Positions 1-64,000 of a stretch of DNA of 64,000 nucleotides are shown here, piece after piece. Both the position numbers and the translations under genes were made by a program. The DNA is from an uncultured Gammaproteobacteria bacterium (lineage in GTDB: Bacteria; Patescibacteriota; Patescibacteriia; Patescibacteriales; GWE2-39-37). Below the pieces are notes generated by a model that was not told the DNA's origin, ran no database searches, and saw only the letters and a list, made by a program, of their open reading frames with translations. How positions within the stretch are numbered: position 1 is the first letter of the stretch; every line of letters begins with the position of its first letter. Location: contig CAYUCS010000001.1 in assembly GCA_964443495.1 (NCBI GenBank), positions 341,496-405,495 of the forward strand, given 5' to 3'.

Positions 1-3
1 AGC

Positions 4-33
4 AAAAAAGCCGCAAATAGTTTGCGGCTTTTT
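4..33. terminator. Hairpin terminator (bidirectional type) downstream of the thyX-like gene
   Basis: AGCCGCAAA / TTTGCGGCT 9-bp stem (9-29) with an A-run before and a T-run after. Confidence 0.6.
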
Positions 34-48
34 ATTATTCGATAGTAG

Positions 49-1452
49 TTATGATTTGTCCACCATGATGTATTTAGCTAGATTGGGATGCACGGAGGCG
101 ATTTGGTCATGCATCATTTGGGCGACCTTGCGGTAGGTGAAGTGGCCGCCTTGGCGCGATCTCAAGCCGATGAAGTAGAAAGCTTCGCGCAGGTTCATCT
201 TCATGACGAAACGACGGGCGGTCGCTTTGGTCGTTACATATTGCGCTTCGTACGGATATTTTTGGGCGACGAAGCGGGCGAATTCATGCGCAAGCTCCAT
301 TACTGAGCGGTATTCGTCGCCGAGGCCGACCTGGTCGAAAAGCTTCGGAGTAAAGAAGCCATATGAACCAGTAAGCAGCTGCGGGGTTTGAGTCATGATC
401 CGATTGCGTTTCAAGTCGTAGTAGGCCCCTTGGTCCAGAAGCACGTCGAAAGTGTAGTAGGGGTACTCTAATTCGCGCGGCGGCTTGTCATAGATGTTGC
501 GCGCTTTCTCGAAAATGGTTTCGAAGTAGCGGTCCTTTTCTTCTTGCGAGAGTTTTTTGGCTTGTTCAAGGCAGGCTGAATAGCTCAAAGGCTGGTATTT
601 GTAAATCATCGCAGCCAAAATCTTGTCCTCGGCGTCGGTGTCATATTCGATCAGCTCGACTTCGAGCTTGTTTTCGTCGCTGAATTCCGGCCTGGCCATT
701 CCGCGCGAAAGCTCTCGCGATTTGGCGTGGGCGAACTGCTCATTGGCGACATAGCCTTCGTTTACGTCGGCGTACTTGACCAATGTCGGAGTGACTTCCA
801 TGGCGACGCGTTTCAGGTCCTTGCCGATGTTCCGCACCTCTTCAAGGGGGTGGGACAGCATTTTGGTGATGGCGTATTCCATCGTGCGCGCATTGGTGCT
901 CATGCCCAGATTGGCCAAGACGGCATTGGGCAGGGCGAAGCGGCACACGTCGATCCACTTGGATTTGATTTTAGCTTGGTAGATCGGGTCAGGGTCGCCG
1001 AGTTTGTTCGGGTACAATTCCATGATGGCGAGGCGGATCGGTTCGAGCGATTTTTCGTACAGGTCGAACAGCTGGCCGATGACCGCTTGGTAGGTCTGGC
1101 TGATTTCCGGATCATTGGCGATGGTTTCAGGCGTGTAAACCCGGTCGCGGTTATAGACTTGGTAGCGCGAGGATTTCTCGGTGTAGGAAGCGAGGCGGTT
1201 GGCCTGGATCGCCTCGACGGCCATCAAGGACACGTTTTCAATCGCCACGTTCATGAAGGCATGCTCGGCGACCGAACCGTGACCGTAGTTGACGACCCAT
1301 TTCTCGTTGAACTCGGCCGATTTGTTTTCGGTGAGCTCGTTGGCGATCTGATCGAATGGTTCGGCCGAGCGCGAACATTTGGCGAAGGTGACGGCGACAA
1401 CCTCGGGCGGGAGATTTTTTAGGGCGTAAATTCTTGGGGAAGTGTTGTGCAT
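49..1452 (-). CDS. thyX: Tandem two-domain ThyX-like flavin-dependent thymidylate synthase
   Basis: 467 aa, about twice a canonical ThyX. Half 1 has ANRLASYTEKSSRY and STNARTMEYAITKM blocks. Half 2 has KRNRIMTQTPQ and MNLREAFYFIGLRSRQGGH blocks. Sits in a dTTP gene cluster. Confidence 0.65.
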   Translation of the reverse strand: MHNTSPRIYALKNLPPEVVAVTFAKCSRSAEPFDQIANELTENKSAEFNEKWVVNYGHGSVAEHAFMNVAIENVSLMAVEAIQANRLASYTEKSSRYQVYNRDRVYTPETIANDPEISQTYQAVIGQLFDLYEKSLEPIRLAIMELYPNKLGDPDPIYQAKIKSKWIDVCRFALPNAVLANLGMSTNARTMEYAITKMLSHPLEEVRNIGKDLKRVAMEVTPTLVKYADVNEGYVANEQFAHAKSRELSRGMARPEFSDENKLEVELIEYDTDAEDKILAAMIYKYQPLSYSACLEQAKKLSQEEKDRYFETIFEKARNIYDKPPRELEYPYYTFDVLLDQGAYYDLKRNRIMTQTPQLLTGSYGFFTPKLFDQVGLGDEYRSVMELAHEFARFVAQKYPYEAQYVTTKATARRFVMKMNLREAFYFIGLRSRQGGHFTYRKVAQMMHDQIASVHPNLAKYIMVDKS

Positions 1453-1472
1453 AGTATTGTATTGTAAATTCT

Positions 1473-2639
1473 TCAGAACAATCCGCTTGAACCGAAACGG
1501 CCTTCGACTCGCTCAGTCTTGTCCATCAGCCTTTCTTCTATTACAACCGGCGTTTCCACTTTCTGTATCAGGAGCTGGGCGATTTTCTGGCCGGCTTCGA
1601 TGCGGTAAGGCGCTTGGCTGAGATTGATCAGGACCACGGCTAGAGGGCCGCGGAAATTTTCGTCTATGACTCCGGCCAGGGTGTGGATCCCTTTGGTGGC
1701 GATTCCGCTCTTGTCCCAGACCAGTCCGGCATAACCCTGCGGCAGCGCTAGCCTGATGCCAGTCTCGATCACTTTTTTCTCTCCAGGCGCCAGCTCATGC
1801 GCTTGGTCGGAAAAGAGGTCGAGGCCAGCGTCACCGGAGTAGCTGCGGCTCGGCAGCTTGGCGGTGGATGAGAGCCGTTCTATTTTTAATGACAAAGGCC
1901 GGCTTGAAGCTTCGGGGCTGGCTGGATTGACTACTTGGCGGCCGAGCAGCGGAGCGATTGCTTGCCAGACAAGCCAGTTGACGGCTTCGCGATCCAGGAT
2001 GGCCCCATGCGGGCTGCACTCGATCAGTTGGAAGCCGGGAAAAGTTTGGGCGATTTCCAGATAGACCCTTTCCGCGTTGCGCAAGTGCTCAAGGTCAGCT
2101 TCGTGGATATCGCGCTTCTGGCCGCCGACGTAATCGCGGTGGCCTTTCTGATCGACCAGTTGCTGGGCGACGGCCGCGTCCACATGCAGGATCAGGTTAA
2201 GGTCCGGCTTGGGGATTCCGAATTGCTCGTATTCCAATTGATAAAGCCAGTTGAAGTATTTTTGCCGCTCTGCGGCGTCGCTGATCTTGCCGCCTTGATG
2301 GCCCATGTTGGCTGTGACATAGCGGTTGGTGATGACGATCTTGCCTTCTTGGAGCCATTTGCGCATCTGGAAGCTGGCGTCGTAACGGTCAGCGGCGTAG
2401 AAGATGGAAGCGCGGTAGGGCCCTACTTCGTCAGCCGTGCCGTACTTGCCATTAAGGTATTCCTCGACCAATCCAGCGGATTTTTTGCCATATTGCGGAA
2501 AATCCACCAAGGCGACTTCGTAGCCGAGACGCTTGAGGCGTTCGGTCAAGAGCTGCGCCTGGGTCGCTTTGCCCGAGCCATCGGTGCCGTCGATGACGAT
2601 CAGCTTGCCGCTGTAGTTCTGGTCGATTGGTTGTTGCAT
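1473..2639 (-). CDS. tmk/dut: Thymidylate kinase - dUTPase fusion protein
   Basis: N-terminal half: LIVIDGTDGSGKAT P-loop and AADRYDAS (Tmk). C-terminal half: AGLDL, GVIDENFRG, KIAQLLI, RFGSSG (trimeric dUTPase motifs). The ORF extends to a GTG at 2678, but that codon lies inside a hairpin, so the ATG at 2639 is preferred. Confidence 0.8.
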   Translation of the reverse strand: MQQPIDQNYSGKLIVIDGTDGSGKATQAQLLTERLKRLGYEVALVDFPQYGKKSAGLVEEYLNGKYGTADEVGPYRASIFYAADRYDASFQMRKWLQEGKIVITNRYVTANMGHQGGKISDAAERQKYFNWLYQLEYEQFGIPKPDLNLILHVDAAVAQQLVDQKGHRDYVGGQKRDIHEADLEHLRNAERVYLEIAQTFPGFQLIECSPHGAILDREAVNWLVWQAIAPLLGRQVVNPASPEASSRPLSLKIERLSSTAKLPSRSYSGDAGLDLFSDQAHELAPGEKKVIETGIRLALPQGYAGLVWDKSGIATKGIHTLAGVIDENFRGPLAVVLINLSQAPYRIEAGQKIAQLLIQKVETPVVIEERLMDKTERVEGRFGSSGLF

Positions 2640-2647
2640 AGGGGTTT

Positions 2648-2682
2648 GAAGAAAACAAAGGAGTGCAGGCTCGTGCACTCCT
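2648..2682 (-). terminator. Intra-cluster hairpin (terminator or attenuator) between the kinase gene and tmk-dut
   Basis: AGGAGTGCA / TGCACTCCT 9-bp stem (2659-2682), followed on the minus strand by TTGTTTTCTTC. Confidence 0.4.
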
Positions 2683-2703
2683 CCTTGTTAGATTGTTAAT
2701 CGG

Positions 2704-3252
2704 TTACCTCGAAATCAGCTGGTCCAATTGCCGGTAGAGCGCGGCCAAGTCGCCGTTATTGTCTATTTCCGCGTCAGCATGGCCCATGACCTCGGGAATG
2801 GTCAGTTCGGTCGGCAGTTCGTGGTCAGCTTGGAATTGCTCGTAGGTCTTGGTGGCGTCATCGGCGTTCTCATTGCGCTTGGTCAGGCGCTCCCATCTCG
2901 TCCGCGGTTCGGCGACAAGGCGGATAAGCTTGAAGTCAGGAATCTCTTTCAAGTGAGTGATATCCGGCATGCGCCTGATGCCTTCGACGACCACTATCTG
3001 GTGCTCATCGTTCTTTGCATCGTTGGCTATGACCTTGGCCATAAGGTCCTGGCCGAAAGCGGCTCGCATTATCTCGGAGAAAGTGACGATGTTTTCGCGC
3101 GTTTGCGGAATGTAAAAACGATCAAGGCCATCGCGCAGCATCGTTGAAAAACGATAAGTCGAAGCGCCGTATTTTTCTTCAAGATACTTGGCAGCCGTAC
3201 CTTTGCCCGAGGCGATCAGGCCGGTAAAGCCGATGATGATTTTTTGGCTCAT
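2704..3252 (-). CDS. Small P-loop nucleotide or nucleoside-monophosphate kinase (CoaE/dNMP-kinase-like)
   Basis: N-terminal IIIGFTGLIASGKGT Walker A; 182 aa; embedded in the dTTP cluster. Confidence 0.5.
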   Translation of the reverse strand: MSQKIIIGFTGLIASGKGTAAKYLEEKYGASTYRFSTMLRDGLDRFYIPQTRENIVTFSEIMRAAFGQDLMAKVIANDAKNDEHQIVVVEGIRRMPDITHLKEIPDFKLIRLVAEPRTRWERLTKRNENADDATKTYEQFQADHELPTELTIPEVMGHADAEIDNNGDLAALYRQLDQLISR

Positions 3253-3255
3253 AGT

Positions 3256-4032
3256 TTAAAGCGGTATGTCGGATTTTAGGATCTTGCCGATCGGAGTGAA
3301 ACTGGCGGCATATTTGGAAAGCGGCTTTTCAGCGGGTTTCTGGGCCGGTGAGGCAGGAGCCGCCGGTTCGGCCTTTGGAGCCGTCACGGCAACCGGCAGG
3401 TCGGCCGGAACAGCGGCAGGCTGGATTTCGCGGATCGGGGCGATCGTGACCGCGGTCGGGGCCGGTGCCGGGTCGGCAATGGCCGGGGTGCCTGATTGCT
3501 GGGTGATGATGGTCTCGGTCGGTTGCGGGGCGGTTGGCGCCATGTCAGCGTAGGTCTCCATGTCGGTCGAAAGTATTTTGTACTGCACGCCGGTTTCAGC
3601 GAAGATATCGGCGGTGCGTCCGGAGCCATGGTAATTCTTCTGGCAGACGACGCGTTTGATGCCGGCATTGATAATCATCTTGGCGCAGGTATAGCAGGGG
3701 GTCATCTTCTGGTAGATGGTCGCGCCGTCAAGCGAGATTCCCTCGCGCGCGGCCTGGCAGATGGCGTTCTGCTCGGCGTGGATAGTGCGGATGCAGTGGC
3801 GGCTCTGGTGGCCGTCAGCATGAGTGACGGTGTGCATCTCATGGCCGATCTCGTCGCAGTGGGCAATACCGGCTGGTGAGCCGACATAGCCAGTCGCGAT
3901 GATGCGCTTGTCCTTGACGATGACGCAACCGAGACGCCCGCGGTCGCAGGAACCGCGGCTGCCGACCATATCGGCGATGTTCAAGAAGTACTCATCCCAC
4001 GAGGGGCGGTGGTGAGGAGTCGGATTTTCCAT
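3256..4032 (-). CDS. dCMP deaminase with a long Pro/Ala-rich C-terminal tail
   Basis: HAEQNAI and PCYTCAKMI zinc-binding motifs of the cytidine/dCMP deaminase fold; the last ~110 aa are low-complexity P/A/T-rich. Confidence 0.8.
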   Translation of the reverse strand: MENPTPHHRPSWDEYFLNIADMVGSRGSCDRGRLGCVIVKDKRIIATGYVGSPAGIAHCDEIGHEMHTVTHADGHQSRHCIRTIHAEQNAICQAAREGISLDGATIYQKMTPCYTCAKMIINAGIKRVVCQKNYHGSGRTADIFAETGVQYKILSTDMETYADMAPTAPQPTETIITQQSGTPAIADPAPAPTAVTIAPIREIQPAAVPADLPVAVTAPKAEPAAPASPAQKPAEKPLSKYAASFTPIGKILKSDIPL

Positions 4033-4181
4033 AGAAAAAAATGTTTAACTTGACTAAACCCCCTTGTTTATTGCGTTTTTGTGTTTGTTTGTGGAAAAGT
4101 CCTTTTTAGCCCTTTTATTTTATCAGAGAGGTGAGTTAAAAGCAAACCCAGTTTTTGCGTCGGTAATGCTTTATTTTTAGC

Positions 4182-4218
4182 AAAAAAAACAGGGACGGCT
4201 GGGCCGTCCCTGTTTTTT
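4182..4218. terminator. Bidirectional rho-independent terminator
   Basis: CAGGGACGGC / GCCGTCCCTG 10-bp stem flanked by A8 and T6 runs. Confidence 0.7.
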
Positions 4219-4221
4219 AGA

Positions 4222-4977
4222 TTATTTCTGCTCTTGGGAGATGAATTTTTTCATGTCCGCTACCGAACTCATAAGTTGGGCAGGGAATATGATGGTCGAG
4301 TTTTTCTCGATCGAAATCTCAGCCATGGTCTGGAGGTTCCTGAGCTGCAAGGCGATCGGGTGGGCGGCGATGACATCGGCCGCTTCGCCCAATTTTTGCG
4401 AAGCCATCAGTTCGCCCTCGGCAGCGATGATCTTGGCGCGTTTTTCACGTTCGGCTTCGGCCTGCTTGGCCATGGCGCGCTGCATATTTTCCGGCAGCTC
4501 GATATCCTTGATTTCGACGACCGAGACGACTACGCCCCAGGGCTCGGTGTGGGTGTCGAGAACTTTCCTGATTTCGCCATTGATGACATCGCGTTCGGAT
4601 AGGATTTCATCGAGCTGGAAACGGCCGACGATGTTGCGGACCGTGGTTTGCGCGATCTGGTCGATGGCGCGCATCACGTTCTCGATGGCTACGATGCTTT
4701 TGATCGGGTCGATTACTTGGTAATAGGCGACGGCCGAGACATCAACCGAGACATTGTCTTTGGTGATGATCTTTTGCGGAGGAATCGGCAGAGTGATGGT
4801 GCGTAGGTCGATTTGCCGCATCCAGGAGATGTAGGGGATGATCCAAGTCAAGCCCGGCTCCTTGATGCCGGTAATTTTGCCCAAGAGGAAGACTACGCCT
4901 TTTTCATACTGCTGGACGACCCTGAAGCCGGGCAGTATCAAAAAGACAAACACGAGGAACAGGATTGTGTAGCCCAT
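4222..4977 (-). CDS. SPFH/Band-7 (stomatin-prohibitin-like) membrane protein
   Basis: N-terminal TM helix, then VVQQYEKGVVFLLGK...GLTWIIP...DNVSVDVSAVAYYQV and a C-terminal AEAEREKRAKII coiled coil. Confidence 0.8.
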   Translation of the reverse strand: MGYTILFLVFVFLILPGFRVVQQYEKGVVFLLGKITGIKEPGLTWIIPYISWMRQIDLRTITLPIPPQKIITKDNVSVDVSAVAYYQVIDPIKSIVAIENVMRAIDQIAQTTVRNIVGRFQLDEILSERDVINGEIRKVLDTHTEPWGVVVSVVEIKDIELPENMQRAMAKQAEAEREKRAKIIAAEGELMASQKLGEAADVIAAHPIALQLRNLQTMAEISIEKNSTIIFPAQLMSSVADMKKFISQEQK

Positions 4978-5105
4978 AGATTTCCGTTGGCGTGATGCCT
5001 TAGTGATTTATTCTGATTTAACCTTAGCAAATGCGTGGCAAAATGCAAATAAAAAAGGGGAACGCGAGTTCTCCCTTGGCCCATGCGGGCGACGTCTATA
5101 AGATG

Positions 5106-5291
5106 TTAGCGCCGAGGCAGTAAAGGCGGCACTGTGCCTGGGTGCGATTTCGCCATTTTTTTTCTGGCGTCATTTTGGGGATCAGTGGTTCCCAATAGCA
5201 GATTCGATGCAATTTCCTTGATCGCTTCTTTTGAAAGTCCGATCACTTCCTGAGCAAAAAACTTTAATTGGCCGATGCTTGATTGTCTCAT
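5106..5291 (-). CDS. Small hypothetical protein (61 aa)
   Basis: GGAGGG Shine-Dalgarno 5 nt before the ATG; stem-loop plus T-run downstream on the minus strand (~5050-5080); no recognisable domain. Confidence 0.4.
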   Translation of the reverse strand: MRQSSIGQLKFFAQEVIGLSKEAIKEIASNLLLGTTDPQNDARKKMAKSHPGTVPPLLPRR

Positions 5292-5336
5292 GGTGCCCTC
5301 CAATGAGCATTTTTTACTAAAGTAACATTAATTTAT

Positions 5337-5369
5337 AAAAAAAACAAGCCCCGAAAGGGGCTTGTTTTG
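5337..5369. terminator. Bidirectional terminator downstream of rplA
   Basis: ACAAGCCCC-GAAA-GGGGCTTGT hairpin with A-run and T-run. Confidence 0.7.
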
Positions 5370-5386
5370 AGTATGTTCGGTGCGCT

Positions 5387-6082
5387 TTATAATGACACTT
5401 TGATGCCAGGGCCCATGGTCGAGCAGATGACCACGTTCTTGATGTAAGCGCCCTTGGCCTTAGCTGGCTTCAACTTCTTGATGATATCGACTACGGCCTG
5501 GAAATTCTCAGCCAACTTGGCAGTCTCGAAAGAGGTTTTGCCGATCGGCATGTGGATATTGGCGGTGTCGTCGTTCTTGAAGCTGATCTTGCCTTTCTTG
5601 ATTTCGGCGATCGCCTTGGCCGGGTCAGTGGTAACGGTCTCGTTCTTCGGTGAAGGCATCAGGCCGCGGGTACCAAGAATCTTGGCGATCGGGGCCAGGA
5701 AGCGCATCATTTCCGGAGTGGCGATGGCGACTTCGAAATCAGTCTTTTCAGTTTTCTTGATTTCTTCGATCAGCTCTTCGCCGCCGACAATGTCGGCGCC
5801 GGCTGCCTTGGCGTCAGCCTGCTTGTCAGCGCTGACGAAAGCGGCCACCTTGACGGTCTTGCCGATACCGTGAGGCAGGCTGACAGCGGAACGGATCTGC
5901 TGGTCGCCCTTCTTGGTGTCGATGCCGAGGCGCAAGTGGACCTCGATCGATGAATCGAACTTGGTGGCCGAGAATTTCTTAGCCATCTCGATGGCTTCAG
6001 CGATCGGATAGGCCTTGGCCTTGTCAAAATCGTAAGCCTTTTTCTTGGACTTTTTTACGGTCTTTTTGGTTGTCTCAGTCAT
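5387..6082 (-). CDS. rplA: 50S ribosomal protein L1
   Basis: YPIAEAIEMAKKF...IEVHLRLGID...QIRSAVSLPHGIGK pattern. Start uncertain: ATG at 6082 preferred, and the ORF also opens at a GTG at 6118. Confidence 0.9.
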   Translation of the reverse strand: MTETTKKTVKKSKKKAYDFDKAKAYPIAEAIEMAKKFSATKFDSSIEVHLRLGIDTKKGDQQIRSAVSLPHGIGKTVKVAAFVSADKQADAKAAGADIVGGEELIEEIKKTEKTDFEVAIATPEMMRFLAPIAKILGTRGLMPSPKNETVTTDPAKAIAEIKKGKISFKNDDTANIHMPIGKTSFETAKLAENFQAVVDIIKKLKPAKAKGAYIKNVVICSTMGPGIKVSL

Positions 6083-6133
6083 GCGTTTGTAGTGGTCTGC
6101 GTCCAATCGGACTCCCACGTTAATATTGAATGA

Positions 6134-6559
6134 TTAATCTTTGATTTCTACGCCCATCTGACGAGCGGTGCCGGCGATGGTCTTCATCGCGGCCTCGACG
6201 CTGGTGGTGTTCAGGTCCTGCAGCTTGATTTGCGCGATCTCGCGCAGCTGCGCGCTGGTCAGGGTGCCGACCTTCTCGATGTGGGCCTTCTTCGAACCGC
6301 TCTTGATGCCGGCGAACTTCTTGATCAATTCGCCTGCCGGAGGGGTTTTGGTGATGAAGGTGAAGGAGCGGTCGTCATAAACGGTGATCACTACCGGAGT
6401 GATTTCGCCCATGCGGTCCTTGGTTGCGTCGTTGAATTGCATGCAGAAGGCTTGGATCTGCACGCCGTGCTGGCCCAAAGCCGGACCGACTGGAGGTGCA
6501 GGATTGGCCTGGCCGGCAGGGATCTGCAATTTGATCTGTGCTAGTATTTTCTTAGCCAT
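6134..6559 (-). CDS. rplK: 50S ribosomal protein L11
   Basis: [33 protein letters not shown]... canonical L11 N-terminus. Confidence 0.95.
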
Positions 6560-6617
6560 AATTTTAATGATATTTACTTATATTCAATTGCTCCGAGAAG
6601 CGCAGAGCAACCAATGA

Positions 6618-7163
6618 TTAGATTTTCTTGATCTGCAAGAAGTCGAGTTCCAGCGGCGTTTCGCGGCCGAACATCGAGACCAATACTTTGACTTTGCCCT
6701 TGGCTTCATCGACTTGGGTGACCTTGCCTTCCAGGTTCTTGAACGGTCCATCGACGATCTTGACCGGGGAGTCGACCGTGACATCGATGGTGAATTTCGG
6801 TTCTTCAACGCCCATGCGTTTCTGCAGCTCTTTGACCTCCGTGTCGGAAATCGGGGTTGGGACGGTGCCGGTGCCGATGAAGCCGGTGACGTTCGGCGTG
6901 TTACGCACGACGTACCAGGAGTCATCGGTTACGATCATCTCGACCAAGACGTAGCCGGGGAAGATTTTCTCTTCCACGGTTTTACGTTTGCCGTTCTTGA
7001 TCTTGATCTTCTTCTCGATCGGAATCAGGATATTGAAAATTTTGTCCTCCATGTCCATCGACTCGGTTCTCTGACGCAAGCTCTGGGCGACGTTCTCTTC
7101 GTAGCCAGAGTAGGTGTGGATGACGTACCAGCGACGGCCTTGGTTTAAGACTTGTTTAGCCAT
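6618..7163 (-). CDS. nusG: Transcription termination/antitermination factor NusG
   Basis: RRWYVIHTYSGYE NGN domain and a C-terminal KOW (VKIVDGPFKNLEGKV); secE-nusG-rplK-rplA synteny. Confidence 0.9.
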   Translation of the reverse strand: MAKQVLNQGRRWYVIHTYSGYEENVAQSLRQRTESMDMEDKIFNILIPIEKKIKIKNGKRKTVEEKIFPGYVLVEMIVTDDSWYVVRNTPNVTGFIGTGTVPTPISDTEVKELQKRMGVEEPKFTIDVTVDSPVKIVDGPFKNLEGKVTQVDEAKGKVKVLVSMFGRETPLELDFLQIKKI

Positions 7164-7206
7164 AGATTTATATTTATAACTTCTCCTTGTTGTTGAGATA
7201 AAGCGG

Positions 7207-7401
7207 TTAGGCGCCTCGGCTGATCAAGAGGCTCAAGCCGGTGGTGAAAACCATGTCCAGCAGGTATAAAAAAACGGAAACAGCCAAGCTGACACCGATG
7301 ACCATGAGCGTGTAGTTGGTGGTTTCATTCTTTGTCGGCCAGGTGACTTTTCGGAGCTCCTCGACCGACTCTTTAAGATACGTGGTTAGGCGGTTTACCA
7401 T
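7207..7401 (-). CDS. secE: Preprotein translocase subunit SecE
   Basis: 64 aa; ELRKVTWPTKNET followed by a single TM helix; located upstream of nusG. Confidence 0.85.
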   Translation of the reverse strand: MVNRLTTYLKESVEELRKVTWPTKNETTNYTLMVIGVSLAVSVFLYLLDMVFTTGLSLLISRGA

Positions 7402-7503
7402 AATTTTGGTTTAAAAAACAGCCCTTGCGGGCGTTCCAATTAACTATGATTAGAATAACCGATTGGCGATAAAATGTCAAGGTTTGGGCGCTGGGCGTAA
7501 ATA

Positions 7504-7512
7504 TGTTATAAT
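7504..7512 (+). promoter_or_regulatory. Extended -10 promoter element TGTTATAAT
   Basis: TGnTATAAT 10 nt upstream of the 7522 start; the same 9-mer type recurs before several genes in the window. Confidence 0.4.
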
Positions 7513-7521
7513 TAAGCCACT

Positions 7522-7905
7522 ATGGATAACAACAACGTAGCGATTTACAGCTCCAAGATCATTGCCGATATCGTATGGGGGATTTTTTATTTTCCCTTGT
7601 GGTGGTATGGGGCTGGATTGCTCAAATTCATACTTACATTAGGTAAATTTATTGCCGAAAGGGAGCACGAAACCGGCTTTTTGGTCTGGCTCAAGAATAT
7701 CGGCAAGCCGATGTATGGGCAGAGCGACTTCGCCGGTGTCCTCATCAGTATCTTCATGCGGTTCATTCAGATTGTCGTCCGAGGCGTTATTATGCTTTTT
7801 TGGCTATTTTTAGCTATAATTTTTCTGGGTATTTGGATTTGTCTGCCAATCGTCACTCTTTACGAGATTTTTTATCAAATCATCCCTTCAGCTAATCATT
7901 TGTAA
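7522..7905 (+). CDS. Small integral membrane protein, unknown function
   Basis: 127 aa with 3-4 hydrophobic helices; stop lies 3 nt before the Clp-like gene start. Confidence 0.6.
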   Translation: MDNNNVAIYSSKIIADIVWGIFYFPLWWYGAGLLKFILTLGKFIAEREHETGFLVWLKNIGKPMYGQSDFAGVLISIFMRFIQIVVRGVIMLFWLFLAIIFLGIWICLPIVTLYEIFYQIIPSANHL

Positions 7906-7908
7906 ACA

Positions 7909-10641
<2,733 letters not shown>

Positions 10642-10686
10642 AAGGACACGAAAAGGGAGGCTCGCTTGGTGCGTCCTCCCTGACTG

Positions 10687-11064
10687 TTACAGGCTCACGG
10701 CGTTCGATAATCTGTGCGCCTCCGGCATGAAATATTTCTTCTTTACGCTGGGCGGCACCGGCAATTGGGTCAAGGACAGTACTTCGTCCTTGTCCGTCAT
10801 GACGATAGTGATGTCGACAGCGCCCGCTACGGGATTGAGGCGATCCAGGCAGCGTTGGTAAGAATCCATGCTGCAGTAAACGTGGGCGTATTTGCGCCAG
10901 TTCAGTCTTCTGATATACTGACAACCGCAGTCGCTGATCCAGTCGATCAGGGCGCAACTGCCTTTCGCCTCCTCTGCTAGCATCATTGCTAGCCGGTCAT
11001 CGCAAATGCCGACAATCAGGCACTTGCTTTTGGAAGATCCGCTTCGCTGTGCATGAGCCAACAT
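10687..11064 (-). CDS. Hypothetical Cys-rich protein
   Basis: GAGGAGG upstream of the ATG at 11064; 125 aa; no domain recognised. Confidence 0.45.
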   Translation of the reverse strand: MLAHAQRSGSSKSKCLIVGICDDRLAMMLAEEAKGSCALIDWISDCGCQYIRRLNWRKYAHVYCSMDSYQRCLDRLNPVAGAVDITIVMTDKDEVLSLTQLPVPPSVKKKYFMPEAHRLSNAVSL

Positions 11065-11143
11065 GGTAATGAGCACCTCCTCTTGGAGTGTGAGTATCTA
11101 ATATTTTATTATACCATTTTTCCTAAAATAGTCAAAATTTTTT

Positions 11144-12175
11144 ATGACTTTACAGTATATCTTAGCCTTTTTTTTCAGTCTTGCCGTTTCCGCTACTCTG
11201 ACTTGGCCGATTATCCATTTGGCACGAAAGATCGAATTGGTCGATGCGCCCAATGACGAGCGCAAGCTCCACCGCCAGCCGACACCGCTATTGGGAGGGT
11301 TGGCTATTTTTTTGACCTTCTTCTCCCTGGTATATTGGTTCCGCGACACCATGCTTTCCGGCAACCTTGAGCCTTATCATTTTTTCGGCTTCTTTGTCGG
11401 CGGCCTGTTCCTGATGATCGGCGGCTTTCTGGATGACAAATACAACCTCAAGCCGGTCCAGCAGCTGATGTTTCCGATTTTGGCCATCGCGGCCGTGATT
11501 TCCGGCGGCGTCCACATCGAGAAGATAACGAATCCGGCGGGCGGCTATATCTATCTCGGCGCCTGGTCTGGCATCTTGATCGCTTTCTGGCTGATGGGCA
11601 TGATGTACACTACCAAGCTGCTCGACGGTCTCGATGGATTGGTGACCGGCATGGTGGGCATCGGCGGCTTGATCATTTTCCTATTCACTTCGACTACGCG
11701 CTATTATCAGCCGGACATCGCTTTGGCGTCATTGATATTGGCCGGGGCTTGCGCCGGCTTCCTGATTTTCAATTGGCATCCGGCCAAGATTTTCTTGGGG
11801 GAGGGCGGCTCGCTTTTGCTTGGTTATATCCTTGGCGTACTGGCCATTATCTCTGGCGGCAAGATCGCGATCGCATTGCTGATCATGGGCGTGCCGATCC
11901 TTGATGTCGTGTGGACGATCGTCCGCCGCCTGGCGGCAGGGAGGAATCCTTTCCGTTTCGCCGACCGCAAGCATCTGCATCATCGTCTGTTCGACTTGGG
12001 ATTGGGCCATCGCAAGACTGTGGCCATCTTCTATGCTTTCGCTTTGTTTTTCGGTCTTTCCGGCTTATTCTTGCAGAGCTTGGGCAAGATTTACGCCCTG
12101 GCTGGCCTTTTTGCGGTCATGCTGGTAGTGATCCTGAGTTTCAGTTATTTTGATCGCAAGCGTGCGGCGAAGTAG
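11144..12175 (+). CDS. Glycosyltransferase family 4 (WecA/MraY-like polyprenyl-phosphate sugar-1-phosphate transferase)
   Basis: Multi-TM protein; LVDAPNDERKLHRQPTPLLGGLAIF, FLDDKYNL and FLGEGGSLLLGY blocks. Confidence 0.8.
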   Translation: MTLQYILAFFFSLAVSATLTWPIIHLARKIELVDAPNDERKLHRQPTPLLGGLAIFLTFFSLVYWFRDTMLSGNLEPYHFFGFFVGGLFLMIGGFLDDKYNLKPVQQLMFPILAIAAVISGGVHIEKITNPAGGYIYLGAWSGILIAFWLMGMMYTTKLLDGLDGLVTGMVGIGGLIIFLFTSTTRYYQPDIALASLILAGACAGFLIFNWHPAKIFLGEGGSLLLGYILGVLAIISGGKIAIALLIMGVPILDVVWTIVRRLAAGRNPFRFADRKHLHHRLFDLGLGHRKTVAIFYAFALFFGLSGLFLQSLGKIYALAGLFAVMLVVILSFSYFDRKRAAK

Positions 12176-12240
12176 ATTTTATCTTATTTTAGCAAAAATA
12201 TTTGGAATCAAAATGTTCGTTAGGAGCGAAGCGTTCGAGC

Positions 12241-12268
12241 TTGACTTTTTGGCATTTTTTAGTATAAT
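12241..12268 (+). promoter_or_regulatory. Sigma-70-type promoter for rplU
   Basis: TTGACT (12241-12246), 16-nt spacer, TATAAT (12263-12268). Confidence 0.55.
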
Positions 12269-12321
12269 AAAGCATACCGCCTGAAAGTGGCGCGTTTTTA
12301 TTTATATTTGCAATAATCCAT

Positions 12322-12636
12322 ATGGCAAAAATCGCAATCATCAAGACTGGCGGCAAACAGTACAAAGTTGAAGCTGGTAAATCGTTAAAGATCGAAAAGC
12401 TCCCATTGGAAGTCGGCGCAACCGTCAAATTCGAGACCTTGATGGTCGCTGAGGCTGATGGCGCGACCCTCGAACTCGGCAAGCCTTCATTGGGCGAACG
12501 CGTCGAGGCCAAAGTGCTTGAGCAGGACAAGGCCGACAAGGTTTCGGTCATCAAGTATAAGAACAAGACCCGCTACAAGAGGAACGTCGGCCATCGCCAG
12601 CCTTACACCAAGGTCGAGGTCACTTCTATCTCCTAA
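12322..12636 (+). CDS. rplU: 50S ribosomal protein L21
   Basis: MAKIAIIKTGGKQYKVEAG... canonical L21. Confidence 0.9.
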   Translation: MAKIAIIKTGGKQYKVEAGKSLKIEKLPLEVGATVKFETLMVAEADGATLELGKPSLGERVEAKVLEQDKADKVSVIKYKNKTRYKRNVGHRQPYTKVEVTSIS

Positions 12637-12653
12637 GATCAAAACGTACATAT

Positions 12654-12686
12654 AAAAAAACATCCGCGTGAAGCGGATGTTTTTTT
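12654..12686. terminator. Bidirectional terminator between rplU and recR
   Basis: CATCCGC-GTGAA-GCGGATG flanked by A7 and T7. Confidence 0.7.
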
Positions 12687-12692
12687 ATATGT

Positions 12693-13316
12693 CTAAGTGA
12701 GTTCGTTGCGATAGCGGAGAGCGTTGCCAAGCGTCATCTCATCGACATACTCGAGGTTGGCGCCCATCGGCAGGCCGCGAGCCAGCCGGGTGACTTTTAT
12801 AGGGAGAGGCTTCAGGATCTTGGCCAGATACATGCTGGTCGTTTCGCCTTCGATGGTCGGATTCAGAGCCAGGATGACCTCTTTGACCTGGCCAGTCTTC
12901 AGTTGGGCCAAAAGCGGTTCGAGATTGAGGCTGCTAGGGCCGATGCCTTCGAGCTGGTTCAGCTCGGCGCCGAGCACGTAAAAACGGCCCTGGAATTGCC
13001 GGCTCGATTCGATGGCCAGATAATCGCGCTGATCCGAGACGATGCACAGCTGACCGTTCTGCCGGCGCTGGTCAGAGCAAATCGCGCACGGACTGGCCTC
13101 GGCGATGGCAAAGCAGGAGCGGCACCTGGTGACGCCCTGCTGGAGCGAAGCGATCGCCTGGCTGAGCTCGGCAACATTCTTTTCCGGCTGAGCCAAGAGC
13201 GACAAGGCGAACCGTTCGGCCGTCTTCGGTCCGACGGTCGGCAGTTTGGCAAAAGCCTCTATTAATCTTTGTATAGCCTTAGGGTAGTGCATATGAATAA
13301 CAGGGTCAGAGAGCAT
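12693..13316 (-). CDS. recR: Recombination protein RecR
   Basis: LPTVGPKTAERFA helix-hairpin-helix, CRSC...CAIC zinc finger, Toprim region; alternative start ATG at 13292. Confidence 0.9.
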   Translation of the reverse strand: MLSDPVIHMHYPKAIQRLIEAFAKLPTVGPKTAERFALSLLAQPEKNVAELSQAIASLQQGVTRCRSCFAIAEASPCAICSDQRRQNGQLCIVSDQRDYLAIESSRQFQGRFYVLGAELNQLEGIGPSSLNLEPLLAQLKTGQVKEVILALNPTIEGETTSMYLAKILKPLPIKVTRLARGLPMGANLEYVDEMTLGNALRYRNELT

Positions 13317-13347
13317 GGCACAGGGATCGACTGCGGGTGAGCAGTCG

Positions 13348-13381
13348 GTTCTCCGCAGGTTCCGGAAGGACCAAGGAGAAC
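13348..13381 (-). promoter_or_regulatory. Stable intercistronic hairpin between ybaB and recR
   Basis: GTTCTCC / GGAGAAC outer stem enclosing GGTTCC-GGAA-GGACC. Confidence 0.4.
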
Positions 13382-13390
13382 AGCCTTAGC

Positions 13391-13666
13391 TTACATCAAC
13401 CCAGGAAAGCCGCCCATTTCCTGTAGCTTGGCAGCCATCAGTTTCTGAGTCTTTTTTACGGCCTCGTTGATCGCTTCCTTGACGTTCTTTTCAGTCGATT
13501 CTTTGGAAGCGCCGTCGGCAATCGTCAGGGAGGTGACTTCCAGATTGCCATTCATCTCGACCTTGACCCCGCCGCGTTCGACGGTTACGGATTCTTTGGC
13601 CAGGGCGTTCTGCATGGTTTTGGCCTGGTCGCGCAAATCCTTGATTTGTTTGAGCTTGTTGAACAT
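13391..13666 (-). CDS. ybaB: Nucleoid-associated protein YbaB/EbfC
   Basis: 91 aa; MFNKLKQIKDLRDQAKTMQ...GGVKVEMNGNLEV; upstream of recR. Confidence 0.85.
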   Translation of the reverse strand: MFNKLKQIKDLRDQAKTMQNALAKESVTVERGGVKVEMNGNLEVTSLTIADGASKESTEKNVKEAINEAVKKTQKLMAAKLQEMGGFPGLM

Positions 13667-13834
13667 GGTTTTATGTTATACTTATTAGTAAGCCATAAGG
13701 CACCGACATAGTCATAATTATGCCTGGTCACGGCTTTTTTTTCAATGTCCCGATCCCAAGCGAAGCAGAGTCGAGAGATTATCTATTTTCAGGGGCTAAT
13801 AATAGCTATTTTAAAGCGGACTAATATCAAAACA

Positions 13835-14389
13835 ATGGCTGATGAACTGGTCGATATATTCGATGGCGACGGCAAACCGACCGGAGTCACGAAACTTAAA
13901 AGCGAGGCGCATCGAGACGGCTTGTGGCATCGTGCCGTCCATGTTTGGTTATATAATTCGCGGGGCGAGATACTGTTGCAACTGCGCGCGAAAGGGAAGC
14001 AGCTATATCCAGGCGTGTGGGATCTTTCAGCTGCCGGGCATGTCGCCGCTGGCGAAGATCCTGTTGCTGCCGCAGCCAGGGAGCTGGAAGAAGAGCTCGG
14101 CTTAAGGGTCGCCCAGGCTGACCTTGAATTCTTCAAGTCGGTGAAGAATTCGCCGCCGTATCCCGGTTTCAGCAATAACGAGTTCTATTTCGTTTACTTT
14201 TGCAAGTTCAATGGACGGGCCGACGAGCTCAAGCTCCAGGGCGACGAAGTCGAGGCGGCAAGGTTATTTTCCATCGATCAGGTCGAAGCCGATCTGTCGC
14301 TTGACCGCACTAAGTTCGTCCCGCATGGGGAATATTGGCAAGACGCTTTGTCCGGTCTTAAGCGCGTAATTAAAGACGAATTAAATTGA
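13835..14389 (+). CDS. NUDIX hydrolase
   Basis: Nudix box GHVAAGEDPVAAAARELEEELGL; ATG at 13835 preferred over the ORF opening at 13745. Confidence 0.75.
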   Translation: MADELVDIFDGDGKPTGVTKLKSEAHRDGLWHRAVHVWLYNSRGEILLQLRAKGKQLYPGVWDLSAAGHVAAGEDPVAAAARELEEELGLRVAQADLEFFKSVKNSPPYPGFSNNEFYFVYFCKFNGRADELKLQGDEVEAARLFSIDQVEADLSLDRTKFVPHGEYWQDALSGLKRVIKDELN

Positions 14390-14395
14390 AACGAC

Positions 14396-14839
14396 ATGGT
14401 ACAAAAACTTATCGACCAGCATGGCAGATTGAGAGAGTTGCTCAAAGAGATGGAGGCATCTGCTAGCCTTCCGGAAAAGCATGTCTCGATCGGCAGGCTG
14501 CAGTCTGAATTCAAGAGCGTTTTGTTTGAGCATCTTGCTCTGGAAAATGAAAAGTTCTACCCCAGGCTGATAGCGGCCATAGGCGCAAGCGACGCGTCGG
14601 CTGATGGCGTCGAGCGGATCAAGCGTTTCATCGCGGGCATGAAAGATATCGGCGTTAAGATTGAAAGCTTTTTGAAGAAATATGATGACGATCGCTCGAT
14701 CGAGTCAAACTGGGAGGATTATGGAAAGGATTTGGCCGAGTGCGCGTCTTTGCTTAGAATCAGGATGGAATCCGAAGAAGAGGGCGTGTATATGGAATGG
14801 GAAATTTACGGAGCGAACATCAACGATTGGCGGGAGTGA
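14396..14839 (+). CDS. Hemerythrin-like (HHE cation-binding) domain protein, tentative
   Basis: LFEHLALENEKFYPRL type helix; all-helical; 147 aa. Confidence 0.4.
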   Translation: MVQKLIDQHGRLRELLKEMEASASLPEKHVSIGRLQSEFKSVLFEHLALENEKFYPRLIAAIGASDASADGVERIKRFIAGMKDIGVKIESFLKKYDDDRSIESNWEDYGKDLAECASLLRIRMESEEEGVYMEWEIYGANINDWRE

Positions 14840-14844
14840 ACATA

Positions 14845-14875
14845 AAACGAGCCCCGGTAGGGCTCGTTTTTTTTG
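14845..14875. terminator. Bidirectional terminator
   Basis: ACGAGCCC / GGGCTCGT stem followed by T8. Confidence 0.65.
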
Positions 14876-14881
14876 TTCGCG

Positions 14882-16267
14882 CTAGAAATTCGGCGGCGGT
14901 TCGTGCTGCAGATCGACGTTCTTGAAATCGGCAGTATCGTCATCGAAGTATAAGTCGATTTTTCCGGTCGGACCGTTTCTGTGCTTGGCCACATGCAGTT
15001 CGGCGCTATGCTTGTCGAATTCGGACAAGTCCTCGCGGCGGTAGTTGCGGTCGGCAGCCTTGCGGTAGATGAACATGACGATATCGGCGTCTTGCTCGAT
15101 CGAGCCGGATTCGCGCAAGTGGGCGAGTTTCGGAATGGCCGGGGTCGATTGTTCGACGGTGCGCGAGAGCTGGGACAGGGCCAAGACGGGGATGTTCAGC
15201 TCGCGGGCTAAGTTCTTGAGGCCGCGGGAGATTTCCGAAACTTCCTGCACGCGATTGTCCGAGTATTTGCCGCGGCCTTCCATCAGCTGCAGGTAGTCGA
15301 TGACCACGAAGTCGAGGCCTTTCTCGATCTGCAGGCGGCGGCACTTGGTGCGGATATCCATGATAGTGGTATTCGAGGAATCGTCGATGTAGATCTTGGC
15401 TTCTGCCAATTCGCCCATGGCCTGGCCGATCTTGGTGAAGTCGTTGTCTTCGCCCGAGTCTGAGAGGCGGCCGGTGCGCATCTTCCATAAGCCGACGCTG
15501 GCCTGGGCGCAGAGCATGCGATCGACCAGCTGTTCCTTGCCCATTTCCAAAGAAAAGATGCCGACCGAAACCTTGTTTTTCAGGGAAACCATGCGGGCCA
15601 TGTCCAGTGCGAACGAAGTCTTGCCGACCGAAGGACGGGCGGCCAAGATGATCAAGTCGGAACGCTGCAATCCGCCCAAAAGTTCATCGACGCCATGGAA
15701 GCCGGTCGAGAGTCCGCGCAGCTTGCCGCCTTGGCGGTGCAGCTCGTCGATACGTTCGAAGGCTTCGGCCAAAAGGGAATCGATCGGCAGAAAAGCGTTC
15801 TTGGTGAATTTCTGGGAAACGGAAAAAAGCTTCTGTTCGGCCTGGTCCAGGACTTGCTCGATGTCTTCCTCTTCGGTGTAGCCCATCTCGGACAGCTGGG
15901 CGGCCACGTTCAGCAGCCGGCGCAGCGTCGCCTTGCGCTGGACGATATTTGCATAGAAGACGACATGCGAAGAAGTGGCGACCGAGTTGGAGATTTCCGC
16001 CAGGTAGCCGCGGCCGCCGATCTTTTCAAGATGCCCCTTGTCCATCAGGCGGCTCGAAAGGGTGAGGATGTCGATCGGTTCCTGCTTGGCGTACAGCTCC
16101 TTCATCGCCTCGAAGATGAGCTCATGCGACTCTTTGTAGAAATCGTTGGGCTGCAAGAAATCAGCGATCTTGATGATCGAGTCCTTGTCAATCAAAAGAC
16201 AGCCGAGAAGCGACTGTTCAGTTTCGATGCTTTGGGGCGGCAGTTTGCCGACGACCTGGTTATTCAT
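14882..16267 (-). CDS. dnaB: Replicative DNA helicase DnaB
   Basis: PPQSIETEQSLLGCLL N-terminal domain, ARPSVGKTSFAL Walker A, VVIDYLQLM Walker B. Confidence 0.95.
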   Translation of the reverse strand: MNNQVVGKLPPQSIETEQSLLGCLLIDKDSIIKIADFLQPNDFYKESHELIFEAMKELYAKQEPIDILTLSSRLMDKGHLEKIGGRGYLAEISNSVATSSHVVFYANIVQRKATLRRLLNVAAQLSEMGYTEEEDIEQVLDQAEQKLFSVSQKFTKNAFLPIDSLLAEAFERIDELHRQGGKLRGLSTGFHGVDELLGGLQRSDLIILAARPSVGKTSFALDMARMVSLKNKVSVGIFSLEMGKEQLVDRMLCAQASVGLWKMRTGRLSDSGEDNDFTKIGQAMGELAEAKIYIDDSSNTTIMDIRTKCRRLQIEKGLDFVVIDYLQLMEGRGKYSDNRVQEVSEISRGLKNLARELNIPVLALSQLSRTVEQSTPAIPKLAHLRESGSIEQDADIVMFIYRKAADRNYRREDLSEFDKHSAELHVAKHRNGPTGKIDLYFDDDTADFKNVDLQHEPPPNF

Positions 16268-16351
16268 AAGGGTATCTTAACGATTCGCCGGCAATTTAGC
16301 AAGCAGTGATTTTGCACTTTTTTTCCACCTCTGGGCGGCAGCCGGCCAGTC

Positions 16352-16380
16352 TTGTCAAAATCATTTTTTTGTGTTAATAT
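16352..16380 (+). promoter_or_regulatory. Promoter for tRNA-Lys
   Basis: TTGTCA, 17-nt spacer, TAATAT (preceded by TGT), 55 nt upstream of the tRNA. Confidence 0.45.
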
Positions 16381-16435
16381 ACACTTAATCAAGATAATTC
16401 TGCCTCGTGCAGTTTTATTTTTGGTCGACAATTTA

Positions 16436-16508
16436 GCGCCCATAGCTCAGTTGGTAGAGCAGGTCCCTTTTAAGGACAAGGTCCAAGGTTCGAGTCCTTG
16501 TGGGCGCA
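16436..16508 (+). tRNA. tRNA-Lys(UUU): tRNA-Lys (anticodon UUU)
   Basis: Cloverleaf: GCGCCCA/TGGGCGC acceptor, GCTC/GAGC D stem, CTTTTAA anticodon loop, CAAGG-TTCGAGT-CCTTG T arm; no encoded CCA. Confidence 0.9.
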
Positions 16509-16510
16509 CA
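16489..16510 (+). repeat. Direct repeat copy 1 (the tRNA-Lys 3' end itself)
   Basis: TTCGAGTCCTTGTGGGCGCACA, identical to 16678-16699. Confidence 0.9.
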
Positions 16511-16549
16511 AATATAAAGCACCGGCCAATCGGCTGGTGCTTTATATTT
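16510..16549 (+). terminator. Long AT-flanked hairpin after tRNA-Lys
   Basis: AAATATAAAGCACCGGCC / GGCTGGTGCTTTATATTT ~18-bp stem with one G-U pair. Confidence 0.6.
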
Positions 16550-16663
16550 GTGCGTTCTCTAGGTAAAGCGAATTTTGCGGGAGGAGGGTGCTAAAATATA
16601 CAAAATAATTTCCAGTTATTAATTAATAAAATCAATAATAAATGACCACTTCTCATGAGAGAC

Positions 16664-16699
16664 GGGGCTTTCGCCCCTTCGAGTCCTTGTGGGCGCACA
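16664..16699 (+). repeat. GGGGCTTTCGCCCC hairpin plus direct repeat copy 2 (tRNA-Lys 3'-end fragment, att-like)
   Basis: Hairpin at 16664-16677 abuts the exact 22-nt copy of the tRNA 3' end at 16678-16699. Confidence 0.85.
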
Positions 16700-16779
16700 T
16701 CGCTTTTATTGATTATTCAGGGGCGCTGTGTTAAAACGAGAATAATCGTACATTCTATTTCAAGTTTAAGGAGGTTCGG

Positions 16780-17691
16780 ATGAAAAAGCTGATCAGAATC
16801 ATATTTGATGAAGTGATGGCCCGCATCCTGAATGCGCGCCGTTTCAACAACCCGTTCTGCTGGGTGCGGCTGCGTATGTGCCTGAGTTTTGCTAACCGGC
16901 TGGTCGACGAGAAGGATTGGTACATGATCAAGCTTTACAGCGGCATGCAGACGCCGCTCCTCGACGCCATCGAGTATCTGGCAAAGGTCGGGGACTACTC
17001 CTCGGTTCCGCGGCTTGAGACGCTGCTCCGGCACTACCTGAAGAAATCTGAAGAGGGCGGGCGGACAAGCGATTGGGGCGGCGGAGAAGTCACTTGCTTC
17101 TACGGCCCGATGGACTACATGCCTCAGTATGTGCAGACCGCGGCCATCCGGGCGCTGTTCGCCTTGATGGCTAAAGCCGATGCCGAGAATCTCGCCAAGG
17201 AACTTCTGGCGCAAGCCGAAACCAACGGCCTGTGCGAACGCTCGCTCGAAGAGGTGTCGGAATTCCTCGAACTCGGCTACATCGGCCGCGGCTTTTGGCG
17301 CGACGATGCCAGGTATCAGGCGCCGTTCAAGGTGCCGGAGGATTCTATCATGCTGCACCAGGGGTATCGTGGGCGTGCCGATGGCAGCTTTATCGAATAT
17401 TTCCTGGTGTATGCCAGTCAGGCTGACTACAAAGTCGACAAGACTGCCGACAACTCGGGTTTTTCCTGGATAACTGCAACCCTGGTATTGGGGGTCAGCG
17501 AATCCGAGAGCTGTAGCGTCAAGGTCAAGTATATAGTTCACGAGGATGGCGTCGGAGTCATTGATGGCCTGATTTTCGATCTTGAAGATATTTTCAACGA
17601 CAACTACCGTAAATTGAAGAAGTTGGAGCGTCTGTGGCTGAGATTCCGAGAAGGGATCCTGCCGGAGGCACGCCCCGAATTCGTTGCGTAA
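16780..17691 (+). CDS. Hypothetical protein with N-terminal HEAT-like repeat
   Basis: Strong AAGGAGG Shine-Dalgarno; LLDAIEYLAKVGDYSSVPRLETLL resembles a HEAT/PBS-lyase repeat; the rest is unknown. Confidence 0.6.
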   Translation: MKKLIRIIFDEVMARILNARRFNNPFCWVRLRMCLSFANRLVDEKDWYMIKLYSGMQTPLLDAIEYLAKVGDYSSVPRLETLLRHYLKKSEEGGRTSDWGGGEVTCFYGPMDYMPQYVQTAAIRALFALMAKADAENLAKELLAQAETNGLCERSLEEVSEFLELGYIGRGFWRDDARYQAPFKVPEDSIMLHQGYRGRADGSFIEYFLVYASQADYKVDKTADNSGFSWITATLVLGVSESESCSVKVKYIVHEDGVGVIDGLIFDLEDIFNDNYRKLKKLERLWLRFREGILPEARPEFVA

Positions 17692-17736
17692 ACAGCAGCT
17701 GCATCGATTTGCAAGTAACCGCCCCTTGAAAGAAAT

Positions 17737-17765
17737 AAGCCCCCTCAGGAAACAGAGGGGGCTTT
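17737..17765. terminator. Bidirectional terminator between convergent orphan genes
   Basis: AAGCCCCCTC / GAGGGGGCTT 10-bp stem. Confidence 0.6.
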
Positions 17766-17788
17766 AATATTGCTGGGCCAGCTAGGTT

Positions 17789-18340
17789 TTAGTCGAACCG
17801 TGCATGGCCGCACAAGAAAAAGGGCATCGGTGGCGGCGGATCGGCAGGTGGACGCCAACCGTCATGACAGTAGGTGCGCGGGATGATGAGGCTGCCTTGT
17901 TCAACTCTGGTTACGACAGAACAGGGGAAGGTCAGCCGGCTCATATCTCGGCCGCCGAAGCCCGTCATCTTTTCCCGTAGAACCATAAGGCAGATCAGCG
18001 ATTCCGGCGGATCAGTAGGCAGTGTTTTGAAATTCTGTCGGAACTCTGATTCGAGCAACTGCCAGGTCATGCCCAGGAAGATGGCTTGCCACTCCGATGG
18101 GTGGGAGTACTCGAATTCTTCGCAGGCCGGTTCAGTAATCGGGAAAAGGAGCGTTCTATCTCCTTCGGCGGCATGCCACAGCAAGGCGTGGGTCCTTGCT
18201 TCATTGACCTTGACTACGGTCAAGAAAGGCTCGTCCAGCTTCATCGCAGCAGCCCGGTATTCGGCCATCAGCGCGAATCTTTCTTCTTGGGTTTTGATAT
18301 CCCAAGGGTTTAAAGGATCAAACAAATCTTTCCAGTCCAT
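17789..18340 (-). CDS. Hypothetical protein
   Basis: AAGGAGG Shine-Dalgarno before the ATG at 18340 (MDWKDLFD...); 183 aa; no domain recognised. Confidence 0.55.
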   Translation of the reverse strand: MDWKDLFDPLNPWDIKTQEERFALMAEYRAAAMKLDEPFLTVVKVNEARTHALLWHAAEGDRTLLFPITEPACEEFEYSHPSEWQAIFLGMTWQLLESEFRQNFKTLPTDPPESLICLMVLREKMTGFGGRDMSRLTFPCSVVTRVEQGSLIIPRTYCHDGWRPPADPPPPMPFFLCGHARFD

Positions 18341-18449
18341 ATGAAAGGCCTCCTTGCGGGAAATTTGCGTAACTACCTTACTTATATGAATAAATGCCCA
18401 TGTTGTCAATTTGCGGCGGTTTTGGCGATTTGGCCCGCTCGAGGGTAGA

Positions 18450-18458
18450 TGATATAAT
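18450..18458 (+). promoter_or_regulatory. Extended -10 element TGATATAAT
   Basis: TGnTATAAT 28 nt upstream of the GH130-like start. Confidence 0.4.
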
Positions 18459-18486
18459 AATGATAACTAAGAAATAATCTCAGCTT

Positions 18487-19524
18487 ATGGTTAATGTCCA
18501 AAAATTAGGCCTAGTCCTGGAGCCGACCCAGAACTCGTTCGAAACCAGGGCGGTCTTGAATCCGGCAGTCTTCCAGGACGGCAATGATATCCATGTCATT
18601 TATCGCGCGATCGACGAGGGCTATATGTCGTGCCTCGGCTATGCCAGGCTGTCCGGCCCGACTACGGTGGTCGAACGGTGGAACAAGCCGTTCATGGTGC
18701 CGAAATTGAAGGCCGAAAGCAAGGGCATCGAGGATCCGCGCATCGTCAAGATCGACGGTACCTACTATATGACCTATGTGGCGCACGACGGCAAGAATGC
18801 CGTGACCTATTATGCTGACGGTCCGAGCCTGTTCGAGTTGAGCCGTTGCCATATGGTCAGCCCCAAGATTATGTACAAGGAGGCGGCCGAGATTTTCCGC
18901 TATCAGAAGTTGAAGGACGACTATTATTTCTACGAAGCTTTCTACAAGGAATTCAGCGGCAAGAATATCTTGATCTGGCACAAGGATTGCATCCTGTTCC
19001 CGGAAAAGATCGGCGGCCAATTCAAAATGCTTCAGCGTATCTTGCCGGATATCCAGATCATCGGCTTCGACGATTTCGGGCAGTTCAAGGAAAAATATTT
19101 CTGGATCCATTATCTTTTGGATGAGTTGGCGGAGAATGTGGTTCTCGAGAGCGAGTACACTTTCGAGGAGCGCAACGTCGGCGGCGGCTGCCCGCCGATC
19201 AAGACTCCTGACGGCTGGCTCATGATCTACCATGGCGTGCACGAGAATAATCAGACGCGGACATACAGCGCGGGCGCGGCCTTGCTTGATTTGGAAAATC
19301 CGGCCAAGCTGATCGCCAAGCTGCCATATCCTTTATTCTCGCCATCGAACGAAGCCGAGTCCAGCGGGCTGGTCAATAATGTGGTCTTTCCGACCGGCAC
19401 CGCCCAATTCGGCGACGACCTCTATATTTATTACGGCGCAGCTGATACCCGTATTGCCGTGGCCAAGGTCAGCATGGCCGAGCTCTTGGCCGAGCTTAAG
19501 GCCAATCCGGTCAAGAAGGTTTAA
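18487..19524 (+). CDS. Glycoside hydrolase family 130-like (beta-mannoside phosphorylase/glycosidase, 5-bladed propeller)
   Basis: VLNPAVFQDGNDIHVIYRA...IEDPRIVKIDGTYYMTYVAHDG...MIYHGV pattern. Confidence 0.6.
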   Translation: MVNVQKLGLVLEPTQNSFETRAVLNPAVFQDGNDIHVIYRAIDEGYMSCLGYARLSGPTTVVERWNKPFMVPKLKAESKGIEDPRIVKIDGTYYMTYVAHDGKNAVTYYADGPSLFELSRCHMVSPKIMYKEAAEIFRYQKLKDDYYFYEAFYKEFSGKNILIWHKDCILFPEKIGGQFKMLQRILPDIQIIGFDDFGQFKEKYFWIHYLLDELAENVVLESEYTFEERNVGGGCPPIKTPDGWLMIYHGVHENNQTRTYSAGAALLDLENPAKLIAKLPYPLFSPSNEAESSGLVNNVVFPTGTAQFGDDLYIYYGAADTRIAVAKVSMAELLAELKANPVKKV

Positions 19525-19553
19525 CAAGCGGCCATCGGCCGATAAGCGATAAT

Positions 19554-20768
19554 ATGATCTGTCCGAATTGCCAGCAACGATTCAACTATTTCAAGCAGGA
19601 TTTCAACAAGAAACGGAACGGAGAAAAAGGTTTTCCGTGTCCGCAGTGTGGAACTGGGCTCAGGCTTAGTGCGAACCTTGTGCGGCAGATAAAGGTGCTG
19701 CTGGCTATTTTCACGGCCATAATTTATGCCAGCTCATTTTTTCTGAGCAAGATAATCAAATGGCAAGATGTCTATGCAGTGATATACCCGTTGATCTTCG
19801 CGGTGTTTGTTTGCTTGTTTTATCGCGCCACTGAGTCGGCTACCGCCGAGGTTGCCATCAATAATCATGCCACTGCCGTCGCGCCTACTTCAAATAGCCA
19901 GCCGGCTACCGAGGTGCAAGCGGATGGTTTCAAGGTGAACCTGGGCCGCTCCGCCGCTCCATCGCCAATTCCTGGCGCCTATTCGGTGGTAATTTCCTTG
20001 GCGGCGGTTGCGATCTTGTTTTTCATCTTCATATCCGGTCTGTTCAAGAATCCGATGGCGCAACCTATAGTGAATCATGGCACTCCGACCAATGAAAAAG
20101 ATCCGGCCGGTTTATTGCGCGATTCCGACAGCGACGGTTTGCTTGATACGGAAGAAGGGATTGAATACGGTACAAGTCAAAAAGATGCGGATACTGACAA
20201 GGATGGCCTGACCGATTATGAAGAGATCAAGATCTACGGATCAGATCCTCTCAAAACCGACACCGATGCCGATGGACAGCCTGACGGCGTGGAGGCGACG
20301 GCAGGCAGCGACCCAGCCGGCGATGGAATGTTTAACCCTTTCGCCTCGCCGGAAACGACCCTGCATTACATGGAGCACGCGATTGCCAAGGGTAATTTGG
20401 ATGCTTATGAGTCGTCCTTCTATTATCCAGACTCATTCATTGAAGGATTTATTGGGCCGAATTTCGGGACTGACTTGCCAGGCTTCAAAAGACGATTCAA
20501 GAACAAGGTGTTTGCCGGCATGTCCAAGGATAACGTCGGAGCGGTGGTTATCTCAAAGCGCGAGGACGTCGACAAGGAGAATGTCGCGATAGAATATTAT
20601 CGTTTTACCATCGAGAACCGGAATCGGGGAATCGGCGATCAGGACAAGACTTATTTCAAGAAGATCGGCGACCGATGGCTGGTGGATATCGAGAAAGAAT
20701 TTACTGTGCTAAAGGAAACTAATCCCGAGAGGTGGCAGCTTAATGTGAAAGTATATTCGAACGAATAG
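19554..20768 (+). CDS. Membrane protein with N-terminal zinc ribbon and thrombospondin-type-3-like Ca-binding repeats
   Basis: CPNC...CPQC; TM helices; DSDSDGLLDTEE, DADTDKDGLTDYEE, DTDADGQPD repeats. Confidence 0.6.
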   Translation: MICPNCQQRFNYFKQDFNKKRNGEKGFPCPQCGTGLRLSANLVRQIKVLLAIFTAIIYASSFFLSKIIKWQDVYAVIYPLIFAVFVCLFYRATESATAEVAINNHATAVAPTSNSQPATEVQADGFKVNLGRSAAPSPIPGAYSVVISLAAVAILFFIFISGLFKNPMAQPIVNHGTPTNEKDPAGLLRDSDSDGLLDTEEGIEYGTSQKDADTDKDGLTDYEEIKIYGSDPLKTDTDADGQPDGVEATAGSDPAGDGMFNPFASPETTLHYMEHAIAKGNLDAYESSFYYPDSFIEGFIGPNFGTDLPGFKRRFKNKVFAGMSKDNVGAVVISKREDVDKENVAIEYYRFTIENRNRGIGDQDKTYFKKIGDRWLVDIEKEFTVLKETNPERWQLNVKVYSNE

Positions 20769-20789
20769 CTCGGGTTATGGCCATGTCTA

Positions 20790-20818
20790 TTGACAAAACA
20801 TGTTCTTCGTGCTATTAT
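20790..20818 (+). promoter_or_regulatory. Sigma-70-type promoter for the DEAD-box helicase gene
   Basis: TTGACA (20790-20795), 17-nt spacer, TATTAT (20813-20818). Confidence 0.55.
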
Positions 20819-20882
20819 TTCATTATCAATTAAATCAGATTCGAATCTCTCGTCTTTATCCGTGTTATACATAAAAGCATAG

Positions 20883-22139
20883 GTGGTCCCAGAGAAGTCG
20901 GATCACCTATTTTTTATGCAAGAACACAACTCTTCATCGGTAGTGCGTTTTAGCGATCTGGGCATCAGCACCAGCATTCTTAACGTGCTCCAAAAACTCA
21001 ACTTGGAAACGCCGACGCCGATCCAAGCCAAGGCGATTCCGTCGGCTCTCGACGGCAACGACCTGATCGGTATCGCCCAGACGGGAACCGGCAAGACTTT
21101 CGCCTTCGGCATCCCTATGTTGGAACGCATCGCCAAGACCAAGGGCAAAGGCTTGGTGCTTTTGCCGACCCGCGAGCTCGCGCTGCAAGTCGACGAGAAC
21201 CTTCAGAAAATCGGCAAAGAATTCGGCTTGCGCACCGCTTCATTGATCGGCGGCGAGCCGATCGGCAAGCAGATCAAGCAGATCCAAGCCAATCCGCACA
21301 TCATCATCGCCACTCCCGGGCGCTTGATCGACCATCTTAATAACCGCAAGACTATCAACCTGCGCAACGTGACCGTGCTCGTCTTGGACGAAGCGGACAT
21401 GATGTTCGACATGGGGTTCATTCCCCAGGTGGAAGAGATCTTGGGTCAGGTGCCGAAAGAGCGGCAGACCATGCTGTTCTCAGCCACCATGCCTTCAACG
21501 ATCGTGCGCTTGGTCAATAGGCACATGTCTTTGCCTTTGACCATCGAGGTCGCGCCGGCCGGCACCACCGCCGAGCGCGTGGACCAGGAAGTCTATGTCG
21601 TCAACAAGGAGGACCGTTTCAACCAGCTGACCAAGATGCTCGATGAATATACCGGTTCAGTCTTGATTTTTACCCGCACCAAGCACGGCGCCAAGGCGCT
21701 GACCAGGAATATCGGCAAACTCGGCTTCGGCGTGGCGGAAATCCATTCCAACCGCTCGTTCGAGCAGCGCAAGGCCGCTTTGGCCGGCTTCAAATCCGGC
21801 AAGTACCGCATCCTGGTGGCCACCGACATCGCCGCTCGCGGCATCGACGTCACCGGTATCGAGCTGGTGGTCAACTTCGACCTGCCTGATTCGACCGAAG
21901 ACTACGTCCATCGCATCGGCCGCACCGCGCGTGCCGGCAAGCAGGGCAAGGCTATCTCGTTCGCTTTGCCGACCCAGTGGAAGGATATCCGCGACATCGA
22001 GAAGCTGATCAAAAAAGATCTGGCTCTGAAAGAGTTCGCCCAGCTGATCAAGCCGGCAGCCCAGCCGAAGGCCTCGCTGTACGGCCGCATGGGCGGCGCC
22101 AGGCCGGTCGCTTTCCGCCGCGGCGGACGCCGGCGCTAG
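20883..22139 (+). CDS. DEAD-box ATP-dependent RNA helicase
   Basis: Q motif TPTPIQ, AQTGTGKT, VLDEADMMF (DEAD), SAT, HRIGRTARAG; start uncertain (GTG at 20883 or ATG at 20916). Confidence 0.9.
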   Translation: MVPEKSDHLFFMQEHNSSSVVRFSDLGISTSILNVLQKLNLETPTPIQAKAIPSALDGNDLIGIAQTGTGKTFAFGIPMLERIAKTKGKGLVLLPTRELALQVDENLQKIGKEFGLRTASLIGGEPIGKQIKQIQANPHIIIATPGRLIDHLNNRKTINLRNVTVLVLDEADMMFDMGFIPQVEEILGQVPKERQTMLFSATMPSTIVRLVNRHMSLPLTIEVAPAGTTAERVDQEVYVVNKEDRFNQLTKMLDEYTGSVLIFTRTKHGAKALTRNIGKLGFGVAEIHSNRSFEQRKAALAGFKSGKYRILVATDIAARGIDVTGIELVVNFDLPDSTEDYVHRIGRTARAGKQGKAISFALPTQWKDIRDIEKLIKKDLALKEFAQLIKPAAQPKASLYGRMGGARPVAFRRGGRRR

Positions 22140-22196
22140 GCTTGCCTAGTCTGGGAAAATATCTTATTATAAGAACATTGTTTTTCTTATAATATT

Positions 22197-22269
22197 GCCA
22201 GCTTAGCTCAGTTGGTAGAGCAGCAGTTTTGTAAACTGCGGGTCATGGGTTCGAGCCCCTTAGCTGGCT
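22197..22269 (+). tRNA. tRNA-Thr(UGU): tRNA-Thr (anticodon UGU)
   Basis: GCCAGCT/AGCTGGC acceptor, GCAGT-TTTGTAA-ACTGC anticodon arm, TTCGAGC T loop (one T-T mismatch in the T stem). Confidence 0.85.
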
Positions 22270-22276
22270 CCTGCGA

Positions 22277-22304
22277 AAACTCCGCCTGAGGGCGGAGTTT
22301 TTTT
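22277..22304 (+). terminator. Terminator after tRNA-Thr
   Basis: CTCCGCC-TGAG-GGCGGAG followed by T7. Confidence 0.7.
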
Positions 22305-22313
22305 GAAGCGAAT

Positions 22314-23573
22314 ATGGAAAAGCCTACATATAAAATCTACGGCCTGGGTTGCAAAGTAAACCAGTATGACGCCGGCTATTTGGCCAAGCAGCTTGAGCGG
22401 CTCGGCTTTTTGCCGGCTGATGGCCCGGCTAGCTTGGCTATCGTCAATACCTGCACTGTCACGCAGGCAGCTATCGCCAAAGACTTCAAGACTGTTGAAA
22501 AGGCGCGCCAGGAAAATCCAGATGCCAAGATCGCTATCACCGGCTGCCTGCCAGTCAACTATCGCGAGCAGGCTTTGGCTGCCGGTGTCGATTATGTCGC
22601 CTCGGTCAAGGAAAGCGGCGATCTGGTCAATCAGGTCGCCGTTGATTTCGGCTTGGCCATGCCGAGCGGCTGCGGCACGATCGTGACCGACCAGTCCGGC
22701 CATTCGCGCTATTTCCTCAAAGTCCAAGACGGCTGCCGGCAGTTCTGCTCTTACTGCATCATTCCGTACAATCGCGGCAAACTGTCCAGCCGCCCAGCCG
22801 CCGAAGTGCTCAAAGAAGTCGAAGCGGCAACGGAGCAAGGGTTCGAAGAGGTTGTCTTGTGCGGCATCCACCTCGGGCTTTACGGAGTGGATAGCGAGTC
22901 GCAAGCGGCCAGCGGCGGCCGATATCATATGGTCGATTTGTTGAACGATTTATTCAAGATTGAAAAACTGAAGAAGGTCAGGTTGAGCTCGATCGAGGTT
23001 ACCGAAGTCAATGACGAAATGATCGCGCTTATGGAGTCGAATCGCAAATTCGTGCGCCATTTGCATATCCCGCTTCAGGCCGGTACGGACAAGATATTGA
23101 AGTCGATGAATCGACCTTACGACCTGGCTTATTTCAAAGAACGTATCGCCAGGTTGCGGGCGGCTGTGCCCGAAGTGGCGATCTCGACCGACCTGATCGT
23201 CGGTTTTCCGGGCGAGACGGATGACGACTTCGTATCGACGTTAGCGTGCGTGGAGCATATGGCCTTCAGCAAAGTGCACGTCTTTCCGTTTTCGGCACAT
23301 GAAAAAACGCCGGCCTATTCCATGCCGGATCAGCTTGATGAGGCAACCAAGAAGAACCGCGCCGCCGCCGTCCAAAAATTGAGCGACGCGCTCGAGCTGG
23401 AGTACGACAAGAGCTTTATCGGCCGGGAAGTAGAGGCGGTTATCGACGGCCGCAGCCAAGGCGGCAGCTATCGGGCCAAGAGCGAATATTATTTCGATGT
23501 CATCTTCGAGTCAGAACAGGTACATCGCCCTGGCGAAGTAGTGAAGATAAAAGATTGGAAGCTGCTTCAATAA
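22314..23573 (+). CDS. MiaB/MtaB-family radical-SAM tRNA methylthiotransferase
   Basis: N-terminal GCKVNQYD / NTCTVT / TGC cysteines, CRQFCSYCIIP radical-SAM motif, C-terminal TRAM-like domain. Confidence 0.85.
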   Translation: MEKPTYKIYGLGCKVNQYDAGYLAKQLERLGFLPADGPASLAIVNTCTVTQAAIAKDFKTVEKARQENPDAKIAITGCLPVNYREQALAAGVDYVASVKESGDLVNQVAVDFGLAMPSGCGTIVTDQSGHSRYFLKVQDGCRQFCSYCIIPYNRGKLSSRPAAEVLKEVEAATEQGFEEVVLCGIHLGLYGVDSESQAASGGRYHMVDLLNDLFKIEKLKKVRLSSIEVTEVNDEMIALMESNRKFVRHLHIPLQAGTDKILKSMNRPYDLAYFKERIARLRAAVPEVAISTDLIVGFPGETDDDFVSTLACVEHMAFSKVHVFPFSAHEKTPAYSMPDQLDEATKKNRAAAVQKLSDALELEYDKSFIGREVEAVIDGRSQGGSYRAKSEYYFDVIFESEQVHRPGEVVKIKDWKLLQ

Positions 23574-23604
23574 AAAAATGCCCGCTGCGTTGTAGCAGCG
23601 GGCT
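23573..23604 (-). terminator. Terminator for the minus-strand secreted-protein gene
   Basis: GCCCGCTGC / GCAGCGGGC stem; the A-run on the plus strand gives a T-run on the minus strand. Confidence 0.55.
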
Positions 23605-23627
23605 GGTGATGGTGCTTAAGGTCGGGA

Positions 23628-24209
23628 CTAGCGGTTTAGGATGGCTTCCGCGAGCTTTTGGGTTTCCGTCAATCTTACACCCATGATGTCGTAGTAATAC
23701 TTCGTTACTGCGACAAGGCGGGTTTGTCCTGGTTGGACCGTGAATCTCAGGTCGCAGAGAGGGATTTTGCCGGTTTTGACATTGGTATCGATTACTGATG
23801 TCATCGATACGGCATTTCCTTGCTGGACGAAATTCTCGACCAATGACTTTTTGTCAGGGTCTGTCACAGTGAAGTTTTCCATCATCTGGACGTAGTTCAA
23901 GTTAGACTCGATCAGTCCGGCCAAGGAGTTGCCCCTCGGGGAGATTATCGGATCTGACATGGCCACCATGGACGCGTTGTAGGACACGAAGACCTCGGCT
24001 CCGGCGATGGTTTTTGTGGTGTTGAGATACAGTGTTGCCGTTCCATTGCCGGAGGCGTCAATCGATATGTTTTCGATCGACAGGGAATCGAGCTTTGGTA
24101 TCGTGGCCAGTAGCCTCAAACCGGTAGGCGCCTTGGGAAGGCAGTGGGCGATGCCGGCAAGCGACATCGAAAACGTGAATACGACGACCAAAAAAACGAT
24201 CCTTTTCAT
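23628..24209 (-). CDS. Secreted hypothetical protein (cohesin-like beta-sandwich, tentative)
   Basis: Signal peptide MKRIVFLVVVFTFSMSLAGIAHC; beta-rich sequence. Confidence 0.55.
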   Translation of the reverse strand: MKRIVFLVVVFTFSMSLAGIAHCLPKAPTGLRLLATIPKLDSLSIENISIDASGNGTATLYLNTTKTIAGAEVFVSYNASMVAMSDPIISPRGNSLAGLIESNLNYVQMMENFTVTDPDKKSLVENFVQQGNAVSMTSVIDTNVKTGKIPLCDLRFTVQPGQTRLVAVTKYYYDIMGVRLTETQKLAEAILNR

Positions 24210-24390
24210 GCGTGTCTCCTTTTTTCTTGTAGCAGTTGGACGTATGGGCCCTTAAGCGGGTTTGGGTAAAAGAACAGTAATTATCATATAATAATACATT
24301 TTGCTAATTTTGTCAATGGTTTGGGCTAATTTTAGCCTAGTATAGGCAAAAAAGTTGCCATTTTTGCTATTTTTAGGTATCTTTACCAGT

Positions 24391-25776
<1,386 letters not shown>

Positions 25777-25801
25777 GATACTCAAAAATAAAAATATCCC
25801 C

Positions 25802-27010
25802 ATGCAAACAAGGCATCATCAGTTGCATTTTTGGAGTTTCCTCCGCAACAAGGAAATGAACGAGATCTATCTGTCATACGGCGTCACTAACTTCGCCCTG
25901 GGCCTCGTTTCCATTTTCGTCCCGATCTATCTCTACAAGCTCGGCTTCCCCTTGCCTTGGATTTTGGGGTATTATTTCATGCTGCCCCTATCGTCAGTGC
26001 TGCTGACCAACCGGGTATGCGCCAGGGTCGTGGCCAAGTCCGGGGTCAAATGGTCGATGCTTATCGCGGTGCTGTTCAAGATGCTGTTTTTTACCTGCCT
26101 CTATCTCTTGCCGGCGCATCGATGGCTGTTCTTCGTCTTGCCTCTTTTGAATATGCTCAAGACGCAGATCTCGAGCTTGGGGTACCACCTTAATTTCATC
26201 GAGCACTCCGATGCCGCACATCGCGGGCGGCAGGTTTCGATCCTGCAATCGACCGCTTTGGCCGCCAATCTGCTGGCCCCGCTTATCGGCGGAGTGGTCA
26301 TCGGCCTCGTCGGTTTCAAGATGCTGTTCGTCGGCGCCATCATGCTGATGGCGGTGGCGGCGATTCCGATATTGATTCTGCCTACCCACAAGAACCTCAA
26401 GCCGGTCGAGTTCGATATCAAGAATATGTGGCGCGACATGCTTAAGCGGGAGAACTTGCCGCTATTCCTGAGCTATGGAGGCTACGCGATCGAGGAGTGG
26501 ATCGGCTTCGTGGTCTGGTCGCTGTTCCTCTTTTTCATACTACATAACACCGAGTCGGTCGGAGCGGCCAGCTCGATCGTAGCGGCCGTCACCTTTTTGG
26601 TCTTCTATCTGGTCGGCCGCCTGTCAGACAAGGTCAGCAAGAAAAAACTGATCAAGCTCGGCACTTTCCTCTATTTTTTCGGCTGGGTCGGCCGCCTGTT
26701 CGCCGACAGCTTCAGCTCGGTCATCTTCATCGATTCGTACAAGAATATCACCGGCAACTTCCTGCAAGTGCCGTGGTCGGCCTTTTCCTATGACTTGGCA
26801 GCGCGCCGCAACTACTTCCGTTTCATCGTCCAGCGCGAGCTGATGTTCGATCTTGCCCGGGTAATGGTTGCGCCGATCATTATTCTCGTTTTTGTCGCCA
26901 ACTACCACCCTTTCCTGATAGCCTTCACCATCGCCGCCTTGGCGAGTTTGGGGTATATGACGATAAATTATCTGCCGGAGAACATGGCTGGCGAATTCGA
27001 AAAACAATAA
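25802..27010 (+). CDS. MFS-type transporter
   Basis: About 12 hydrophobic helices; ATG at 25802 avoids the overlap with cysS that the longer ORF (25544) would create. Confidence 0.65.
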   Translation: MQTRHHQLHFWSFLRNKEMNEIYLSYGVTNFALGLVSIFVPIYLYKLGFPLPWILGYYFMLPLSSVLLTNRVCARVVAKSGVKWSMLIAVLFKMLFFTCLYLLPAHRWLFFVLPLLNMLKTQISSLGYHLNFIEHSDAAHRGRQVSILQSTALAANLLAPLIGGVVIGLVGFKMLFVGAIMLMAVAAIPILILPTHKNLKPVEFDIKNMWRDMLKRENLPLFLSYGGYAIEEWIGFVVWSLFLFFILHNTESVGAASSIVAAVTFLVFYLVGRLSDKVSKKKLIKLGTFLYFFGWVGRLFADSFSSVIFIDSYKNITGNFLQVPWSAFSYDLAARRNYFRFIVQRELMFDLARVMVAPIIILVFVANYHPFLIAFTIAALASLGYMTINYLPENMAGEFEKQ

Positions 27011-27027
27011 TTCAAGCGACAACTTAA

Positions 27028-27064
27028 ACAAGGCCCGCCAATCCATTTCGGCGGGCCTTGTTTG
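27028..27064 (+). terminator. Terminator after the MFS gene
   Basis: ACAAGGCCCGCC / GGCGGGCCTTGT 12-bp stem. Confidence 0.65.
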
Positions 27065-27168
27065 CAAGACCTGGACATCGCGCGGCCAATGTGGTTATAT
27101 GTCAATTGCAAAGCGTTCTTTGAATATACCAGGCCGGCGGGCGAAAAAAACGCAGAAAGGAGTACACG

Positions 27169-27459
27169 ATGAGACTAAAGACCCGGGTTATTCCGAACTT
27201 CGCTCACTTCCCAATGGATCCGCTCAAGCCGATGATGGAAACGCTTACGGTTGAGCTCTATGATGACGAGAAGGTTCTCGGCATCAACGATGAGGGACAA
27301 CTTCTTTTACTGGTTAATTTTGCCAACTCGCCCCACGACACTCCGCGCAAAGTGCTGTGTCACTTCATCACGCTTGACTTCGATTTTGACCCAACCCACA
27401 TGGAGTATAGGGGCCAGGCAAGAGGAAGGTCGTTGTTCGTCGAAGAACCGCACGGCTGA
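27169..27459 (+). CDS. Hypothetical protein (96 aa)
   Basis: AAAGGAG Shine-Dalgarno; native-looking composition; no domain recognised. Confidence 0.5.
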   Translation: MRLKTRVIPNFAHFPMDPLKPMMETLTVELYDDEKVLGINDEGQLLLLVNFANSPHDTPRKVLCHFITLDFDFDPTHMEYRGQARGRSLFVEEPHG

Positions 27460-27520
27460 CGACTCCACGCTGCGATAATAACTGACTCCGGAATAAGTCG
27501 GCCATGACGAATAAAACAAA

Positions 27521-27556
27521 AACCCTGCGGCAATGATGCGCAGGGTTGTTTTTTTA
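27521..27556. terminator. Bidirectional terminator at the left edge of the AT-rich island
   Basis: AACCCTGCG / CGCAGGGTT stem, then T9; A-rich upstream. Confidence 0.7.
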
Positions 27557-27574
27557 TTACCGAAAATCAAAAGT

Positions 27575-28048
27575 TTATTTTCTTTGGTCAACTAAACCCC
27601 CGATATACTTCGCTTTATAAATTTCATCTCCATCCGCGGACTTGATTATTTCCTCGCCAAAAAAATTATCGATTTCTCCTTCGTAAACATTGATATATTC
27701 AACGTCGTCAAGGTTGTATCGTTTTGGGCCACGAAATGGTTTATCCTCGGGAATCTGCGAAAGCGCACCCTGCAAGGTTTTGTAAACAGTCTGAACATCA
27801 GCAACGCCTTCAACCACCCAGCCATAATAAACCATCATGTAAACAGGTAAGCCTCGAAAAAATACAACCTCTCGTCCGCCATATGGTTCACCGCCAAAGT
27901 AATTATCATGATATTTCCAATCCCCATCTTCAAATATCAATGTTGTGGATTTGTCAGCTTCAACAATTTTTTTGGCAGAGTCACCAGCCGCATAAGTTGA
28001 TTTTTTAGCTTTAACCAGAAATTTACAAAGCTCGTTTTGGTCAAACAT
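27575..28048 (-). CDS. DUF5680-like protein of unknown function
   Basis: WKYHDNYFGGEPYGGREVVFFRGLPVYMMVYYGWV block as I remember it for DUF5680; AT-rich gene. Confidence 0.5.
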   Translation of the reverse strand: MFDQNELCKFLVKAKKSTYAAGDSAKKIVEADKSTTLIFEDGDWKYHDNYFGGEPYGGREVVFFRGLPVYMMVYYGWVVEGVADVQTVYKTLQGALSQIPEDKPFRGPKRYNLDDVEYINVYEGEIDNFFGEEIIKSADGDEIYKAKYIGGLVDQRK

Positions 28049-28310
28049 GATTTTAAATTACCACCTTAAAAATAAATTTTATTTCACTTAACGTTACTCA
28101 CATGCGAAGTTCGTTTGAAGCGTAGTGAAAACGAATTTGGGTGGAGGCTTTCGGAGAAAACCGTAACCGCATGTGAGTTGTTGTGCGATGTGAATATTTT
28201 TCTTTTGTTCGCCCTTAGACGAACGGCTCAAAAAAAGAATCTAATTTTGTTTTTCCGTCTTGGATTCAGGCCAGAGGGGTCAGGGGTGAATGGCCTGGAG
28301 CCAAGACTCC

Positions 28311-29561
28311 TTAAATTTTAAAAAAAATATCATTCAAATTATCCTCAGAAAAAGATGCATCATCTTTAATCCAAAACTTTATTGAATCTCGAAGAAATCC
28401 TTCTATCTTTATTATATCATCATTAGTTAATCCGTGTTTATTTCCATGCACTATTTTACTTCTGGTTGCATACATTTTTTTAATAAAATCAAATATTTCT
28501 TTTCTATGATCTTGATCTCCCAAAAGAAAAGCCACGCGCATTGATAATCTAAATGTTAATTCGTCATTTCCATTTGGTAAATATAGTGATTCAAGACCTA
28601 TCATATAGTCAATCAATTTATCTTCAATATTTCTTCGTTCCATGCCAAGACTCAATCTTCTCATGGCTATATTAAATCTAGTATCTTTTTCTTTCGTAAT
28701 GAACTGGTAAATATCAGAAAGTTCTTCAATTTCTGATTTTACAAGTACGCACTTTTCCCCTATAACTATATTTTCAAACCAGGAACCAATGGTTGTAATG
28801 CCGCCGTGAGGATGGAATGTTTCCATTTCTGAATTAATTCTATGATCCCTGTAAACTCCCGAAGATTTTAATATTCTAAGTGCGCTTATCACTCTATCAA
28901 AAATGTCACTTGATATGTTTAATTCATCCTCACCAGGAATAGCAAGTGGCTCTTCTGGCTCAGATGGCACTCCAGATTTAATAATTTTAGCGGTTTCATA
29001 CTTTCTTTGAATAATATATGATGATTTTGAAAAATTAGCATATCCTCCCTCAAAGTCATAATCAGGCTCTGATAAACTAACAACTTTAGTTTTTATTACA
29101 ATTCCGTCACTCAGATCAATCTCAGCCTCTTCATATTGAAAGTTGTACAGTGCGGTTGAGTCAATAAATTGCAGCTTTTCAGAATAAAATAACTCTTCAA
29201 AGCTCAAATATGCCTGATTGAATATGTCTAATGAAAATTCAGCATTTTTAAAATAAAAGCTTCTCAAGAAACTCAAAAGACACGATTCGGAATTTCCAGT
29301 GGTTGTAAAACCTCGGCAAGTTCCAACAAGATTGCCAAGTAAGCCGTTAATTTCTGGAGCAACTTTCATTATTTCCTCACATTCACTAAATTCTGGTATT
29401 TTTTTAATCTCATTATCAAAATTTATTAATAATCTAATTACATAATATTTTTCACTCATGCGTTGCGGATCTAACTTTAAATTCCGACCATAAAAAGAAA
29501 GTGCTGACTCAGTTAGCACTTGAAGGTTGATATACAATTCCTTGTTGTGTATTTGTTCCAT
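28311..29561 (-). CDS. HEPN-domain protein (C-terminal Rx4H RNase-type motif) with an unknown N-terminal region
   Basis: C-terminal helices RFNIAMRRLSLGMER, LIDYMIGLESLY, LTFRLSMRVAFLLG, KKMYATRSKIVHG (R367..H372, nt 28446-28463); very AT-rich. Confidence 0.6.
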   Translation of the reverse strand: MEQIHNKELYINLQVLTESALSFYGRNLKLDPQRMSEKYYVIRLLINFDNEIKKIPEFSECEEIMKVAPEINGLLGNLVGTCRGFTTTGNSESCLLSFLRSFYFKNAEFSLDIFNQAYLSFEELFYSEKLQFIDSTALYNFQYEEAEIDLSDGIVIKTKVVSLSEPDYDFEGGYANFSKSSYIIQRKYETAKIIKSGVPSEPEEPLAIPGEDELNISSDIFDRVISALRILKSSGVYRDHRINSEMETFHPHGGITTIGSWFENIVIGEKCVLVKSEIEELSDIYQFITKEKDTRFNIAMRRLSLGMERRNIEDKLIDYMIGLESLYLPNGNDELTFRLSMRVAFLLGDQDHRKEIFDFIKKMYATRSKIVHGNKHGLTNDDIIKIEGFLRDSIKFWIKDDASFSEDNLNDIFFKI

Positions 29562-29819
29562 ATTGAAAAATATTCAAATAAACTTTTTTTGCCTCTTTGT
29601 AGGCAAAAAAACACCTTATTACCCCTATATAAATAGATAAAAAAACAAAATTGAATTCTTTTTTGAGCCAGGGCGTAGCCCAAAAGGAAAACATGCATTT
29701 CGCACAACTCGTTATTATGCGAAATGTTTTCGCAAAACATGCTTAAATGTGTATGTTATACGAAATGTTTGATATAATTTTAGTGTTCGCTAACTTTAGA
29801 TTAATTATACCAATTGGCT

Positions 29820-30058
29820 ATGAAATTGGAAGAGTTATTGCGAAAAATTGAAAACGAGCTAAGGCTGAGAAATTTTAGCCGACGTACTATCAAAAGCTAT
29901 GTGGCTTGCCTCTCTGAGTATTTGAGGTGCGTCTAGGGGATAAATGCCGATAAGGGCGCTATGTACAAGAATCGTTAGGGCATGCTAATATCAGAACTGC
30001 TCAGATTTATACCAAAGTGACGAGTCCGATGCTGAAAAGCATCGCAAGCTCGTTGTGA
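29820..30058 (+). pseudogene. Tyrosine recombinase/integrase remnant (N- and C-terminal fragments, catalytic core deleted)
   Basis: 29820-29936 encodes MKLEELLRKIENELRLRNFSRRTIKSYVACLSEYLRCV*. 29975-30058 encodes LGHANIRTAQIYTKVTSPMLKSIASSL*. Confidence 0.7.
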
Positions 30059-30062
30059 AAAT

Positions 30063-30443
30063 ATGACCAGGGAAGATTTTGAACAATTGGTCGAGGAGGC
30101 GTTGGCGCTGATGCCGCAAGAATTCTTGGACAAGCTCGACAACGTTGCGCTGGTCATCGAGGACCATGCGAGCAAGGAGCAGCGCCGGCAAGCGCGCTTG
30201 TCCGGCAATCAGGTGCTGTTCGGGCTGTATGAAGGCATCCCTCTGGTCCAGCGCGGCGCCGGTTATGGCAATGTGTTGCCGGACAAGATCACGATATTCC
30301 AAAAGGCCATCGAAGCCAGCTGCACCACTAGGGAAGAAGTGCGCTTGAAAGTGCGGGACACGGTCTGGCACGAGATCGCCCACCACTTCGGCTCTGACGA
30401 ATCCGGCGCGCGGCAGGCCGGCAAGAAAGCGAATAAGTTATGA
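30063..30443 (+). CDS. Small zinc metallopeptidase-family protein (DUF1025/zincin-like)
   Basis: WHEIAHHFG HExxH motif; 126 aa. Confidence 0.7.
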   Translation: MTREDFEQLVEEALALMPQEFLDKLDNVALVIEDHASKEQRRQARLSGNQVLFGLYEGIPLVQRGAGYGNVLPDKITIFQKAIEASCTTREEVRLKVRDTVWHEIAHHFGSDESGARQAGKKANKL

Positions 30444-31402
30444 AAAAAAATTTTTGGCAAAAATTGAAAAATACGGATAATCCGATATTGGCATTAGCGC
30501 CCATGGCTGGCGTGACCGACGCGCCGTTCCGGCAGATGTGCAAGAAGTTCGGCGCCGATGTCGCCTATTCGGAAATGGCCAGCGCCACGGCCTTGAATTA
30601 CCAGCCGCAGAAGACTTTGGAACTGGTGAAGTTTGAAGAAGTCGAGCGTCCGTACGTGGTGCAGCTGTTTGGCGCCAATCCGGAGCACTTCGTTAAGGCG
30701 ACGAAGATTATTGCCGAAGAAGTCGGCCCCGACGGCATTGATATCAACTTTGGCTGCCCAGTGCCTAAGGTGCAGAAGCAGGGGGCGGGTGCCATACTGA
30801 TGGGCCACCCCAAGCTGGCGCGCGAGGTCGTCGAAGCGGTGCTGGCCAATACGTCATTGCCGGTGTCCATCAAAATCCGCGCCCGCATGGAGAAGGGCGA
30901 GGGGGATGCGCGTCGACGTGTCGATGCTTTGGAATTCTTGGAAGCGATGCAGGGGCTCGACTTGGCGGCTGTGATGATCCACGGGCGCTCGATGGCGCAG
31001 GGACATTCCGGGGCCGTAGATTTCGAGATCATCAAGGACGCGCGGCCACTCGTGCCAGGCGTGCTGCTGGCCAACGGCGGCGTGACGGACGCAGCCAGCG
31101 CGCGTGAGCTTTTGGAAAAAACAGAAGCCGACGGCCTGGGTATCGCGCGCGGCGCCATGGGCCGCCCTTGGCTGTTCGAGGAAATTAGGAATAACAAGAC
31201 AAGAGCATTGAGCAAAGAAGAGATTTTTGAAATAGCTTTGGAGCATGCCGGGTTAGCTGACAAGATTTTGGGCAGGCAGGGAATAGTTGAGCTGCGCAAG
31301 CATTTGTGCTGGTACGTGGCCGGATTCCCCGGCGCCGGCGAACTGCGTCAGCGGCTGGTCAAAGTCGAGTCGCTTGAAGAAATTAAAAATATCTTATCAT
31401 AA
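30440..31402 (+). CDS. dus: tRNA-dihydrouridine synthase
   Basis: LAPMAGVTDAPFR, INFGCP and HGRSMAQGHSG blocks; ATGA overlap with the upstream gene. Confidence 0.9.
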   Translation: MKKNFWQKLKNTDNPILALAPMAGVTDAPFRQMCKKFGADVAYSEMASATALNYQPQKTLELVKFEEVERPYVVQLFGANPEHFVKATKIIAEEVGPDGIDINFGCPVPKVQKQGAGAILMGHPKLAREVVEAVLANTSLPVSIKIRARMEKGEGDARRRVDALEFLEAMQGLDLAAVMIHGRSMAQGHSGAVDFEIIKDARPLVPGVLLANGGVTDAASARELLEKTEADGLGIARGAMGRPWLFEEIRNNKTRALSKEEIFEIALEHAGLADKILGRQGIVELRKHLCWYVAGFPGAGELRQRLVKVESLEEIKNILS

Positions 31403-31404
31403 AA

Positions 31405-31429
31405 AACCGCCCATGCAGGCGGTTTTTTT
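31405..31429. terminator. Bidirectional terminator between dus and the corA-like gene
   Basis: AACCGCC-CATGCA-GGCGGTT flanked by A6 and T7. Confidence 0.7.
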
Positions 31430-31441
31430 CAAACTCGTGGC

Positions 31442-32416
31442 CTAAAGCCATTTTTTCTTTTTGAAGAGAAGGATGATGACGCCGCTTATGACGGCTAATA
31501 AGCTCATAATGATCCAGAAGCCGCCTGGTTCATCGACCCAGGGCGTGCCGGTGGCGCGCATGGTGAAGATGGCGACGAAGAGGGTGAGGTAGAAGCTGAT
31601 GAGCGAGAAAACGGTCAGAGTTTTCATCGTGTCGTTCAGGTGGGAATTCAAGAGCGACTCGTTGGTGCTGTTCAGGATCTGGACGATTTCCTTTTGGTTT
31701 TCCAATATTTCCCAGATGGTGATCGAGTGGTCGATCAGCTTCTTGTAGTAGCCCTTGAGCTGTTCGGCTGGCACCAGTTTGCTTTTGAGTTCCATGAATT
31801 TGGAAAGGATCTTCTTGTGGCTGTGCATGATCTTGTGGAAGTTGATGATGTTCTGGCGCAGCATCAAGATTTGCGAAACGGCCTTGCGCTGTTCTTGGGC
31901 GAAGATAATCTCTTCGACCTTGTTGATGGCCAGGCTGTTCTTGTCCAAGAGCGGGAAGCAGGAGCGCATCAGCTTTTCCAAAAGCTCGTAAAGCAGGATG
32001 GTCGAGGATTCGAGCTTGAAGGTCAAAAGCGAGTCGCCATCTTTCTTGCAAAGGTTGAAAAATTCGTTCAAGGCCTGGAGGTTGCCGTTGTGCAGGGTGA
32101 TGATGTAGCCGTGCAGCACGAAAAAATCCACCTCGGTCGCGACGATGGTTTCGTTGAGGTAGATCGGGAAGTGCATGATGGCGAAGATATAGTTGTCGCC
32201 CCGCTGCACTGATGGGCGTTGGGCGAAGACGTTGCTGGAAGAGGCGTGCAGGTGTGCCAGCTGGAAGTTGAAGCGTTTGCGCAAATATTCAATCTCCCGC
32301 TTGCTGGCGTTGGCGATGTTGATCCAGGTGATTTTCTTGTTGGCCGTCCGCGGATTATCGACTTCGACAATCTGGATATTACGGCTGAGTTTTTCCTCCT
32401 TGATATCTTTTGGCAT
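31442..32416 (-). CDS. CorA-like divalent cation channel with a non-canonical filter (TMR instead of GMN)
   Basis: CorA-type cytoplasmic domain and two C-terminal TM helices ending KKKKWL. The conserved GMN position reads FTMRATG (nt 31556-31564). ATG at 32416. Confidence 0.7.
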   Translation of the reverse strand: MPKDIKEEKLSRNIQIVEVDNPRTANKKITWINIANASKREIEYLRKRFNFQLAHLHASSSNVFAQRPSVQRGDNYIFAIMHFPIYLNETIVATEVDFFVLHGYIITLHNGNLQALNEFFNLCKKDGDSLLTFKLESSTILLYELLEKLMRSCFPLLDKNSLAINKVEEIIFAQEQRKAVSQILMLRQNIINFHKIMHSHKKILSKFMELKSKLVPAEQLKGYYKKLIDHSITIWEILENQKEIVQILNSTNESLLNSHLNDTMKTLTVFSLISFYLTLFVAIFTMRATGTPWVDEPGGFWIIMSLLAVISGVIILLFKKKKWL

Positions 32417-32617
32417 ATTTATGTAGCATGTAACGTGTAGCATGAAGCAAGGAATCAGGATGCAATTGATGCATTTTCCTGTTTCACGTTACACGCTGCA
32501 TGTTACATGATTAATTATGCCACAGTTTGACATTTTGTGCAAAATCGGGTAGGGTAAATAATCGTGAAACCGCCCTTTTCAACCCTTAAAATAGAAAATC
32601 GTCAAAAGGAGGAGCAT

Positions 32618-33373
32618 ATGAATCTGGCCATCAAAGTCGGTTCAAACCTGTTGGTTGATGACTGTTCAGGCAAGGATGAGGTCAATTTCAGCTTCATTCA
32701 TGATCTTACCAGGCAGATCGCCGAATTGCGCAAGCGAGAACATCGTGTCCTGCTCGTGTCTTCTGGCGCTGTCGCCAGCGACCGGGCAGCGCATCGTTCC
32801 AAAAATCTGCGCGCGGCAGTCGGGCAATTGCGCCTGATGTCGGTCTATTCGCATTGTTTCAGGGAGCATGGCGTCCATGACGTCGGCCAGATTCTCGTGA
32901 CCGACCACGATTTCCGCCACCCGGAGGTCTTTTCCGCCACGGTCTTCGAGGCCTTCTCCGAGGGGGTCCAACTGGTAATCAATGCCAACGACCCGGTCAA
33001 CAACCAGGAACTCAAGAATATGGAGAAGTGCGAGGACAACGACCGCCTGATTGCGAGCGCCGCTTCGATCCTCAAACTGGACTTCGTCATGTTCGGCATC
33101 GACCGTCCCGGATTGATGAAGGATAAGGAAGTCGTCAGGCGCGTGACCTTGGCCGAAAGAGAAACTGTCCTTGGCTATGCCAAAGGCGGCAGTCAGCACG
33201 GCCACGGACCGGAGGGCATGCGGACCAAGCTTGAACAGATCTTCAGGCTGGTCCATCTGAACATCGACGCCATGCTCTTGCCGGCCCACGAAAACGACGC
33301 GTTCCTGCGCGGCGCCGACCTGATGCTCGGCAAGCCCGTCCCGCCCATCGGCACGATTTTTTCCATCGATTGA
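32618..33373 (+). CDS. Amino-acid-kinase family protein, glutamate 5-kinase (ProB)-like
   Basis: AAAGGAGGAG Shine-Dalgarno; IKVGSNLL, LLVSSGAVA, AAVGQLRLM, INANDPV, EDNDRLIASAA blocks. Confidence 0.6.
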   Translation: MNLAIKVGSNLLVDDCSGKDEVNFSFIHDLTRQIAELRKREHRVLLVSSGAVASDRAAHRSKNLRAAVGQLRLMSVYSHCFREHGVHDVGQILVTDHDFRHPEVFSATVFEAFSEGVQLVINANDPVNNQELKNMEKCEDNDRLIASAASILKLDFVMFGIDRPGLMKDKEVVRRVTLAERETVLGYAKGGSQHGHGPEGMRTKLEQIFRLVHLNIDAMLLPAHENDAFLRGADLMLGKPVPPIGTIFSID

Positions 33374-33416
33374 TTTTCAATCACGCCCCGGCCAGTTCGG
33401 GGCTTTTTTGTCGGTA

Positions 33417-33425
33417 TGGTATAAT
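33417..33425 (+). promoter_or_regulatory. Extended -10 element TGGTATAAT
   Basis: TGnTATAAT immediately after a terminator hairpin (33384-33409), 27 nt before the start at 33453. Confidence 0.4.
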
Positions 33426-33452
33426 GGAACCAAGAAAAGTAATCAAATCATT

Positions 33453-36074
33453 ATGGCTAAAAAATCTGTCTGGCTCGGAGCGTTCTTGCTCGGTTTGTTC
33501 TTGGCGGTGCCGGATGCCATGGCGGCCAACATCTATGTAACGGCCGATGCGGGGTCGTCCGGCGGCAACGGTTCCAGCGCCAATCCTTATAATTCTATTG
33601 CCGCAGCTTTGGCGGCCGCGGCGCCTGGCGATGTCGTCAGGCTGCGTCCTGGCGTCTATGCCGGTCCGGTCTCATTCCCGCATGGCGGCACGGCCGGCAA
33701 TCCGATTACTCTTAGGTCGGACGGCGCTGCCAGGTCGGCCGTCATTGATTGCAATTGGCTGGCCAACACGAATTGCTTGACCGTCGATCGCAGCAACGTG
33801 GTAGTCGATGGGCTCGAGGTCAGGAATTCCCGGATTTACGGCATCAAGATCGATGGCGATGCCGACACGAACCAGCCGATCAACGGCAACGAATACGGTA
33901 ATTATAATGGCAATCGCAACGGCGATCCGAATCTGCGTCGCTATCGGGTCAACGGGGCCGATAATGTGGTGTTGAGGAATAATTACATCCACCACATCGT
34001 CTTTGACGGACTCAAGATCGGCCATGTCAACAACATCCTGATAGAGAATAACGAAGTGTATAAGACCGGCATGACTGATCCGATTTCAGGCGCGGCCAGC
34101 CAGCAGCAAGGCATCGACCTGGTCGGCGCTTACGGCGCGGTGATACGAGGCAACTATATCCACGATGACCTGGACAATCCGTCGATGGATATCGGCATGT
34201 TCGCCAAAGGCGGAAGCCAGGATGTGGTAATCGAAAACAACAAGGTGGAAAACATGGCCGACATGCAAGCGGCGATCGAGGTTGGCGGCGACACGGAGAC
34301 TTATAACACGCGCTATACGCCGTCGTCAGTCGATTCCCAGTTCCATGCTGATATGCTCACGGGCAGGGACCAGGCGACCGGCGTCGCCAGTTATCCGATG
34401 GATGACGCTGGCAGATACGTTGCTTCGCTCATGTCCGAGGCGCGCAATGTCGTCGTGCGCGGCAACGTCATCATCAATGCCAATCCGCCGCTGTCATTCC
34501 GCAATTCGTACAACGCTTCAGCATACAACAACACCATCATCAATTCCGGCTGGTCGCAGGGAATGCTCAAGATCTGGAACGACTGCAACTGCTCATTCAA
34601 CCTGCACAATAACGTCAATATCAGGAATTATAATAATATTTTCTATAACGCGGATGCCGCTATCATGAGCGGCGGTGCGCCCGGAGCGGCCATCTATCAG
34701 AAGAACGCCGGCAATATCGGCGGATACCAGGCGAATAACAATATTTATTACAACCAAGGCACTGGCGCCATATCCTTTGTCAGCGGCACGGACTCCGCTT
34801 CCTTGAGGAATGCCGACCCGCAGCTATCCGCAACGCAGGTTCTGGTGGCGGGCAGCCCGGCAATAGGGGCCGGTGCGGACTTGCGAGCCTTGGGCTTGCT
34901 CGGAGCTAGCGAGACTTGGATCGATCGCAACGGTATTGTCAGGCCGACCGCCGCCGAATTGGCCAGTGGCTATGACATCGGCGCCTTGTCCGTCGCGGCT
35001 GGCGCGGCTGCTCCAGCCGACACCGCGGCACCGACTACTCTTGCCAACCCGATCGGCGGCACGTTCGTCTCGCCGCAAAGCGTAAGCCTGTCGGCTAACG
35101 AGCCGGCCACGATATATTACACCATCGATGGTTCTGATCCTTCGGTCAATTCCGCGACGTATGCCTCGCCGATCGCGATTTCCTCATCCGCAGTGCTGAA
35201 ATTCTTTGCTCGAGATCCAGCTGGCAACAGGGAAGCTATCCGTACCCAGAGTTACGTGATTGCCGTTCCGCCCGCGCCTCCGACCGCCGGCACCACCTCT
35301 GTGCCTACGGCGCCTACGCAGCCGTCAGTTCCTAGCGCGCCGTCTGCTCCAAGCAGCCAGTGCACTTCTTGGGTTTACTCGACTTGGGGTTCTTGCGTAA
35401 ACGGGTTGCAGAGCAGGACAGTTGTCTCAGCTTTGCCCAATGGCTGCATCGGCGGCGTGCCTTCGTTGGCGCAAGCCTGTACGGTTTTGCCGCCCGCAAC
35501 TGCCAATACTTCAGCGGCGCCGGCTGCCGTGTCCGCCGCTGCGGCAATCAAGGACAGCGACGGCGACGGCTTGCACGATGAGCTCGAGGCGGCGCTGCTT
35601 ACCGACAAGCTGAAGCCGGACAGCGACGGCGACGGTTATCAGGATCGGTCCGAGCTGTTGTCGGGCAACGACCCGGAGAGGGCCAGCATCGCGTTGCCCA
35701 TCAATACCGCTTTCAGCTCGAAACAAGCCGGAAGGATCTTGCTGCAGGTAGAGAACAAAGGGCAGGCCTGGTATATCAATCCTGTGGATTCAAGCAGATA
35801 TTATCTCGGCCGACCGGCCGATGCTTTCGCGGTGATGCGCAAGCTCGGCTTGGGCGCCAAGCACGCGGTAATCACCAAGGGCTCGTTTTCTTCTCGGCTG
35901 GCCGGCCGCATCTTGATCGACGTCGAGGATAAGGGGAAGGCTTATTATATCGACCCCAAGACGTTGAAGGCCCTTTTTCTCGGCCGACCGGCCGATGCTT
36001 TCGCGGTGATGAGGGCCAAGGGGCTGGGAATCAGCAATGCTGATCTGAAAAAGATCAAAGTCGGCGGCATTTAA
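33453..36074 (+). CDS. Large secreted right-handed beta-helix (pectate-lyase-fold) surface protein with Ca-binding repeats and twin C-terminal domains
   Basis: Signal peptide MAKKSVWLGAFLLGLFLAVPDAMA; repeated NN-x-I/V beta-helix rungs; P/T linker; DSDGDGLHDELE and DSDGDGYQDRSE; two copies of the GRIL..VE.KG.AYYI.P....LGRPADAFAVMR module. Confidence 0.7.
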   Translation: MAKKSVWLGAFLLGLFLAVPDAMAANIYVTADAGSSGGNGSSANPYNSIAAALAAAAPGDVVRLRPGVYAGPVSFPHGGTAGNPITLRSDGAARSAVIDCNWLANTNCLTVDRSNVVVDGLEVRNSRIYGIKIDGDADTNQPINGNEYGNYNGNRNGDPNLRRYRVNGADNVVLRNNYIHHIVFDGLKIGHVNNILIENNEVYKTGMTDPISGAASQQQGIDLVGAYGAVIRGNYIHDDLDNPSMDIGMFAKGGSQDVVIENNKVENMADMQAAIEVGGDTETYNTRYTPSSVDSQFHADMLTGRDQATGVASYPMDDAGRYVASLMSEARNVVVRGNVIINANPPLSFRNSYNASAYNNTIINSGWSQGMLKIWNDCNCSFNLHNNVNIRNYNNIFYNADAAIMSGGAPGAAIYQKNAGNIGGYQANNNIYYNQGTGAISFVSGTDSASLRNADPQLSATQVLVAGSPAIGAGADLRALGLLGASETWIDRNGIVRPTAAELASGYDIGALSVAAGAAAPADTAAPTTLANPIGGTFVSPQSVSLSANEPATIYYTIDGSDPSVNSATYASPIAISSSAVLKFFARDPAGNREAIRTQSYVIAVPPAPPTAGTTSVPTAPTQPSVPSAPSAPSSQCTSWVYSTWGSCVNGLQSRTVVSALPNGCIGGVPSLAQACTVLPPATANTSAAPAAVSAAAAIKDSDGDGLHDELEAALLTDKLKPDSDGDGYQDRSELLSGNDPERASIALPINTAFSSKQAGRILLQVENKGQAWYINPVDSSRYYLGRPADAFAVMRKLGLGAKHAVITKGSFSSRLAGRILIDVEDKGKAYYIDPKTLKALFLGRPADAFAVMRAKGLGISNADLKKIKVGGI
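35804..35837 (+). repeat. 34-nt exact intragenic direct repeat, copy 1
   Basis: TCTCGGCCGACCGGCCGATGCTTTCGCGGTGATG, identical to 35978-36011. Confidence 0.9.
35978..36011 (+). repeat. 34-nt exact intragenic direct repeat, copy 2
   Basis: Identical to 35804-35837; the flanking DNA of the two protein modules is diverged. Confidence 0.9.
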
Positions 36075-36116
36075 GGCTCGGGCGGAGGAATATGTTTTGT
36101 CCGGTTGGATAATTTG

Positions 36117-36125
36117 TGTTATAAT
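36117..36125 (+). promoter_or_regulatory. Extended -10 element TGTTATAAT
   Basis: TGnTATAAT 34 nt upstream of the start at 36160. Confidence 0.4.
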
Positions 36126-36159
36126 ATCGATAACTTAACGAACTCAGCCAAAACAAGAC

Positions 36160-36639
36160 ATGGACATCCGTTCAACCGACGCAATCCGCCCCGAGCAGCC
36201 GCCGCAACCTGAGCGGCCGCAAGGCTTTACGCCCGAAAGGCCGGTCATGGTGGAGCAGCGGCCTGAAGCGCCGAAGCCGGTTGAGCGTGCCGGCGAGGAA
36301 GATTTTCCGCCTTCGGCCGCCGCGCAACAAGATGGCGACCTGGTGATCGCTCCGGCCTCGCCCGAAGTCCAGCAGATTGAGAAGATCATGGAAGATGGCC
36401 TGGCCGAGTTCTACGCCCAGATGCCGCCGGACAAGCAGCGCGAGTTCCGCCGGGTCGGCGAACAGACTGCCCGGCAGATCAGCCAGCTCCTGACCGCTAC
36501 TAAAGTGCAAATCGGCAAAATCATCAGCCTGATCAAAGATTGGCTCAAGATCCTGCCCGGCGTCAACCGTTTCTTCATCGAACAGGAGGCTAAGATAAAA
36601 ACTGACGAGCTTTTGCGCATGCGTCAGCCCAAACCATGA
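36160..36639 (+). CDS. Hypothetical Pro/Glu/Arg-rich protein coupled to the T4CP-like ATPase
   Basis: 159 aa; N-terminal ERP/PEx low complexity; C-terminal amphipathic helix; ATGA overlap with the downstream gene. Confidence 0.55.
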   Translation: MDIRSTDAIRPEQPPQPERPQGFTPERPVMVEQRPEAPKPVERAGEEDFPPSAAAQQDGDLVIAPASPEVQQIEKIMEDGLAEFYAQMPPDKQREFRRVGEQTARQISQLLTATKVQIGKIISLIKDWLKILPGVNRFFIEQEAKIKTDELLRMRQPKP

Positions 36640-39149
36640 ACTACGGACTCGAACAACCGGTGAGCCAGCCGCTGGATCCGACCGCTTTTGTCGATCTGGC
36701 GCTCGTTTATATTTTCGGCGCCCTGGTCGCCTTGTTTTTGCTGCTGGTGATCGCCAAGAAATTGATTACCCACTTCGCCAAAGGCAGCCACTACTTCGAC
36801 CACGTCATCTACCTGGTGCGCTTGTCCAAGGAAAAGCCGACCGACAAGGATAATAACCTGACGGTGCAGCAGCTCCGCGAAGAGATTGCTCGCGGCGAGA
36901 CCTTGTTTTCCTCCATCGGCGGCTTGCGCGCCGAGCGCGGCATCAGGCCGTGGCTTTATGGCCGCCGCGATCATTTTTCCTTCGAGATCGTGGCCAGTAA
37001 GAAAGTGATCGCTTTTTATCTGGTGTCGCCGCGGCCGATGGCCCGCTATCTCGAACAGCAAGTCCAAGCCCACTATCCGGAGGCCGTGGTCGAGGAGGTG
37101 CGCGATTACAATATCTTCACGCCGCAGAGCGTCATCGATTTCGGCTGGCTCAAGACCCGGCGCAGCTTCATCTTCCCGATTCGCACTTACAACAAGATGG
37201 AAACCGATCCGTTGAATTCCATCATCAACGTCTTGTCGAAGCTTGGCGAGAACGAATCTTTGGTCATCCAATACGTCGTGCGCAGCGCCAAAGGGATATG
37301 GCACTCGAAGGCCAGCCGCGTCTTCTCCAAAGTACGGCAGGGAAAGCCGTTGCACGAAGCCCTGAATAGCTCGCCCTGGGCCGAATTTTTCAGCTATTTC
37401 AAAGGCACGAGCCCTGAGGACAAACAGAAGCAGCAACAGCAGCAGACGATGCAGCGCACCAATGCCATGGATGAGGCGATTCTTAAGAATCTGGAAGAGA
37501 AGAATTCCAAGGCCGGCCTCGACGTCAACCTGCGCGTCATCGTCAGCACTGGCAGTGCCGAGCAGTCGCGCGGATACCTGGCTAACATTATCGGCGCTTT
37601 CTCCCAGTACAATCTTTACGAATACGGCAACTCTTTCAATAACAAGGTCAATTCTTTCATCAAAGGCTGGCGGCACAAGAAGTTCATGAAGGATTATATC
37701 TATCGCCGCTTCGACGACAAGCTGAGCTTCCTTTTGAATACCGAGGAGCTGGCCAGCCTGTTCCATCTGCCGCTCCGCTGGACCGAGACGCCGAACATCC
37801 TCTGGCTGACAGCTAAGCACGCCCCGGCTCCGACCGAAATCCCCAACGAAGGCATCATCCTCGGGCGCAATATCTATCGCGGCGTCGTGCGCGACGTGCG
37901 CATCAAGCGTGAGGATCGCCGCCGCCACACCTATATCGTCGGTAAGTCGGGTGTTGGCAAATCGGTGCTCTTGGCCTCGATGGCCATCCAAGACATCCTC
38001 AACGGCGAAGGTGTGGGCGTGATTGATCCGCATGGTGATTTGATCGATGACATCTTGAAGCGGATTCCGCCGGAACGCGCCGAGGATGTCATCCTGTTTT
38101 CGCCGGCCGACATCGAGCGGCCGCTGGCCCTGAACCTGATGGAATTCGACCCGCGTTATCCCGAGCAGAAGTCGTTCGTCATCAATGAGATGATCAAGAT
38201 TTTCGACAAGCTGTATGATCTCAAATCGACCGGCGGTCCGATTTTCGAGCAGTATATGCGCAACGCCATGCTATTGGTCATGGCCGACCCCGAGAGCGGT
38301 TCGACCTTGATGGAAATACCGAAAGTCCTGGCCGATGCGGAATTCCGCAAAATGAAGCTTGCTCGCTGTTCCGACCCGACGGTCGTCGATTTCTGGCGCA
38401 AAGAAGCGGAGAAGGCTGGCGGCGACGCGGCTCTGGCCAATGTCGTGCCCTATATCACCTCCAAGCTCACCTCTTTCATTTCCAATGATATGATGAGGCC
38501 GATCATCGGCCAGCAGAAGAGCTCGTTCAACTTGCGCGACCTGATGGATCGGCAGAAGATCCTCTTGGTCAGCCTGCCCAAGGGCCAGGTCGGCGAGCTT
38601 AACGCCTACCTGCTCGGCATGATCCTGGTGGGCAAGGTCCTGGTCGCCGCGCTGTCCCGCACCGACATGGCGAAAGAGCAGCGCAAGGATTTTTATCTTT
38701 ATATCGACGAGTTCCAGAATTTCACTACCGATTCTATCTGTTCCATCTTGTCCGAGGCCCGCAAATACAACCTGAACCTGGTCATGGCGCACCAATATCT
38801 CGGCCAACTGGTCAAAGGCCAGGACTCTTCGATCAAGAACGCGGTTTTCGGCAACGTCGGCACCTGGGTCTCGTTCAAGGTCGGTTCGGAGGACGCCGAA
38901 GAGCTTTCCAAGGAGTTCGCGCCGGTCTTCAACCAATATGACCTGATAAATGTTGAGAAATATTCCGCCTACATCAAGCTTCTGATCGACAACTCCGCTT
39001 CCAGGGCTTTCTCTATGGCCACGACCTGGCCGTTGCCCGGCCTCAAGCGCGATGACCTGGCAATGAGGATCAAGAGCTTGTCACGCCTGAAGTACGGCCA
39101 GGACCGCAATATTATCGAGGAAGAAATCAGGCGCCGGGTCAATATCTGA
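36636..39149 (+). CDS. VirD4/TraD/TrwB-like coupling-protein-type P-loop ATPase (FtsK/HerA superfamily), membrane anchored
   Basis: N-terminal TM helix; IVGKSGVGKS Walker A; GVIDPHGDL; FYLYIDEFQNF Walker B; ARKYNLNLVMAHQYLGQL. Confidence 0.65.
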   Translation: MNYGLEQPVSQPLDPTAFVDLALVYIFGALVALFLLLVIAKKLITHFAKGSHYFDHVIYLVRLSKEKPTDKDNNLTVQQLREEIARGETLFSSIGGLRAERGIRPWLYGRRDHFSFEIVASKKVIAFYLVSPRPMARYLEQQVQAHYPEAVVEEVRDYNIFTPQSVIDFGWLKTRRSFIFPIRTYNKMETDPLNSIINVLSKLGENESLVIQYVVRSAKGIWHSKASRVFSKVRQGKPLHEALNSSPWAEFFSYFKGTSPEDKQKQQQQQTMQRTNAMDEAILKNLEEKNSKAGLDVNLRVIVSTGSAEQSRGYLANIIGAFSQYNLYEYGNSFNNKVNSFIKGWRHKKFMKDYIYRRFDDKLSFLLNTEELASLFHLPLRWTETPNILWLTAKHAPAPTEIPNEGIILGRNIYRGVVRDVRIKREDRRRHTYIVGKSGVGKSVLLASMAIQDILNGEGVGVIDPHGDLIDDILKRIPPERAEDVILFSPADIERPLALNLMEFDPRYPEQKSFVINEMIKIFDKLYDLKSTGGPIFEQYMRNAMLLVMADPESGSTLMEIPKVLADAEFRKMKLARCSDPTVVDFWRKEAEKAGGDAALANVVPYITSKLTSFISNDMMRPIIGQQKSSFNLRDLMDRQKILLVSLPKGQVGELNAYLLGMILVGKVLVAALSRTDMAKEQRKDFYLYIDEFQNFTTDSICSILSEARKYNLNLVMAHQYLGQLVKGQDSSIKNAVFGNVGTWVSFKVGSEDAEELSKEFAPVFNQYDLINVEKYSAYIKLLIDNSASRAFSMATTWPLPGLKRDDLAMRIKSLSRLKYGQDRNIIEEEIRRRVNI

Positions 39150-39176
39150 CCGCATCTTTGCCCGAAGCTATAAATT

Positions 39177-39185
39177 TGTTATAAT
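39177..39185 (+). promoter_or_regulatory. Extended -10 element TGTTATAAT
   Basis: TGnTATAAT 28 nt upstream of the response-regulator start. Confidence 0.4.
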
Positions 39186-39213
39186 ATAGCAACAAAACTA
39201 AATCGAAAAAAAT

Positions 39214-39660
39214 ATGAAAAGAAGCAAGAAGGTCATTGTCTTGGCTGACGACGACAAATGGCTGGTTGACCTTTACGGCGAAAAATTACGCCTGGAAGGC
39301 TACGAAGTCCACACCGCGCACAACGGTAAAGACGGTTTCGATTTGGTTTTGGAGAGCATGCCCGACCTGGTGCTATCCGACGTAGTCATGGCGGGAGGCG
39401 ATGGTTTTTATCTTTTGAAGAAGATCAAGGGCACCGAACAGACCAAGAATATCCCGGTTATCAGCCTGACCAACCTTTCTAATGAGCAGGACAAAAAGGC
39501 GCTTTACGATATCGGCACGGCCGATTATCTGGTCAAGGCCGATTTTACGCCGAGCCAGGTCGTCGAACGCATCGCCAAGGTGCTGGAAAATGACGGCTCC
39601 CGGTCAGCCAAGCCTGCCGTAACCTTGATGAAGAAGACCAAGATAGCGGCTAAGATCTAG
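39214..39660 (+). CDS. Stand-alone response-regulator receiver domain (CheY-like)
   Basis: LADDD acidic pocket, DLVLSDVVM phospho-acceptor Asp, ISLTN, DYLVKA Lys; no output domain. Confidence 0.8.
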   Translation: MKRSKKVIVLADDDKWLVDLYGEKLRLEGYEVHTAHNGKDGFDLVLESMPDLVLSDVVMAGGDGFYLLKKIKGTEQTKNIPVISLTNLSNEQDKKALYDIGTADYLVKADFTPSQVVERIAKVLENDGSRSAKPAVTLMKKTKIAAKI

Positions 39661-39749
39661 CCGCTTTTATTTTCGGCGGCCATAGCCGAGGTTTACAAAA
39701 AAAATAAAATTCGCTAACATAACAAAACCTAAAAATAAAAGCAAAAACT

Positions 39750-40382
39750 ATGGACATGCAGAATGCTGACGGACAAGAAACCTTGGACGTGACCGAGGAA
39801 CTTACGCAGATGGGCGCAGCGACCCCGGCGCCGGCGGAAGAGAGCCAGCTGACCTTGAATCAGAACAAGGTCGATATCATCCGCAAGCTCCTTTCGAATA
39901 TCAAGGAATCAAGCGAACAGCTTTTGAAGCTCATGGATAACGGGTCGGTTTCCGCTGACCAACTGGATCTTCTGGCTTCGACCATCCGTACCACTACCCA
40001 GGAAGCGGAGGAGGGCAATGTGATCGAGGGCGTCTTCGATGGCGTCAACATGATCGGTCCTGACGGCCATGAGTATCACGTTTCGGCCAATTATGCCTCC
40101 AAGTCCAAATTGGTCGAGGGCGATCGGCTCAAGCTGGTCATCGCCAAGAACGGCGCCTTCCTCTATAAGCAGATCGGCCCGATCGAACGGAGCCGTTTAG
40201 TCGGCCAATTGCGCCGGGTAGGGGAGAATGACTTTTTGGCTGTCGTCGATGGCAAGACCTGGCGTCTGCTCAATGCCAGCATCACCTATTTCAAGGGCGA
40301 TGACGGCGACGAGGTAGTTATCCTGGTGCCGAAAGACGGGGAGTCCCGCTGGGCAGCCGTGGAAAATATCATCAAGAAATAA
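39750..40382 (+). CDS. Hypothetical protein
   Basis: 210 aa; acidic N-terminus and beta-rich C-terminal half; terminator follows. Confidence 0.55.
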   Translation: MDMQNADGQETLDVTEELTQMGAATPAPAEESQLTLNQNKVDIIRKLLSNIKESSEQLLKLMDNGSVSADQLDLLASTIRTTTQEAEEGNVIEGVFDGVNMIGPDGHEYHVSANYASKSKLVEGDRLKLVIAKNGAFLYKQIGPIERSRLVGQLRRVGENDFLAVVDGKTWRLLNASITYFKGDDGDEVVILVPKDGESRWAAVENIIKK

Positions 40383-40412
40383 TTTCAATATAGCTTTCTA
40401 ATATTAGCAAAA

Positions 40413-40435
40413 AGAGCCCCGAAAGGGCTCTTTTT
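40413..40435 (+). terminator. Rho-independent terminator
   Basis: AGAGCCC-CGAAA-GGGCTCT followed by T5. Confidence 0.7.
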
Positions 40436-40446
40436 GCCAGTTCGGC

Positions 40447-40475
40447 TTGATTTGTGGCGGCAATACAGCTAAAAT
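40447..40475 (+). promoter_or_regulatory. Sigma-70-type promoter upstream of dnaX
   Basis: TTGATT (40447-40452), 17-nt spacer, TAAAAT (40470-40475); leaves a ~100-nt structured leader. Confidence 0.5.
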
Positions 40476-40583
40476 ACGGGTATATCGTGAGTGCGCCATG
40501 GGCGCATTTTGTGGTCGGAAAGCATGGATTATTGACCGCAAAATGCCTCCATTTTATTCATCAGACATTTATTTCCATAAAAT

Positions 40584-42197
40584 ATGGCAACCCTATATCG
40601 TAAATACAGGCCGCAGAATTTTGCCGAGGTGGTGGGCCAGAACCATATCAAGGTTATCATGCAACACGAGCTGGTCGCCGACAAGCTCGCCCACGCCTAT
40701 CTTTTTTGCGGTCCGCGTGCCGTCGGCAAGACGACCTTGGCCCGGGTATTGGCCAAGGCGGCCAATTGCCTCAATCGCAAGCCGGAGAGCTATGAGCCGT
40801 GCGGCGTATGCGATGCCTGCGTCGATATCAGCGCCGGGCGTAGCTTCGACGTGATCGAGATCGATGCCGCTAGCCATACCGGCGTCGATAACGTCAGGGA
40901 AAACATCATCGCCAGCGCGCGCGTCGCTCCGTCCAAGCTGAAGCGCAAGGTCTTCATCATCGACGAGGTCCACATGCTTTCGACCGCCGCCTTCAACGCG
41001 CTTCTGAAAACTTTGGAAGAGCCGCCGGAATTCGTGCTGTTCGTGCTGTGCACGACCGAAGTCCACAAGGTTCCGGCCACCATCATCTCGCGCTGCCAGC
41101 GTTTCGATTTCAAGCGCATCAGCCTTAGCGAGGTCGTGCGCAAGCTCACCCATATCGTCAATCAGGAAGACATCAAAGTCGAGAAGAATATTTTGGAATC
41201 GGTCGCCCGCCATGCCGACGGCCACATGCGCGACGCGGAAAGCCTCTTGGGCCAGCTGGTCAATCTGGGCGGCAAGGAAATCTCGCAAGCCGATGCCGAC
41301 CTGGTCATTCCGAGGAGCGACTTGGGCGAGGTGGCCAGCCTGATCGAGATACTGTCCAACAAGGACGCGGCCGCCGGCATCCGCCTGGTCAACAAGCTCT
41401 TGGACGAGGGTGTCGATATCAAGGTATTCATGGGCGATGTCATCGAGATGCTGCGCAAGCTGATGCTCATGAAGATCAATCCGGCCTTGTCCGATTGGCT
41501 CGGACTCGAGCTCGGCGAAGCGCTCGAGATGCGCCTGAGCCAGATCAGCAAGAATCTCTCTCAGGAACAGCTTTTGGCTTTCTTGGAGCAGAGCATCAAG
41601 GCCTCAGGCGAGTTGAAATCGAGCTTCATCGTCCAGCTGCCCCTCGAGCTGATGATCGCCAGGATCTGTACGGCTCCTGCCCAGCCGATGATGGCGCCAG
41701 CGCCCGTGGCTGGCAATGCCGCGCCTGCCGCCAAACCGGCTGCCGCGGCAGCCGCCGTGACTGAGGGTTCGGCGCCCAAGTCTGAAGTTATCAGTTCGGG
41801 CAATTTGGACTATGAATTGATTTTGTCTAAGTGGAACGAGTTCCTGGTCAGGATCAAGACATACAACCATTCATTATCATTCATCCTGAAGGTCTGCCAG
41901 CCGAAGAGCCTGAATGGCAACGAGCTGTGCCTGGCGTTCAAATATAAATTCCACAAGGATCGCATCATGGATCCGACTATCAAGACCTTGTTGGAGCGGG
42001 TATTGAAAGAAACCTATTCGACCAGCCTGACGATCGAGGCGGTCATCGACGAGCAGCTCGAGGTGACTGCCGGTGAGAGCGCGCCGAAGGCCGAAACGCC
42101 CGTCGGCGCTCCGGCAGCCGAAGCCCCGGCCAAGCCGGAAAACGATAAGATGATCGACAACCTGCTCAAGGCCTTCGGCGGCAAGGTCGTCGGCTAA
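40584..42197 (+). CDS. dnaX: DNA polymerase III subunit gamma/tau
   Basis: YRKYRPQNFAEVVGQ, GPRAVGKTT, zinc module CGVCDAC, IIDEVHML, SRCQRF. Confidence 0.95.
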   Translation: MATLYRKYRPQNFAEVVGQNHIKVIMQHELVADKLAHAYLFCGPRAVGKTTLARVLAKAANCLNRKPESYEPCGVCDACVDISAGRSFDVIEIDAASHTGVDNVRENIIASARVAPSKLKRKVFIIDEVHMLSTAAFNALLKTLEEPPEFVLFVLCTTEVHKVPATIISRCQRFDFKRISLSEVVRKLTHIVNQEDIKVEKNILESVARHADGHMRDAESLLGQLVNLGGKEISQADADLVIPRSDLGEVASLIEILSNKDAAAGIRLVNKLLDEGVDIKVFMGDVIEMLRKLMLMKINPALSDWLGLELGEALEMRLSQISKNLSQEQLLAFLEQSIKASGELKSSFIVQLPLELMIARICTAPAQPMMAPAPVAGNAAPAAKPAAAAAAVTEGSAPKSEVISSGNLDYELILSKWNEFLVRIKTYNHSLSFILKVCQPKSLNGNELCLAFKYKFHKDRIMDPTIKTLLERVLKETYSTSLTIEAVIDEQLEVTAGESAPKAETPVGAPAAEAPAKPENDKMIDNLLKAFGGKVVG

Positions 42198-42235
42198 ATC
42201 TGCCTCTCAAGGGGAAGTGATAAATATTTTTGAAT

Positions 42236-43066
42236 ATGAATAATAAAAAAGGAGTTCAGAAGAATCGTAAACCGAAAGTCGCTTTGGTTTTGGGCGGCGG
42301 CGGCGCTCGCGGCATTGCCCACGTCGGCGTCTTGAGGACGCTCGAGGCCGCGGGCATCAAGATTGACGCCATCGTCGGCACTAGCATGGGCGCGCTGGTC
42401 GGCGCCTGCCATCTTCTGGGCCGGCTCGATCTGTTCGAATCCGAGGCTCGCAGCTTGAACAAGCGCAAGGCCATCAAGGAAATCCTTGATTTGACAGTCC
42501 CCAAATATTCGCTGCTTAAGGGCAAGAAGGCTCATCGCTATATCGAGAAATTGGTCGGGCGCAACAATTTCAACCATCTGAACGCTCCGTTGTGGGTGAT
42601 TGCTACCAACCTGGCCGACGGCCAGCCAGTCATCGTCAATAAAGGTAGCTTGGCCAACGCGATCCAAGCCAGCATCGCCGTGCCTGGCGTCTTTCCGCCG
42701 GTGAAGCTGGGTGATGACTATTTGGTCGATGGCGGCGTAGCCAGCCCGACCCCGATCGCCGAGGCTTTGGCCTGGGGCGCCGATATCGTCATTGCCGTGG
42801 ATTTGGTTTTGAAGCGGGGAAGCAAGCTGAGGGAAAAGCCGGACTTGTTGTTTACCTTGATGCAGTCCTATGAAACCATCCGTAACAAGTCGGTTTGGGA
42901 CGGGCAGACCGAGCATCAACGGGTCATCACCATCAGGCCTGACCTGAATGGCAACGGATTGGTCTCAAGCTTCAAGTTTTTTAAGGTAGATGATTTCATT
43001 ACTGCCGGAACCAAGGCGGCAATCGGGGCATTACCGGAAATCAGGGAAGCGATTGACAGTTTCTAG
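42236..43066 (+). CDS. Patatin-like phospholipase
   Basis: LVLGGGGARG oxyanion motif, GTSMG nucleophile elbow, DGG near the C-terminus; ATG at 42236 (the ORF opens at a TTG at 42230). Confidence 0.85.
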   Translation: MNNKKGVQKNRKPKVALVLGGGGARGIAHVGVLRTLEAAGIKIDAIVGTSMGALVGACHLLGRLDLFESEARSLNKRKAIKEILDLTVPKYSLLKGKKAHRYIEKLVGRNNFNHLNAPLWVIATNLADGQPVIVNKGSLANAIQASIAVPGVFPPVKLGDDYLVDGGVASPTPIAEALAWGADIVIAVDLVLKRGSKLREKPDLLFTLMQSYETIRNKSVWDGQTEHQRVITIRPDLNGNGLVSSFKFFKVDDFITAGTKAAIGALPEIREAIDSF

Positions 43067-43148
43067 ATATTGGGTTACAATAGCAAACGAGGCTTCAAGG
43101 CCTTATTTGTATTAAGGCTGGTCTATTTGAGGCCGCAAAATATAATAT

Positions 43149-43219
43149 TCGGGGATCGTCTAATGGTAGGACAGCGGGTTCTGGTCCCGTCAATTGGGGT
43201 TCGAGTCCCTATCCCCGAG
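43149..43219 (+). tRNA. tRNA-Gln(CUG): tRNA-Gln (anticodon CUG)
   Basis: TCGGGGA/TCCCCGA acceptor (U1-A72), GCGGG-TTCTGGT-CCCGT anticodon arm, TGGGG-TTCGAGT-CCCTA T arm. Confidence 0.85.
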
Positions 43220-43227
43220 CAAATAAA
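43203..43227 (+). repeat. Direct repeat copy 1 (tRNA-Gln 3' end plus 8 nt)
   Basis: GAGTCCCTATCCCCGAGCAAATAAA, identical to 43319-43343. Confidence 0.9.
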
Positions 43228-43299
43228 ATCAGTCCCTTTTGGGGCTGATTTTATTTTGTTTGTGGGATAGGGCCGAAAGAAAGTCAATGCGTGAGGCGT

Positions 43300-43343
43300 G
43301 GGGCTTCCGCCCCGGTGAGAGTCCCTATCCCCGAGCAAATAAA
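43300..43343 (+). repeat. GGGGCTTCCGCCCC hairpin plus direct repeat copy 2 (tRNA-Gln 3'-end fragment, att-like)
   Basis: Hairpin at 43300-43313, then GGTGA, then an exact 25-nt copy of the tRNA-Gln 3' end at 43319-43343. Confidence 0.85.
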
Positions 43344-43385
43344 TAAAGAGCACCTCCTCAAGAGGCGCTCTTTATTTATTTTTTT

Positions 43386-43425
43386 AGGAATGGGACTCGA
43401 ACCCGCCTACCGGCAGGCAGGCGGG
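43386..43425 (-). other. Third tRNA 3'-half-like fragment (different tRNA) behind a GC hairpin, inverted orientation
   Basis: Minus strand reads CCCGCCT-loop-AGGCGGG then TTCGAGTCCCATTCCT; no matching 5' acceptor strand upstream. Confidence 0.6.
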
Positions 43426-43501
43426 CAGCAGTGAAAAAAATTTGCACAGCACACTTTATTTATTAAAAAGAAACCCGCGCTTGGCTGGCGCGGGGCTGAA
43501 T

Positions 43502-43948
43502 TTATGGGGCGATAGAGAAAAGTTCGGCTGGCGCGTCGGCAATAACGCATTGGGCGATACCCGACCAGCCACCCCTGGCTTCGTATTCACCAATCCAGAT
43601 CTCACCTTTGCGCTCGAAAGAAAATCGAATTTCGTTAGACTTGGCTATCGTTTCATAGACAGACGAATCCAGTGCTTTCGAATACATTTTTTTGAAATAT
43701 AGCTCATCTGGCAAAAGCCTGATGTTGGACAAGATCGACAAGCCAAGGCGGTCAATCATGTATCCAGGCACCTCAAGCTCATCAAGTTGCTCGGGCGGTT
43801 CCGTTGAAATTATACCGGAAAACATGATTCTACAGTAATCTTTCTTTATGAGCATCGCGGGTGTGGAAGCAATGCCCAGGCTGTGGCGTTGATCGTCGGT
43901 GAAATCGGTTGATTTTTGAAAAAAGAACCCTTGGATGATTTTTTTCAT
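43502..43948 (-). CDS. Hypothetical protein (148 aa)
   Basis: GGAGGTG Shine-Dalgarno upstream of the ATG; no domain recognised. Confidence 0.5.
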   Translation of the reverse strand: MKKIIQGFFFQKSTDFTDDQRHSLGIASTPAMLIKKDYCRIMFSGIISTEPPEQLDELEVPGYMIDRLGLSILSNIRLLPDELYFKKMYSKALDSSVYETIAKSNEIRFSFERKGEIWIGEYEARGGWSGIAQCVIADAPAELFSIAP

Positions 43949-44138
43949 CTTTGCACCTCCGTTGTTGTATTCAAGATTTATTCAGATGTTAGTCAATTTT
44001 TATATTTATGTCAATTTACTTAACTAATTTATTGTGCTGGCCGAGGAGCGTGAATATGATTGACTGCGGGAGTAAAATATGTTTGAATATGTAATCTGCT
44101 CATTTCATTAAAAATAAACCAACTCAGGAGGTGGAAGG

Positions 44139-45329
44139 ATGAAAATAGATACTTCGAGACGGCTTGAACAGGCTTTGGCGCTTTGGGAGAACTTGAATTA
44201 CTACTATCGTGTCGTGGCCGAAAGGTGCATCGCGGTCAAGCAGAGCCATCGTTTCCCGATGGAAGAGATGTACAAGAACAGCGATAAGCTGAGAAAAGTC
44301 TTGCTCGGAAGCTATTCCTCGAATCCGTCTGATCGTTTCGACTTTTCGGATTTTAGCGGAAGCACGGAAAAGAGCATGCACCTTTTCGGGAATCTCGGAC
44401 TTTTGCCGCTGTATCTGCATCACTGGACGGTCTCATCGAGGCGCGTCTATCATCTGTCACAGAATCTCCAAACCCTGCTTCGATGGACATCGCTTGATAA
44501 TGTGCGTTGGAGCGATATCGAGTGGCCGTTCAACTCCTTTGTCGTCTCTCTTGAGACGCCCATCGTTGACACCAATGGCGATAAATTCGATTGCATGCTG
44601 TTCACAAAAATTGATGCGATCGACGAAGGAGTTGTCAGGATGTCGGACATCTCGATCACTCTTTTTTCTTCGAGATTAGAGGGTCTTGAAACTTTCACCA
44701 GTGTCCAGCGGCAGAATCTGCAGCGGGCGTATAACGAGTGCAAGGCAAAAAAGGTCAAGAAGATGATGAGCGTCATTGACAGTCTTCAGCCCGGGCCGCA
44801 TGCGACTCGACCGGTAAGGATGTATTACTTCGACGCCATGAAAAATCGCGATATGCTCGTATCCGAAAGTGCCGAAGTGCTTAATGAGCGGCTCGTAAAA
44901 GAGCACCAGCTTGGCAGCTATGACGTTTTCGATGCTGCCCTTAACATCGTTGCCGGTCTGGCCCTTTATCTTGGCTCGCAGGATGCGGACAGCGAAGAGC
45001 GGACCGAGTGGCGCCGTGCCTCTGTTCCTGGCGAACGGAATCATCGGCACATCAACAACACTGCCCAGGTCTGCGAAGTCTTTTGCACGAAAAGCCTTAC
45101 CATCAGGGATCAGGAGTTTATCTCGGCAATCAATCGCCAGTTGGAGATAAGCGGACGCATGGGCATGCCGGTGCATTGGCGGTGCGGCTATTGGAGACGG
45201 CCGCCAGGAATGGGTTGCATTCCGATGGCCAAAAGATCGGTCCGCGTCAGCCCGAGCCTGGTCAACTCCGATCTCATTGATGAGTTTACGGACAAGGGCT
45301 TGCCGGTCGGCTCATGCCACAGGATTTGA
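44139..45329 (+). CDS. Hypothetical protein (396 aa), first gene of an orphan operon
   Basis: CAGGAGGTGGAAGG Shine-Dalgarno; basic C-terminal block PVHWRCGYWRRPPGMG; no domain recognised. Confidence 0.6.
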   Translation: MKIDTSRRLEQALALWENLNYYYRVVAERCIAVKQSHRFPMEEMYKNSDKLRKVLLGSYSSNPSDRFDFSDFSGSTEKSMHLFGNLGLLPLYLHHWTVSSRRVYHLSQNLQTLLRWTSLDNVRWSDIEWPFNSFVVSLETPIVDTNGDKFDCMLFTKIDAIDEGVVRMSDISITLFSSRLEGLETFTSVQRQNLQRAYNECKAKKVKKMMSVIDSLQPGPHATRPVRMYYFDAMKNRDMLVSESAEVLNERLVKEHQLGSYDVFDAALNIVAGLALYLGSQDADSEERTEWRRASVPGERNHRHINNTAQVCEVFCTKSLTIRDQEFISAINRQLEISGRMGMPVHWRCGYWRRPPGMGCIPMAKRSVRVSPSLVNSDLIDEFTDKGLPVGSCHRI

Positions 45330-45370
45330 GCGTGCTCCACGCAAGCCAACGCACAAAGGAGGTAGTTAAG

Positions 45371-45637
45371 ATGGAACAGCCATTCAATTTGACGTCGTCT
45401 GAATTCAGCCCCGCTGGCAAGGTGGTTGGCCACCTGTATTATCACGGCATCCTGAAATGCTTGCTGCACGATGATGAATATTCCGGTTCGCCTAGCGAGG
45501 GCGGTTCGCATTTCCTGCGCCTACACGTCAGCCGAGCGGACCTGGAAGCTTTTCTCGACCTCATCGAGGAATATTATGCGGCCGCTGGCGAACGTTTTGC
45601 CGGCGGCGTAGCTGCCTTGCGCCAGAAAGTCGCGTGA
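45371..45637 (+). CDS. Hypothetical protein (88 aa)
   Basis: AAAGGAGGTAG Shine-Dalgarno 7 nt before the ATG at 45371. Confidence 0.55.
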   Translation: MEQPFNLTSSEFSPAGKVVGHLYYHGILKCLLHDDEYSGSPSEGGSHFLRLHVSRADLEAFLDLIEEYYAAAGERFAGGVAALRQKVA

Positions 45638-45700
45638 TATCCGTTCACGTCAAATAAACGCCCCCCGATTATTGAATCGGGGGCAAGGAGGAGGCAGGAC

Positions 45701-46102
45701 ATGCAACAGTCGAAGAATTTTGGCGAAGCGAAAGAGCGAGGATTGGAAGGCTACGGAACGATGCCCGGGCACGTGCTCGTCTTGAAACACGGCCTGATGG
45801 GCGCTTTTCCGGCATTGATACGCGAAGGTCTTGGGCTGTTCATCTGCACTGACCTCGAAGTCCTCAAGAAGGTCTGGGAGCTCTTGCCGAAGCGGCAAGC
45901 TAAGCTGCTCGAGCTTGAGCTGTGCGCGAACTTGGCCGAGAAGGTCGCCTTCAACCCCCAGCTTGGCGACGAGGCCCAGCCGATCAGAATCCTTGACGAA
46001 GAAGACTTCCGTATCATATCCTCGCGGCCCGACGCATTCATGTGGTCGCCGGGGCTACTCTCGCTGGACGGCGAGGGCGAAGTTCTTTCACCATTTGTCT
46101 GA
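45701..46102 (+). CDS. Hypothetical protein (133 aa)
   Basis: CAAGGAGGAGG Shine-Dalgarno; followed by a terminator. Confidence 0.55.
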   Translation: MQQSKNFGEAKERGLEGYGTMPGHVLVLKHGLMGAFPALIREGLGLFICTDLEVLKKVWELLPKRQAKLLELELCANLAEKVAFNPQLGDEAQPIRILDEEDFRIISSRPDAFMWSPGLLSLDGEGEVLSPFV

Positions 46103-46120
46103 AATCAACCCACTGACGGA

Positions 46121-46148
46121 AAACCCGCTTCGGTGGGTTTTTCTTTTT
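46121..46148 (+). terminator. Terminator ending the 44.1-46.1 kb operon
   Basis: AAACCCGC-TTCG-GTGGGTTT followed by a T-rich run. Confidence 0.65.
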
Positions 46149-46224
46149 GCGCGACCGCAAACTTAAAACGTTCGGCCATAAAAAAACTCCCGGACTAAGT
46201 CCGGGAGTTTTATATGAGTAGAGG

Positions 46225-46422
46225 TTAAGCGAGCTTAACGTTCACTGCGTTCATTCCTTTCGGCGATTCCTCTGATTCGAAAGTGACCTGATCACCTTCG
46301 TTGATCTGGTCAAAGCTGACGCCGACCAGGGAATTGCTGTGGAAGAACAGGTCCTTAGCTTCGCCATCGATGGCGATGAAGCCGAAACCTTTGTCAGTCT
46401 TCTTTTTGATAACTCCGTTCAT
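46225..46422 (-). CDS. cspA: Cold-shock protein (CspA family)
   Basis: KGFGFI (RNP1) and LFFHSN (RNP2-like) motifs; 65 aa. Confidence 0.9.
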   Translation of the reverse strand: MNGVIKKKTDKGFGFIAIDGEAKDLFFHSNSLVGVSFDQINEGDQVTFESEESPKGMNAVNVKLA

Positions 46423-46514
46423 GATGTAATATCATTACTTTGTAAAATGGTAAATCAAACATTTTTAAAGCTCGACGAATTCTCTTTTTCAAAACATTTT
46501 TTTCACTTAGATAT

Positions 46515-46543
46515 ATTGTAGCATAAAATTAAAAAATTGTCAA
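46515..46543 (-). promoter_or_regulatory. Sigma-70-type promoter for the csp gene with a ~90-nt leader
   Basis: Minus strand: TTGACA (46543-46538), 17-nt spacer, TACAAT (46520-46515). Confidence 0.55.
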
Positions 46544-46560
46544 GAATGCCGTTTGCCGGG

Positions 46561-46589
46561 TTGATTTTATGCGCTTAACACGGTAATAT
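46561..46589 (+). promoter_or_regulatory. Promoter for the 40-aa basic ORF
   Basis: TTGATT, 17-nt spacer, TAATAT. Confidence 0.45.
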
Positions 46590-46614
46590 TAGTATTATTC
46601 ATAAATATCCAAAT

Positions 46615-46737
46615 ATGGCTAAAAGAAGCACTGGTGTTGGTAGCAAAAAGACCGGCAGCCCGCACAAGACCGCCAAGCGCCTGGAAACGAAGCGTGTCAG
46701 GCTTGAAGAATTGGCAGCAAAAAGGAAGAAGCGCTAA
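46615..46737 (+). CDS. Highly basic 40-aa microprotein (not in the ORF track)
   Basis: MAKRSTGVGSKKTGSPHKTAKRLETKRVRLEELAAKRKKR*; has its own promoter and a downstream hairpin plus T-run (~46749-46778). Confidence 0.4.
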   Translation: MAKRSTGVGSKKTGSPHKTAKRLETKRVRLEELAAKRKKR

Positions 46738-46794
46738 TAGATACACTGCGAATAAAGACACACCCAGAAGGTGCGTCTTTTTTTGTCTTGCTTA

Positions 46795-47190
46795 TTACAT
46801 CTCGGCATCTGGGGATGGCTCCATCAGTCCGAAACGGTTGCCCTCGGTATCTTTGGCGCCGGCAAACCAGCCGACCCCGGGAATCTCCGACCGTTCCTTG
46901 GTGATGGTGCCGCCGGCTTTTTTGACGGCTTCGACCGCCTTGTCCAGATCCTTGACTTCGACGGTGCAGTCATAGAGATAGAATCTGTCCGAACCGTCCT
47001 TTGGCCGTTCGTATAGGCCGCCGTTGATGCCTGGCTCGCCTTCTTTGCCAGTGATGAGACCCCAGTAGTCCATGCCGCTCTCTTCCTTTTTCATCCATTG
47101 CACGATTTCCCACCCCAGGGTTTCCTGATAGAATTTCTTGGCGCGCTCGATGTCATCGGCTTGGATTTCGAAATGAATTACTCTGTTCAT
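46795..47190 (-). CDS. VOC/glyoxalase-bleomycin-resistance family protein
   Basis: VIHFEIQADDIERAKKFYQETLGW...GWFAGAKDTEGNRFGLM. Confidence 0.75.
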   Translation of the reverse strand: MNRVIHFEIQADDIERAKKFYQETLGWEIVQWMKKEESGMDYWGLITGKEGEPGINGGLYERPKDGSDRFYLYDCTVEVKDLDKAVEAVKKAGGTITKERSEIPGVGWFAGAKDTEGNRFGLMEPSPDAEM

Positions 47191-47206
47191 ATGGTTGATT
47201 TAATTA

Positions 47207-47782
47207 TTAGGTAGCTTGTTTTTCAAGCTTGACGGCCAGGCTTATGACCGTGTTGATGACCAGCTCGGCGTTCTTCGCGTGGAGCTCCTCGTTCAGCAAT
47301 TGGCCGTTCTCGTCGTAGGCCGCCCAGATAAAGGGAATAAGGACTTGGTCACGGACGCTGTACATCTTGAGTTCGGCCGCGACCAGGCGTTGCTGTTCGA
47401 CCGAGCGCGCACCGCCGGCCGCACCGCCATAGCCGACGTAGCCGATGGCTTTGCCGTTCCACTCCTTGTAACCGTAATCATAGGCGTTCTTGAGCGCGGC
47501 CGGGTAACCGTGGTTGTATTCCGGCGTAACAATGATGAATCCGTCGCCGTCGTCGATTTTCTCGAGCCAGCGGTTGACCGCCGGGTCGGCATGGGGTCCT
47601 TGCCGTGTCCCGGGCAGCTCGGCATCAGCGAATATCGGTAGCGGATAGTCGCGGAGATCGAGGAGTTCAAAATCGGCCCGGTCGTTCTTGCTGGCGATCG
47701 CCATGAACCACTCGGCCACCTTGGCGCCTGCTCGCCCTTCGCGGATGCTGGCTAGGATGACTTTTATTTTCGGTTTGTCCAT
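47207..47782 (-). CDS. NAD(P)H-dependent FMN reductase family protein
   Basis: KIKVILASIREGRAGAKVAEW...FIIVTPEYNHGYPAALKNAYDY. Confidence 0.75.
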   Translation of the reverse strand: MDKPKIKVILASIREGRAGAKVAEWFMAIASKNDRADFELLDLRDYPLPIFADAELPGTRQGPHADPAVNRWLEKIDDGDGFIIVTPEYNHGYPAALKNAYDYGYKEWNGKAIGYVGYGGAAGGARSVEQQRLVAAELKMYSVRDQVLIPFIWAAYDENGQLLNEELHAKNAELVINTVISLAVKLEKQAT

Positions 47783-47941
47783 ATGATTATCTTACTGCCC
47801 ATGTAATTTACCTCCCCGGAATTAAATAAATGTTAAGACGCCTCGGTTGACTAAAAAGCTGCTGATTGGTAAGCTTTCGTGATAATTCCTCGGCTTCGGA
47901 CCGAGAATCCGGCTCATTAATACAACGCAAAGGAGGAAGGT

Positions 47942-48538
47942 ATGGCAACGGAAGGTTGGAAATCGGAAATATTCATCAGTGCCGACATCGAGGCGGACGG
48001 CAGGGTGCCGGGCATCAACTCCATGCTCTCGCTGGGCTCCGTGGCCCTGCGGGTCAATGAGTCCGGGTATGAGGAGATAGCTACTTTCGAGGCCAATCTG
48101 CTCGAACTGCCCGGAGCCGTGCGCGACCCCGAGGTAATGGCCTGGTGGCAGAAATTCCCCGAGGCTTGGGACAGGTGCCGGACTGGCGCTCGGCCGGCAG
48201 CAGATGTCATGCATGATTATCTTGCCTGGATCAAAGGCTTGCCAGACCGCGCCGGCCTGGTCGCCTATCCGGGGGCTTTCGATTTCATGTTCATCTATTG
48301 GTATCTCTACGCCCTGACCGGACAGCGGCCGTTCAATGCCTCGGCGCTGTGCGTCAAGTCGTATGCCATGGGCATGTTGGGTGAGGCTTCGTGGCTTGAC
48401 TTCGAGCGCAAACGGATACCGGAAAAGTATCTTTCATCCCACCCGCACGACCACACGCCGCTTAACGACTCGATCGAACAAGGACAGATCTTCGCCGCCC
48501 TCTATCGGGACAACGTCATTGGCCGAACAAGGCGCTAA
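47942..48538 (+). CDS. DEDDh 3'-5' exonuclease (Rv2179c-like exoribonuclease family)
   Basis: SADIEADG (ExoI), AYPGAFDFMF (ExoII), HTPLNDSIEQG (ExoIII H-x4-D); AAAGGAGGAAGG Shine-Dalgarno. Confidence 0.65.
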   Translation: MATEGWKSEIFISADIEADGRVPGINSMLSLGSVALRVNESGYEEIATFEANLLELPGAVRDPEVMAWWQKFPEAWDRCRTGARPAADVMHDYLAWIKGLPDRAGLVAYPGAFDFMFIYWYLYALTGQRPFNASALCVKSYAMGMLGEASWLDFERKRIPEKYLSSHPHDHTPLNDSIEQGQIFAALYRDNVIGRTRR

Positions 48539-48606
48539 GGCGTCGTTCGTGCTTTGCTCCCGCCGCATCGGTTTCCGGTGCGGCTTTTTTCATCCGGAAG
48601 GCAGGC

Positions 48607-48635
48607 ATTGATATATGTCTAAAAATGTGTTATCT
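48607..48635 (+). promoter_or_regulatory. Promoter for the 48.7-50.7 kb operon
   Basis: TTGATA, 17-nt spacer ending in TGT, TATCTT. Confidence 0.4.
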
Positions 48636-48678
48636 TAGTAAGAATTTTTTTGCTCATTAAACAATCCGGGAGGGTGAC

Positions 48679-49602
48679 ATGGAAAAGGCATTGCAGGTCT
48701 TCAGAACGGCTTTGGGGTTGAAGCATAGGAACCTGATAAGACGCTGGCGCTGGCTGGAACGGAATTATCATCCGGAACATGACGAGGAAATCAGGTCGAT
48801 CCTGGAGGAATTAAAAGCGGTATCGCTTACTTTGAGGAATGAGGTCGGGTGGTCGTACATCGACGACCTGTCGACGTTCATGAACCTGCAAATCAGGCAC
48901 AAGATGGACGACCTCAAGGCTCGAGTCATGAATCTCGTTGATCCGCCTGGCCAGGCCGCAGTTTCGAAACTGGTGTCGGAAATAAGGCAATTGATCGCCG
49001 CGTCCAGCGAAGAGCTCAAGCAGTATAAAGGCGGCTCCAACTGCCTCGACGCCAAGGACTATGAGATGAAAATTTCATTGCTTGAGTCGATTTCAAAGAA
49101 GCCGCTGACTAGCGGCGAAGTCCGTGCCGTAGTCGACGATTATGAATCTTCGCAGGGCTACATGATCCATAACTTCGAAGAAGAAGGGGGCGATCCGATC
49201 GTCGAATGCATCCCGTTGCCTAAAGAGCCTGACGAGGATGACATCTTAGGCCAGCACGGCATAGTAATGGGGTTCCGTGTCGGCTATATGGCGATGGGCA
49301 GCTGGATATTTCCGATCGTCGAAACCGAGGATGACCGTATCGGCATACCGATCGAGAAATTGCTTGCCGAATTCGGCGGCTGTCCCAGGGGACGCGTAAA
49401 TGACATGGAAAAAAGGCAGAATGATGGTTACGATATGTACCGCAAGCGGTGCAGCTGTTGCCTGAGGCACGTCTGCCCGGGCGGAGATTTGTATTTCGCC
49501 TGGAACCTGAAAGCGTTGGCGGCGAAATTTTTACGGGTCAAAAACCGATCGCAAGAGTCAATCAGGGCCTTGCTGGATTTCAGCGGCTATCAAGCTTCCT
49601 AA
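48679..49602 (+). CDS. Hypothetical protein (307 aa) with a weak J-domain-like N-terminus and a C-terminal Cys cluster
   Basis: GGGAGGGTG Shine-Dalgarno; LIRRWRWLERNYHPEHDEE (HPE where a J domain has HPD); RKRCSCCLRHVCPGG. Confidence 0.55.
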   Translation: MEKALQVFRTALGLKHRNLIRRWRWLERNYHPEHDEEIRSILEELKAVSLTLRNEVGWSYIDDLSTFMNLQIRHKMDDLKARVMNLVDPPGQAAVSKLVSEIRQLIAASSEELKQYKGGSNCLDAKDYEMKISLLESISKKPLTSGEVRAVVDDYESSQGYMIHNFEEEGGDPIVECIPLPKEPDEDDILGQHGIVMGFRVGYMAMGSWIFPIVETEDDRIGIPIEKLLAEFGGCPRGRVNDMEKRQNDGYDMYRKRCSCCLRHVCPGGDLYFAWNLKALAAKFLRVKNRSQESIRALLDFSGYQAS

Positions 49603-49613
49603 GGAGGGAAAAA

Positions 49614-50081
49614 GTGATCGATATCAAGGGGAATATCAAGGGGGTCGAGGGCGACCCGTCGAATTTCAGGTTGCGCCGTTTCAGGTTCCGCGGAGTCGAG
49701 TGCGAGTGCATGGAGTCATTACTGCAGGCTTTTAAGTTCGAAAACCGGGAAGTGCAGCAGTTCATCTGCCAGCTTCGACCGCGCATCGCCAAGCTTATCG
49801 GGACAGAGCGAAACCAGGTCTGGCAAGCCTCCTTGACCTTGTGGTGGGACGACCAGCCTTATCATCGGTTATCGCCGGAGTATCAGGAACTGTTGGACGA
49901 GGCTTATGAAGCACTGTCCCTGAACCAGGACTTCGTCAACGCTTTGCTCGCGACCGGCGATGAAATGCTGACCCACAGCATCGGCGAAAGGGATCCGACC
50001 AGGACCGTCTTGACCGAGGAGGAGTTCTGCTCGCGCCTAATGAAAATCAGGCGCATCAAACAAGGGAGGGAAGCATGCTGA
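49614..50081 (+). CDS. NADAR (YbiA/DUF1768)-like protein, tentative
   Basis: AAGGAGGG Shine-Dalgarno plus GTG start; PSNF...FRGVECECMESLLQAFKF...ALLATGDEMLTHS mirrors the NADAR blocks LSNF / SxEHxxQAxKF / LLxTGxxxLxE. Confidence 0.45.
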   Translation: MIDIKGNIKGVEGDPSNFRLRRFRFRGVECECMESLLQAFKFENREVQQFICQLRPRIAKLIGTERNQVWQASLTLWWDDQPYHRLSPEYQELLDEAYEALSLNQDFVNALLATGDEMLTHSIGERDPTRTVLTEEEFCSRLMKIRRIKQGREAC

Positions 50082-50305
50082 CTATCGAACAGATGAATAA
50101 AGCGGCGCGGATTATCGAAATCGAAGGGGCAGACGGCTATGTGGCGGCGGCCAGGGAGTTTGGCCGTGAAGCGGCGATGCTGCTTCTGGTGGCCCACCTG
50201 CGCAGGGCGGCCGGTTCGATGGATTCTTTTCCGCCGGATAGCGCCATCGACGCGTCGGTCATCGAAACTGTCGATCGCATAATCAAGGAGAAAGCCCATG
50301 CCTAA
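50075..50305 (+). CDS. Hypothetical protein (76 aa)
   Basis: GGGAGGGAAG Shine-Dalgarno; 7-nt overlap with the upstream gene. Confidence 0.5.
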   Translation: MLTIEQMNKAARIIEIEGADGYVAAAREFGREAAMLLLVAHLRRAAGSMDSFPPDSAIDASVIETVDRIIKEKAHA

Positions 50306-50705
50306 GCGCACTATGGAACAGATGATTGCCCGCCGGATCAGGGAATTCAACGCCCTGCCGCCCGAACGGCGTATCCGCCGCACGCAGCTGCTACGCCAGC
50401 TGTTGCGTCTCGAAGGAGTGGTGAACGTCATAATCTATGGGCGCGCCTGCTACTACCCGACGCTCAAGAAGATGCTTGCCGCCCCACCCTGGCACGAGAA
50501 GGCCCATCCGAGGTATCTCGAAGTCTTTACTTCGACCGGCAAGAGCAAGGAAGGCTTCCTTGCGATCAATGAGCCGGCCGGAGAAGGGACGCTCGAACAT
50601 GAAAGGGTCCCGTTGGCCGACATCAAGCTTGGGTCGGACCAACTGCTCAAGGGGATAGAAGAAAACCGCTTCCTCTTGCAGATAACCGTGAATTCCAAGC
50701 AATGA
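50298..50705 (+). CDS. Hypothetical protein (135 aa)
   Basis: AAGGAGAAAG Shine-Dalgarno; 8-nt overlap with the upstream gene; Arg-rich N-terminus. Confidence 0.5.
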   Translation: MPKRTMEQMIARRIREFNALPPERRIRRTQLLRQLLRLEGVVNVIIYGRACYYPTLKKMLAAPPWHEKAHPRYLEVFTSTGKSKEGFLAINEPAGEGTLEHERVPLADIKLGSDQLLKGIEENRFLLQITVNSKQ

Positions 50706-50725
50706 CAGTCATCAGCTGATTTGTC

Positions 50726-50760
50726 AGGCGCCCCGGCTTATGCCGAGGGCGCCTTTTCTT
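50726..50760 (+). terminator. Terminator ending the 48.7-50.7 kb operon
   Basis: AGGCGCCC / GGGCGCCT outer stem with inner CGGC/GCCG, then TTTT. Confidence 0.65.
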
Positions 50761-50826
50761 AACCGTTAGTTAATCCAACAGAGCCAAGATGATGATACGC
50801 AACGAATAAGAGAGGGGGTGAGAAAT

Positions 50827-51015
50827 ATGATGTCGCTAAAATGCCAGGATATGGGCATGGATTGCCGTTTCGTGGCCCATGGCCATACCAAGGACGAAGT
50901 CAAGAAAGAGATGATGGATCACGCCATGATGGCGCATCCGGAGGTTTTAGGCGGTCCGCCGGAAGAAATGGAGCAGATGGAAAAGCTTATGGACGAAATG
51001 ACCAAGGAGGATTGA
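50827..51015 (+). CDS. DUF1059-like small metal-binding protein
   Basis: MMSLKCQDMGMDCRFVAHGHTKDEVKKEMMDHAMMAHPE; GAGGGGG Shine-Dalgarno 8 nt upstream. Confidence 0.55.
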   Translation: MMSLKCQDMGMDCRFVAHGHTKDEVKKEMMDHAMMAHPEVLGGPPEEMEQMEKLMDEMTKED

Positions 51016-51120
51016 CGGGCCAGGCAATCGATGGCCCGTGTCGGCTGGCTGGACTTGGAAACGGTAAAAAGGTACAATTAAGCAGTAATCATTAAGAAAT
51101 AAGACAGTCGAATCAACCTG

Positions 51121-51693
51121 ATGTACATATTTTTTGACACGGAGACGACCGGTTTGCCGAAGAATTGGAAGGCGCCGATTACGGATTCCGACAACTGGCC
51201 GCGAATGGTCCAGCTAGCTTGGCAGCATTACGACGAAAAGGGCAATCTCTTGAACAGCAATAATTATCTGATCAGGCCTAGCGGCTTCACCATTCCTGAA
51301 GCGGCTTTCAAGATCCATGGGATTTCGACTGAGCGGGCTTGGAATGAGGGTCGCGAGCTTGAGCAAGCTTTGATCGATTTCAGCCGGGCGACGGCCGAGG
51401 CCAAGTTCTTGGTAGCGCATAATATCGCTTTCGATCTGAAAATCGTCGGCGCGGAGTTGCTCCGTCTCGGCTTGCCGGTAGAGGCTTTGGATATGCCGCA
51501 GCTTGATACCATGAAGGCGGGTGCGAGCGTCTGCCAGCTTCCCAGCCTGTACGGCGGCTTCAAGGCGCCGAGCCTGACCGAACTGCATCGCCATCTTTTC
51601 AATGAGGATTTCGACGGCGCCCATGATGCTTTGGCCGACGTCGAGGCTTGTGCCAGATCGTTCTTCGCTTTGAAAGAGCGTGGCGCCATCTGA
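51121..51693 (+). CDS. DnaQ/epsilon-like DEDDh 3'-5' exonuclease
   Basis: FFDTETTGLP (ExoI), LVAHNIAFDLKIV (ExoII), HDALADVEA (ExoIII). Confidence 0.8.
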   Translation: MYIFFDTETTGLPKNWKAPITDSDNWPRMVQLAWQHYDEKGNLLNSNNYLIRPSGFTIPEAAFKIHGISTERAWNEGRELEQALIDFSRATAEAKFLVAHNIAFDLKIVGAELLRLGLPVEALDMPQLDTMKAGASVCQLPSLYGGFKAPSLTELHRHLFNEDFDGAHDALADVEACARSFFALKERGAI

Positions 51694-51732
51694 CATCCGC
51701 GATTTGAAAATATCAGCAGTAATCAAAAACAT

Positions 51733-52020
51733 ATGACAAAAGCCAAATCAACCAAAGAAAAATTTTCCGAAGAGGAATTCTCCAAGGAATTCAAGGTTTC
51801 CGGCGAAAAGCTGGTCAAAAAAGTGAAAGAACTCATCAAGGAGGGCAACGCCCGCAAGATTATCATCAAGGACGAGAAGGGTAAATCGATCATGGAGTTG
51901 CCGGTGACCGTAGGCGCGGTCGGCGTGATTCTGGCTCCGGTCTTGGCCGCAGTCGGAGCTTTGGCCGCCCTGCTGACCGAATGCACTATCGTGGTGGTCA
52001 AAGAGAAGAAGAAAAAATAA
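51733..52020 (+). CDS. DUF4342-like protein
   Basis: EFKVSGEKLVKKVKELIKEGNARKIIIKDEKGKSIMELPVTVGAVGVILAPVLAAVGA. Confidence 0.5.
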   Translation: MTKAKSTKEKFSEEEFSKEFKVSGEKLVKKVKELIKEGNARKIIIKDEKGKSIMELPVTVGAVGVILAPVLAAVGALAALLTECTIVVVKEKKKK

Positions 52021-52032
52021 TCTCAAGATAAG

Positions 52033-52069
52033 AAAAAAGCCGCCTCGGTAATATACCGTGGCGGCTTTT
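52033..52069. terminator. Bidirectional terminator
   Basis: GCCGCCTCGGTA / TACCGTGGCGGC stem with one mismatch, flanked by A6 and T4. Confidence 0.6.
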
Positions 52070-52100
52070 GCTTGCGTGTCGTTGCCATGATGATAGCTTT

Positions 52101-52721
52101 TCATTCGGCGACGGGTTGCGCAAGCAGCTCATCAATGGCCGCTTCCAGTTCGTGGATAAGGATGAAGTGTTTTTCGGCGAACGGGAGATAAAAGCGCCGG
52201 GTTTCCTCGATTTTGCGCGCGCGTTTTTCGGCGGTGCAGACCCACATCGTGAGCAGGTTGTGGAGGCGGTCGGCCATCTTTAGGATGAAGAATTCCCTCG
52301 GTGCATGGATGAAGCGGCGGTGATAGACCAGGTGGCACTCTTCCTTGTCCGGAAAGTCGGCTGAGGGTTTGGTCATCCACTCGACCAGCAGGGCGATTTC
52401 CTCACCGTACTCGACCCGGACCCGCTCGATGGTCCACGACGGTATGTCCTCGACGATGTCGTGGAGCAGGGCGGCGACGATGATCTTGTAGTCGTGCGTC
52501 CGCAGGTAAAGGATGGCGATGAGCGCGACGGCGCGCAAGTGTTCGAAATAGCGCTGGCCGTCTTCCCGCATTATTTCGCGGAAGGCGTCCTTGGCATCCT
52601 TGTAGGCTTTCTCGATCAGCTTGTAGCGCCAGTCGAGCGTCGGGTAGAGGGTGGCGATGATCTTGAAGAATTTCTTCTTGTCGTGCGCTCCGGCCAGGAT
52701 GTTCTTGACTTTGGCTAACAT
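52101..52721 (-). CDS. HD-domain (p)ppGpp hydrolase-like protein (SpoT/Mesh1-type small alarmone hydrolase)
   Basis: YFEHLRAVA, AALLHDIVEDI, LKMADRLHNL; no synthetase domain. Confidence 0.65.
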   Translation of the reverse strand: MLAKVKNILAGAHDKKKFFKIIATLYPTLDWRYKLIEKAYKDAKDAFREIMREDGQRYFEHLRAVALIAILYLRTHDYKIIVAALLHDIVEDIPSWTIERVRVEYGEEIALLVEWMTKPSADFPDKEECHLVYHRRFIHAPREFFILKMADRLHNLLTMWVCTAEKRARKIEETRRFYLPFAEKHFILIHELEAAIDELLAQPVAE

Positions 52722-52762
52722 GGCGGCTACCTCCTTTGTTGGGATTTGAAAGTGCGTATATC

Positions 52763-52789
52763 AAAAAACCGCTCGGGCGAGCGGTTTTT
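52763..52789. terminator. Terminator downstream of gyrB
   Basis: AACCGCTCG / CGAGCGGTT stem flanked by A6 and T5. Confidence 0.7.
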
Positions 52790-52791
52790 GG

Positions 52792-54828
<2,037 letters not shown>

Positions 54829-54989
54829 CTATTTTTAATACAAAAATAGAGCCCAGAAGCGACTCCTTTATCTTGCTATAATTGTAGCAAAAACAGAGCT
54901 TTTTAGCAAGGTTTTTACTGGCTATAATATTTGTCAGATAGGTGATTTTCGTGCTAAAATTGAGCTATATTCATCATTCAACCCCCCTT

Positions 54990-55949
54990 ATGAACAATGG
55001 CAATCCGCCTCAAGGACCGTTAGAGCAAGCCAAGGCCGAGCAGTATAAGGATCTTGAAGGCCTGAGCATCAAGAAACTCGAGTTCGCTTTATGGTACACG
55101 GAAAATAAATTCAAGCTCTACAAATTGCTGGTCAGCATCCTGCTGTTCATCGGCGTGGTCACTTGGGGTTATACTTTTTTCAATTTCGGCTACTATTATG
55201 TCGTCGGCATGGATCAGGATCGTCTATTGGCCAGGCAGATCGTTGCCACCCAGGGCATCGATCACGGCTACATATTGGAGGTTTCGGCCAAGAATCTGCT
55301 TGCCGGCACGACTCAAGTCTTGGAAACGGCTAATGGCAAATATGACCTGGTCGCGCAAGTCGAGAATCCTAATCCGCGCCACTGGGGCTTGATCACTTAT
55401 CATTTCGTGGTCGACGGCACGCCGACTCCGCGGGCCGATATGTTCATCTTGCCAAGCGAAAGCAAGCGCTTGCTGCAGCTGGGGCAGGAATTCACGCCTC
55501 GTCCGCTCGGCGCCGAACTGGTCATCGATAACGTCGGCTGGCAGCGCATCAGCAAGAAAACCATTCCGGATTGGCCGGCTTTCAAGGCCAAGTTCCTCAA
55601 TATCGATATCGCTGATAAAAAATTCACCCCGGCTCGTACGAGCGGCTTATCGGAAAAACTCAGCCTGAGCCAGCTTTCTTTCACGGCTACCAACCGCAGT
55701 TCGTATAACTATCTGCGCGCTAATTTCGACGCGTTCATTTATGTCGGCCCGACATTGATCGGAGTCAACCAATTCAGCATCGAGAATTTCCAATCCGATG
55801 AAACCAGGGAAGTGGCGGCTAATTTCTTGGGACAGTTCAATCGGGCGGACAATATCGAGATCGTTCCGAATATCAATATCCTGGATGCCGGCAACTTCTT
55901 GAAGTTTAACAGCTCCGAAAGCTTGCCAACTCACCCGGTTGAGCAGTAA
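54990..55949 (+). CDS. Membrane-anchored hypothetical protein upstream of the rodA/ftsW-family gene
   Basis: One TM helix (LLVSILLFIGVVTWGYTFF) and a beta-rich extracytoplasmic domain; ATG at 54990 (the ORF opens at a GTG at 54942). Confidence 0.6.
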   Translation: MNNGNPPQGPLEQAKAEQYKDLEGLSIKKLEFALWYTENKFKLYKLLVSILLFIGVVTWGYTFFNFGYYYVVGMDQDRLLARQIVATQGIDHGYILEVSAKNLLAGTTQVLETANGKYDLVAQVENPNPRHWGLITYHFVVDGTPTPRADMFILPSESKRLLQLGQEFTPRPLGAELVIDNVGWQRISKKTIPDWPAFKAKFLNIDIADKKFTPARTSGLSEKLSLSQLSFTATNRSSYNYLRANFDAFIYVGPTLIGVNQFSIENFQSDETREVAANFLGQFNRADNIEIVPNINILDAGNFLKFNSSESLPTHPVEQ

Positions 55950-55966
55950 TATGTAGCCGAAAGCCT

Positions 55967-57073
55967 ATGATGCGCCGGTTACTGCTTTACCTCAAAAATA
56001 TGGACTGGATAATGGTAGCCTCCGTGCTGCTATTATTAGCCATCGGCTTGGTTGAAATATATAGCGTCGCCCTGGGAAGAGGCGGCGCTGATTTGCTTAA
56101 TTTCAAAAAACAGATCCTTTTCATCGTAATCGGCTTCATCCTGATGTTCGGCCTGGCTTTTCTGGATTATCACTGGCTCCGCAGCTTCGGCAATTATTTC
56201 TACCTGATCGGAGTCGTTGCCTTGGTGGCGGTTCTGGCTTTCGGCAAGGTCATCAATGGCACTAGGGGCTGGTTCGATATCTTCGGCTTCGGCGTCCAGC
56301 CGGTCGAGTTCATCAAATTCGTGCTGATCCTGTTCTTGGCCCGGTATTTTTCGGCAGCATCATTGAAAGTGGCACCGATCAAGCATTTGGTGGTTACCGG
56401 TCTCGGGACTTTGCTGTTTTTCGTCTTAGTACTTCTCCAGCCAGACTTCGGTTCCGGCTTGCTGCTGTTCGCCCTTTGGCTATCGATCATCATCTTGGCA
56501 GGTTCGGAAAAGAAATATCTGGTCACCCTGTTCTTGGTGGTGGCCGTAATGTTCGGTGCCGCCTGGTCATTCTATTTCAAGCCCTACCAGAAGGAGCGCA
56601 TCATGACCTTCCTCAACCCCTCGTTCAACCCGCTTGATCAAGGATACAACGTGGCGCAAGCGATTATCGCGGTCGGCTCTGGCGGATTGACCGGCCGCGG
56701 CATCGGCTTCGGTTCGCAATCGCAATTGAAATTCTTGCCCGAAAGCCAGACTGACTTCATTTTCGCTGTCGTGGCCGAGGAGCTGGGCTTTTTAGGGGTC
56801 GGCCTAGTCTTGCTATTTTTCGGCATCTTTTTTTATCGTTGTTTGGCGAGCGTGCGTCAGGCCAAGAATGACTTCGGGGTCTTTTTCACGCTCGGTGTCA
56901 TGGTCCTGGTCTTTATCGAGATGTTCATCAATATCGGCATGAATCTCGGCGTGCTTCCGGTTATCGGCATCGCTTTGCCGTTTTTGAGTTATGGCGGCAG
57001 CTCGATTATCATGAACCTGATGATGGTAGGGGTCTTGCAAAGCATCGTGATCCGGTCTAGAATAAGTTATTAA
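55967..57073 (+). CDS. SEDS-family peptidoglycan polymerase (RodA/FtsW/SpoVE)
   Basis: About 10 TM helices; QPVEFIKF, PDFGSGLL, PESQTDFIFAVVAEELGF, LPFLSYGGSS. Confidence 0.9.
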   Translation: MMRRLLLYLKNMDWIMVASVLLLLAIGLVEIYSVALGRGGADLLNFKKQILFIVIGFILMFGLAFLDYHWLRSFGNYFYLIGVVALVAVLAFGKVINGTRGWFDIFGFGVQPVEFIKFVLILFLARYFSAASLKVAPIKHLVVTGLGTLLFFVLVLLQPDFGSGLLLFALWLSIIILAGSEKKYLVTLFLVVAVMFGAAWSFYFKPYQKERIMTFLNPSFNPLDQGYNVAQAIIAVGSGGLTGRGIGFGSQSQLKFLPESQTDFIFAVVAEELGFLGVGLVLLFFGIFFYRCLASVRQAKNDFGVFFTLGVMVLVFIEMFINIGMNLGVLPVIGIALPFLSYGGSSIIMNLMMVGVLQSIVIRSRISY

Positions 57074-57111
57074 GTCAACAGTCTGATAATTTAGTTAAAA
57101 TAAGCAATATT

Positions 57112-57732
57112 ATGAGTGAAGCAATCAAATTAGCGGCTGAAGGCCGTGAGAAAAGCGAGAAGCCGAATAAGCTGCGCGTAGCCGGTTTGGTGCCAGCCGT
57201 GGTTTATGGCCATGATTTCGCCAACCAGTCGATCAAGGTCAACGGGGGTGATTTCGACAAGGTTCTTGCCCAGGCCGGCGAAACCCACTTGGTCGATCTG
57301 TCGATCGATGGCAAGGCCCCTTTGAAGGTCATTATCTATGATGTCGCCCGCGAACAGGTCAAAGGCCGGGTACAGCATGTCGATTTCCTTAAGGTCAACA
57401 TGAAAGAGAAGTTGACCGTCGAAATCCCGTTGAATTTCGTCGGCGAATCCAAGGCCGTCAAAGAGCAGGGCGCCGTTATCAATCGTGCCAGCGACCACAT
57501 CGAGGTCGAGTGCTTGCCTGATGATTTGGTTGATAGCATCGAAGTCGATGTGTCGGTACTCAACGAATTCGGCGACACGATCACTATCGCCGACCTGAAA
57601 TTGCCGAAGGGCATGGCCGCCACCCACGACGCCGACGAGACTATCGTCAGCTTGGTCGAACAGGAGAAGCAGGAAGAGGCTCCGGTTGCAGAAGCGGAAG
57701 CAGCACCAGCCGCAGAAAAGAAAGCAGAATAA
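57112..57732 (+). CDS. rplY: 50S ribosomal protein L25/Ctc
   Basis: LRVAGLVPAVVYGH...VIIYDVAREQVKGRVQHVDF; acidic Ala/Glu tail. Confidence 0.85.
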   Translation: MSEAIKLAAEGREKSEKPNKLRVAGLVPAVVYGHDFANQSIKVNGGDFDKVLAQAGETHLVDLSIDGKAPLKVIIYDVAREQVKGRVQHVDFLKVNMKEKLTVEIPLNFVGESKAVKEQGAVINRASDHIEVECLPDDLVDSIEVDVSVLNEFGDTITIADLKLPKGMAATHDADETIVSLVEQEKQEEAPVAEAEAAPAAEKKAE

Positions 57733-57745
57733 GAAGGATATATCA

Positions 57746-57770
57746 AAAAGCCCCGGATTTCCGGGGCTTT
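57746..57770. terminator. Bidirectional terminator between rplY and prmC
   Basis: AAGCCCCGGA / TCCGGGGCTT stem flanked by A5 and T5. Confidence 0.7.
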
Positions 57771-58607
57771 TTAGTTTGAATGGATGATGGCTAAGCGGTC
57801 GTAACGGCCGAGGTCCTGTTTGATTTCGAAGCGGGCTTGCGGGAGTTCGGTTGCAATCAGGTCCCGCATGGCGGCACCCTGAGTGTCGTCAATCTCACAG
57901 AGGATGACAAAATCTCTCAGTCCGGTATTTTTGATTTGCTTGAAGAGCCTGCGGTAGTGGCGCAAGCCATCGGCGCCGGATTCGAGCGCTAAGCAAGGTT
58001 CGTGCTTTATGGACGGGGAGGCGGCGATTTGTGCCGGCGTAAGGTACGGCAGGTTGGCGCAGATTACGAAGCGCACGTCGCTGGACAGCCGCTTCGTTTC
58101 CAGGAGCGGTCGGAGCAGATTGCCGTGAATGAATTCGATCCGGTCATCGACGCCGTTCGATTCGGCGTTTTTTCGCGCTGTCGCCAACGCGCGTTTGGAA
58201 ATATCGATAGCGATGATTTTTGATCCAAGACGCTTGGCCAGCGTAATCGCAATGCAGCCCGAGCCGGTGCCGACATCGATGATGGCGCCAGGCATGGTTT
58301 TTTCAGTAAGAGCCAAGACCTCGTCGATCATCAGTTCAGTTTCCGGGCGTGGTACCAGGACGTGGCGGTTGACCGTGAAATCCAGGCCGTAGAATTCCTT
58401 GCGGCCGGTGAGATAGGCGAGCGGCTCGCCCGATCGGCGGCGCGCGACCAACTTCTCGATCCGGCGGATTCGTCCCGGTGCGAGCTGGCGTTCAGGCGAG
58501 ATCAAAACCTCTTCGCGCGATATTTCCAGTACGTGGGCGATGATGGTTTCGGCTTCCAGGCGCGATATTTCCGGGAAGCGCGCGATGATTGACTTGATAT
58601 TTTCCAT
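57771..58607 (-). CDS. prmC: Release-factor glutamine N5-methyltransferase PrmC/HemK
   Basis: DVGTGSGCIAI SAM motif; catalytic tetrapeptide reads NLPY (ICANLPYL) instead of NPPY; downstream of prfA. Confidence 0.85.
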   Translation of the reverse strand: MENIKSIIARFPEISRLEAETIIAHVLEISREEVLISPERQLAPGRIRRIEKLVARRRSGEPLAYLTGRKEFYGLDFTVNRHVLVPRPETELMIDEVLALTEKTMPGAIIDVGTGSGCIAITLAKRLGSKIIAIDISKRALATARKNAESNGVDDRIEFIHGNLLRPLLETKRLSSDVRFVICANLPYLTPAQIAASPSIKHEPCLALESGADGLRHYRRLFKQIKNTGLRDFVILCEIDDTQGAAMRDLIATELPQARFEIKQDLGRYDRLAIIHSN

Positions 58608-58705
58608 CTTTCAAAATATAAAAAAGCCAAAGGCTTTTTGTATGGTCAGGAATTCATGTTCCTTGACCAAAAAACGGCGCGTGAAGCGTGCCGTTTTCAG
58701 AGTTC

Positions 58706-59773
58706 TTATTGTTTTTGTCTCAATTCGGTTTCGGCTTGCTTCAGGGCGCTGACCAGCTCTTCCATATTGCCGTCCATGATGCGGGTAATCGAATGCCAGG
58801 TAGTGTTGATGCGGTGGTCAGTGATGCGGTCCTGAGGGAAGTTGTAAGTCCTGATCTTTTCCGAGCGGTCGCCTGAACCGATCTGTGATTTGCGTTCGGC
58901 GGCTTCGGCTTGCTGGATGTCGAGGCGCATCTTTTCGTAGAGGCGGGTGCGCAGCACTTCCATGGCCTTGACCTTGTTCTGCTGCTGGGATTTCTGGTCT
59001 TGGCAGGTTACGACCAGGCCGGTCGGCAGGTGGGTGATGCGGATGGCGGAGTTGGTGGTGTTGACCTTCTGGCCGCCAGGTCCGGAGGCGGCATACGTAT
59101 CGATGCGCAAGTCGGCGGCGTTGATCTGCACTTCGACTTCGGTGGCCTCGGGCAGTACGGCGACAGTGGCGGCCGAGGTGTGGATACGCCCGGCCTTTTC
59201 CGTTTCCGGCACGCGTTGGACGCGATGAGTGCCGCTCTCGAACTTCAGGTTGGAGTAAACGTTCTTGCCTGCGACCGAGAAGACGACTTCCTTGTAGCCG
59301 CCGATGCCGGTGGTGTTGGAGTCGAGGAGCTCGAGCTTCCAGCCCATCTTGCCGGCGAACAGGGAATACATGCGGAAGAGGTCGGCCGCGAACAATGCGG
59401 ACTCGTCGCCGCCGGTGCCAGCTCGGATTTCCATGATAATGTTCTTCTTGTCGTCTGGGTCCGCCGGGTGCAGCTCGGCCTCGATCTGCTCGGTCAGCTC
59501 TTTGGCTTTGGCCTTGAGAGGCTCGAGTTCAGCCTGGGCCATCTCTTTGAGTTCCTCGTCGGTTTCTTCGCTAGCCATCTCTTCGTTCTGTTTGATATGC
59601 TCAAGGGCTTGATTCAATTCATTGATCATTTCCACGACTTCTTTCAGGTCGGCATGTTCCTTTGAGACCGCCTTTAACTTATCCAAGTCGTTCACGACGG
59701 CAGGATCGGAGAGCTGCTGTTCCAGTTGTTTGAATTTTTCGAGGATGTCGGAGTACATAGTAGTAATTTTCAA
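58706..59773 (-). CDS. prfA: Peptide chain release factor 1
   Basis: PET tripeptide region [17 protein letters not shown]; SGPGGQKVN (GGQ). Confidence 0.95.
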
Positions 59774-59850
59774 TGATCAATTTACAATTTTCAAACATTG
59801 AAAATTGAAACATTCATTGAAAATTGATCATTGTAAATTGAAAATTAAGA

Positions 59851-59916
59851 AAAACGGTTATCTGATTCTTTTATGCTTGCATTATAACAAACATAACAAA
59901 ATCAGATAACCGTTTT
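59851..59916 (-). terminator. Long-stem hairpin downstream of rpmE
   Basis: Perfect 17-bp stem AAAACGGTTATCTGATT / AATCAGATAACCGTTTT with a 32-nt loop. Confidence 0.5.
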
Positions 59917-59923
59917 GAAGCCG

Positions 59924-60202
59924 TTATTTCTTTTCCTTCTTGCCAGCCTTGGTTTCGGCCTTGGTGGCGAGCTTTGCCTTCTTGGTGCGGATTTCGGTCT
60001 TGGCGACGCTCTTCTTCGCCTCGAATTTCTCGACGCGGCGGGCAGTATCGATCAATTTCTGCTTGCCAGTGTAGAACGGGTGGCAAGCGGAACAGAGTTC
60101 GGTCTTGATTTCTGCCTCGGTTGAGCCGGTGATGAAGCTATTGCCGCAAGCGCAGCTGACTTTTGCTTCCGGGTAGTATGCCGGGTGGGTTGCCTGTTTC
60201 AT
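59924..60202 (-). CDS. rpmE: 50S ribosomal protein L31
   Basis: [10 protein letters not shown]...CACGNSF...[12 protein letters not shown] plus a Lys-rich C-terminal extension. Confidence 0.9.
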
Positions 60203-60262
60203 ATTCGAAATTAGGATATAAAGTAAAATAAAAGCCTTTTCACCGAAGTTAAAAGCTTTTAT

Positions 60263-60291
60263 ATAATATGAGAGATTGGTCCATTTGTCAA
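60263..60291 (-). promoter_or_regulatory. Sigma-70-type promoter for rpmE
   Basis: Minus strand: TTGACA (60291-60286), 17-nt spacer, TATTAT (60268-60263). Confidence 0.5.
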
Positions 60292-60576
60292 GGCTTATGG
60301 GGGTGTGACAAGGAGTAAGATTAGCCTTGAAGTGTGTTTAGCTAATATTAAATAATTTTTTGGTACGGTTATTGATGATACTTACTAATATAGCATATTA
60401 TAATATATTTGTCAATAGTTGACAGGAAGGGATAAACATTATAGTATAAGCCTAGCTCCTCGTATTGTTTTACGGGGTCTTTATTATTAAATCTCTCACA
60501 CCCTTTCGCTAATCAGCGAATTAATTCCTTGTCCGTTCGGAACGGATGACAGAGGGTGGAGGCAAAAAGGAAACAC

Positions 60577-61296
60577 ATGTACGAACTTCCAACACTGGAG
60601 GAGATGCTTAAGGCTGGCATGCATTTCGGCCATCGCACCTCCAAATGGCACCCCAAGATGGCGCCATACATTTTCGGTTCACGCAATGGCGTGCACATCA
60701 TCAACCTGGCCAAGAGCCGCCGCATGCTGGTCGAGGCGCTGAATGTCCTCGAACAGGCTGCCGCTGACGGCAAGACCGTGCTTTTGGTCGGTTCCAAGGC
60801 CCAGGTCAAGGCCCCGCTGAAGCAGATTGCTTTGGACTCTGGCATGCCTTTCGTCAATGAAGGCTGGCTGGGCGGCACCATCACCAACTTTCCGGTCATC
60901 CGCAAGGCTATCCAGAAGTACAAGACTCTGACCGCCGAAAAGGAAGCTGGCAAGCTGGATAAATACACCAAGAAAGAGCGCTTGCAGATCGATCGCGAAA
61001 TCGCCCGCTTGGACAAGAAAGTCGGCGGCCTGGTCAATTTGAACAAGGCGCCTGACCTGATGTTCGTTTGGGACATCAAGGAAGAGGACACGGCCGTTAC
61101 CGAAGCCCTGAAGCGCCAGATTCCGATCATCGCTATCTGCGATACCAACGTCAATCCGCAACACATCACCCATATCATTCCGTCGAACGACGATGCCACC
61201 AAGACCATCAAGATGGTCCTGGCTCTCGTCGGACAAGCCCTGCAGGCTGGCCGTGACAAGGCAAAAGCCGCTCCGGTAACCACCGAAAAGCAATAG
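60577..61296 (+). CDS. rpsB: 30S ribosomal protein S2
   Basis: MLKAGMHFGHRTSKWHPKM...; ATG at 60577 fits the S2 N-terminus (the ORF opens at a GTG at 60556). Confidence 0.95.
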   Translation: MYELPTLEEMLKAGMHFGHRTSKWHPKMAPYIFGSRNGVHIINLAKSRRMLVEALNVLEQAAADGKTVLLVGSKAQVKAPLKQIALDSGMPFVNEGWLGGTITNFPVIRKAIQKYKTLTAEKEAGKLDKYTKKERLQIDREIARLDKKVGGLVNLNKAPDLMFVWDIKEEDTAVTEALKRQIPIIAICDTNVNPQHITHIIPSNDDATKTIKMVLALVGQALQAGRDKAKAAPVTTEKQ

Positions 61297-61353
61297 CCAT
61301 CCCTCGGGAGGGTTGGTTTTGTTCGCAATAATTTAAATTAAGCTCATACATAT

Positions 61354-62166
61354 ATGGCTATTTCACTAGAACTCATCAAGGAACTCCGTGAAAAATCCGG
61401 AGCTGGCATGGCCGACTGCAAGAACGCTTTGACCGAAGCGAACGGCGATCTCGAGCAGGCTATGGATATCCTGCGCAAGAAAGGCATCGCCAAGGCTGCC
61501 AAGAGAAGTGACCGCGAGACCGGCGAAGGCTTGGTCAAGGTCGCGACCAACGACGACAATAACGAAGGTTATATGTTCTCCGTTTGCGCTGAGACCGACT
61601 TCGTCGTCCGCAGCGAACAGTTCCAGGCTTTTGCCGGCAAGCTGCTCGAGGTGGTCAAGGCCGCTCGCGTCGACACCAAGGAAGCTTTGATGGATATCGA
61701 CCTGGATGATGCCGGCACTGTCGGCCAAGCGATCGAAGCTTTGAGCTCGGTCGTGGGCGAGAAGATCGAACTGAAGCAGTACGCCACTTTGACTTCCGGC
61801 GGCACCGTCGGAGCATATTCGCACGCTGGCGAGCAGATCGGCGCCTTGGTCGCCATCGACCGCCCGAACGCTCCGGAATTGGCCCGCGATTTGGCCATGC
61901 AAGTGGCAGCTGCCAATCCGAAATATGTCTTGCCAGCCGATGTCGCTGCCGAAGAATTGCAGCGCGAGAAGGATATCTATGCTGAACAGCTGAAGAAAGA
62001 AGGCAAGCCTGAGGCGATGATCGAGAAGATCATGGCCGGCAAAGTCAACAAGTATTATGAAGAGGTCTGCCTGACTGAACAGGAATTCATCAAAGACGAA
62101 ACTAAGAAGATCAAGGATCTCTTGGCCGGTGCCAAGGTTGAGAAGTTCGAGCGCTTCGCGCTTTAA
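61354..62166 (+). CDS. tsf: Elongation factor Ts
   Basis: LIKELREKSGAGMADCKNAL UBA-like N-terminus; follows rpsB. Confidence 0.95.
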   Translation: MAISLELIKELREKSGAGMADCKNALTEANGDLEQAMDILRKKGIAKAAKRSDRETGEGLVKVATNDDNNEGYMFSVCAETDFVVRSEQFQAFAGKLLEVVKAARVDTKEALMDIDLDDAGTVGQAIEALSSVVGEKIELKQYATLTSGGTVGAYSHAGEQIGALVAIDRPNAPELARDLAMQVAAANPKYVLPADVAAEELQREKDIYAEQLKKEGKPEAMIEKIMAGKVNKYYEEVCLTEQEFIKDETKKIKDLLAGAKVEKFERFAL

Positions 62167-62175
62167 GATACATTC

Positions 62176-62994
62176 ATGCGTCTTGCCAAGATAAAACTCG
62201 CGCCTTGGGACAAAGCGGTTTACGTCAATCCGGACGGCCATTCTTTGAATGTCGGCGATCACGTCATTATCAAGACTGATCAAGGCAATGAAATGGCTGA
62301 AGTCTTAGGCTTCGAGCAGGAAGAGAAGTGCGCCGGCTGCCGCAACGTGGCCGATCCGTTGACGGTCCTGCGCAAGGCCTCGTCCGACGAACTGGAACGC
62401 CAGCCGTCGCAAGAGGAGCGGGAGCGCATCCTGCGCGAGAGCAAGCAGCTGGCAGAGCGCCATAATTTGGACATGAAGCTGGTTGATCTGATGTTTTCGG
62501 CCGACGGCTCGAAATTGACGATCGCCTTCATCGCTGACGGCCGCGTCGATTTCCGCGACTTGGTCAAAGACTTGACCCGCGCCTTCAATCGCACGATCCG
62601 CTTGCAGCAGATCGGTATCCGCGACGAAGCCCGGCTCTGCGGCGATTGCGGGCACTGCGGCAAGCCGCTGTGTTGCCGAACCTTCCTGACGGATTTCATC
62701 TCGATCACTTCGGAGATGGCCGAAGCGCAACAATGCGAGCATCGCGGCTCGGACCGCATCTCCGGCGCCTGCGGGCGCCTGATGTGCTGCCTGGCTTATG
62801 AACTCAAGGGCTACGAGGCGTCGGCCAAAGAGTTTCCTCCTGTGGGCACGGCCGTCAATGTCGACGGGCGCCGCGGCGAAGTCGTCAGCCATCATTATTT
62901 GAAGCGTTCGGTCAACGTCAAATTCATGGACGAGGACGGCAAGGGCGGTTGGAGTATCGTCGAGATCGATCTTGACCGCAATAAGAGAAAATAG
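62176..62994 (+). CDS. PSP1 C-terminal domain protein (YaaT/RicT-like)
   Basis: FIADGRVDFRDLVKDLTRAFNRTIRLQQIG and a CGDCGHCGKPLCC cysteine cluster. Confidence 0.8.
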   Translation: MRLAKIKLAPWDKAVYVNPDGHSLNVGDHVIIKTDQGNEMAEVLGFEQEEKCAGCRNVADPLTVLRKASSDELERQPSQEERERILRESKQLAERHNLDMKLVDLMFSADGSKLTIAFIADGRVDFRDLVKDLTRAFNRTIRLQQIGIRDEARLCGDCGHCGKPLCCRTFLTDFISITSEMAEAQQCEHRGSDRISGACGRLMCCLAYELKGYEASAKEFPPVGTAVNVDGRRGEVVSHHYLKRSVNVKFMDEDGKGGWSIVEIDLDRNKRK

Positions 62995-63007
62995 CAGATC
63001 ATATATC

Positions 63008-63033
63008 AAAAAAGCCCCGATTTGGGGCTTTTT
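63008..63033 (+). terminator. Rho-independent terminator
   Basis: GCCCC-GATTT-GGGGC followed by T6. Confidence 0.65.
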
Positions 63034-63057
63034 TGTTTGTGGTGGTATAATTGTTCC

Positions 63058-64000
63058 ATGGAAAGGAACAGACGATTATTGATATTGGCTATTGCCGCAC
63101 TTTGTGCCGCTTCGATTTTTTTGTGGTGGCCTCGGCCGAGCGGCGATGAGATAAAGAAGTTCACGCAGGCGCCAGCGGCCATCAATAAGGACGCGGTAGC
63201 GGTCATAGCTCAACCGGAAGCCGAGGAAGACACGACAGCCGCAACACGCCAGGATGTCGTGCCCAGCAAGGTTTTTTCCGGCTTGTTTTTCGGCGACATC
63301 ATGATCGACCGGCATGTCGCGACCATCATCAAGAATGATGACGCCGCCTCGCTTTTGAAAGTTTTGTATGGTGATGGCGCGATGTTCAAGGGTTATGATG
63401 TGATTTCGGCTAATCTGGAGGGCGCGGTTACAGACAAGGGCGCTCACTACTCGCCGCAGCTAACGAACGATTTCGCATTCAAGCCGGTTACTGTGGCTAG
63501 CTTCAAAAAATACGGCTTCAATTTTTTCAATATCGCCAATAACCATTTGACCGACCAAGGGCAGAGAGGCGTGGCCGAGACGGAGAAGAATCTGGCTGCG
63601 CTCGGCTTGGGCTATTCCGGCTGCGCTGACCGGCAAGTCGGGGATTGCAGCGGCGCTGTGAAGAAAATCGGCGACACGAAAGCGGCCTTGCTCGGTTTCA
63701 GCATGGTCTATGGCGATTTCGACTTGGATGCAGCCAAGTCGAAAGTGGCTGAAGCCGAAACACAGAACGATTTCGTGGTCGTGAACGTTCATTGGGGCAG
63801 CGAATACACCCATCAATTTTCCAAAAAGCAGCAAGCGGTCGGCCGCGCCTTGATCGACGCGGGAGCGGATGTTGTCATCGGCCATCATCCGCACGTGACC
63901 CAGGGCATCGAGTCTTACAAGGACGGGTTGATTTTTTATTCTCTCGGCAATTTCATCTTTGACCAGTATTTTTCGCGTGACACCCAAGAGAGTTTGGCGA
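63058..64000 (+). CDS. CapA/PgsA-family metallophosphatase-like protein (3' end beyond the window)
   Basis: N-terminal TM/signal; FFGDIMIDRH, NIANNHLTDQG, VNVHWGSEY, GHHPHV; not in the ORF track because no stop codon lies in the window. Confidence 0.75.
   Translation, partial: MERNRRLLILAIAALCAASIFLWWPRPSGDEIKKFTQAPAAINKDAVAVIAQPEAEEDTTAATRQDVVPSKVFSGLFFGDIMIDRHVATIIKNDDAASLLKVLYGDGAMFKGYDVISANLEGAVTDKGAHYSPQLTNDFAFKPVTVASFKKYGFNFFNIANNHLTDQGQRGVAETEKNLAALGLGYSGCADRQVGDCSGAVKKIGDTKAALLGFSMVYGDFDLDAAKSKVAEAETQNDFVVVNVHWGSEYTHQFSKKQQAVGRALIDAGADVVIGHHPHVTQGIESYKDGLIFYSLGNFIFDQYFSRDTQESLA

Follow-up and report, generated by a model that had tools for sequence, protein, structure and literature searches.

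Small non-coding modules that repeat the tRNA 3′ end behind tRNA-Lys and tRNA-Gln in a Candidatus Falkowbacteria genome and in other Patescibacteria

Results

The DNA investigated here (64 kb, referred to as the window) is part of a Candidatus Falkowbacteria chromosome. ARAGORN and the Rfam tRNA model found three true tRNAs only in the window, one of which is a tRNA-Lys(UUU) gene on the forward strand (16436-16509; 70.7 bits with the Rfam tRNA model) with a promoter-like TTGTCA-17-TAATAT ahead of it (16352-16380). The 22 nt that run from the T-loop to the discriminator of this gene, TTCGAGTCCTTGTGGGCGCACA, occur twice on the forward strand, in the gene itself (16489-16510) and again, exactly, at 16678-16699; no matches are expected in shuffles, even allowing up to 3 mismatches. 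This bears out an earlier sequence-only reading of the locus, which had described an exact copy of the tRNA-Lys tail downstream of the gene. The second copy consists of the T-loop, the 3′ strand of the T-stem, the 3′ strand of the acceptor stem, the discriminator and CA of tRNA-Lys, and was called as a tRNA neither by ARAGORN nor by the Rfam tRNA model. It begins at the T-loop, has no T-stem 5′ strand and is therefore not a tRNA gene; a hairpin (hp1) occupies the place of that strand. Nor does the fragment have the cloverleaf of a tRNA gene or pseudogene.

The insert between the two copies is 167 nt long and contains no ORF. Directly 3′ of tRNA-Lys lies a terminator-like palindrome on the forward strand (16510-16549: A-tract, GC stem, loop AATC, GC stem, T-tract), whose arms extend on one side into the tRNA 3′ end and on the other into a degenerate inverted copy (16550-16563); this is inverted repeat I1 of the region, with 32-nt arms that are 84% complementary. 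It is the dominant hairpin in the predicted fold of the Lys region, and an equivalent hairpin is found behind the tRNA in every relative as well as behind most fragments. The inverted copy, GTGCGTTCTCTAGG (16550-16563, forward strand), here referred to as anti, is a degenerate complement of the acceptor-3′/T-stem-3′ strand of the tRNA, with which it forms 8 of 12 Watson-Crick pairs. Farther downstream, comparison with the relatives L001, L003 and L005 and a right-anchored alignment of the long size class revealed a decayed site A, GCGAATTTTG (16568-16577, forward strand), homologous to GAGAATTTTG of relatives and to the family consensus of GAGAAC plus a copy of the T-stem 3′ strand. An AT-rich spacer of the long size class follows at 16578-16663 on the same strand and ends in the block CATGAGAGAC. 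Its length is conserved and its sequence evolves fast: between the window, L003 and L005 it has diverged strongly, yet homology can still be recognized.

Directly abutting the second repeat copy is hp1, the GC palindrome GGGGCTTTCGCCCC (16664-16677, forward strand), confirming the hairpin that had been noted beside this copy. As a 14-mer alone it is not significant (1.47 matches expected at up to 2 mismatches), and what counts is its exact sequence together with its adjacency to a T-loop. In the 64 kb, hp1 was found only at two tRNA modules, behind tRNA-Lys and behind tRNA-Gln; the third tRNA, tRNA-Thr (22197-22271), has no module, and no distal third copy of the repeats was found within the window. 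The terminator-like site 3′ of the second Lys copy is weak, unlike that of most family members.

The second module follows a tRNA-Gln(CUG) gene on the forward strand (43149-43220, ARAGORN and Rfam), which has a promoter-like TTGACA-17-TACAAT ahead of it (43053-43081). All its parts lie on the forward strand. A terminator hairpin of 16 pairs followed by a T-run (inverted repeat I3, 43221-43258) is succeeded by a unit body of the short size class (43262-43299), made up of the anti segment GTGGGATAGGG (43262-43272), the site-A-like segment CCGAAAGAAAG (43273-43283) and the linker TCAATGCGTGAGGCGT (43284-43299), and nearly identical in the relatives L244 and L245. Next come hp1, GGGGCTTCCGCCCC (43300-43313), and the repeated tRNA-Gln 3′ end (43314-43343), in which the T-loop is the variant GGTGAGAGT. 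The exact repeat is 25 nt long (43203-43227 and 43319-43343), with identity starting at 43319 and reaching 8 nt beyond the tRNA end, and lengthens to 30 nt if two changes are allowed, by which the T-loop reads TGAGAGT in place of TTCGAGT. This variant is kept in L244 and L245 and reappears as TGAGAAT in L068. The earlier claim that the same design recurs at tRNA-Gln near 43.2 kb is thereby upheld. The two modules are of different size classes and have only hp1 and the design in common.

The Gln fragment is followed by a second terminator-like palindrome (43336-43385; inverted repeat I1 of this region, identified from the repeat and the fold), the stems of which differ in sequence in L244 and L245 with pairing preserved. 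Behind it lies a truncated third unit (43386-43440, inverted repeats I2 and I10) with an anti-like segment GGAATGGGA, an inverted T-loop CTCGAAC, the 22-nt GC hairpin CCGCCTACCGGCAGGCAGGCGG (43403-43424) and the start of a GC-rich cargo (GCAGCAGTGA...). The third unit is decayed in L244 and complete in L245, where the GC-rich cargo measures about 125 nt and another Gln 3′ fragment is present. The 22-nt hairpin itself is an indel, present in the window and L244 and missing from L245.

Genomes and metagenomes were scanned for the same architecture, as the sequence-only reading had proposed, and approximately 45 non-redundant units were recovered, far beyond the two tRNAs of the window. The tRNAs that they follow are of at least 14 kinds (Lys, Val, Ser, Gln, Ile, Tyr, Ala, Leu, Arg, Asn, Asp, Gly and Pro, plus a tRNA-Met unit, L071, whose fragment is interrupted by a hairpin), and almost all units are in Patescibacteria, with hosts among Falkowbacteria, Parcubacteria, Saccharibacteria and other Patescibacteria MAGs. 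The suggestion that one system acts on different tRNAs, made from the Lys and Gln sites, holds across these genomes. Hairpin matches in two MAGs, one of Oscillospiraceae and one of Chloroflexi, proved to be unrelated repeat families.

The geometry of the units is fixed. Each lies downstream of its tRNA and on the tRNA strand, and in 41/45 units the fragment equals the neighboring tRNA at 13/13 positions from the T-stem 3′ strand to the discriminator. Borders are sharp, with the hairpin on the left and identity mostly ending 1-3 nt beyond the discriminator, and the repeat length ranges from 20 to approximately 100 nt (tRNA identity runs for 75-100 nt in L006 and L088). The distance from tRNA to hairpin is bimodal (71-84 or 135-161 nt), as is that from anti to hairpin (19-27 or 90-103 nt across the family, with 21-26 or 93-101 nt also measured), and both anti and the GAGAAC T-loop-like site occupy fixed positions upstream of the hairpin. 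Anti is complementary to its own fragment at 7.8/12 positions and to the fragments of other units at 6.8/12, and in L051 and L101, at positions where the unit departs from its tRNA, it agrees with the fragment that lies downstream in the same unit. Some units (L031, L041) retain a perfect inverted T-loop, ATTCGAAC. The D-arm was considered as a source of GAGAAC and rejected, given that the motif is also found in Ser, Tyr and Leu units, whose D arms are unrelated.

Nearly all genuine units have hp1 with a TTCC or TTTC loop. Its stem varies through paired changes, with the fifth pair altered on both sides in GGGGTTTAACCCC of L004 and in GGGGATTCCTCCCC of L184. A double-stranded DNA palindrome would be preserved equally by such changes. 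Upstream of hp1, the motif 'TGAG-N4' put forward from the window did not generalize, and the G five nt before the hairpin is the sole base conserved there family-wide. Most fragments carry an intrinsic-terminator-like hairpin of their own, with stems that differ and still pair, and in six cases CCA is encoded in the fragment but missing from the tRNA gene.

Several units form tandem arrays, with a period of about 182 nt in L068, L104 and L115 and of 173 nt in L091; the members of the L104 array have common blocks only and no whole-length identity. L167, a perfect 91-nt tandem duplication, represents a sub-family without anti or GAGAAC. Decayed members (L054, L110, L005) and hairpin insertions within fragments (L071, L184) were also observed. 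We conclude that the modules make up a widespread and apparently undescribed family of small non-coding elements; no description of a hairpin-plus-tRNA-tail module was found in the literature searched.

Comparison of relatives, another course that the sequence-only reading had recommended, showed that the Lys and Gln units are inherited vertically, with hairpin and fragment kept while the spacers diverge fast. The Lys unit has orthologues in relatives whose DnaB is 81-97% identical. Losses, replacements and additions of units also occur among relatives, and copy number varies. L003 has one extra unit (three copies), and L246 an hp2 unit at the orthologous Gln site. In L005 the hairpin and fragment are gone and a homologous spacer and terminator remain, indicating an imprecise replacement and no clean excision. 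Genes directly downstream of both modules vary among relatives. In one Parcubacteria MAG (CAWFCE010000002, ~1.088-1.105 Mb), Gln fragments flank an 8.5-kb block of metabolic genes, which makes recombination at the repeats plausible. Apart from this Gln array, no third copy at a distance, such as a large island would leave, was found at the examined loci.

The cognate integrase that had been anticipated was not found in the DNA examined. No integrase, recombinase, resolvase or transposase domains were present among the 48 largest ORFs of the 64-kb window, and all-against-all clustering of the ORFs within about 4 kb of each of 41 loci recovered no recurring recombinase. DnaB was the sole protein family that recurred there, next to other housekeeping neighbors, and the sole mobile-element gene seen nearby was an IS30-like gene 1.6 kb from one array. 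A Cas1 gene was not found in the window, nor was a CRISPR-like array, and genes of the Cas12k, TnpB, IscB and IS110 types were absent from the window and did not recur in the flanks. Among 2.9 million viral contigs there were no exact matches to the motif, and a relaxed scan gave 3 chance-like matches. With Rfam 15, the window at the gathering threshold yielded only the true tRNAs; both regions at E ≤10, together with three relatives, yielded true tRNAs and chance matches far below gathering.

Several further interpretations were tried and dropped. A primer-binding site (minus strand against tRNA-Lys) was rejected since most repeats follow the gene past the discriminator (CA.., not CCA), and a split tRNA or T-loop intron since pairing of the T-stem 3′ strand with the five nt ahead of the hairpin is never seen. 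No core of a hammerhead, twister or other self-cleaving ribozyme could be fitted to the sequence by eye. A promoter in the AT-rich spacer was discarded for want of a consistent -35/-10 pair, several of the -10 candidates being placed such that transcripts would start inside the hairpin; no plus-strand promoter was predicted inside the Lys or Gln units of the window. Unlike MITE or REP elements, the units do not form a set of near-identical full-length copies. An initial argument for an RNA helix between anti and fragment, a 43:2 ratio of G-U to A-C, turned out to be an artefact of the duplex-folding algorithm; a symmetric analysis gave 23 G-U versus 18 A-C, and the argument was therefore dropped. 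RNAalifold recovered hp1 alone, and covariation was absent.

Discussion

The reading that we prefer, tentatively and at somewhat less than even odds, is that each module is a miniature non-coding recombination cassette at the T-loop/3′ end of a tRNA gene, served by a putative enzyme acting in trans. A unit comprises, in order, the tRNA 3′ end, a terminator-like palindrome, anti, a T-arm-like site whose loop is TGAGAAC, a linker of about 9 nt or an AT-rich spacer of about 82 nt, the GC palindrome GGGGCTTYCGCCCC, and the repeated stretch from the T-loop through the 3′ strands of T-stem and acceptor stem to the discriminator. The T-loop-to-discriminator segment that is common to the tRNA gene would act as the homology or crossover core, and the abutting GC palindrome together with the GAGAAC site at its fixed spacing may be recognized by a recombinase or transposase encoded elsewhere. 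Insertion or duplication at the T-loop would yield an intact tRNA and a displaced 3′ end, tandem arrays could be built and trimmed by repeated events or by unequal exchange between direct repeats, and the same repeats could bracket kilobase-sized gene blocks. We infer that the constraint acts on DNA instead of RNA, and likewise infer both the existence of the enzyme and the way in which the tRNA-specific inner segments arise.

Consistent with this reading are the exact repeats with their sharp borders, the local tRNA match in 41/45 units, the breadth over tRNA identities and Patescibacteria groups, the two tight size classes and the tandem arrays. The same frame holds different cargo (hp1, hp2 in L246, 125 nt of GC-rich sequence in L245, the 8.5-kb block), and the turnover among close relatives and the variable genes directly downstream of both modules point in the same direction. 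Anti, with its 23 G-U and 18 A-C, has no RNA-strand signature, which fits a decaying inverted copy at the DNA level. However, no recombinase was found among the 48 largest ORFs of the window or at the 41 loci, the motif is missing from viral contigs, and copies within a genome share blocks only, unlike recently active MITE-type elements. A crossover at the universal T-loop would also leave the locally matching anti and the T-stem copy of site A unexplained, and circles of 91-182 bp would be unusually small recombination substrates. The miniature non-autonomous insert offered by the sequence-only reading survives as the preferred interpretation, with a function at the RNA level as its rival.

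Two of the observations that sit poorly with a recombination cassette, the conservation of hairpin and fragment beside diverging spacers, which resembles purifying selection at the host level, and the terminators of individual fragments with compensated stem changes, which fit transcription units, lead to the main alternative. The unit could be a structured small RNA or a cis-acting RNA element that mimics a tRNA 3′ end, a possibility to which we give roughly three chances in ten. Transcription, on the tRNA strand, would either read through the tRNA terminator or start inside the spacer; anti and fragment would pair into a continuous acceptor/T-stem-like helix ending at the discriminator, with the T-loop and the GC hairpin at the junction, and the unit's own terminator would close the transcript. 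RNase P, RNase Z and the CCA-adding enzyme, which recognize tRNA ends, would see this RNA, which may serve as a decoy, a processing signal or a hairpin scaffold. The constant position downstream and on the tRNA strand, the fixed geometry with drifting spacers in orthologues, the hp1 stem preserved by paired changes (L004, L184), the differing but pairing terminator stems behind most fragments, and the six CCA-encoding fragments beside tRNA genes without CCA are all in line with it, as is the behavior of anti in L051 and L101, where it follows the unit's own fragment and not the tRNA. In folding predictions, isolated short units also form the closing helix plus hp1. On the other hand, there was no Rfam match even at E ≤10, RNAalifold returned hp1 without covariation, the anti:fragment pairing is weak (7.8/12) and without a G-U excess, and a plus-strand promoter was not predicted within the units of the window. 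Arrays, decayed members, hairpin insertions in fragments and the L167 sub-family would be unusual for a functional RNA gene, and a strand that needs only to form a helix has no need of lasting identity to the neighboring tRNA. A broader version of this view is that the units may be a new class of tRNA-end-mimicking RNAs derived from every major tRNA family.

We regard as rather unlikely, at about one chance in five, a tRNA-anchored cassette system of Patescibacteria, similar to integrons or CRISPR adaptation, in which a putative host enzyme would recognize the T-loop and GGGGCTTYCGCCCC, insert or exchange cassettes and copy the tRNA 3′ end. Under this hypothesis the cassettes behind any tRNA would be mostly small and non-coding and would occasionally be multi-gene blocks.

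A selfish or neutral by-product of palindrome-driven replication errors is less probable again. Here the tRNA-terminator palindromes would seed fold-back or template switching, with the palindromic TTCGAA of the T-loop as the switch point, and leave parts of the tRNA 3′ end duplicated in inverted as well as direct orientation; small GC-rich palindromes would insert beside T-loop-like sequences and be tolerated only in non-functional copies, and unequal exchange between direct repeats would keep the fragment equal to the tRNA. In line with this account, anti and site A read as the inverted T arm and acceptor 3′ strand of the tRNA, symmetric across the terminator loop, with a perfect inverted T-loop in L031 and L041, and anti decays without strand bias. 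Hairpins do come and go beside T-loop-like sequences (43403-43424 versus L245; L071; L184), L167 is a perfect 91-nt tandem duplication, and mobile GC hairpins are known from mitochondrial genomes (PMC2800124). But the same 14-nt hairpin, GAGAAC and two spacings behind at least 14 tRNAs in several classes of Patescibacteria are not to be expected of random errors, nor is the systematic TC-to-GA change in the T-loop-like site what random mutation would give, and neutral AT-rich spacers should differ in length, which these do not.

The deletion scar that the sequence-only reading had offered alongside the miniature insert, namely the remnant of an integrase-carrying prophage or genomic island formerly in tRNA-Lys, found no support and is by now largely refuted; we consider it very unlikely. 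The direct repeat of the tRNA 3′ end from the T-loop is the classical attL/attR signature, the downstream genes are variable, and Gln fragments do enclose the 8.5-kb block in the Parcubacteria MAG. When the locus was compared with an integrase attachment site, the flanking direct tRNA-3′ repeat with a regenerated tRNA was present, while an integrase in or next to the insert and a foreign remnant of kilobase or random size were both absent. One architecture in two recurring remnant sizes, spread phylum-wide over dozens of loci and tRNAs, is not what independent deletions would leave, and the unit is orthologous and vertically inherited in relatives with 81-97% DnaB identity, with no integrase at the window or the 41 loci, no distal third copy in the window and no viral matches. 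Hardly credible, finally, is a guide-RNA-like homing element, in which the hairpin or GC-rich cargo would be a protein-binding scaffold and the next 20-22 nt a guide to the tRNA gene, much like homing crRNAs in CRISPR-associated transposons or TnpB/IscB omega RNAs: the order of scaffold hairpin, about 22 tRNA-identical nt and terminator resembles 3′-guide RNAs, and L245 has a larger structured cargo ahead of its Gln fragment, but no Cas12k, TnpB, IscB or IS110-type effector gene was seen in the window or repeatedly beside the loci, there is no CRISPR-like array, Rfam gave no match to omega-RNA or HEARO-type families, and the repeat length is not fixed and exceeds that of a guide (75-100 nt in L006 and L088).

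The 3′ ends of tRNA genes are classical landing sites of mobile DNA, and tRNA mimicry is recurrent in RNA biology; the module, with its rigid geometry behind many tRNA families in a very large and poorly understood bacterial radiation, fits neither as described. Should the units be recombination cassettes, they would point to an unrecognized trans-acting system that shapes the genes next to CPR tRNAs, and GGGGCTTYCGCCCC followed by a T-loop would be a simple sequence handle for finding it. An integron- or CRISPR-like system would amount to a new form of site-specific DNA acquisition in ultra-small genomes with few classical mobile elements, and an RNA to a new, abundant class of tRNA-derived RNAs. 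Either way, annotation pipelines should no longer conclude from tRNA fragments of this kind that a prophage or island has integrated in these genomes.

Comparison With Known Systems

Tyrosine integrases that target tRNA genes leave a direct repeat of the tRNA 3′ end from the T-loop, the classical attL/attR. The att repeats of tRNA-targeting islands, prophages and CIMEs resemble the modules in this repeat, in the intact tRNA, in tandem arrays at a tRNA, in a supplied terminator and in variable genes nearby. The modules differ in being only 90-180 bp long, non-coding and of two size classes, with a hairpin and GAGAAC, in inner segments that match the local tRNA, in their occurrence behind at least 14 tRNA identities, in vertical inheritance and in having no nearby integrase.

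Integron cassettes and CALINs (attC sites, with IntI acting in trans) and Xer pdif modules are likewise arrays of short units with imperfectly palindromic boundaries, variable sequence with conserved outer parts, an enzyme encoded outside the unit and cargo from none to several genes. The likeness is structural only: the modules have no R′/R″ (GTTRRRY) boxes, dif-like 11-6-11 sites or IntI-like gene, and are anchored by a tRNA 3′ end. Casposons and CRISPR adaptation (Cas1 family) share a sharply bordered target duplication, a specificity that would be set by the local target and arrays expected to gain units on the side of the tRNA or of the leader. The 3′ ends of tRNA genes are targets for some casposons, and casposon target duplications are about 14-15 bp. 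The duplication in the modules is about 22 nt, their inner segments match the tRNA, and no Cas1 was found in the window.

Among RNAs, YrlA Y RNAs, the tRNA-like domain of tmRNA and the 3′ external transcribed spacers of tRNAs have a T-loop and an acceptor-like helix, are small and non-coding, and in some cases lie next to tRNAs or are co-transcribed with them. The module copies its neighbor tRNA exactly, without a conserved sequence of its own and without a D-loop mimic, forms arrays, has no Rfam match, and has a weak closing helix with no G-U signature. REP/BIME and RPE sequences and mitochondrial GC clusters, finally, are short GC-rich non-coding palindromes in AT-rich intergenic DNA that show presence/absence polymorphism among close relatives, from which the modules are set apart by an hp1 that occurs only fused to a T-loop copy and with partner motifs at fixed distances.

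Hairpin and tRNA-Tail Modules in the Window

The tRNA-Lys(UUU) gene at 16436-16509, identified with ARAGORN and the Rfam tRNA model, shares the exact 22-mer TTCGAGTCCTTGTGGGCGCACA (16489-16510) with a second site at 16678-16699. This segment comprises the T-loop, the T-stem 3' strand, the acceptor 3' strand, the discriminator and CA, and shuffled sequences contained no match to it even with three mismatches permitted. The hairpin GGGGCTTTCGCCCC (16664-16677) directly adjoins the second copy, confirming the tail duplication and abutting hairpin described in the sequence-only reading. The similar design proposed there for tRNA-Gln(CUG) (43149-43220) was also recovered, with the hairpin GGGGCTTCCGCCCC at 43300-43313 and, behind it, the tRNA tail repeated over 30 nt, 25 of which are exact; the T-loop in this copy reads TGAGAGT, versus TTCGAGT in the tRNA. 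No comparable module was found at tRNA-Thr in the window. The "long hairpin" noted after the tRNA is present and proved to be a terminator-like palindrome whose arms reach beyond the hairpin. Behind both tRNAs, one arm extends into the tRNA tail and the other into a degenerate inverted tail copy, here referred to as anti (16550-16563 in the tRNA-Lys module, 43262-43272 in the tRNA-Gln module). Upstream of tRNA-Lys, a leader of about 50 nt between a predicted promoter and the gene contains the hairpin CTGCCTCGTGCAG and a T-run (16400-16422), with equivalents at the loci L001, L003, L005 and L006 of relatives; this hairpin may be an attenuator or processing signal.

The genes flanking the modules are housekeeping genes (dnaB, recR, dnaX, gyrB, ribosomal proteins, cysS), and Candidatus Falkowbacteria MAGs have the nearest DnaB proteins (up to 97% identity). 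A 772-kb NCBI contig encodes an identical patatin-like protein. The window therefore comes from the chromosome of a Patescibacteria (CPR) bacterium. No integrase, resolvase or transposase domains were detected among its 48 largest ORFs. A low-GC patch at 28001-30000 (GC 0.33 vs about 0.53 elsewhere) includes a 416-aa ORF (28311-29561, minus strand) for which Pfam gave no match; the patch may have been acquired recently, and no tRNA fragment adjoins it. An 837-aa ORF (36636-39149) with weak matches to T4SS-DNA_transf, TrwB and TraG-D_C (type IV secretion coupling protein) might be related to DNA uptake or transfer in this CPR genome.

Anatomy of a Unit and Alternative Cargo

After the terminator T-run, a unit consists of anti, a T-loop-like site (site A), a linker or spacer, a pre-hairpin block, the hairpin, and the T-loop with the tRNA tail. 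Anti complements the acceptor 3' and T-stem 3' strands, and in site A the consensus (T)GAGAAC precedes a copy of the local T-stem 3' strand; site A and the end of anti form a T-arm-like hairpin, with GA in its loop in place of the T-loop TC. Between site A and the pre-hairpin block, whose fifth-last base is G, lies either a linker of about 9 nt or an AT-rich spacer of about 82 nt, the latter with an A-rich tract 20-40 nt upstream of the hairpin. The distance from the end of anti to the hairpin is 21-26 or 93-101 nt.

The same frame accommodates other cargo. A second hairpin family is ordered as T-stem 5' strand, ATGAGAAGTTTATG, hairpin CCCCGRAGCGYYAGCGTAGGGG, TAAAT, and T-stem 3' and acceptor 3' strands. 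At the orthologous tRNA-Gln site of L246 (3060-3140) it stands in place of the unit described above; it forms the third array member in L003 (minus strand of the locus, about 3400-3470) and L104, and L068 has a shorter form. The third cargo type, a GC-rich, strongly structured, multi-hairpin sequence of about 125 nt (fold z = -5.2) without an Rfam match, fills the frame in L245. This third unit downstream of tRNA-Gln is intact in L245 (2940-3100), where it ends in another Gln 3' fragment, decayed in L244 (3140-3330) and truncated in the window (43386-43440). In L071 and L184, the T-loop copy is directly followed by inserted GC hairpins of 19-38 nt, and a similar 22-nt GC hairpin, CCGCCTACCGGCAGGCAGGCGG (window 43403-43424), directly behind an inverted T-loop-like CTCGAAC, occurs in the window and L244 and is absent from L245. 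Small GC palindromes seem to come and go beside T-loop-like sequences.

Extent and Geometry of the Family

A genome collection was scanned for the hairpin followed by GARTCC, and metagenomes were scanned with the hairpin's inner six bases left free. Together the scans yielded about 45 genuine, non-redundant units once chance hits and two unrelated families of repeats had been set aside. Their parent tRNAs are Lys, Val, Ser, Gln, Ile, Tyr, Ala, Leu, Arg, Asn, Asp, Gly, Pro and Met, and named records with units belong to Falkowbacteria, Parcubacteria, Saccharibacteria and "Patescibacteria group" MAGs, with a few submitter-labelled Gammaproteobacteria. In 41 of the 45 units, the displaced fragment is identical to the adjacent tRNA across the 13 nt running from T-stem 3' strand through discriminator, and identity mostly ends 1-3 nt past the discriminator. 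Although its interior was left free in the search, the hairpin of genuine units is nearly always GGGGCTT[CT]CGCCCC, and the exceptions retain the stem.

The hairpin begins 71-84 nt (n = 14) or 135-161 nt (n = 26) from the tRNA end, with further array members at 327-332 nt and array periods of about 182 nt (L068, L104, L115) or 173 nt (L091). Two units of a sub-family have it at 49 and 54 nt. A sub-family with hairpin GGGGGCTTTGCCCC behind tRNA-Val(CAC), in L167 (minus strand, about 6230-6480) and L163, lacks anti and GAGAAC; in L167 it forms a perfect tandem duplication of 91 nt. The unrelated multi-copy repeats, which share the hairpin 14-mer and do not adjoin a tRNA, occur in the Oscillospiraceae MAG Lapin-001__bin13 (L016, L017, L024, L048 and other contigs) and the Chloroflexi MAG BP9.bin130 (L026, L029, L066, L072); one, present at least 12 times in a single MAG, is GCGCTTAAG-GGGGCTTTCGCCCC-CTTAAGAATCCC, and the other is GCGCAA-GGGGCTTCCGCCCC-TTACGAATCCC.

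Inheritance and Turnover

When the dnaB/tRNA-Lys locus was compared across six relatives, the module was present in four (DnaB identity 97, 95, 91 and 81%). In each of these the fragment is identical to its own genome's tRNA, whether the T-loop has G or A and whether the T-stem is CCTTG or CCTAT. Three of the four have the hairpin GGGGCTTCCGCCCC, and L004 has GGGGTTTAACCCC, with both stem sides changed. A third copy, of another type, is present in L003. L005 (80% DnaB identity) has kept the spacer and distal terminator, with about 35 nt of hairpin and fragment replaced by 10 nt, and in L007 (75%) the gene arrangement differs. The spacers of the window, L003 and L005 are recognizably homologous and strongly diverged. 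At the tRNA-Gln locus, relatives with 89 and 93% patatin identity (one each) have the short unit almost unchanged, including TGAGAGT, and their terminator stems differ with pairing kept; a relative at 69% patatin identity has another hairpin type at this site. These comparisons indicate that the module is inherited vertically and conserved block-wise, and is also turning over.

Directly downstream of both modules, gene content varies among close relatives, as seen when window 16780-18409 and 43502-49400 are set against L001, L003 and L244. After tRNA-Lys, L003 carries VKOR and two additional ORFs, and a Phage_30_3-domain gene lies within 0.5 kb behind the Gln module in L244 and about 6 kb away in the window. 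In the window, the far ends are not bounded by a distal tRNA fragment.

In a Parcubacteria MAG (CAWFCE010000002, about 1.088-1.107 Mb; L088 7640-8000, L018 1-8000, L019 1-3316), tRNA-Gln and two units are followed by 8.5 kb of metabolic genes (sodium:solute symporter, asparaginase, peptidase S51, aminotransferase, GNAT, AMP-binding enzyme) and then by a degenerate Gln fragment and a complete unit. No integrase was found within this block; an IS30-like transposase gene (HTH_38 and rve) lies 1.6 kb beyond it.

DNA Module or Structured RNA

The feature is genuine and forms part of a large, conserved family found specifically at Patescibacteria tRNA genes. We tentatively favor a miniature non-coding recombination cassette, in which the T-loop-to-discriminator segment would be the recombination core and a putative enzyme encoded elsewhere would act in trans. 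Consistent with such a cassette are the exact repeats with sharp borders, the arrays and perfect tandem duplications, the varied cargo in one frame, the loss, gain and replacement of units between close relatives, the variable gene content right downstream, and the metabolic-gene block between Gln-fragment repeats. However, no enzyme was linked to the units among the 48 largest window ORFs or in the flanks of 41 loci, no unit was found in viral contigs, and copies match in blocks rather than over their whole length. The match of inner segments to each tRNA also has no explanation under the cassette model.

Next in rank is a structured RNA mimicking the tRNA tail, which is possible and somewhat less probable. 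Units lie on the tRNA strand, the hairpin shows paired changes, most fragments are followed by their own terminator, and short units folded alone are predicted to form a closing helix and the hairpin. Positions of anti/fragment pairing are clearly non-random, but the closing helix is weak, with 7.8 of 12 Watson-Crick pairs for a unit's own fragment vs 6.8 with fragments of other units. A symmetric wobble test gave 23 G-U vs 18 A-C, and thus no strand-specific signature; a first count (43 vs 2) was discarded as biased by the duplex-folding algorithm. RNAalifold recovered the hairpin alone, no plus-strand promoter was predicted inside the window's units, and Rfam gave no match.

That the units are palindrome-driven by-products appears doubtful and ranks after the RNA. 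A classical integrase scar is very unlikely: the proposed deletion scar of an ordinary integrase-borne element was not borne out. A guide-RNA element is the least likely reading. We found no description of the family in the literature, and its kinship would lie with tRNA att-type repeats or tRNA-like elements.

Follow-up and report, generated by a model that had tools for sequence, protein, structure and literature searches.

The window, as the whole 64-kb stretch of DNA analysed is called here (64,000 nucleotides, in whose coordinates all positions are given), contains an AT-rich island at 27560-30058, with cysS, an MFS gene and an unknown 96-aa ORF on its left and Zincin_1 and Dus genes on its right (Pfam). 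The GC content of the island is 34.9%, versus 53.2% for the rest of the window; it is the lowest-GC 2.5-kb stretch present, approximately 5 SD under the mean of 52.4% (SD 3.6%), and the tetranucleotide deviation is also largest here (L1 distance 0.62, 6.1 SD), the island being the strongest compositional outlier within 64 kb. The first-pass annotation had perceived by eye a sharp switch in composition at about 27.56 kb, between flanks of ordinary genes; both measures and the Pfam assignments bear this out, the left-hand change being placed near 27.5 kb and the right-hand one between 29.95 and 30.06 kb. GC3 is 0.24 in the gene for a 416-aa protein and 0.34 in the DUF5680 gene, versus 0.63-0.78 in the flanking genes, and the recombinase remnants at the right edge are intermediate and unlike this cargo (0.47-0.51, a small sample). 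The features of the island are the following, where the names of cassettes and sites anticipate the interpretation argued below:

27460-27574 (within this range): left island edge, placed by the composition switch
27510..27558, no strand assigned: stem-loop with A/T runs on both sides (AAAACCCTGCG..CGCAGGGTT; inverted repeat I4), terminator-like by eye
27575..28089, minus: predicted cassette 2, made up of the DUF5680 gene and, before it, the short leader TTAAGTGAAATAAAATTTATTTTTAAGGTGG
27575-28048, minus: DUF5680 gene (Pfam DUF5680, E 1e-24)
28078..28192, minus: attC-like structured site of cassette 1, with R'' box, three-way junction P1-P3 and R' GTT at 28092-28090
28180-28254, minus: D unit, an inverted copy of the U unit, ending in the R'' box
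28191-28180, minus: R'' box ACATCGCACAAC, complementary to the 5' end of cassette 1 itself, GTTGTGCGA
28257-28307, minus: 3' hairpin of cassette 1 after the cargo gene, with loop CACCCCTGACCCCTCT on the minus strand
28311..29561, minus: 416-aa cargo gene, encoding an N-terminal alpha/beta domain and a C-terminal all-helical HEPN-like domain with R367-x4-H372
29562-29639, minus: leader of cassette 1, after the U unit
29640..29708, minus: U unit, 5' inverted unit of cassette 1 (GTTGTGCGAAATG..hairpin..GCTCAAAAAAGAATTCAATTTTGTTTTT), inverted repeat of 28180-28254
28090..29708, minus: predicted cassette 1, from GTT 29708-29706 to the next GTT at 28092-28090, with boundaries inferred from the family rule
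29696..29770, minus: putative attI-like docking site, from a motif shared with intact loci, repeat pair D13 and a palindrome found by scan
29726-29696, minus: 31-bp core of the docking site, CATTTCGCATAA-TAACGAG-TTGTGCGAAATG, with the predicted crossover at GTT 29708-29706
about 29756-29770, minus: second ACATTTCGTATAA copy at the docking site (repeat pair D13)
29820..29945, plus: N-terminal recombinase remnant, residues 1-42 (tblastn with the L004 recombinase), with an in-frame stop at 29934-29936
29957..30058, plus: C-terminal recombinase remnant, residues ~240-272 (tblastn with the L004 recombinase), keeping the LGHANI..IYT block, in which the catalytic Tyr lies

The stem-loop at 27510..27558 sits between the DUF5680 gene and a host ORF at 27169-27459, and is absent from the list given by the terminator pattern scan; the promoter and terminator scans are uninformative, because their counts were the same as in shuffles. 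An Rfam scan of 26.5-31 kb at E<=1 returned chance-level matches only, none assigning the 115-nt element at 28078..28192 to a known RNA family, and no further copies of the inverted units, the structured site or the integrase are present elsewhere in the 64 kb.

The GC difference of 18 points, together with Logan contigs that break within the island, could be taken to mean that AT-rich DNA of another organism was joined to the contig by an assembly or binning artefact, which we consider extremely unlikely. Logan contig L118 (run ERR3839025) is identical (100%) to window 26470-28220, covering the 3' part of the MFS gene, the 96-aa ORF and the DUF5680 gene up to 28220, and L001, from the same run, is identical (100%) to 29652-34329, covering the recombinase remnant from 29652 and then zincin, dus and corA. 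Both junctions are thus reproduced by independent Logan contigs, which rules out a chimera of the assembly; furthermore, a related Falkowbacteria genome (L004) carries an orthologous recombinase gene at the same chromosomal position as the remnant of the window. The Logan contigs end inside the inverted units, not at the predicted crossover points. The relatives of the Dus protein are CPR/Falkowbacteria, and in 15 of 26 loci cysS precedes dus either immediately or at a short distance. In the closest relative (L003, 82% Dus identity) the MFS gene directly precedes dus, hence the site is empty there, as had been anticipated for some related genome.

Recombinase remnants and their intact relatives

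The two ORFs at the right edge had been attributed by the first-pass annotation to one tyrosine-recombinase gene without its centre, and the intact L004 protein leads to the same conclusion: by tblastn, its residues 1-42 match the N-terminal remnant with 69% identity (E 1e-13), and its residues 240-270 align to 29957-30049 with 71% identity (E 2e-9). The remnants lie in different frames, 11 bp apart, and as they represent residues 1-42 and 240-270, approximately 197 codons are missing; the deleted part takes the Arg, Lys and His-x-x-Arg catalytic residues, while the last His and the Tyr block are kept. The integrase HMMs proposed as a check do match both fragments, Phage_int_SAM_4 the N-terminal one (E 0.005) and Phage_integrase positions 154-169 the C-terminal one (E 0.09), but under the Pfam cut-offs in both cases, as expected at 27-40 residues.

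In L004 the intact recombinase has 272 aa and abuts dus, and its 110-nt upstream region is conserved. The intact homologues are resident chromosomal genes directly followed by a housekeeping gene, namely dus (L004), a glycosyltransferase gene (L119) or lepA (L120), and at E<=1e-30 the family runs to no fewer than 6,896 members. The best profile for the L004 protein is the XerA-like NF040815 (XerA_Arch; 216.4 vs. a cut-off of 220), with lower scores on XerD (190 vs. 330) and XerC (183 vs. 335), the curated equivalog cut-off of the XerC/XerD/XerA resolvases not being reached. On TIGR02249 it scores 201 bits, where the cut-off is 265, and the match is split in two, its residues 180-194 replacing about 70 model positions, and on PRK15417 121 against 435; the IntI-specific additional domain around patch III is absent from this intact 272-aa orthologue.

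These relatives bear directly on the origin of the island, which had by implication been seen as a self-contained element immobilised by the decay of its own integrase. On this reading it would be an ordinary phage- or ICE-like genomic island inserted between the MFS gene and dus. The sharp AT-rich block with foreign codon usage, the integrase remnant at one edge and the empty site of L003 would all fit such an insertion. Nonetheless, there is no adjacent tRNA, and the short direct repeats sought between the edges did not materialise: no exact repeat of >=8 nt is present, the best approximate family being a 14-mer with 79% identity (D2). No phage or conjugation function was named among the island ORFs by Pfam, NCBIfam or PADLOC; where the recombinase is intact, it is encoded by a resident gene joined to a housekeeping operon; the GC3 of the remnants, on a small sample, differs from that of the cargo; and the interior shows the cassette-site-cassette anatomy of arrays in many other loci. 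Such an island is thus quite unlikely. As the resident recombinases face cassette arrays, and neither att repeats nor a tRNA are found, the AT-rich DNA is better described as cargo captured at a platform, and it is the platform, not an element, that the deletion probably froze.

Structured sites and cassette arrays

The motif CTTCGCATAWWAAMNA/GTTRNNYRAAAT (the slash marking the predicted crossover) precedes the intact recombinases of L004, L064, L067, L038 and L060 by 85-120 nt, and in the window the conserved CTTCGCATAWWAAMNA/GTT is likewise found 85-120 nt upstream of the start codon. At their recombinase-proximal start, the arrays have a site similar to the 3' half of the structured one, and the conserved motif beside the recombinase would be a putative attI-like site where the first cassette begins. 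The U and D units of cassette 1 align in inverted orientation with a score of 87 (shuffles 31 +/- 5, maximum 51); units of the U type are found upstream of diverse genes in most of 82 metagenome loci. The window contains one structured site and two cassettes, the site at 28078..28192 being the sole match of covariance model R1 in the 64 kb (108.9 bits, E 6e-23). After cassette 2 no attC-like site was detected, the best R1 score at 27460-27575 with filters off being 7.1 bits (E 2.8), and short leaders such as that of cassette 2 come after other sites too (e.g., L037, L039). Homologues of cassette 1 are present in L029/L030, beside a decayed recombinase, and internally in L033, with about 80% nucleotide identity confined to the cassette; the amino acid homologues (70-73%) are first in the array in L030 and internal in L033, with different neighbours.

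Most of what is known of the structured site comes from 80-odd metagenome loci fetched by a 21-mer from the end units, and thus a biased sample, L119 and L120 alone being independent of the 21-mer and picked by recombinase homology only. The site recurs more than 100 times in related loci (R1 finds 136 of them in 676 kb, taking E<0.01). Its length varies between 54 and 199 nt (median 103), and wherever a locus has several matches they all point the same way, with the exception of L113 (L108, n=16; L037, n=9). It folds as a three-way junction, with compensatory change in 19 of 21 pairs; paired cells make up 95.9% of the alignment, versus 72% in shuffles and 38-49% in slid controls, counts that are inflated by the fitting of alignment A5 to the structure of the model. 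This covariation indicates that the fold is under selection. On the sense strand, outside one fixed pair, 42 A.C combinations face 23 G.T, an excess which argues against a sense-RNA fold and is weakly compatible with folding of the bottom strand. In the seed alignment AAC and GTT vary little or not at all, and the canonical full 7-mers RYYYAAC and GTTRRRY fit 18 and 26 of 108 sites, respectively; the boxes read ACATCRNMTAAC and GTTAKNYGAAAT, and GGTTACGG and CCTCCACCCAAATT are conserved single-stranded motifs.

The recombinase gene diverges from the array in the window, L030, L038, L060, L064/L075, L067 and L085, and the same holds in L119 and L120. A set of 62 distinct cassettes has a median length of 808 bp, and in 54 of 60 the longest ORF runs in the direction of the array; the cargo is accessory or defence-like, including AAA_13, methylases, a Schlafen-type helicase, an Arr rifampin ADP-ribosyltransferase and NUDIX. 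In 54 comparisons, the R'' box matched the 5' end of its own cassette better 44 times and the 5' end of the following cassette better 6 times (Wilcoxon p = 7e-8). A cassette duplicated in L108 shows the boundaries of the unit: its copies are alike exactly from AC/GTTAGC to GGAC/GTT and unrelated beyond. The duplicated stretch takes in the 3' structured site and stops at the GTT after it, so the site travels along with its cassette rather than serving as a fixed target.

Many cassettes bear inverted end units of 75-150 nt, which start with GTT and finish with AAC, and whose inner 24-mer is 100% conserved between cassettes with genes only 80% identical. They could therefore be regarded as transposon-like, MITE-like units bounded by terminal inverted repeats and inserting into a conserved structured target, with the neighbouring recombinase uninvolved; the complementarity of R'' to its own 5' end would also be expected from such terminal repeats. 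This explanation is unlikely, and was dropped as the main reading on account of the L108 duplicate, in which the supposed target travels with the cassette. Furthermore, many cassettes carry 12-nt boxes only, the arrays start at a recombinase-proximal site resembling the 3' half of the structured site, no target-site duplication was found at the three cassette copies examined, and no transposase was recognisable among the annotated cargo proteins (a 350-aa ORF in L056 being left out).

On the other hand, inverted repeats of about 75 nt around a gene (28180-28254 and 29640-29708), at a significant score and with a tyrosine recombinase gene adjacent, are also what invertons and shufflons display (fimS/FimBE, phase-variable hsdS), and the 416-aa gene could have been flipped for expression by recombination between them and be locked now. 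The Logan contigs that end inside both repeats and a distant match of the recombinase to tyrosine-type DNA invertase models (E 1e-12 to 3e-14) would agree with such switching. But sites and nearly all ORFs keep one orientation relative to the recombinase in all multi-site loci except one, no orientation polymorphism was seen in the loci examined, and the homologous cassette is never inverted, running the same way round in the window, L030 and L033. The same arrays include cassettes without end units, the L108 duplicate shows direct rather than inverted mobility, and, unlike in invertons, the repeats belong to larger palindromic junctions, on either side of which the cassettes follow one another as direct repeats in a common orientation. 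Inversion is very unlikely to be the function of the units, and was discarded in view of the uniform co-orientation of the arrays.

Comparison with known systems and a model for the locus

Integrons are the classic bacterial device for gene capture and shuffling, described in a limited set of bacterial phyla; they require an insertion in IntI for the recognition of folded attC sites, and in Vibrio the VCR repeats have highly similar site sequences within a lineage. The pdif (Xer) modules of Acinetobacter plasmids are, in turn, discrete gene modules between inverted Xer-type sites. To our knowledge, few mobile elements have been described for CPR bacteria, which have tiny genomes. Integrons are known from Archaea as well, and the IntI-specific additional domain is a defining feature of their integrases (Ghaly et al., 2022, PMC9668308). 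No description of integrons or cassette arrays in CPR, Patescibacteria or Parcubacteria was found in the open-access literature and bioRxiv.

Compared with the integron criteria sensu IntegronFinder and Messier and Roy (2001), where attC sites are imperfect palindromes of about 55-141 nt running from ..AAC to GTT.., the related loci show co-oriented cassettes separated by attC-like sites, with boundaries at the GTT (in integrons, the G/TT of R') and an inverse core complementary to the cassette's own first bases. As in sedentary chromosomal integrons (the Vibrio superintegron, those of Archaea), a tyrosine recombinase diverges from a co-oriented array of short cassettes, and the putative docking site adjoins its gene. 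The cassettes are likewise mostly single-ORF and mostly promoterless-looking, ending in an imperfect-palindrome site of about 100 nt from ..AAC to GTT.., whose sequence is highly similar within a lineage, like VCR repeats; the cargo is of the same accessory, defence or resistance kind, an arr-type gene among it, and integrase decay beside surviving arrays is common in both. The differences are these: the hosts are Patescibacteria, the recombinase is a 272-aa Xer/XerA-like protein without the IntI-specific domain, the site is a conserved three-way junction instead of a simple R/L-box hairpin, its boxes are rarely canonical RYYYAAC / GTTRRRY, and many cassettes have the extra 75-150-nt inverted end units. 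The insertion by which integron integrases are defined is missing from this recombinase, and the system is thus an integron variant, not a member.

The docking site of the window is dif-like, with 12-nt inverted arms around a 7-nt spacer, resembling pdif in this respect. Unlike the sites found here, pdif sites are simple 28-bp duplexes in alternating orientation with no known folded element, and pdif modules are not known to form a co-oriented array beside a dedicated recombinase or to have own-end complementarity via a 100-nt structured site. In taxonomy and profile scores, the recombinase family fits the "Cand" simple tyrosine recombinases, which are Xer-related and confined to candidate phyla, although membership is putative; class-specific simple recombinases including "Cand" may replace Xer, and no associated cassette arrays were reported for them (Smyshlyaev et al., 10.1101/542381). 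The family may thus be the housekeeping Xer of CPR, in which case its adjacency to arrays could have another cause.

Taken together, we consider it probable that the island represents that end of an integron-like cassette array which lies nearest the integrase, in a Candidatus Falkowbacteria (Patescibacteria/CPR) chromosome, with docking site, cassette 1 and cassette 2 following each other leftwards from the plus-strand pseudogene at 29820-30058. On the plan of the family, a resident Xer-like tyrosine recombinase of 272 aa would face away from short, mostly single-gene cassettes, each being a unit from one GTT to the next that comprises gene, R'' box, three-way-junction fold and final ..AC(G). 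The recombinase would recombine two structured sites, excising the cassette as a circle, and the circle would be inserted at the docking site, with strand exchange predicted at or beside AAC/GTT, in the manner of an integron integrase. The two AT-rich cassettes would stem from low-GC donors, the GC3 of the host itself being about 0.7; the contrast between 0.24 and 0.34 in the cargo and 0.63-0.78 in host genes suggests that both were captured recently. A subsequent deletion of about 590 bp would have removed most of the catalytic domain, and cassette 2 would have lost its terminal site. As the recombinase is gutted, the array of the window is probably frozen unless another recombinase copy acts in trans, and could now be changed only via a paralogue elsewhere in the genome. 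This model accounts for a 2.5-kb AT-rich patch in a GC-rich genome, for the HEPN-like gene within it and for its probable fixation. It is drawn from comparative anatomy, and among the sequences compared no recombination product, cassette circle or alternative arrangement was seen. Speaking against it are the missing IntI insertion, the single structured site of the window, where the second of two cassettes has no terminal site, the long inverted end units, which integron cassettes lack, and the ends of the Logan contigs away from the predicted crossovers.

The dozens of related loci suggest that CPR bacteria own an integron-like system. The broader proposal, that Patescibacteria (CPR) have a widespread gene-capture system of their own, with integron-like function on a different chassis (a short Xer-like, "Cand"-type recombinase devoid of the IntI domain, a three-way-junction site of about 105 nt, and long inverted end units on frequent cassettes), is put forward tentatively, at somewhat less than an even chance. 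If true, CPR bacteria would have an integron equivalent built around a plain Xer-like recombinase, the extra domain of IntI would not be essential for cassette capture, and thousands of CPR genes annotated as "XerD" or "integron integrase" would be given a definite role; the window would then show a gene-capture platform after the loss of its recombinase. Should most of the recombinase family (at least 6,896 members) serve arrays, these would constitute a major and hitherto unnoticed pathway by which genes flow, and defence genes turn over, among ultra-small bacteria, and R1, provided the arrays are real, would offer a searchable DNA signature for accessory and defence genes in CPR.

The 416-aa cargo protein

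The product of the cargo gene of cassette 1 has 74 homologues, none of them named. Its AlphaFold2 model (pLDDT 89.7) is helical over residues 275-414, and R367 and H372 are invariant across 64 aligned homologues; HEPN ribonucleases are recognised by an all-helical domain plus a conserved R-x(4-6)-H motif. HEPN_Apea scores 14.5 bits on the protein, against a cut-off of 24.4, and is weak in 9 of 64 family members (best E 0.0018); a Foldseek search with the model gave no PDB match. The protein may have an RNase or defence role, and the HEPN-like gene of the island is probably defensive. A distant homologue, P0008 (45% identity, L034/L035), is encoded without flanking inverted units or sites, so this gene family occurs outside arrays too.

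Composition and assembly of the island

The interval 27560-30058 has a GC content of 34.9%, against 53.2% for the remainder of the 64 kb. No other 2.5-kb stretch in the window is as low in GC (about 5 SD under the mean), and the greatest tetranucleotide deviation (6.1 SD) lies here too, so the sharp AT-rich island described in the first-pass annotation is borne out by computation. GC at third codon positions (GC3) is 0.24 in the gene of a 416-aa protein (cassette 1) and 0.34 in the DUF5680 gene (cassette 2), and 0.63-0.78 in the flanking cysS, MFS, orf96, Zincin_1, dus, corA and amino-acid kinase genes. We know of no function for DUF5680. Further mildly low-GC patches (about 46301-46800, 60101-60700 and 7001-8000; 0.39-0.44 GC) are far weaker. 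A chimeric assembly, joining unrelated sequence at the island edges, is excluded, since both junctions are reproduced at 100% identity by independently assembled Logan contigs of run ERR3839025, L118 on the left (26470-28220) and L001 on the right (29652-34329); the island is thus real. The Logan (k=31) contigs of this run end at the 30-mers 28191-28220 and 29652-29681, both within cassette 1's inverted end units and away from the predicted crossover points, a sign of heterogeneous strains or of repeats shared within the sample.

Features of the island:
28180-28254 and 29640-29708: inverted units of the 416-aa gene (alignment score 87; shuffles 31 +/- 5, maximum 51)
28311-29561, minus strand: 416-aa gene, flanked by these ~75-nt inverted units
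29696-29726: 12+7+12 palindrome containing the conserved attI-like motif
29820-29945: N remnant, residues 1-42 of the 272-aa recombinase that is intact at related locus L004, by alignment to that protein
29957-30049: C remnant, residues 240-270, by the same alignment

Recombinase remnants and locus history

Judged from sequence comparison, the reading that best fits the island is an integron-like platform of which a frozen remnant with two cassettes is left. Two ORFs at its right edge had been read as one tyrosine-recombinase gene without its centre. Profile searches gave weak Pfam matches placed as expected (Phage_int_SAM_4, E 0.005, for the N-terminal ORF; the C-terminus of Phage_integrase, E 0.09, for the other), and alignment to the intact L004 protein settled the matter in favour of that reading: the remnants, 69-71% identical to it, lie in different frames 11 bp apart, and ~197 codons, most catalytic residues among them, are deleted between them. 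The idea of a phage-like integrative element, implied in the same annotation, is not supported: the search for direct repeats at the island edges found no att repeats, no tRNA adjoins the island as a target, and none of its genes is recognisably of phage type. GC3 of the remnants (0.47-0.51) lies between that of the host (about 0.7) and that of the cassettes (0.24-0.34), a weak signal from ~73 codons only, which hints at the platform having been in this genome for longer than the cargo.

The Dus search led to relatives among Candidatus Falkowbacteria and other Patescibacteria; in 15 of 26 related loci cysS precedes dus directly or at a short distance. In the closest one (L003, 82% Dus identity) dus comes after cysS and MFS and starts 10 bp beyond the MFS end, with no insert between them; read from its gene order, this locus is the empty site that the first-pass annotation had proposed to look for. 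At L004 (73% Dus identity) the intact recombinase abuts the dus start, and the 110 nt 5' of the recombinase start are conserved with the window as far as the motif AACTCGTTATTATGCGAA. The Zincin_1 gene (30063-30443), between the recombinase remnant and dus, has host-like GC3 (0.76), and no zincin homologue is present in any of the 26 related loci; the 96-aa ORF at 27169-27459 (GC3 0.63, also host-like) is missing from the relatives' loci and has no match in Pfam, NCBIfam or PADLOC. Genomic GC is 52.5% in the host and about 45% (L003) and 40% (L004) in the closest sampled relatives; the base composition of the lineage has shifted strongly.

End units, structured elements and mobile cassettes

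The nearest homologues of the 416-aa protein, P0002 (73% aa identity) and P0003 (70%), are encoded in other genomic contexts, yet with the same inverted units; the inner 24-mer of the units is 100% identical, the genes just ~80% at the DNA level. Scanning metagenomes with a 21-mer taken from the end unit yielded 82 stretches, most of them fitting either a U type (unit 5' of diverse genes, then an SD-like leader) or a D type (inverted copy of the unit 3' of genes). Between one gene's D unit and the next gene's U unit sits a conserved ~105-nt element; in the window, a full D unit and the structured element (28078-28192) are followed by a short leader and DUF5680. Alignment of 24 elements gave a three-way junction fold, and the covariance model R1, built on it, has 136 matches (E<0.01) in 676 kb of related loci and exactly one in the 64-kb window (108.9 bits, E 6e-23). 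Among 99 distinct matches, in an alignment fitted to the model's structure, paired cells reach 95.9%, against 72% in shuffles and 38-49% with slid partners, and 19 of 21 pairs show compensatory changes. On the sense strand A.C mismatches outnumber G.T pairs (42 to 23, one fixed pair left out), an excess that lends no support to folding of the sense transcript and fits, though weakly, a fold of the opposite DNA strand.

For 54 cassettes, each bounded by two elements, the box at the element start (R'') pairs better with its own cassette's first bases in 44 cases and with the next cassette's in six (Wilcoxon p = 7e-8). In the array L108, the two copies of a duplicated cassette match at ~90% identity between AC|GTTAGC and GGAC|GTT and cannot be aligned beyond these points. 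The mobile unit would thus run GTT, gene, R'', junction fold, ..AC(G), and the related arrays, as far as their sequences tell, point to discrete mobile cassettes. Transposon-like units inserted in a fixed target would gain from the long inverted end units, which the cassette model leaves without explanation; the L108 duplicate contradicts them, because there the structured site moves along with the cassette. An inverton, or invertible segment, is contradicted by uniform orientation: the elements of one locus all lie on one strand, L113 being the sole exception. Inverted end units of 75-150 nt occur on many cassettes (window 28180-28307 and 29562-29708; L036-L117), and in the 3' unit the hairpin loop reads CACCCCTnACCCCTCT, which complements the SD-like 5' leader AGAGGGGTAATAAGGTG.

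Distinct cassettes (n=62) have a median length of 808 bp (range 75-3269 bp), and in 54 of 60 the longest ORF runs in the direction of the array. Among the cargo sampled are AAA_13, Eco57I-type and N6/N4 methylases, a Schlafen-group-3 helicase, an AAA_33 kinase, Arr rifampin ADP-ribosyltransferase, NUDIX and DUF7768. The family of the 416-aa protein comprises 74 proteins, all unnamed; R367-x4-H372 is invariant in 64 aligned members, nine of which match HEPN_Apea weakly. The AlphaFold2 model of the 416-aa protein is confident (pLDDT 89.7), with a helical C-terminal domain and no Foldseek match in the PDB; a putative HEPN-type RNase effector is plausible.

Resident recombinases and comparison with integrons

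Arrays hold up to 16 elements (L108), with nine in L037 and 5-6 each in L085 and L080. The recombinase stands at one array end and points away from it in every case, whether intact (L004, L064/L075, L067, L038, L060) or decayed (window, L030, L085, L041/L087). That of L085 (820-1590) has lost 15 residues including the catalytic Tyr, L041 (8016-8165) and L087 (2659-2808) retain just ~54 N-terminal residues, and that of L030 (2170-2437), with stop codons and frameshifts, is likewise oriented away from a homologue of the 416-aa gene. A conserved motif, CTTCGCATAWWAAMNA|GTTRNNYRAAAT, lies 85-120 nt 5' of the recombinase start codon. Two loci picked by recombinase homology alone (L119, L120) carry R1 elements upstream on the opposite strand and housekeeping genes directly 3' of the recombinase. 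At E<=1e-30 the family counts at least 6,896 proteins, variously named XerD, "tyrosine-type recombinase/integrase" or "site-specific tyrosine recombinase/integron integrase" in their sources; organism-named matches are all Patescibacteria-group MAGs, and a platform of this kind appears common in CPR bacteria.

Set against the list of integron-defining features (PMC9668308), these loci possess the array, the attI-like and attC-like sites and the own-end complementarity, and the mobile unit matches integron cassettes in structure. The long inverted end units, in contrast, have nothing comparable there, and the recombinase, judged from the intact L004 protein, does not carry the IntI-specific domain: it scores 201 bits on TIGR02249 (cut-off 265), in two stretches with ~55 residues missing, and its best model is the XerA-like NF040815, just below cut-off. 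The boxes ACATCRNMTAAC and GTTAKNYGAAAT agree with the canonical 7-mers at just 18 and 26 of 108 sites. On this comparison we do not file the locus as an integron but describe it as working like one, a mechanism inferred solely from comparative anatomy. We found no account of such arrays in open-access papers and bioRxiv. A Xer-like tyrosine-recombinase subgroup, "Cand", is confined to candidate phyla, and it has been suggested that such subgroups may stand in for Xer (preprint 10.1101/542381).

One L080 cassette (oriented coordinates 2622-3576) encodes an Arr-ms rifampin ADP-ribosyltransferase (Pfam E 2e-46), and classical integron cassettes are likewise known carriers of arr-type genes. At L004, ~180 nt (8860-9041) between the attI-like site and the first small gene are GC-rich and heavily palindromic; R1 has no match on this stretch, in which the attI-like motif recurs in inverted orientation (8918-8946 vs 9047-9075).

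What the first reader, a model, noticed from the sequence alone, without database searches (positions are those of the whole stretch)
36160..40382. Orphan VirD4/TraD-like coupling ATPase operon with no secretion or relaxase partners in view
The 837-aa protein (36636-39149) has an N-terminal TM anchor, an approximately 400-aa uncharacterised domain, and an FtsK/HerA-type motor of the T4SS coupling-protein kind (GKSGVGKS, GVIDPHGDL, YIDEFQNF, AHQYLGQL). It is translationally coupled (ATGA) to a 159-aa Pro/Glu/Arg-rich protein. A stand-alone receiver domain follows (Asp in DLVLSDVVM, no output domain, no kinase in the window), then a 210-aa unknown. Each of these has its own TGTTATAAT element. 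No VirB4, relaxase, pilin or mobile-element genes are nearby, so the motor probably serves a different, chromosomally fixed translocation function (DNA or protein uptake or export).
Basis: partly seen in the sequence, partly recalled or inferred. Interest (0 to 1): 0.55.

Follow-up and report, generated by a model that had tools for sequence, protein, structure and literature searches.

The report
Core Patescibacteria coupling-protein-like ATPase operon
This is the chromosomal copy of a very widespread and highly conserved membrane ATPase of the ultrasmall Patescibacteria; its counterpart is essential in the one species tested, its motor resembles the "coupling" motors of type IV secretion systems, and it probably powers transport for a secretion machine encoded elsewhere in the genome rather than being a true orphan.

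Summary
The ORFs, motifs and ATGA overlap are real. The window is a Patescibacteria (Falkowbacteria-like) chromosome.

The 837-aa protein has one TM helix, a ~350-aa DUF8128 domain (PF26449) and a TrwB/VirD4-type motor. It belongs to a huge family (5,556 clusters at 50% identity with E ≤ 1e-30; at least 576 species genomes). It is more conserved than the adjacent DnaX in 66 of 66 loci.

The conserved module is small upstream partner → ATPase → (210-aa OB-fold-like protein in about half of loci) → DnaX. The receiver gene is a lineage-specific insertion with its own promoter-like and terminator-like sites.

I find two paralogous types. Type A (this gene) has a small upstream partner. Type B follows a Sigma70_r4/HARE-HTH gene. 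Synteny identifies Southlakia SEML1_0141/0142 as type A, and both are essential by published Tn-seq. Type B (SEML1_0293) is dispensable.

A full-length homolog in Bacillus phage G sits beside VirB6-like and VirB4-like genes.

"Orphan" T4CP homologues in Patescibacteria were already reported in 2025, and about 80% of those genomes carry VirB4 elsewhere.

Most likely role: the coupling or energising ATPase of the phylum's chromosomal, non-conjugative T4SS. This is inferred, not shown.

The parts
36097..36125 (+). Promoter-like site (TTGTCC-17-TATAAT with the TG extension, TGTTATAAT) in front of the 159-aa/837-aa gene pair
   Evidence: TGTTATAAT occurs 5 times in the window against 0.18 expected.
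36160..36639 (+). p159: small soluble partner protein. It has a variable Pro/Glu-rich N-terminus and a conserved ~85-aa helical C-terminal region. Its stop overlaps the ATPase start (ATGA).
   Evidence: A homolog lies immediately upstream of the ATPase in 57 of 72 assessable loci. Conservation pattern of 63 family members. No TM segment. No Pfam, NCBIfam, PHROG or PADLOC hit.
36636..39149 (+). Type-A DUF8128 + T4CP-type ATPase, 837 aa
36672..36755 (+). Single N-terminal transmembrane helix (about aa 13-40)
   Evidence: Kyte-Doolittle scan. AF2 helix 15-49. Basic residues (KK..H..K) follow the helix in the sequence, so the rest of the protein is inferred to be cytoplasmic.
36801..37835 (+). DUF8128 domain (about aa 56-400), an alpha/beta fold. 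E117, P181, K289, H377 and P379 are invariant. It ends in the conserved motif LNTEELASLFHxP.
   Evidence: PF26449 is precomputed for homologs, including the 95%-identical P0001. There is no hit in the local Pfam copy. Invariant columns. Secondary structure.
37848..39035 (+). TrwB/VirD4-type P-loop motor (about aa 405-800). Walker A is at 436-443 and Walker B (DEFQ) at 691-694. An all-helical insertion lies at about aa 510-615.
   Evidence: Pfam and NCBIfam hits. PDB sequence hits TrwB 1.7e-8 and DotL 1.2e-6. Foldseek hits TrwB, Cagbeta and DotL with target-normalised TM 0.47-0.57.
39158..39185 (+). Promoter-like site (TTGCCC-16-TATAAT, TGTTATAAT) of the receiver gene
39214..39660 (+). Stand-alone response-regulator receiver. 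It is a lineage-specific insertion and not part of the conserved module.
   Evidence: PF00072, E = 1e-19. It is near the ATPase in only 1 of 55 assessable loci.
39645..39665 (+). Terminator-like hairpin with a T-run at the end of the receiver gene
39750..40382 (+). p210: conserved downstream partner. It has an acidic disordered N-terminus, a conserved helix (aa 38-83) and a highly conserved beta-rich C-domain (aa 90-210) that resembles tandem OB/S1/cold-shock barrels.
   Evidence: 48-55% identical to the gene in the same position in L001 and L003. It lies between the ATPase and DnaX in 33 of 65 loci. At least 7,958 homologs, with no Pfam annotation. AF2 model. Foldseek: best E about 1e-3, so the fold assignment is tentative.
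40584..42197 (+). dnaX (DNA polymerase III gamma/tau). It is a conserved downstream neighbour. It is listed for synteny only and has no shown functional link.
   Evidence: Pfam. Same strand within 3.2 kb downstream in 62 of 65 loci.

Best explanation
The 837-aa protein is the 'type A' member of a Patescibacteria-wide, vertically inherited family. Its layout is one TM helix, a DUF8128 domain and a VirD4/TrwB-type motor.

The proposed mechanism below is inferred, not shown.
- The protein is anchored in the cytoplasmic membrane by its single helix.
- It probably forms a ring-shaped ATPase, as its relatives TrwB, VirB4 and HerA do.
- It uses ATP to recruit and feed a macromolecular substrate to the phylum's chromosomal, relaxase-less, pilus-bearing T4SS, which is encoded elsewhere in the genome. 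In other words, it is the 'missing' coupling or energising ATPase of that essential machine.
- The translationally coupled small protein p159 is most likely a stoichiometric adaptor or regulator. This would be analogous to CagZ with Cagbeta, or DotM/N with DotL; that comparison rests on my general knowledge of those systems.
- In this lineage, the OB-fold-like p210 is an accessory that may hold a nucleic-acid or protein substrate.
- The receiver gene is an unrelated insertion.

Shown here: family membership, domain layout, conservation, synteny, the A/B paralogy, and orthology to an essential Southlakia gene.

Inferred: ring formation, the link to the T4SS, the roles of the partners, and the substrate.
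For: 1. The motor is T4CP-type by sequence. It passes the Pfam gathering scores for T4SS-DNA_transf, TrwB_AAD_bind and TraG-D_C. Of 54 diverse relatives, 53 hit TrwB_AAD_bind and 52 hit TraG-D_C. The best PDB sequence hits are TrwB and DotL. Foldseek matches TrwB, Cagbeta and DotL.
2. Phage G gp156 is a full-length homolog (hhalign E = 4e-58 over 707 columns). It is encoded directly after a TrbL/VirB6-like gene (gp153), a small gene (gp154) and a VirB4-like ATPase (gp155).
3. The type-A ortholog and its small upstream gene are essential in Southlakia. SEML1_0142 is scored ES/ES/ES and SEML1_0141 GD/ES/ES. Orthology rests on the shared gene order L20-L35-IF3-YifB ... small ORF - ATPase in L087 and L088.
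4. The Southlakia T4SS cluster is also essential, and it was reported to lack a recognisable coupling protein.
5. VirB4 occurs in 2,417 and T4CP homologues in 2,918 of 3,035 Patescibacteria genomes. They are usually unlinked.
6. Conservation is at housekeeping level. Median identity is 65.6% against 52.0% for DnaX, and the ATPase is the more conserved of the two in 66 of 66 loci.
Against: - No T4SS gene lies within +-10 kb in the window or in 80 related loci.
- The conserved linkage is instead to DnaX (ABY1/Parcubacteria-type loci) or GyrB-GyrA (Saccharibacteria).
- The N-terminal architecture, one TM helix plus DUF8128, is unlike the usual T4CP layout of a short multi-helix N-terminal anchor leading straight into the motor (that layout is from my general knowledge).
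- The protein falls far below every NCBIfam T4CP cut-off.
- In the survey, T4CP homologues are found in about 500 more genomes than VirB4. MAG incompleteness and the existence of two paralogs confound this figure.
- The second non-patescibacterial homolog (L090) has no T4SS neighbours.
- Co-essentiality in Southlakia is only a correlation.
- Whether this window's own genome has VirB4 could not be tested.
Confidence: 0.45

Rival explanations
1. A T4SS-independent housekeeping motor acting on the cell's own DNA. It would be a membrane-anchored translocase tied to replication, topology or segregation, working alongside the replisome or gyrase.
For: - Same-strand linkage to dnaX in 62 of 65 loci, often abutting or overlapping it.
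- GyrB-GyrA lies directly downstream in Saccharibacteria.
- The ortholog is essential.
- The protein is more conserved than DnaX.
- The partner is OB-fold-like.
- No T4SS gene is nearby.
Against: - Southlakia keeps a canonical, essential FtsK with 4TM, alpha, motor and gamma domains, so this is not an FtsK replacement.
- The linked housekeeping gene differs between classes, and neither is adjacent in Southlakia itself. The linkage may therefore be frozen gene order rather than function.
- The phage G homolog sits in a T4SS-like cluster.
- The motor is T4CP-type, not FtsK-type. FtsK_SpoIIIE hits are weak and seen in only 9 of 54 members.
Confidence: 0.22
2. An import motor for host-derived nucleic acid (RNA or DNA). 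The ATPase, helped by the OB-fold-like p210, would pull polynucleotides into the cell, with or without the T4SS/pilus conduit. This would supply nucleotides that the cell cannot synthesise.
For: - Most Patescibacteria lack de novo nucleotide synthesis. A cultivated member takes up host RNA by an unresolved route.
- The ortholog is essential.
- T4CP motors are translocases.
- p210 resembles tandem S1/cold-shock/OB modules of RNA-binding proteins.
- In ABY1 the T4SS loci co-localise with comF, recG and radA.
- The 2025 review speculates that the T4SS/pilus is an uptake conduit.
Against: - There is no direct evidence.
- The p210 fold match is weak (best E about 1e-3). p210 is absent from about half of the type-A loci and from the Saccharibacteria loci.
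- A comEC deletion does not affect Southlakia viability, so the ComEC route is not the essential one.
- Import by a VirD4-type motor is unprecedented (my general knowledge).
Confidence: 0.13
3. A VirB4-like assembly ATPase rather than a coupling protein. In this reading DUF8128 corresponds to the VirB4 N-terminal domain, and the protein is a divergent second VirB4-type subunit.
For: - The top Foldseek hits are full-length TrwK/VirB4 (E = 5e-11 to 5e-9, about 870-950 aligned columns), ranked ahead of the T4CPs.
- NCBIfam VirB4 models align co-linearly: query 680-792 to model positions 633-745 of 792.
- The overall size and the N-domain-plus-motor layout match VirB4.
Against: - TM-scores are only about 0.3, so only one domain superposes.
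- No member hits the Pfam VirB4 family, and the N-domain has no PDB sequence hit.
- Sequence profiles favour TrwB and DotL.
- Patescibacteria already have a distinct VirB4 clade.
Confidence: 0.1
4. A decayed remnant of an integrated conjugative element, that is, a truly orphaned T4CP left behind after the element was lost.
For: There is T4CP homology without neighbouring T4SS or relaxase genes.
Against: - The reading frame is intact and the catalytic motifs are invariant.
- At least 576 species genomes carry close relatives.
- Synteny is fixed.
- Conservation exceeds that of DnaX.
- The ortholog is essential.
- GC content is native, at about 0.52-0.56.
- No integrase or transposase is nearby.
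Confidence: 0.02

Closest known systems
VirD4/TrwB/TraD type IV coupling proteins (T4CP)
   Same: Both have a P-loop motor with Walker A and B motifs and a helical insertion. The window protein passes the Pfam gathering scores for T4SS-DNA_transf, TrwB_AAD_bind and TraG-D_C. TrwB and DotL are its best PDB sequence hits. Both are membrane-anchored at the N-terminus.
   Different: The window protein has one TM helix and a ~350-aa DUF8128 domain in front of the motor, instead of a short multi-helix anchor (the T4CP layout is from my general knowledge). It falls far below all NCBIfam T4CP cut-offs. No relaxase or T4SS genes are linked to it. It is chromosomal, vertically inherited, and essential in Southlakia, rather than plasmid- or ICE-borne and accessory.
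Patescibacteria 'T4CP homologues' of Quinonero-Coronel et al. 2025 (PMC12102498), and Southlakia SEML1_0142 and SEML1_0293 (Wang et al. 2023, PMC10633639)
   Same: This window's gene is one of these. That paper counted 5,713 homologues in 2,918 genomes, nearly all away from virB4, and suggested exaptation. NCBI gives close relatives the same product names.
   Different: In the passages I read, the papers treat the homologues as one set and cite a non-essential t4cp homologue in Southlakia. Here they resolve into two paralogs. Type A (the window's gene, SEML1_0142) is essential and has a small upstream partner. Type B (SEML1_0293) is dispensable and is paired with a Sigma70_r4/HARE-HTH gene.
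VirB4 (TrwK of R388; PrgJ of pCF10)
   Same: Similar length and the same two-part layout of N-domain plus C-terminal motor. VirB4 gives the best Foldseek E-values.
   Different: There is no sequence-profile similarity to the VirB4 family in the N-domain. TM-scores are low. The motor is closer to T4CPs.
Bacillus phage G gp156 (phrog_5156, function unknown)
   Same: It is a full-length homolog that includes DUF8128.
   Different: It shares only about 23% identity. It has an internal rather than an N-terminal hydrophobic segment. It is encoded in a phage T4SS-like cluster next to VirB6-like and VirB4-like genes.
FtsK/SpoIIIE and HerA translocases
   Same: They belong to the same ATPase superfamily. 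There are weak Pfam, PDB and Foldseek matches to HerA, and in a minority of family members to FtsK_SpoIIIE.
   Different: The window protein has no FtsK alpha or gamma domains and no 4TM region. A canonical FtsK coexists with the family in Southlakia. It has no HerA HAS-barrel and no NurA partner.

Membership tests
T4CP (VirD4/TrwB/TraD) | TrwB-type P-loop nucleotide-binding domain with Walker A and B motifs | tested here: met
   Pfam scores are above the gathering cut-offs. TrwB scores 1.7e-8 and DotL 1.2e-6 in PDB sequence searches. Foldseek against TrwB gives a target-normalised TM of 0.56-0.57. The motifs are invariant.
T4CP (VirD4/TrwB/TraD) | All-alpha domain inserted into the nucleotide-binding domain | tested here: inconclusive
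   The AF2 model shows seven helices at aa 510-615, between Walker A and Walker B. Confidence there is moderate, and no domain-level superposition on the TrwB all-alpha domain was possible.
T4CP (VirD4/TrwB/TraD) | Short N-terminal multi-helix membrane anchor leading directly into the motor | tested here: not met
   There is a single TM helix (aa 13-40) followed by a ~350-aa DUF8128 domain.
T4CP (VirD4/TrwB/TraD) | Reaches the curated cut-off of a named T4CP family (NCBIfam) | tested here: not met
   The best scores are SXT_TraD 49 bits against a cut-off of 366, and CD1115 VirD4-like 35 bits against 250.
T4CP (VirD4/TrwB/TraD) | Encoded with, or working with, a relaxase and a mating-pair-formation T4SS | tested here: not met
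   None is present in the window or within +-10 kb in 80 loci (probe sensitivity is limited). The rest of the source genome could not be examined.
T4CP (VirD4/TrwB/TraD) | Forms a hexamer and couples a substrate to the secretion channel | not testable with these tools
   This needs biochemistry, cryo-EM or multimer modelling.
DUF8128 (PF26449) family | Match to PF26449 in the N-terminal region | tested here: met
   PF26449 is precomputed for all 120 listed homologs, including the 95%-identical P0001, and for L001 and L003. The model is absent from the local Pfam copy, so the window protein itself was not scored directly.
VirB4 | VirB4 N-terminal domain (Pfam CagE_TrbE_VirB) plus the VirB4-clade motor | tested here: not met
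   No VirB4 Pfam hit appears in 54 members or in the N-domain alone at E <= 10. hhalign against PrgJ matches only the Walker A motif. The structural resemblance is unresolved.
FtsK/SpoIIIE | FtsK alpha, beta and gamma domains and a 4TM anchor | tested here: not met
   FtsK_SpoIIIE hits are weak and found in only 9 of 54 members. There are no FtsK alpha or gamma domain hits. A canonical FtsK coexists with the family in Southlakia.
Response regulator receiver (the 148-aa gene) | PF00072 fold with the acidic pocket, acceptor Asp, Thr/Ser and Lys | tested here: met
   PF00072 scores 71 bits against a cut-off of 30. The residues were read directly from the sequence. There is no output domain.

The most novel reading that the evidence does not exclude
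The essential type-A ATPase is the energising motor of a feeding apparatus. In some lineages an OB-fold partner assists it. A T4SS-type machine would run as an importer, pulling host nucleic acid (RNA or DNA) or other macromolecules into the patescibacterial cell. This would explain both the essentiality of the T4SS and the unresolved route of host-RNA uptake.
Probability: 0.12. Interest if true: 0.85.

Novelty: new variant of a known kind. Interest (0 to 1): 0.45.

Why it matters
Patescibacteria make up a large share of bacterial diversity, yet the molecular basis of their host dependence is mostly unknown.

The Southlakia T4SS is described as the first T4SS shown to be essential for the survival of the bacterium that carries it (PMC12857230), and that T4SS was reported to lack a recognisable coupling protein (PMC10633639). 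The analysis here suggests the missing ATPase may be this unlinked, highly conserved DUF8128 protein.

It also shows that the 'non-essential t4cp' cited for Southlakia is a different paralog. If that is right, it names a concrete and genetically tractable target, SEML1_0141/0142. Studying it could reveal what these cells move across their envelope and in which direction.

For the scan itself, the finding is a typical member of an already annotated family, not a one-off oddity.

Tried and rejected
- **FtsK replacement: rejected.** Southlakia has a canonical, essential FtsK.
- **C-terminal fusions in 1,200-2,000-aa relatives.** I examined these for functional clues. They are only Pro/Ala-rich low-complexity tails with no Pfam domains.
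- **pCF10 PrgJ, PcfC and other T4SS proteins as phmmer probes on the loci.** There were no hits at all, not even PcfC against the family itself. The probe is uninformative.
- **hhalign of the shallow profile A1 against PrgJ and PcfC.** Only motif-level matches were found, so it could not discriminate VirB4 from VirD4.
- **R388 (BR000038).** The record is not in the plasmid collection.
- **p159 against DUF4012 and against the Saccharibacteria upstream ORFs.** BLASTP, hhalign and hmmsearch found no similarity. I treat those ORFs as positional analogues only.
- **The 888-aa upstream protein against DUF4012.** They are unrelated.
- **p210 sequence profile against PDB.** Nothing was found.
- **L090 (Brevibacillus phage record).** I checked it as a second T4SS association. 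It is only a tail, baseplate and lysis module.
- **Organism names for distant representatives.** Cluster look-ups were mostly unnamed.
- **Defence-system reading.** There is only a weak mads_8/HerA motor-level PADLOC hit and no defence context.

Full report
**Observation**

All four ORFs exist at the stated coordinates on the + strand. The 159-aa gene's TGA stop overlaps the ATG start of the 837-aa gene (CC-ATGA-AC at 36636-39).

The quoted motifs are present. Their core residues are invariant across 54 relatives that share only 30-70% identity (G436, K442, D464, G467, D691, E692, Q720, Q724).

The 148-aa protein is a receiver domain (PF00072, E = 1e-19).

TGTTATAAT is enriched in the window: 5 copies against 0.18 expected. 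In this region it occurs only before the 159-aa gene and before the receiver, and not before the 210-aa gene. The receiver has its own promoter-like site (39158-39185) and a terminator-like hairpin at its stop codon (39645-39665).

**What the window is**

The surrounding genes are housekeeping genes of a small genome. They include ThyX, ribosomal proteins L1 and L11, NusG, a ClpB-like ATPase, MraY, RecR, DnaB, CysRS, DnaX, GyrB, RodA/FtsW, RF1 and EF-Ts.

The closest homologs are from Candidatus Falkowbacteria and the Parcubacteria group (95% identity for P0001). GC content across the region is native, at 0.52-0.56. No integrase, transposase, relaxase, VirB4 or pilin is present.

**The ATPase**

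Pfam places aa 406-760 in T4SS-DNA_transf, TrwB_AAD_bind, TraG-D_C and DUF87. All four scores are above the gathering cut-offs. NCBIfam gives only sub-threshold hits to TraD, VirD4 and VirB4 models.

Precomputed annotation assigns the N-terminal ~350 aa of all listed homologs to PF26449, named DUF8128. That model is missing from the local Pfam copy, and no paper in the library mentions it.

An AF2 model (mean pLDDT 73) shows these parts:
- a TM helix at aa 15-49;
- an alpha/beta N-domain at aa 56-400;
- a motor with an all-helical insertion at about aa 510-615.

Foldseek ranks full-length VirB4/TrwK first (E about 5e-11, about 900 aligned columns) but with TM-scores of only about 0.3. TrwB, Cagbeta and DotL align over 460-510 columns with target-normalised TM of 0.47-0.57. 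TdpAB and HerA follow.

Sequence profiles favour T4CPs. TrwB scores 1.7e-8 and DotL 1.2e-6 against PDB sequences. No VirB4 Pfam hit appears in 54 members. So the motor is of the coupling-protein kind. Whether DUF8128 is related to the VirB4 N-domain remains open.

**Family size and conservation**

More than 3,331 homologs were scored in the word-indexed search, and the top 120 are 65-95% identical over the full length. The exhaustive search finds 21,685 clusters at 50% identity with E <= 1e-3, and 5,556 with E <= 1e-30. Many of these match across both domains.

At least 576 species-representative genomes encode a close relative. Across 66 loci that carry both genes, the ATPase is always more conserved than DnaX (median identity 65.6% against 52.0%).

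**Conserved neighbourhood**

I analysed 82 non-redundant loci:

| Neighbour | Position relative to the ATPase | Frequency |
|---|---|---|
| p159 homolog | immediately upstream | 57 of 72 |
| DUF4012 protein | in p159's place | 9 of 72 |
| DnaX | same strand, within 3.2 kb downstream | 62 of 65 |
| p210 homolog | between the ATPase and DnaX | 33 of 65 |
| Receiver | nearby | 1 of 55 |

The conserved module is therefore p159 - ATPase - (p210) - DnaX. The receiver is an insertion.

p159 has a variable Pro/Glu-rich N-terminus and a conserved ~85-aa helical C-terminal region. It has no TM segment.

p210 belongs to a family of at least 7,958 proteins with no Pfam annotation. Some GenBank records mislabel members as ribosomal protein L7/L12. 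Its confident C-domain weakly resembles tandem OB/S1/cold-shock barrels such as those of RNase II/R, S1, Unr and Rho. The best E-value is about 1e-3, so the fold assignment is tentative.

**Two paralogs and essentiality**

Locus L055 carries a second copy about 7 kb upstream of its type-A gene. That copy is split into a DUF8128 ORF and a motor ORF with a C-terminal treble-clef zinc finger. A Sigma70_r4 + HARE-HTH gene lies directly upstream of it. The two types are about 44% identical in the motor and about 33% overall. Of the top 150 representatives, 118 fall with type A and 24 with type B.

The supplementary tables of Wang et al. 2023 list two such genes in Ca. Southlakia epibionticum:
- SEML1_0293 (921 aa) is non-essential and is preceded by SEML1_0294, a Sigma70_r4/HARE-HTH gene. 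This is type B.
- SEML1_0142 (1,019 aa) is scored ES/ES/ES and is preceded by SEML1_0141 (139 aa), scored GD/ES/ES.

Saccharibacteria type-A loci L087 and L088 show the order L20-L35-IF3-YifB ... small ORF - ATPase. This matches SEML1_0135-0138 ... 0141-0142. SEML1_0142 is therefore the type-A ortholog, and it is essential.

The Saccharibacteria small upstream ORFs share position and general build with p159, but no detectable sequence similarity.

**Literature context**

Quinonero-Coronel et al. 2025 reported 5,713 VirD4-like homologues in 2,918 of 3,035 Patescibacteria genomes. Only 148 lie near virB4. VirB4 occurs in 2,417 genomes, and relaxases are rare. They suggested exaptation and cited a non-essential homologue in Southlakia. 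By my analysis that homologue is type B.

Wang et al. found the Southlakia T4SS cluster essential and noted that it lacks a recognisable coupling protein.

A late-2025 review notes that a comEC deletion does not affect viability. It also speculates that the T4SS/pilus is a conduit for uptake from the host.

A 2026 preprint shows host-RNA uptake by a cultivated member through an unresolved route.

**Outside the phylum**

phrog_5156 matches nearly the full length of the protein (E = 7e-79).

Bacillus phage G gp156 is a full-length homolog (hhalign E = 4e-58). It is encoded right after a TrbL/VirB6-like gene (gp153), a small gene (gp154) and a VirB4-like ATPase (gp155).

A second homolog, in a Brevibacillus phage record, has only tail and lysis neighbours.

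**Interpretation**

The best-supported reading (confidence about 0.45) is that the type-A protein is the unlinked coupling or energising ATPase of the phylum's chromosomal, non-conjugative T4SS. In that reading p159 is a translationally coupled adaptor or regulator, and p210 is a lineage-restricted accessory.

Rival readings:
- a T4SS-independent DNA-transaction motor, suggested by the DnaX and GyrBA linkage but weakened by the coexisting FtsK (about 0.22);
- a nucleic-acid import motor (about 0.13);
- a VirB4-like assembly ATPase (about 0.10);
- a decayed remnant of a mobile element (about 0.02).

'Orphan' describes the local context only. That local separation from the T4SS is the known norm in this phylum.

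**Verdict**

The feature is real. It is a typical member of an already annotated but functionally uncharacterised family. It is a variant of the T4CP kind, with a distinct N-domain and essential status.

The added value here is threefold: the A/B paralog split, the link from type A to an essential Southlakia gene pair, and the phage G T4SS-like context. Interest is moderate (0.45).

Noticed in passing
L055:280-4672 (type-B copy), with the type-A copy at L055:9959-12454: A second, paralogous DUF8128 + motor gene. It is split into two ORFs that overlap by 4 nt (1488-3050 and 3047-4672). It has a C-terminal treble-clef zinc finger and no detectable TM helix. A Sigma70_r4 + HARE-HTH gene lies directly upstream. 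The same pairing occurs in Southlakia (SEML1_0294/0293). Whether the split is real or an assembly frameshift is unknown.
   Followed up: partly
L089:3818-9382 (Bacillus phage G gp153-gp156): The jumbo phage G carries a compact T4SS-like cluster: TrbL/VirB6-like gp153, small gp154, VirB4-like gp155 and the DUF8128 + motor gp156. I found no paper in the library that discusses it.
   Followed up: partly
Literature: PMC12102498 against the supplementary tables of PMC10633639: The statement that the Southlakia t4cp homologue is non-essential fits SEML1_0293 (type B). The type-A homologue SEML1_0142 and its upstream gene SEML1_0141 are scored essential in the same Tn-seq table, and this appears to have gone unremarked.
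   Followed up: yes
window 28001-30000, including the 416-aa ORF at 28311-29561 (-): A sharp low-GC island (0.33, against about 0.50-0.58 in the other 2-kb bins) contains a 416-aa ORF of unknown function. It is probably foreign DNA inserted into the chromosome.
   Followed up: no
P0270-P0299 (type-A relatives of 1,045-2,006 aa): Some type-A proteins carry C-terminal Pro/Ala/Gly-rich low-complexity tails of 450-1,200 aa. The tails contain a recurring short motif, PPPIGAPPV[DE]L. They have no Pfam domain.
   Followed up: partly
L001:7251-9956, L003:7180-9948 and 7 other loci: In 9 of 72 loci a ~900-aa DUF4012 protein occupies the position immediately upstream of the ATPase, and no p159 homolog is present. 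DUF4012 has no p159-like region. Its relation to the system is unknown.
   Followed up: partly
window 39750-40382 and its homologs (for example P0131, P0140, P0194): Members of the p210 family are annotated as '50S ribosomal protein L7/L12' in some GenBank Parcubacteria records. This looks like an annotation error caused by the acidic, Ala/Glu-rich N-terminus.
   Followed up: no
window 7504, 24875(-), 36117, 39177, 59881(-): The extended -10 element TGTTATAAT occurs 5 times against 0.18 expected by chance. This suggests a strong lineage-typical promoter consensus.
   Followed up: partly
window 33408-36074 (+): The 888-aa upstream gene encodes a secreted or surface protein with a right-handed beta-helix, CHB_HEX_C/Fn3-associated domains, Pro/Ala-rich linkers and TSP3-like repeats. 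It is unrelated to the DUF4012 neighbour seen in other loci. Similar proteins occur near the ATPase in a few loci (L017, L027, L054).
   Followed up: partly
A3 member scan: One of 54 diverse family members carries a Pfam T4SS_pilin hit (E = 1.8e-5). This may be a fusion with a pilin-like segment.
   Followed up: no
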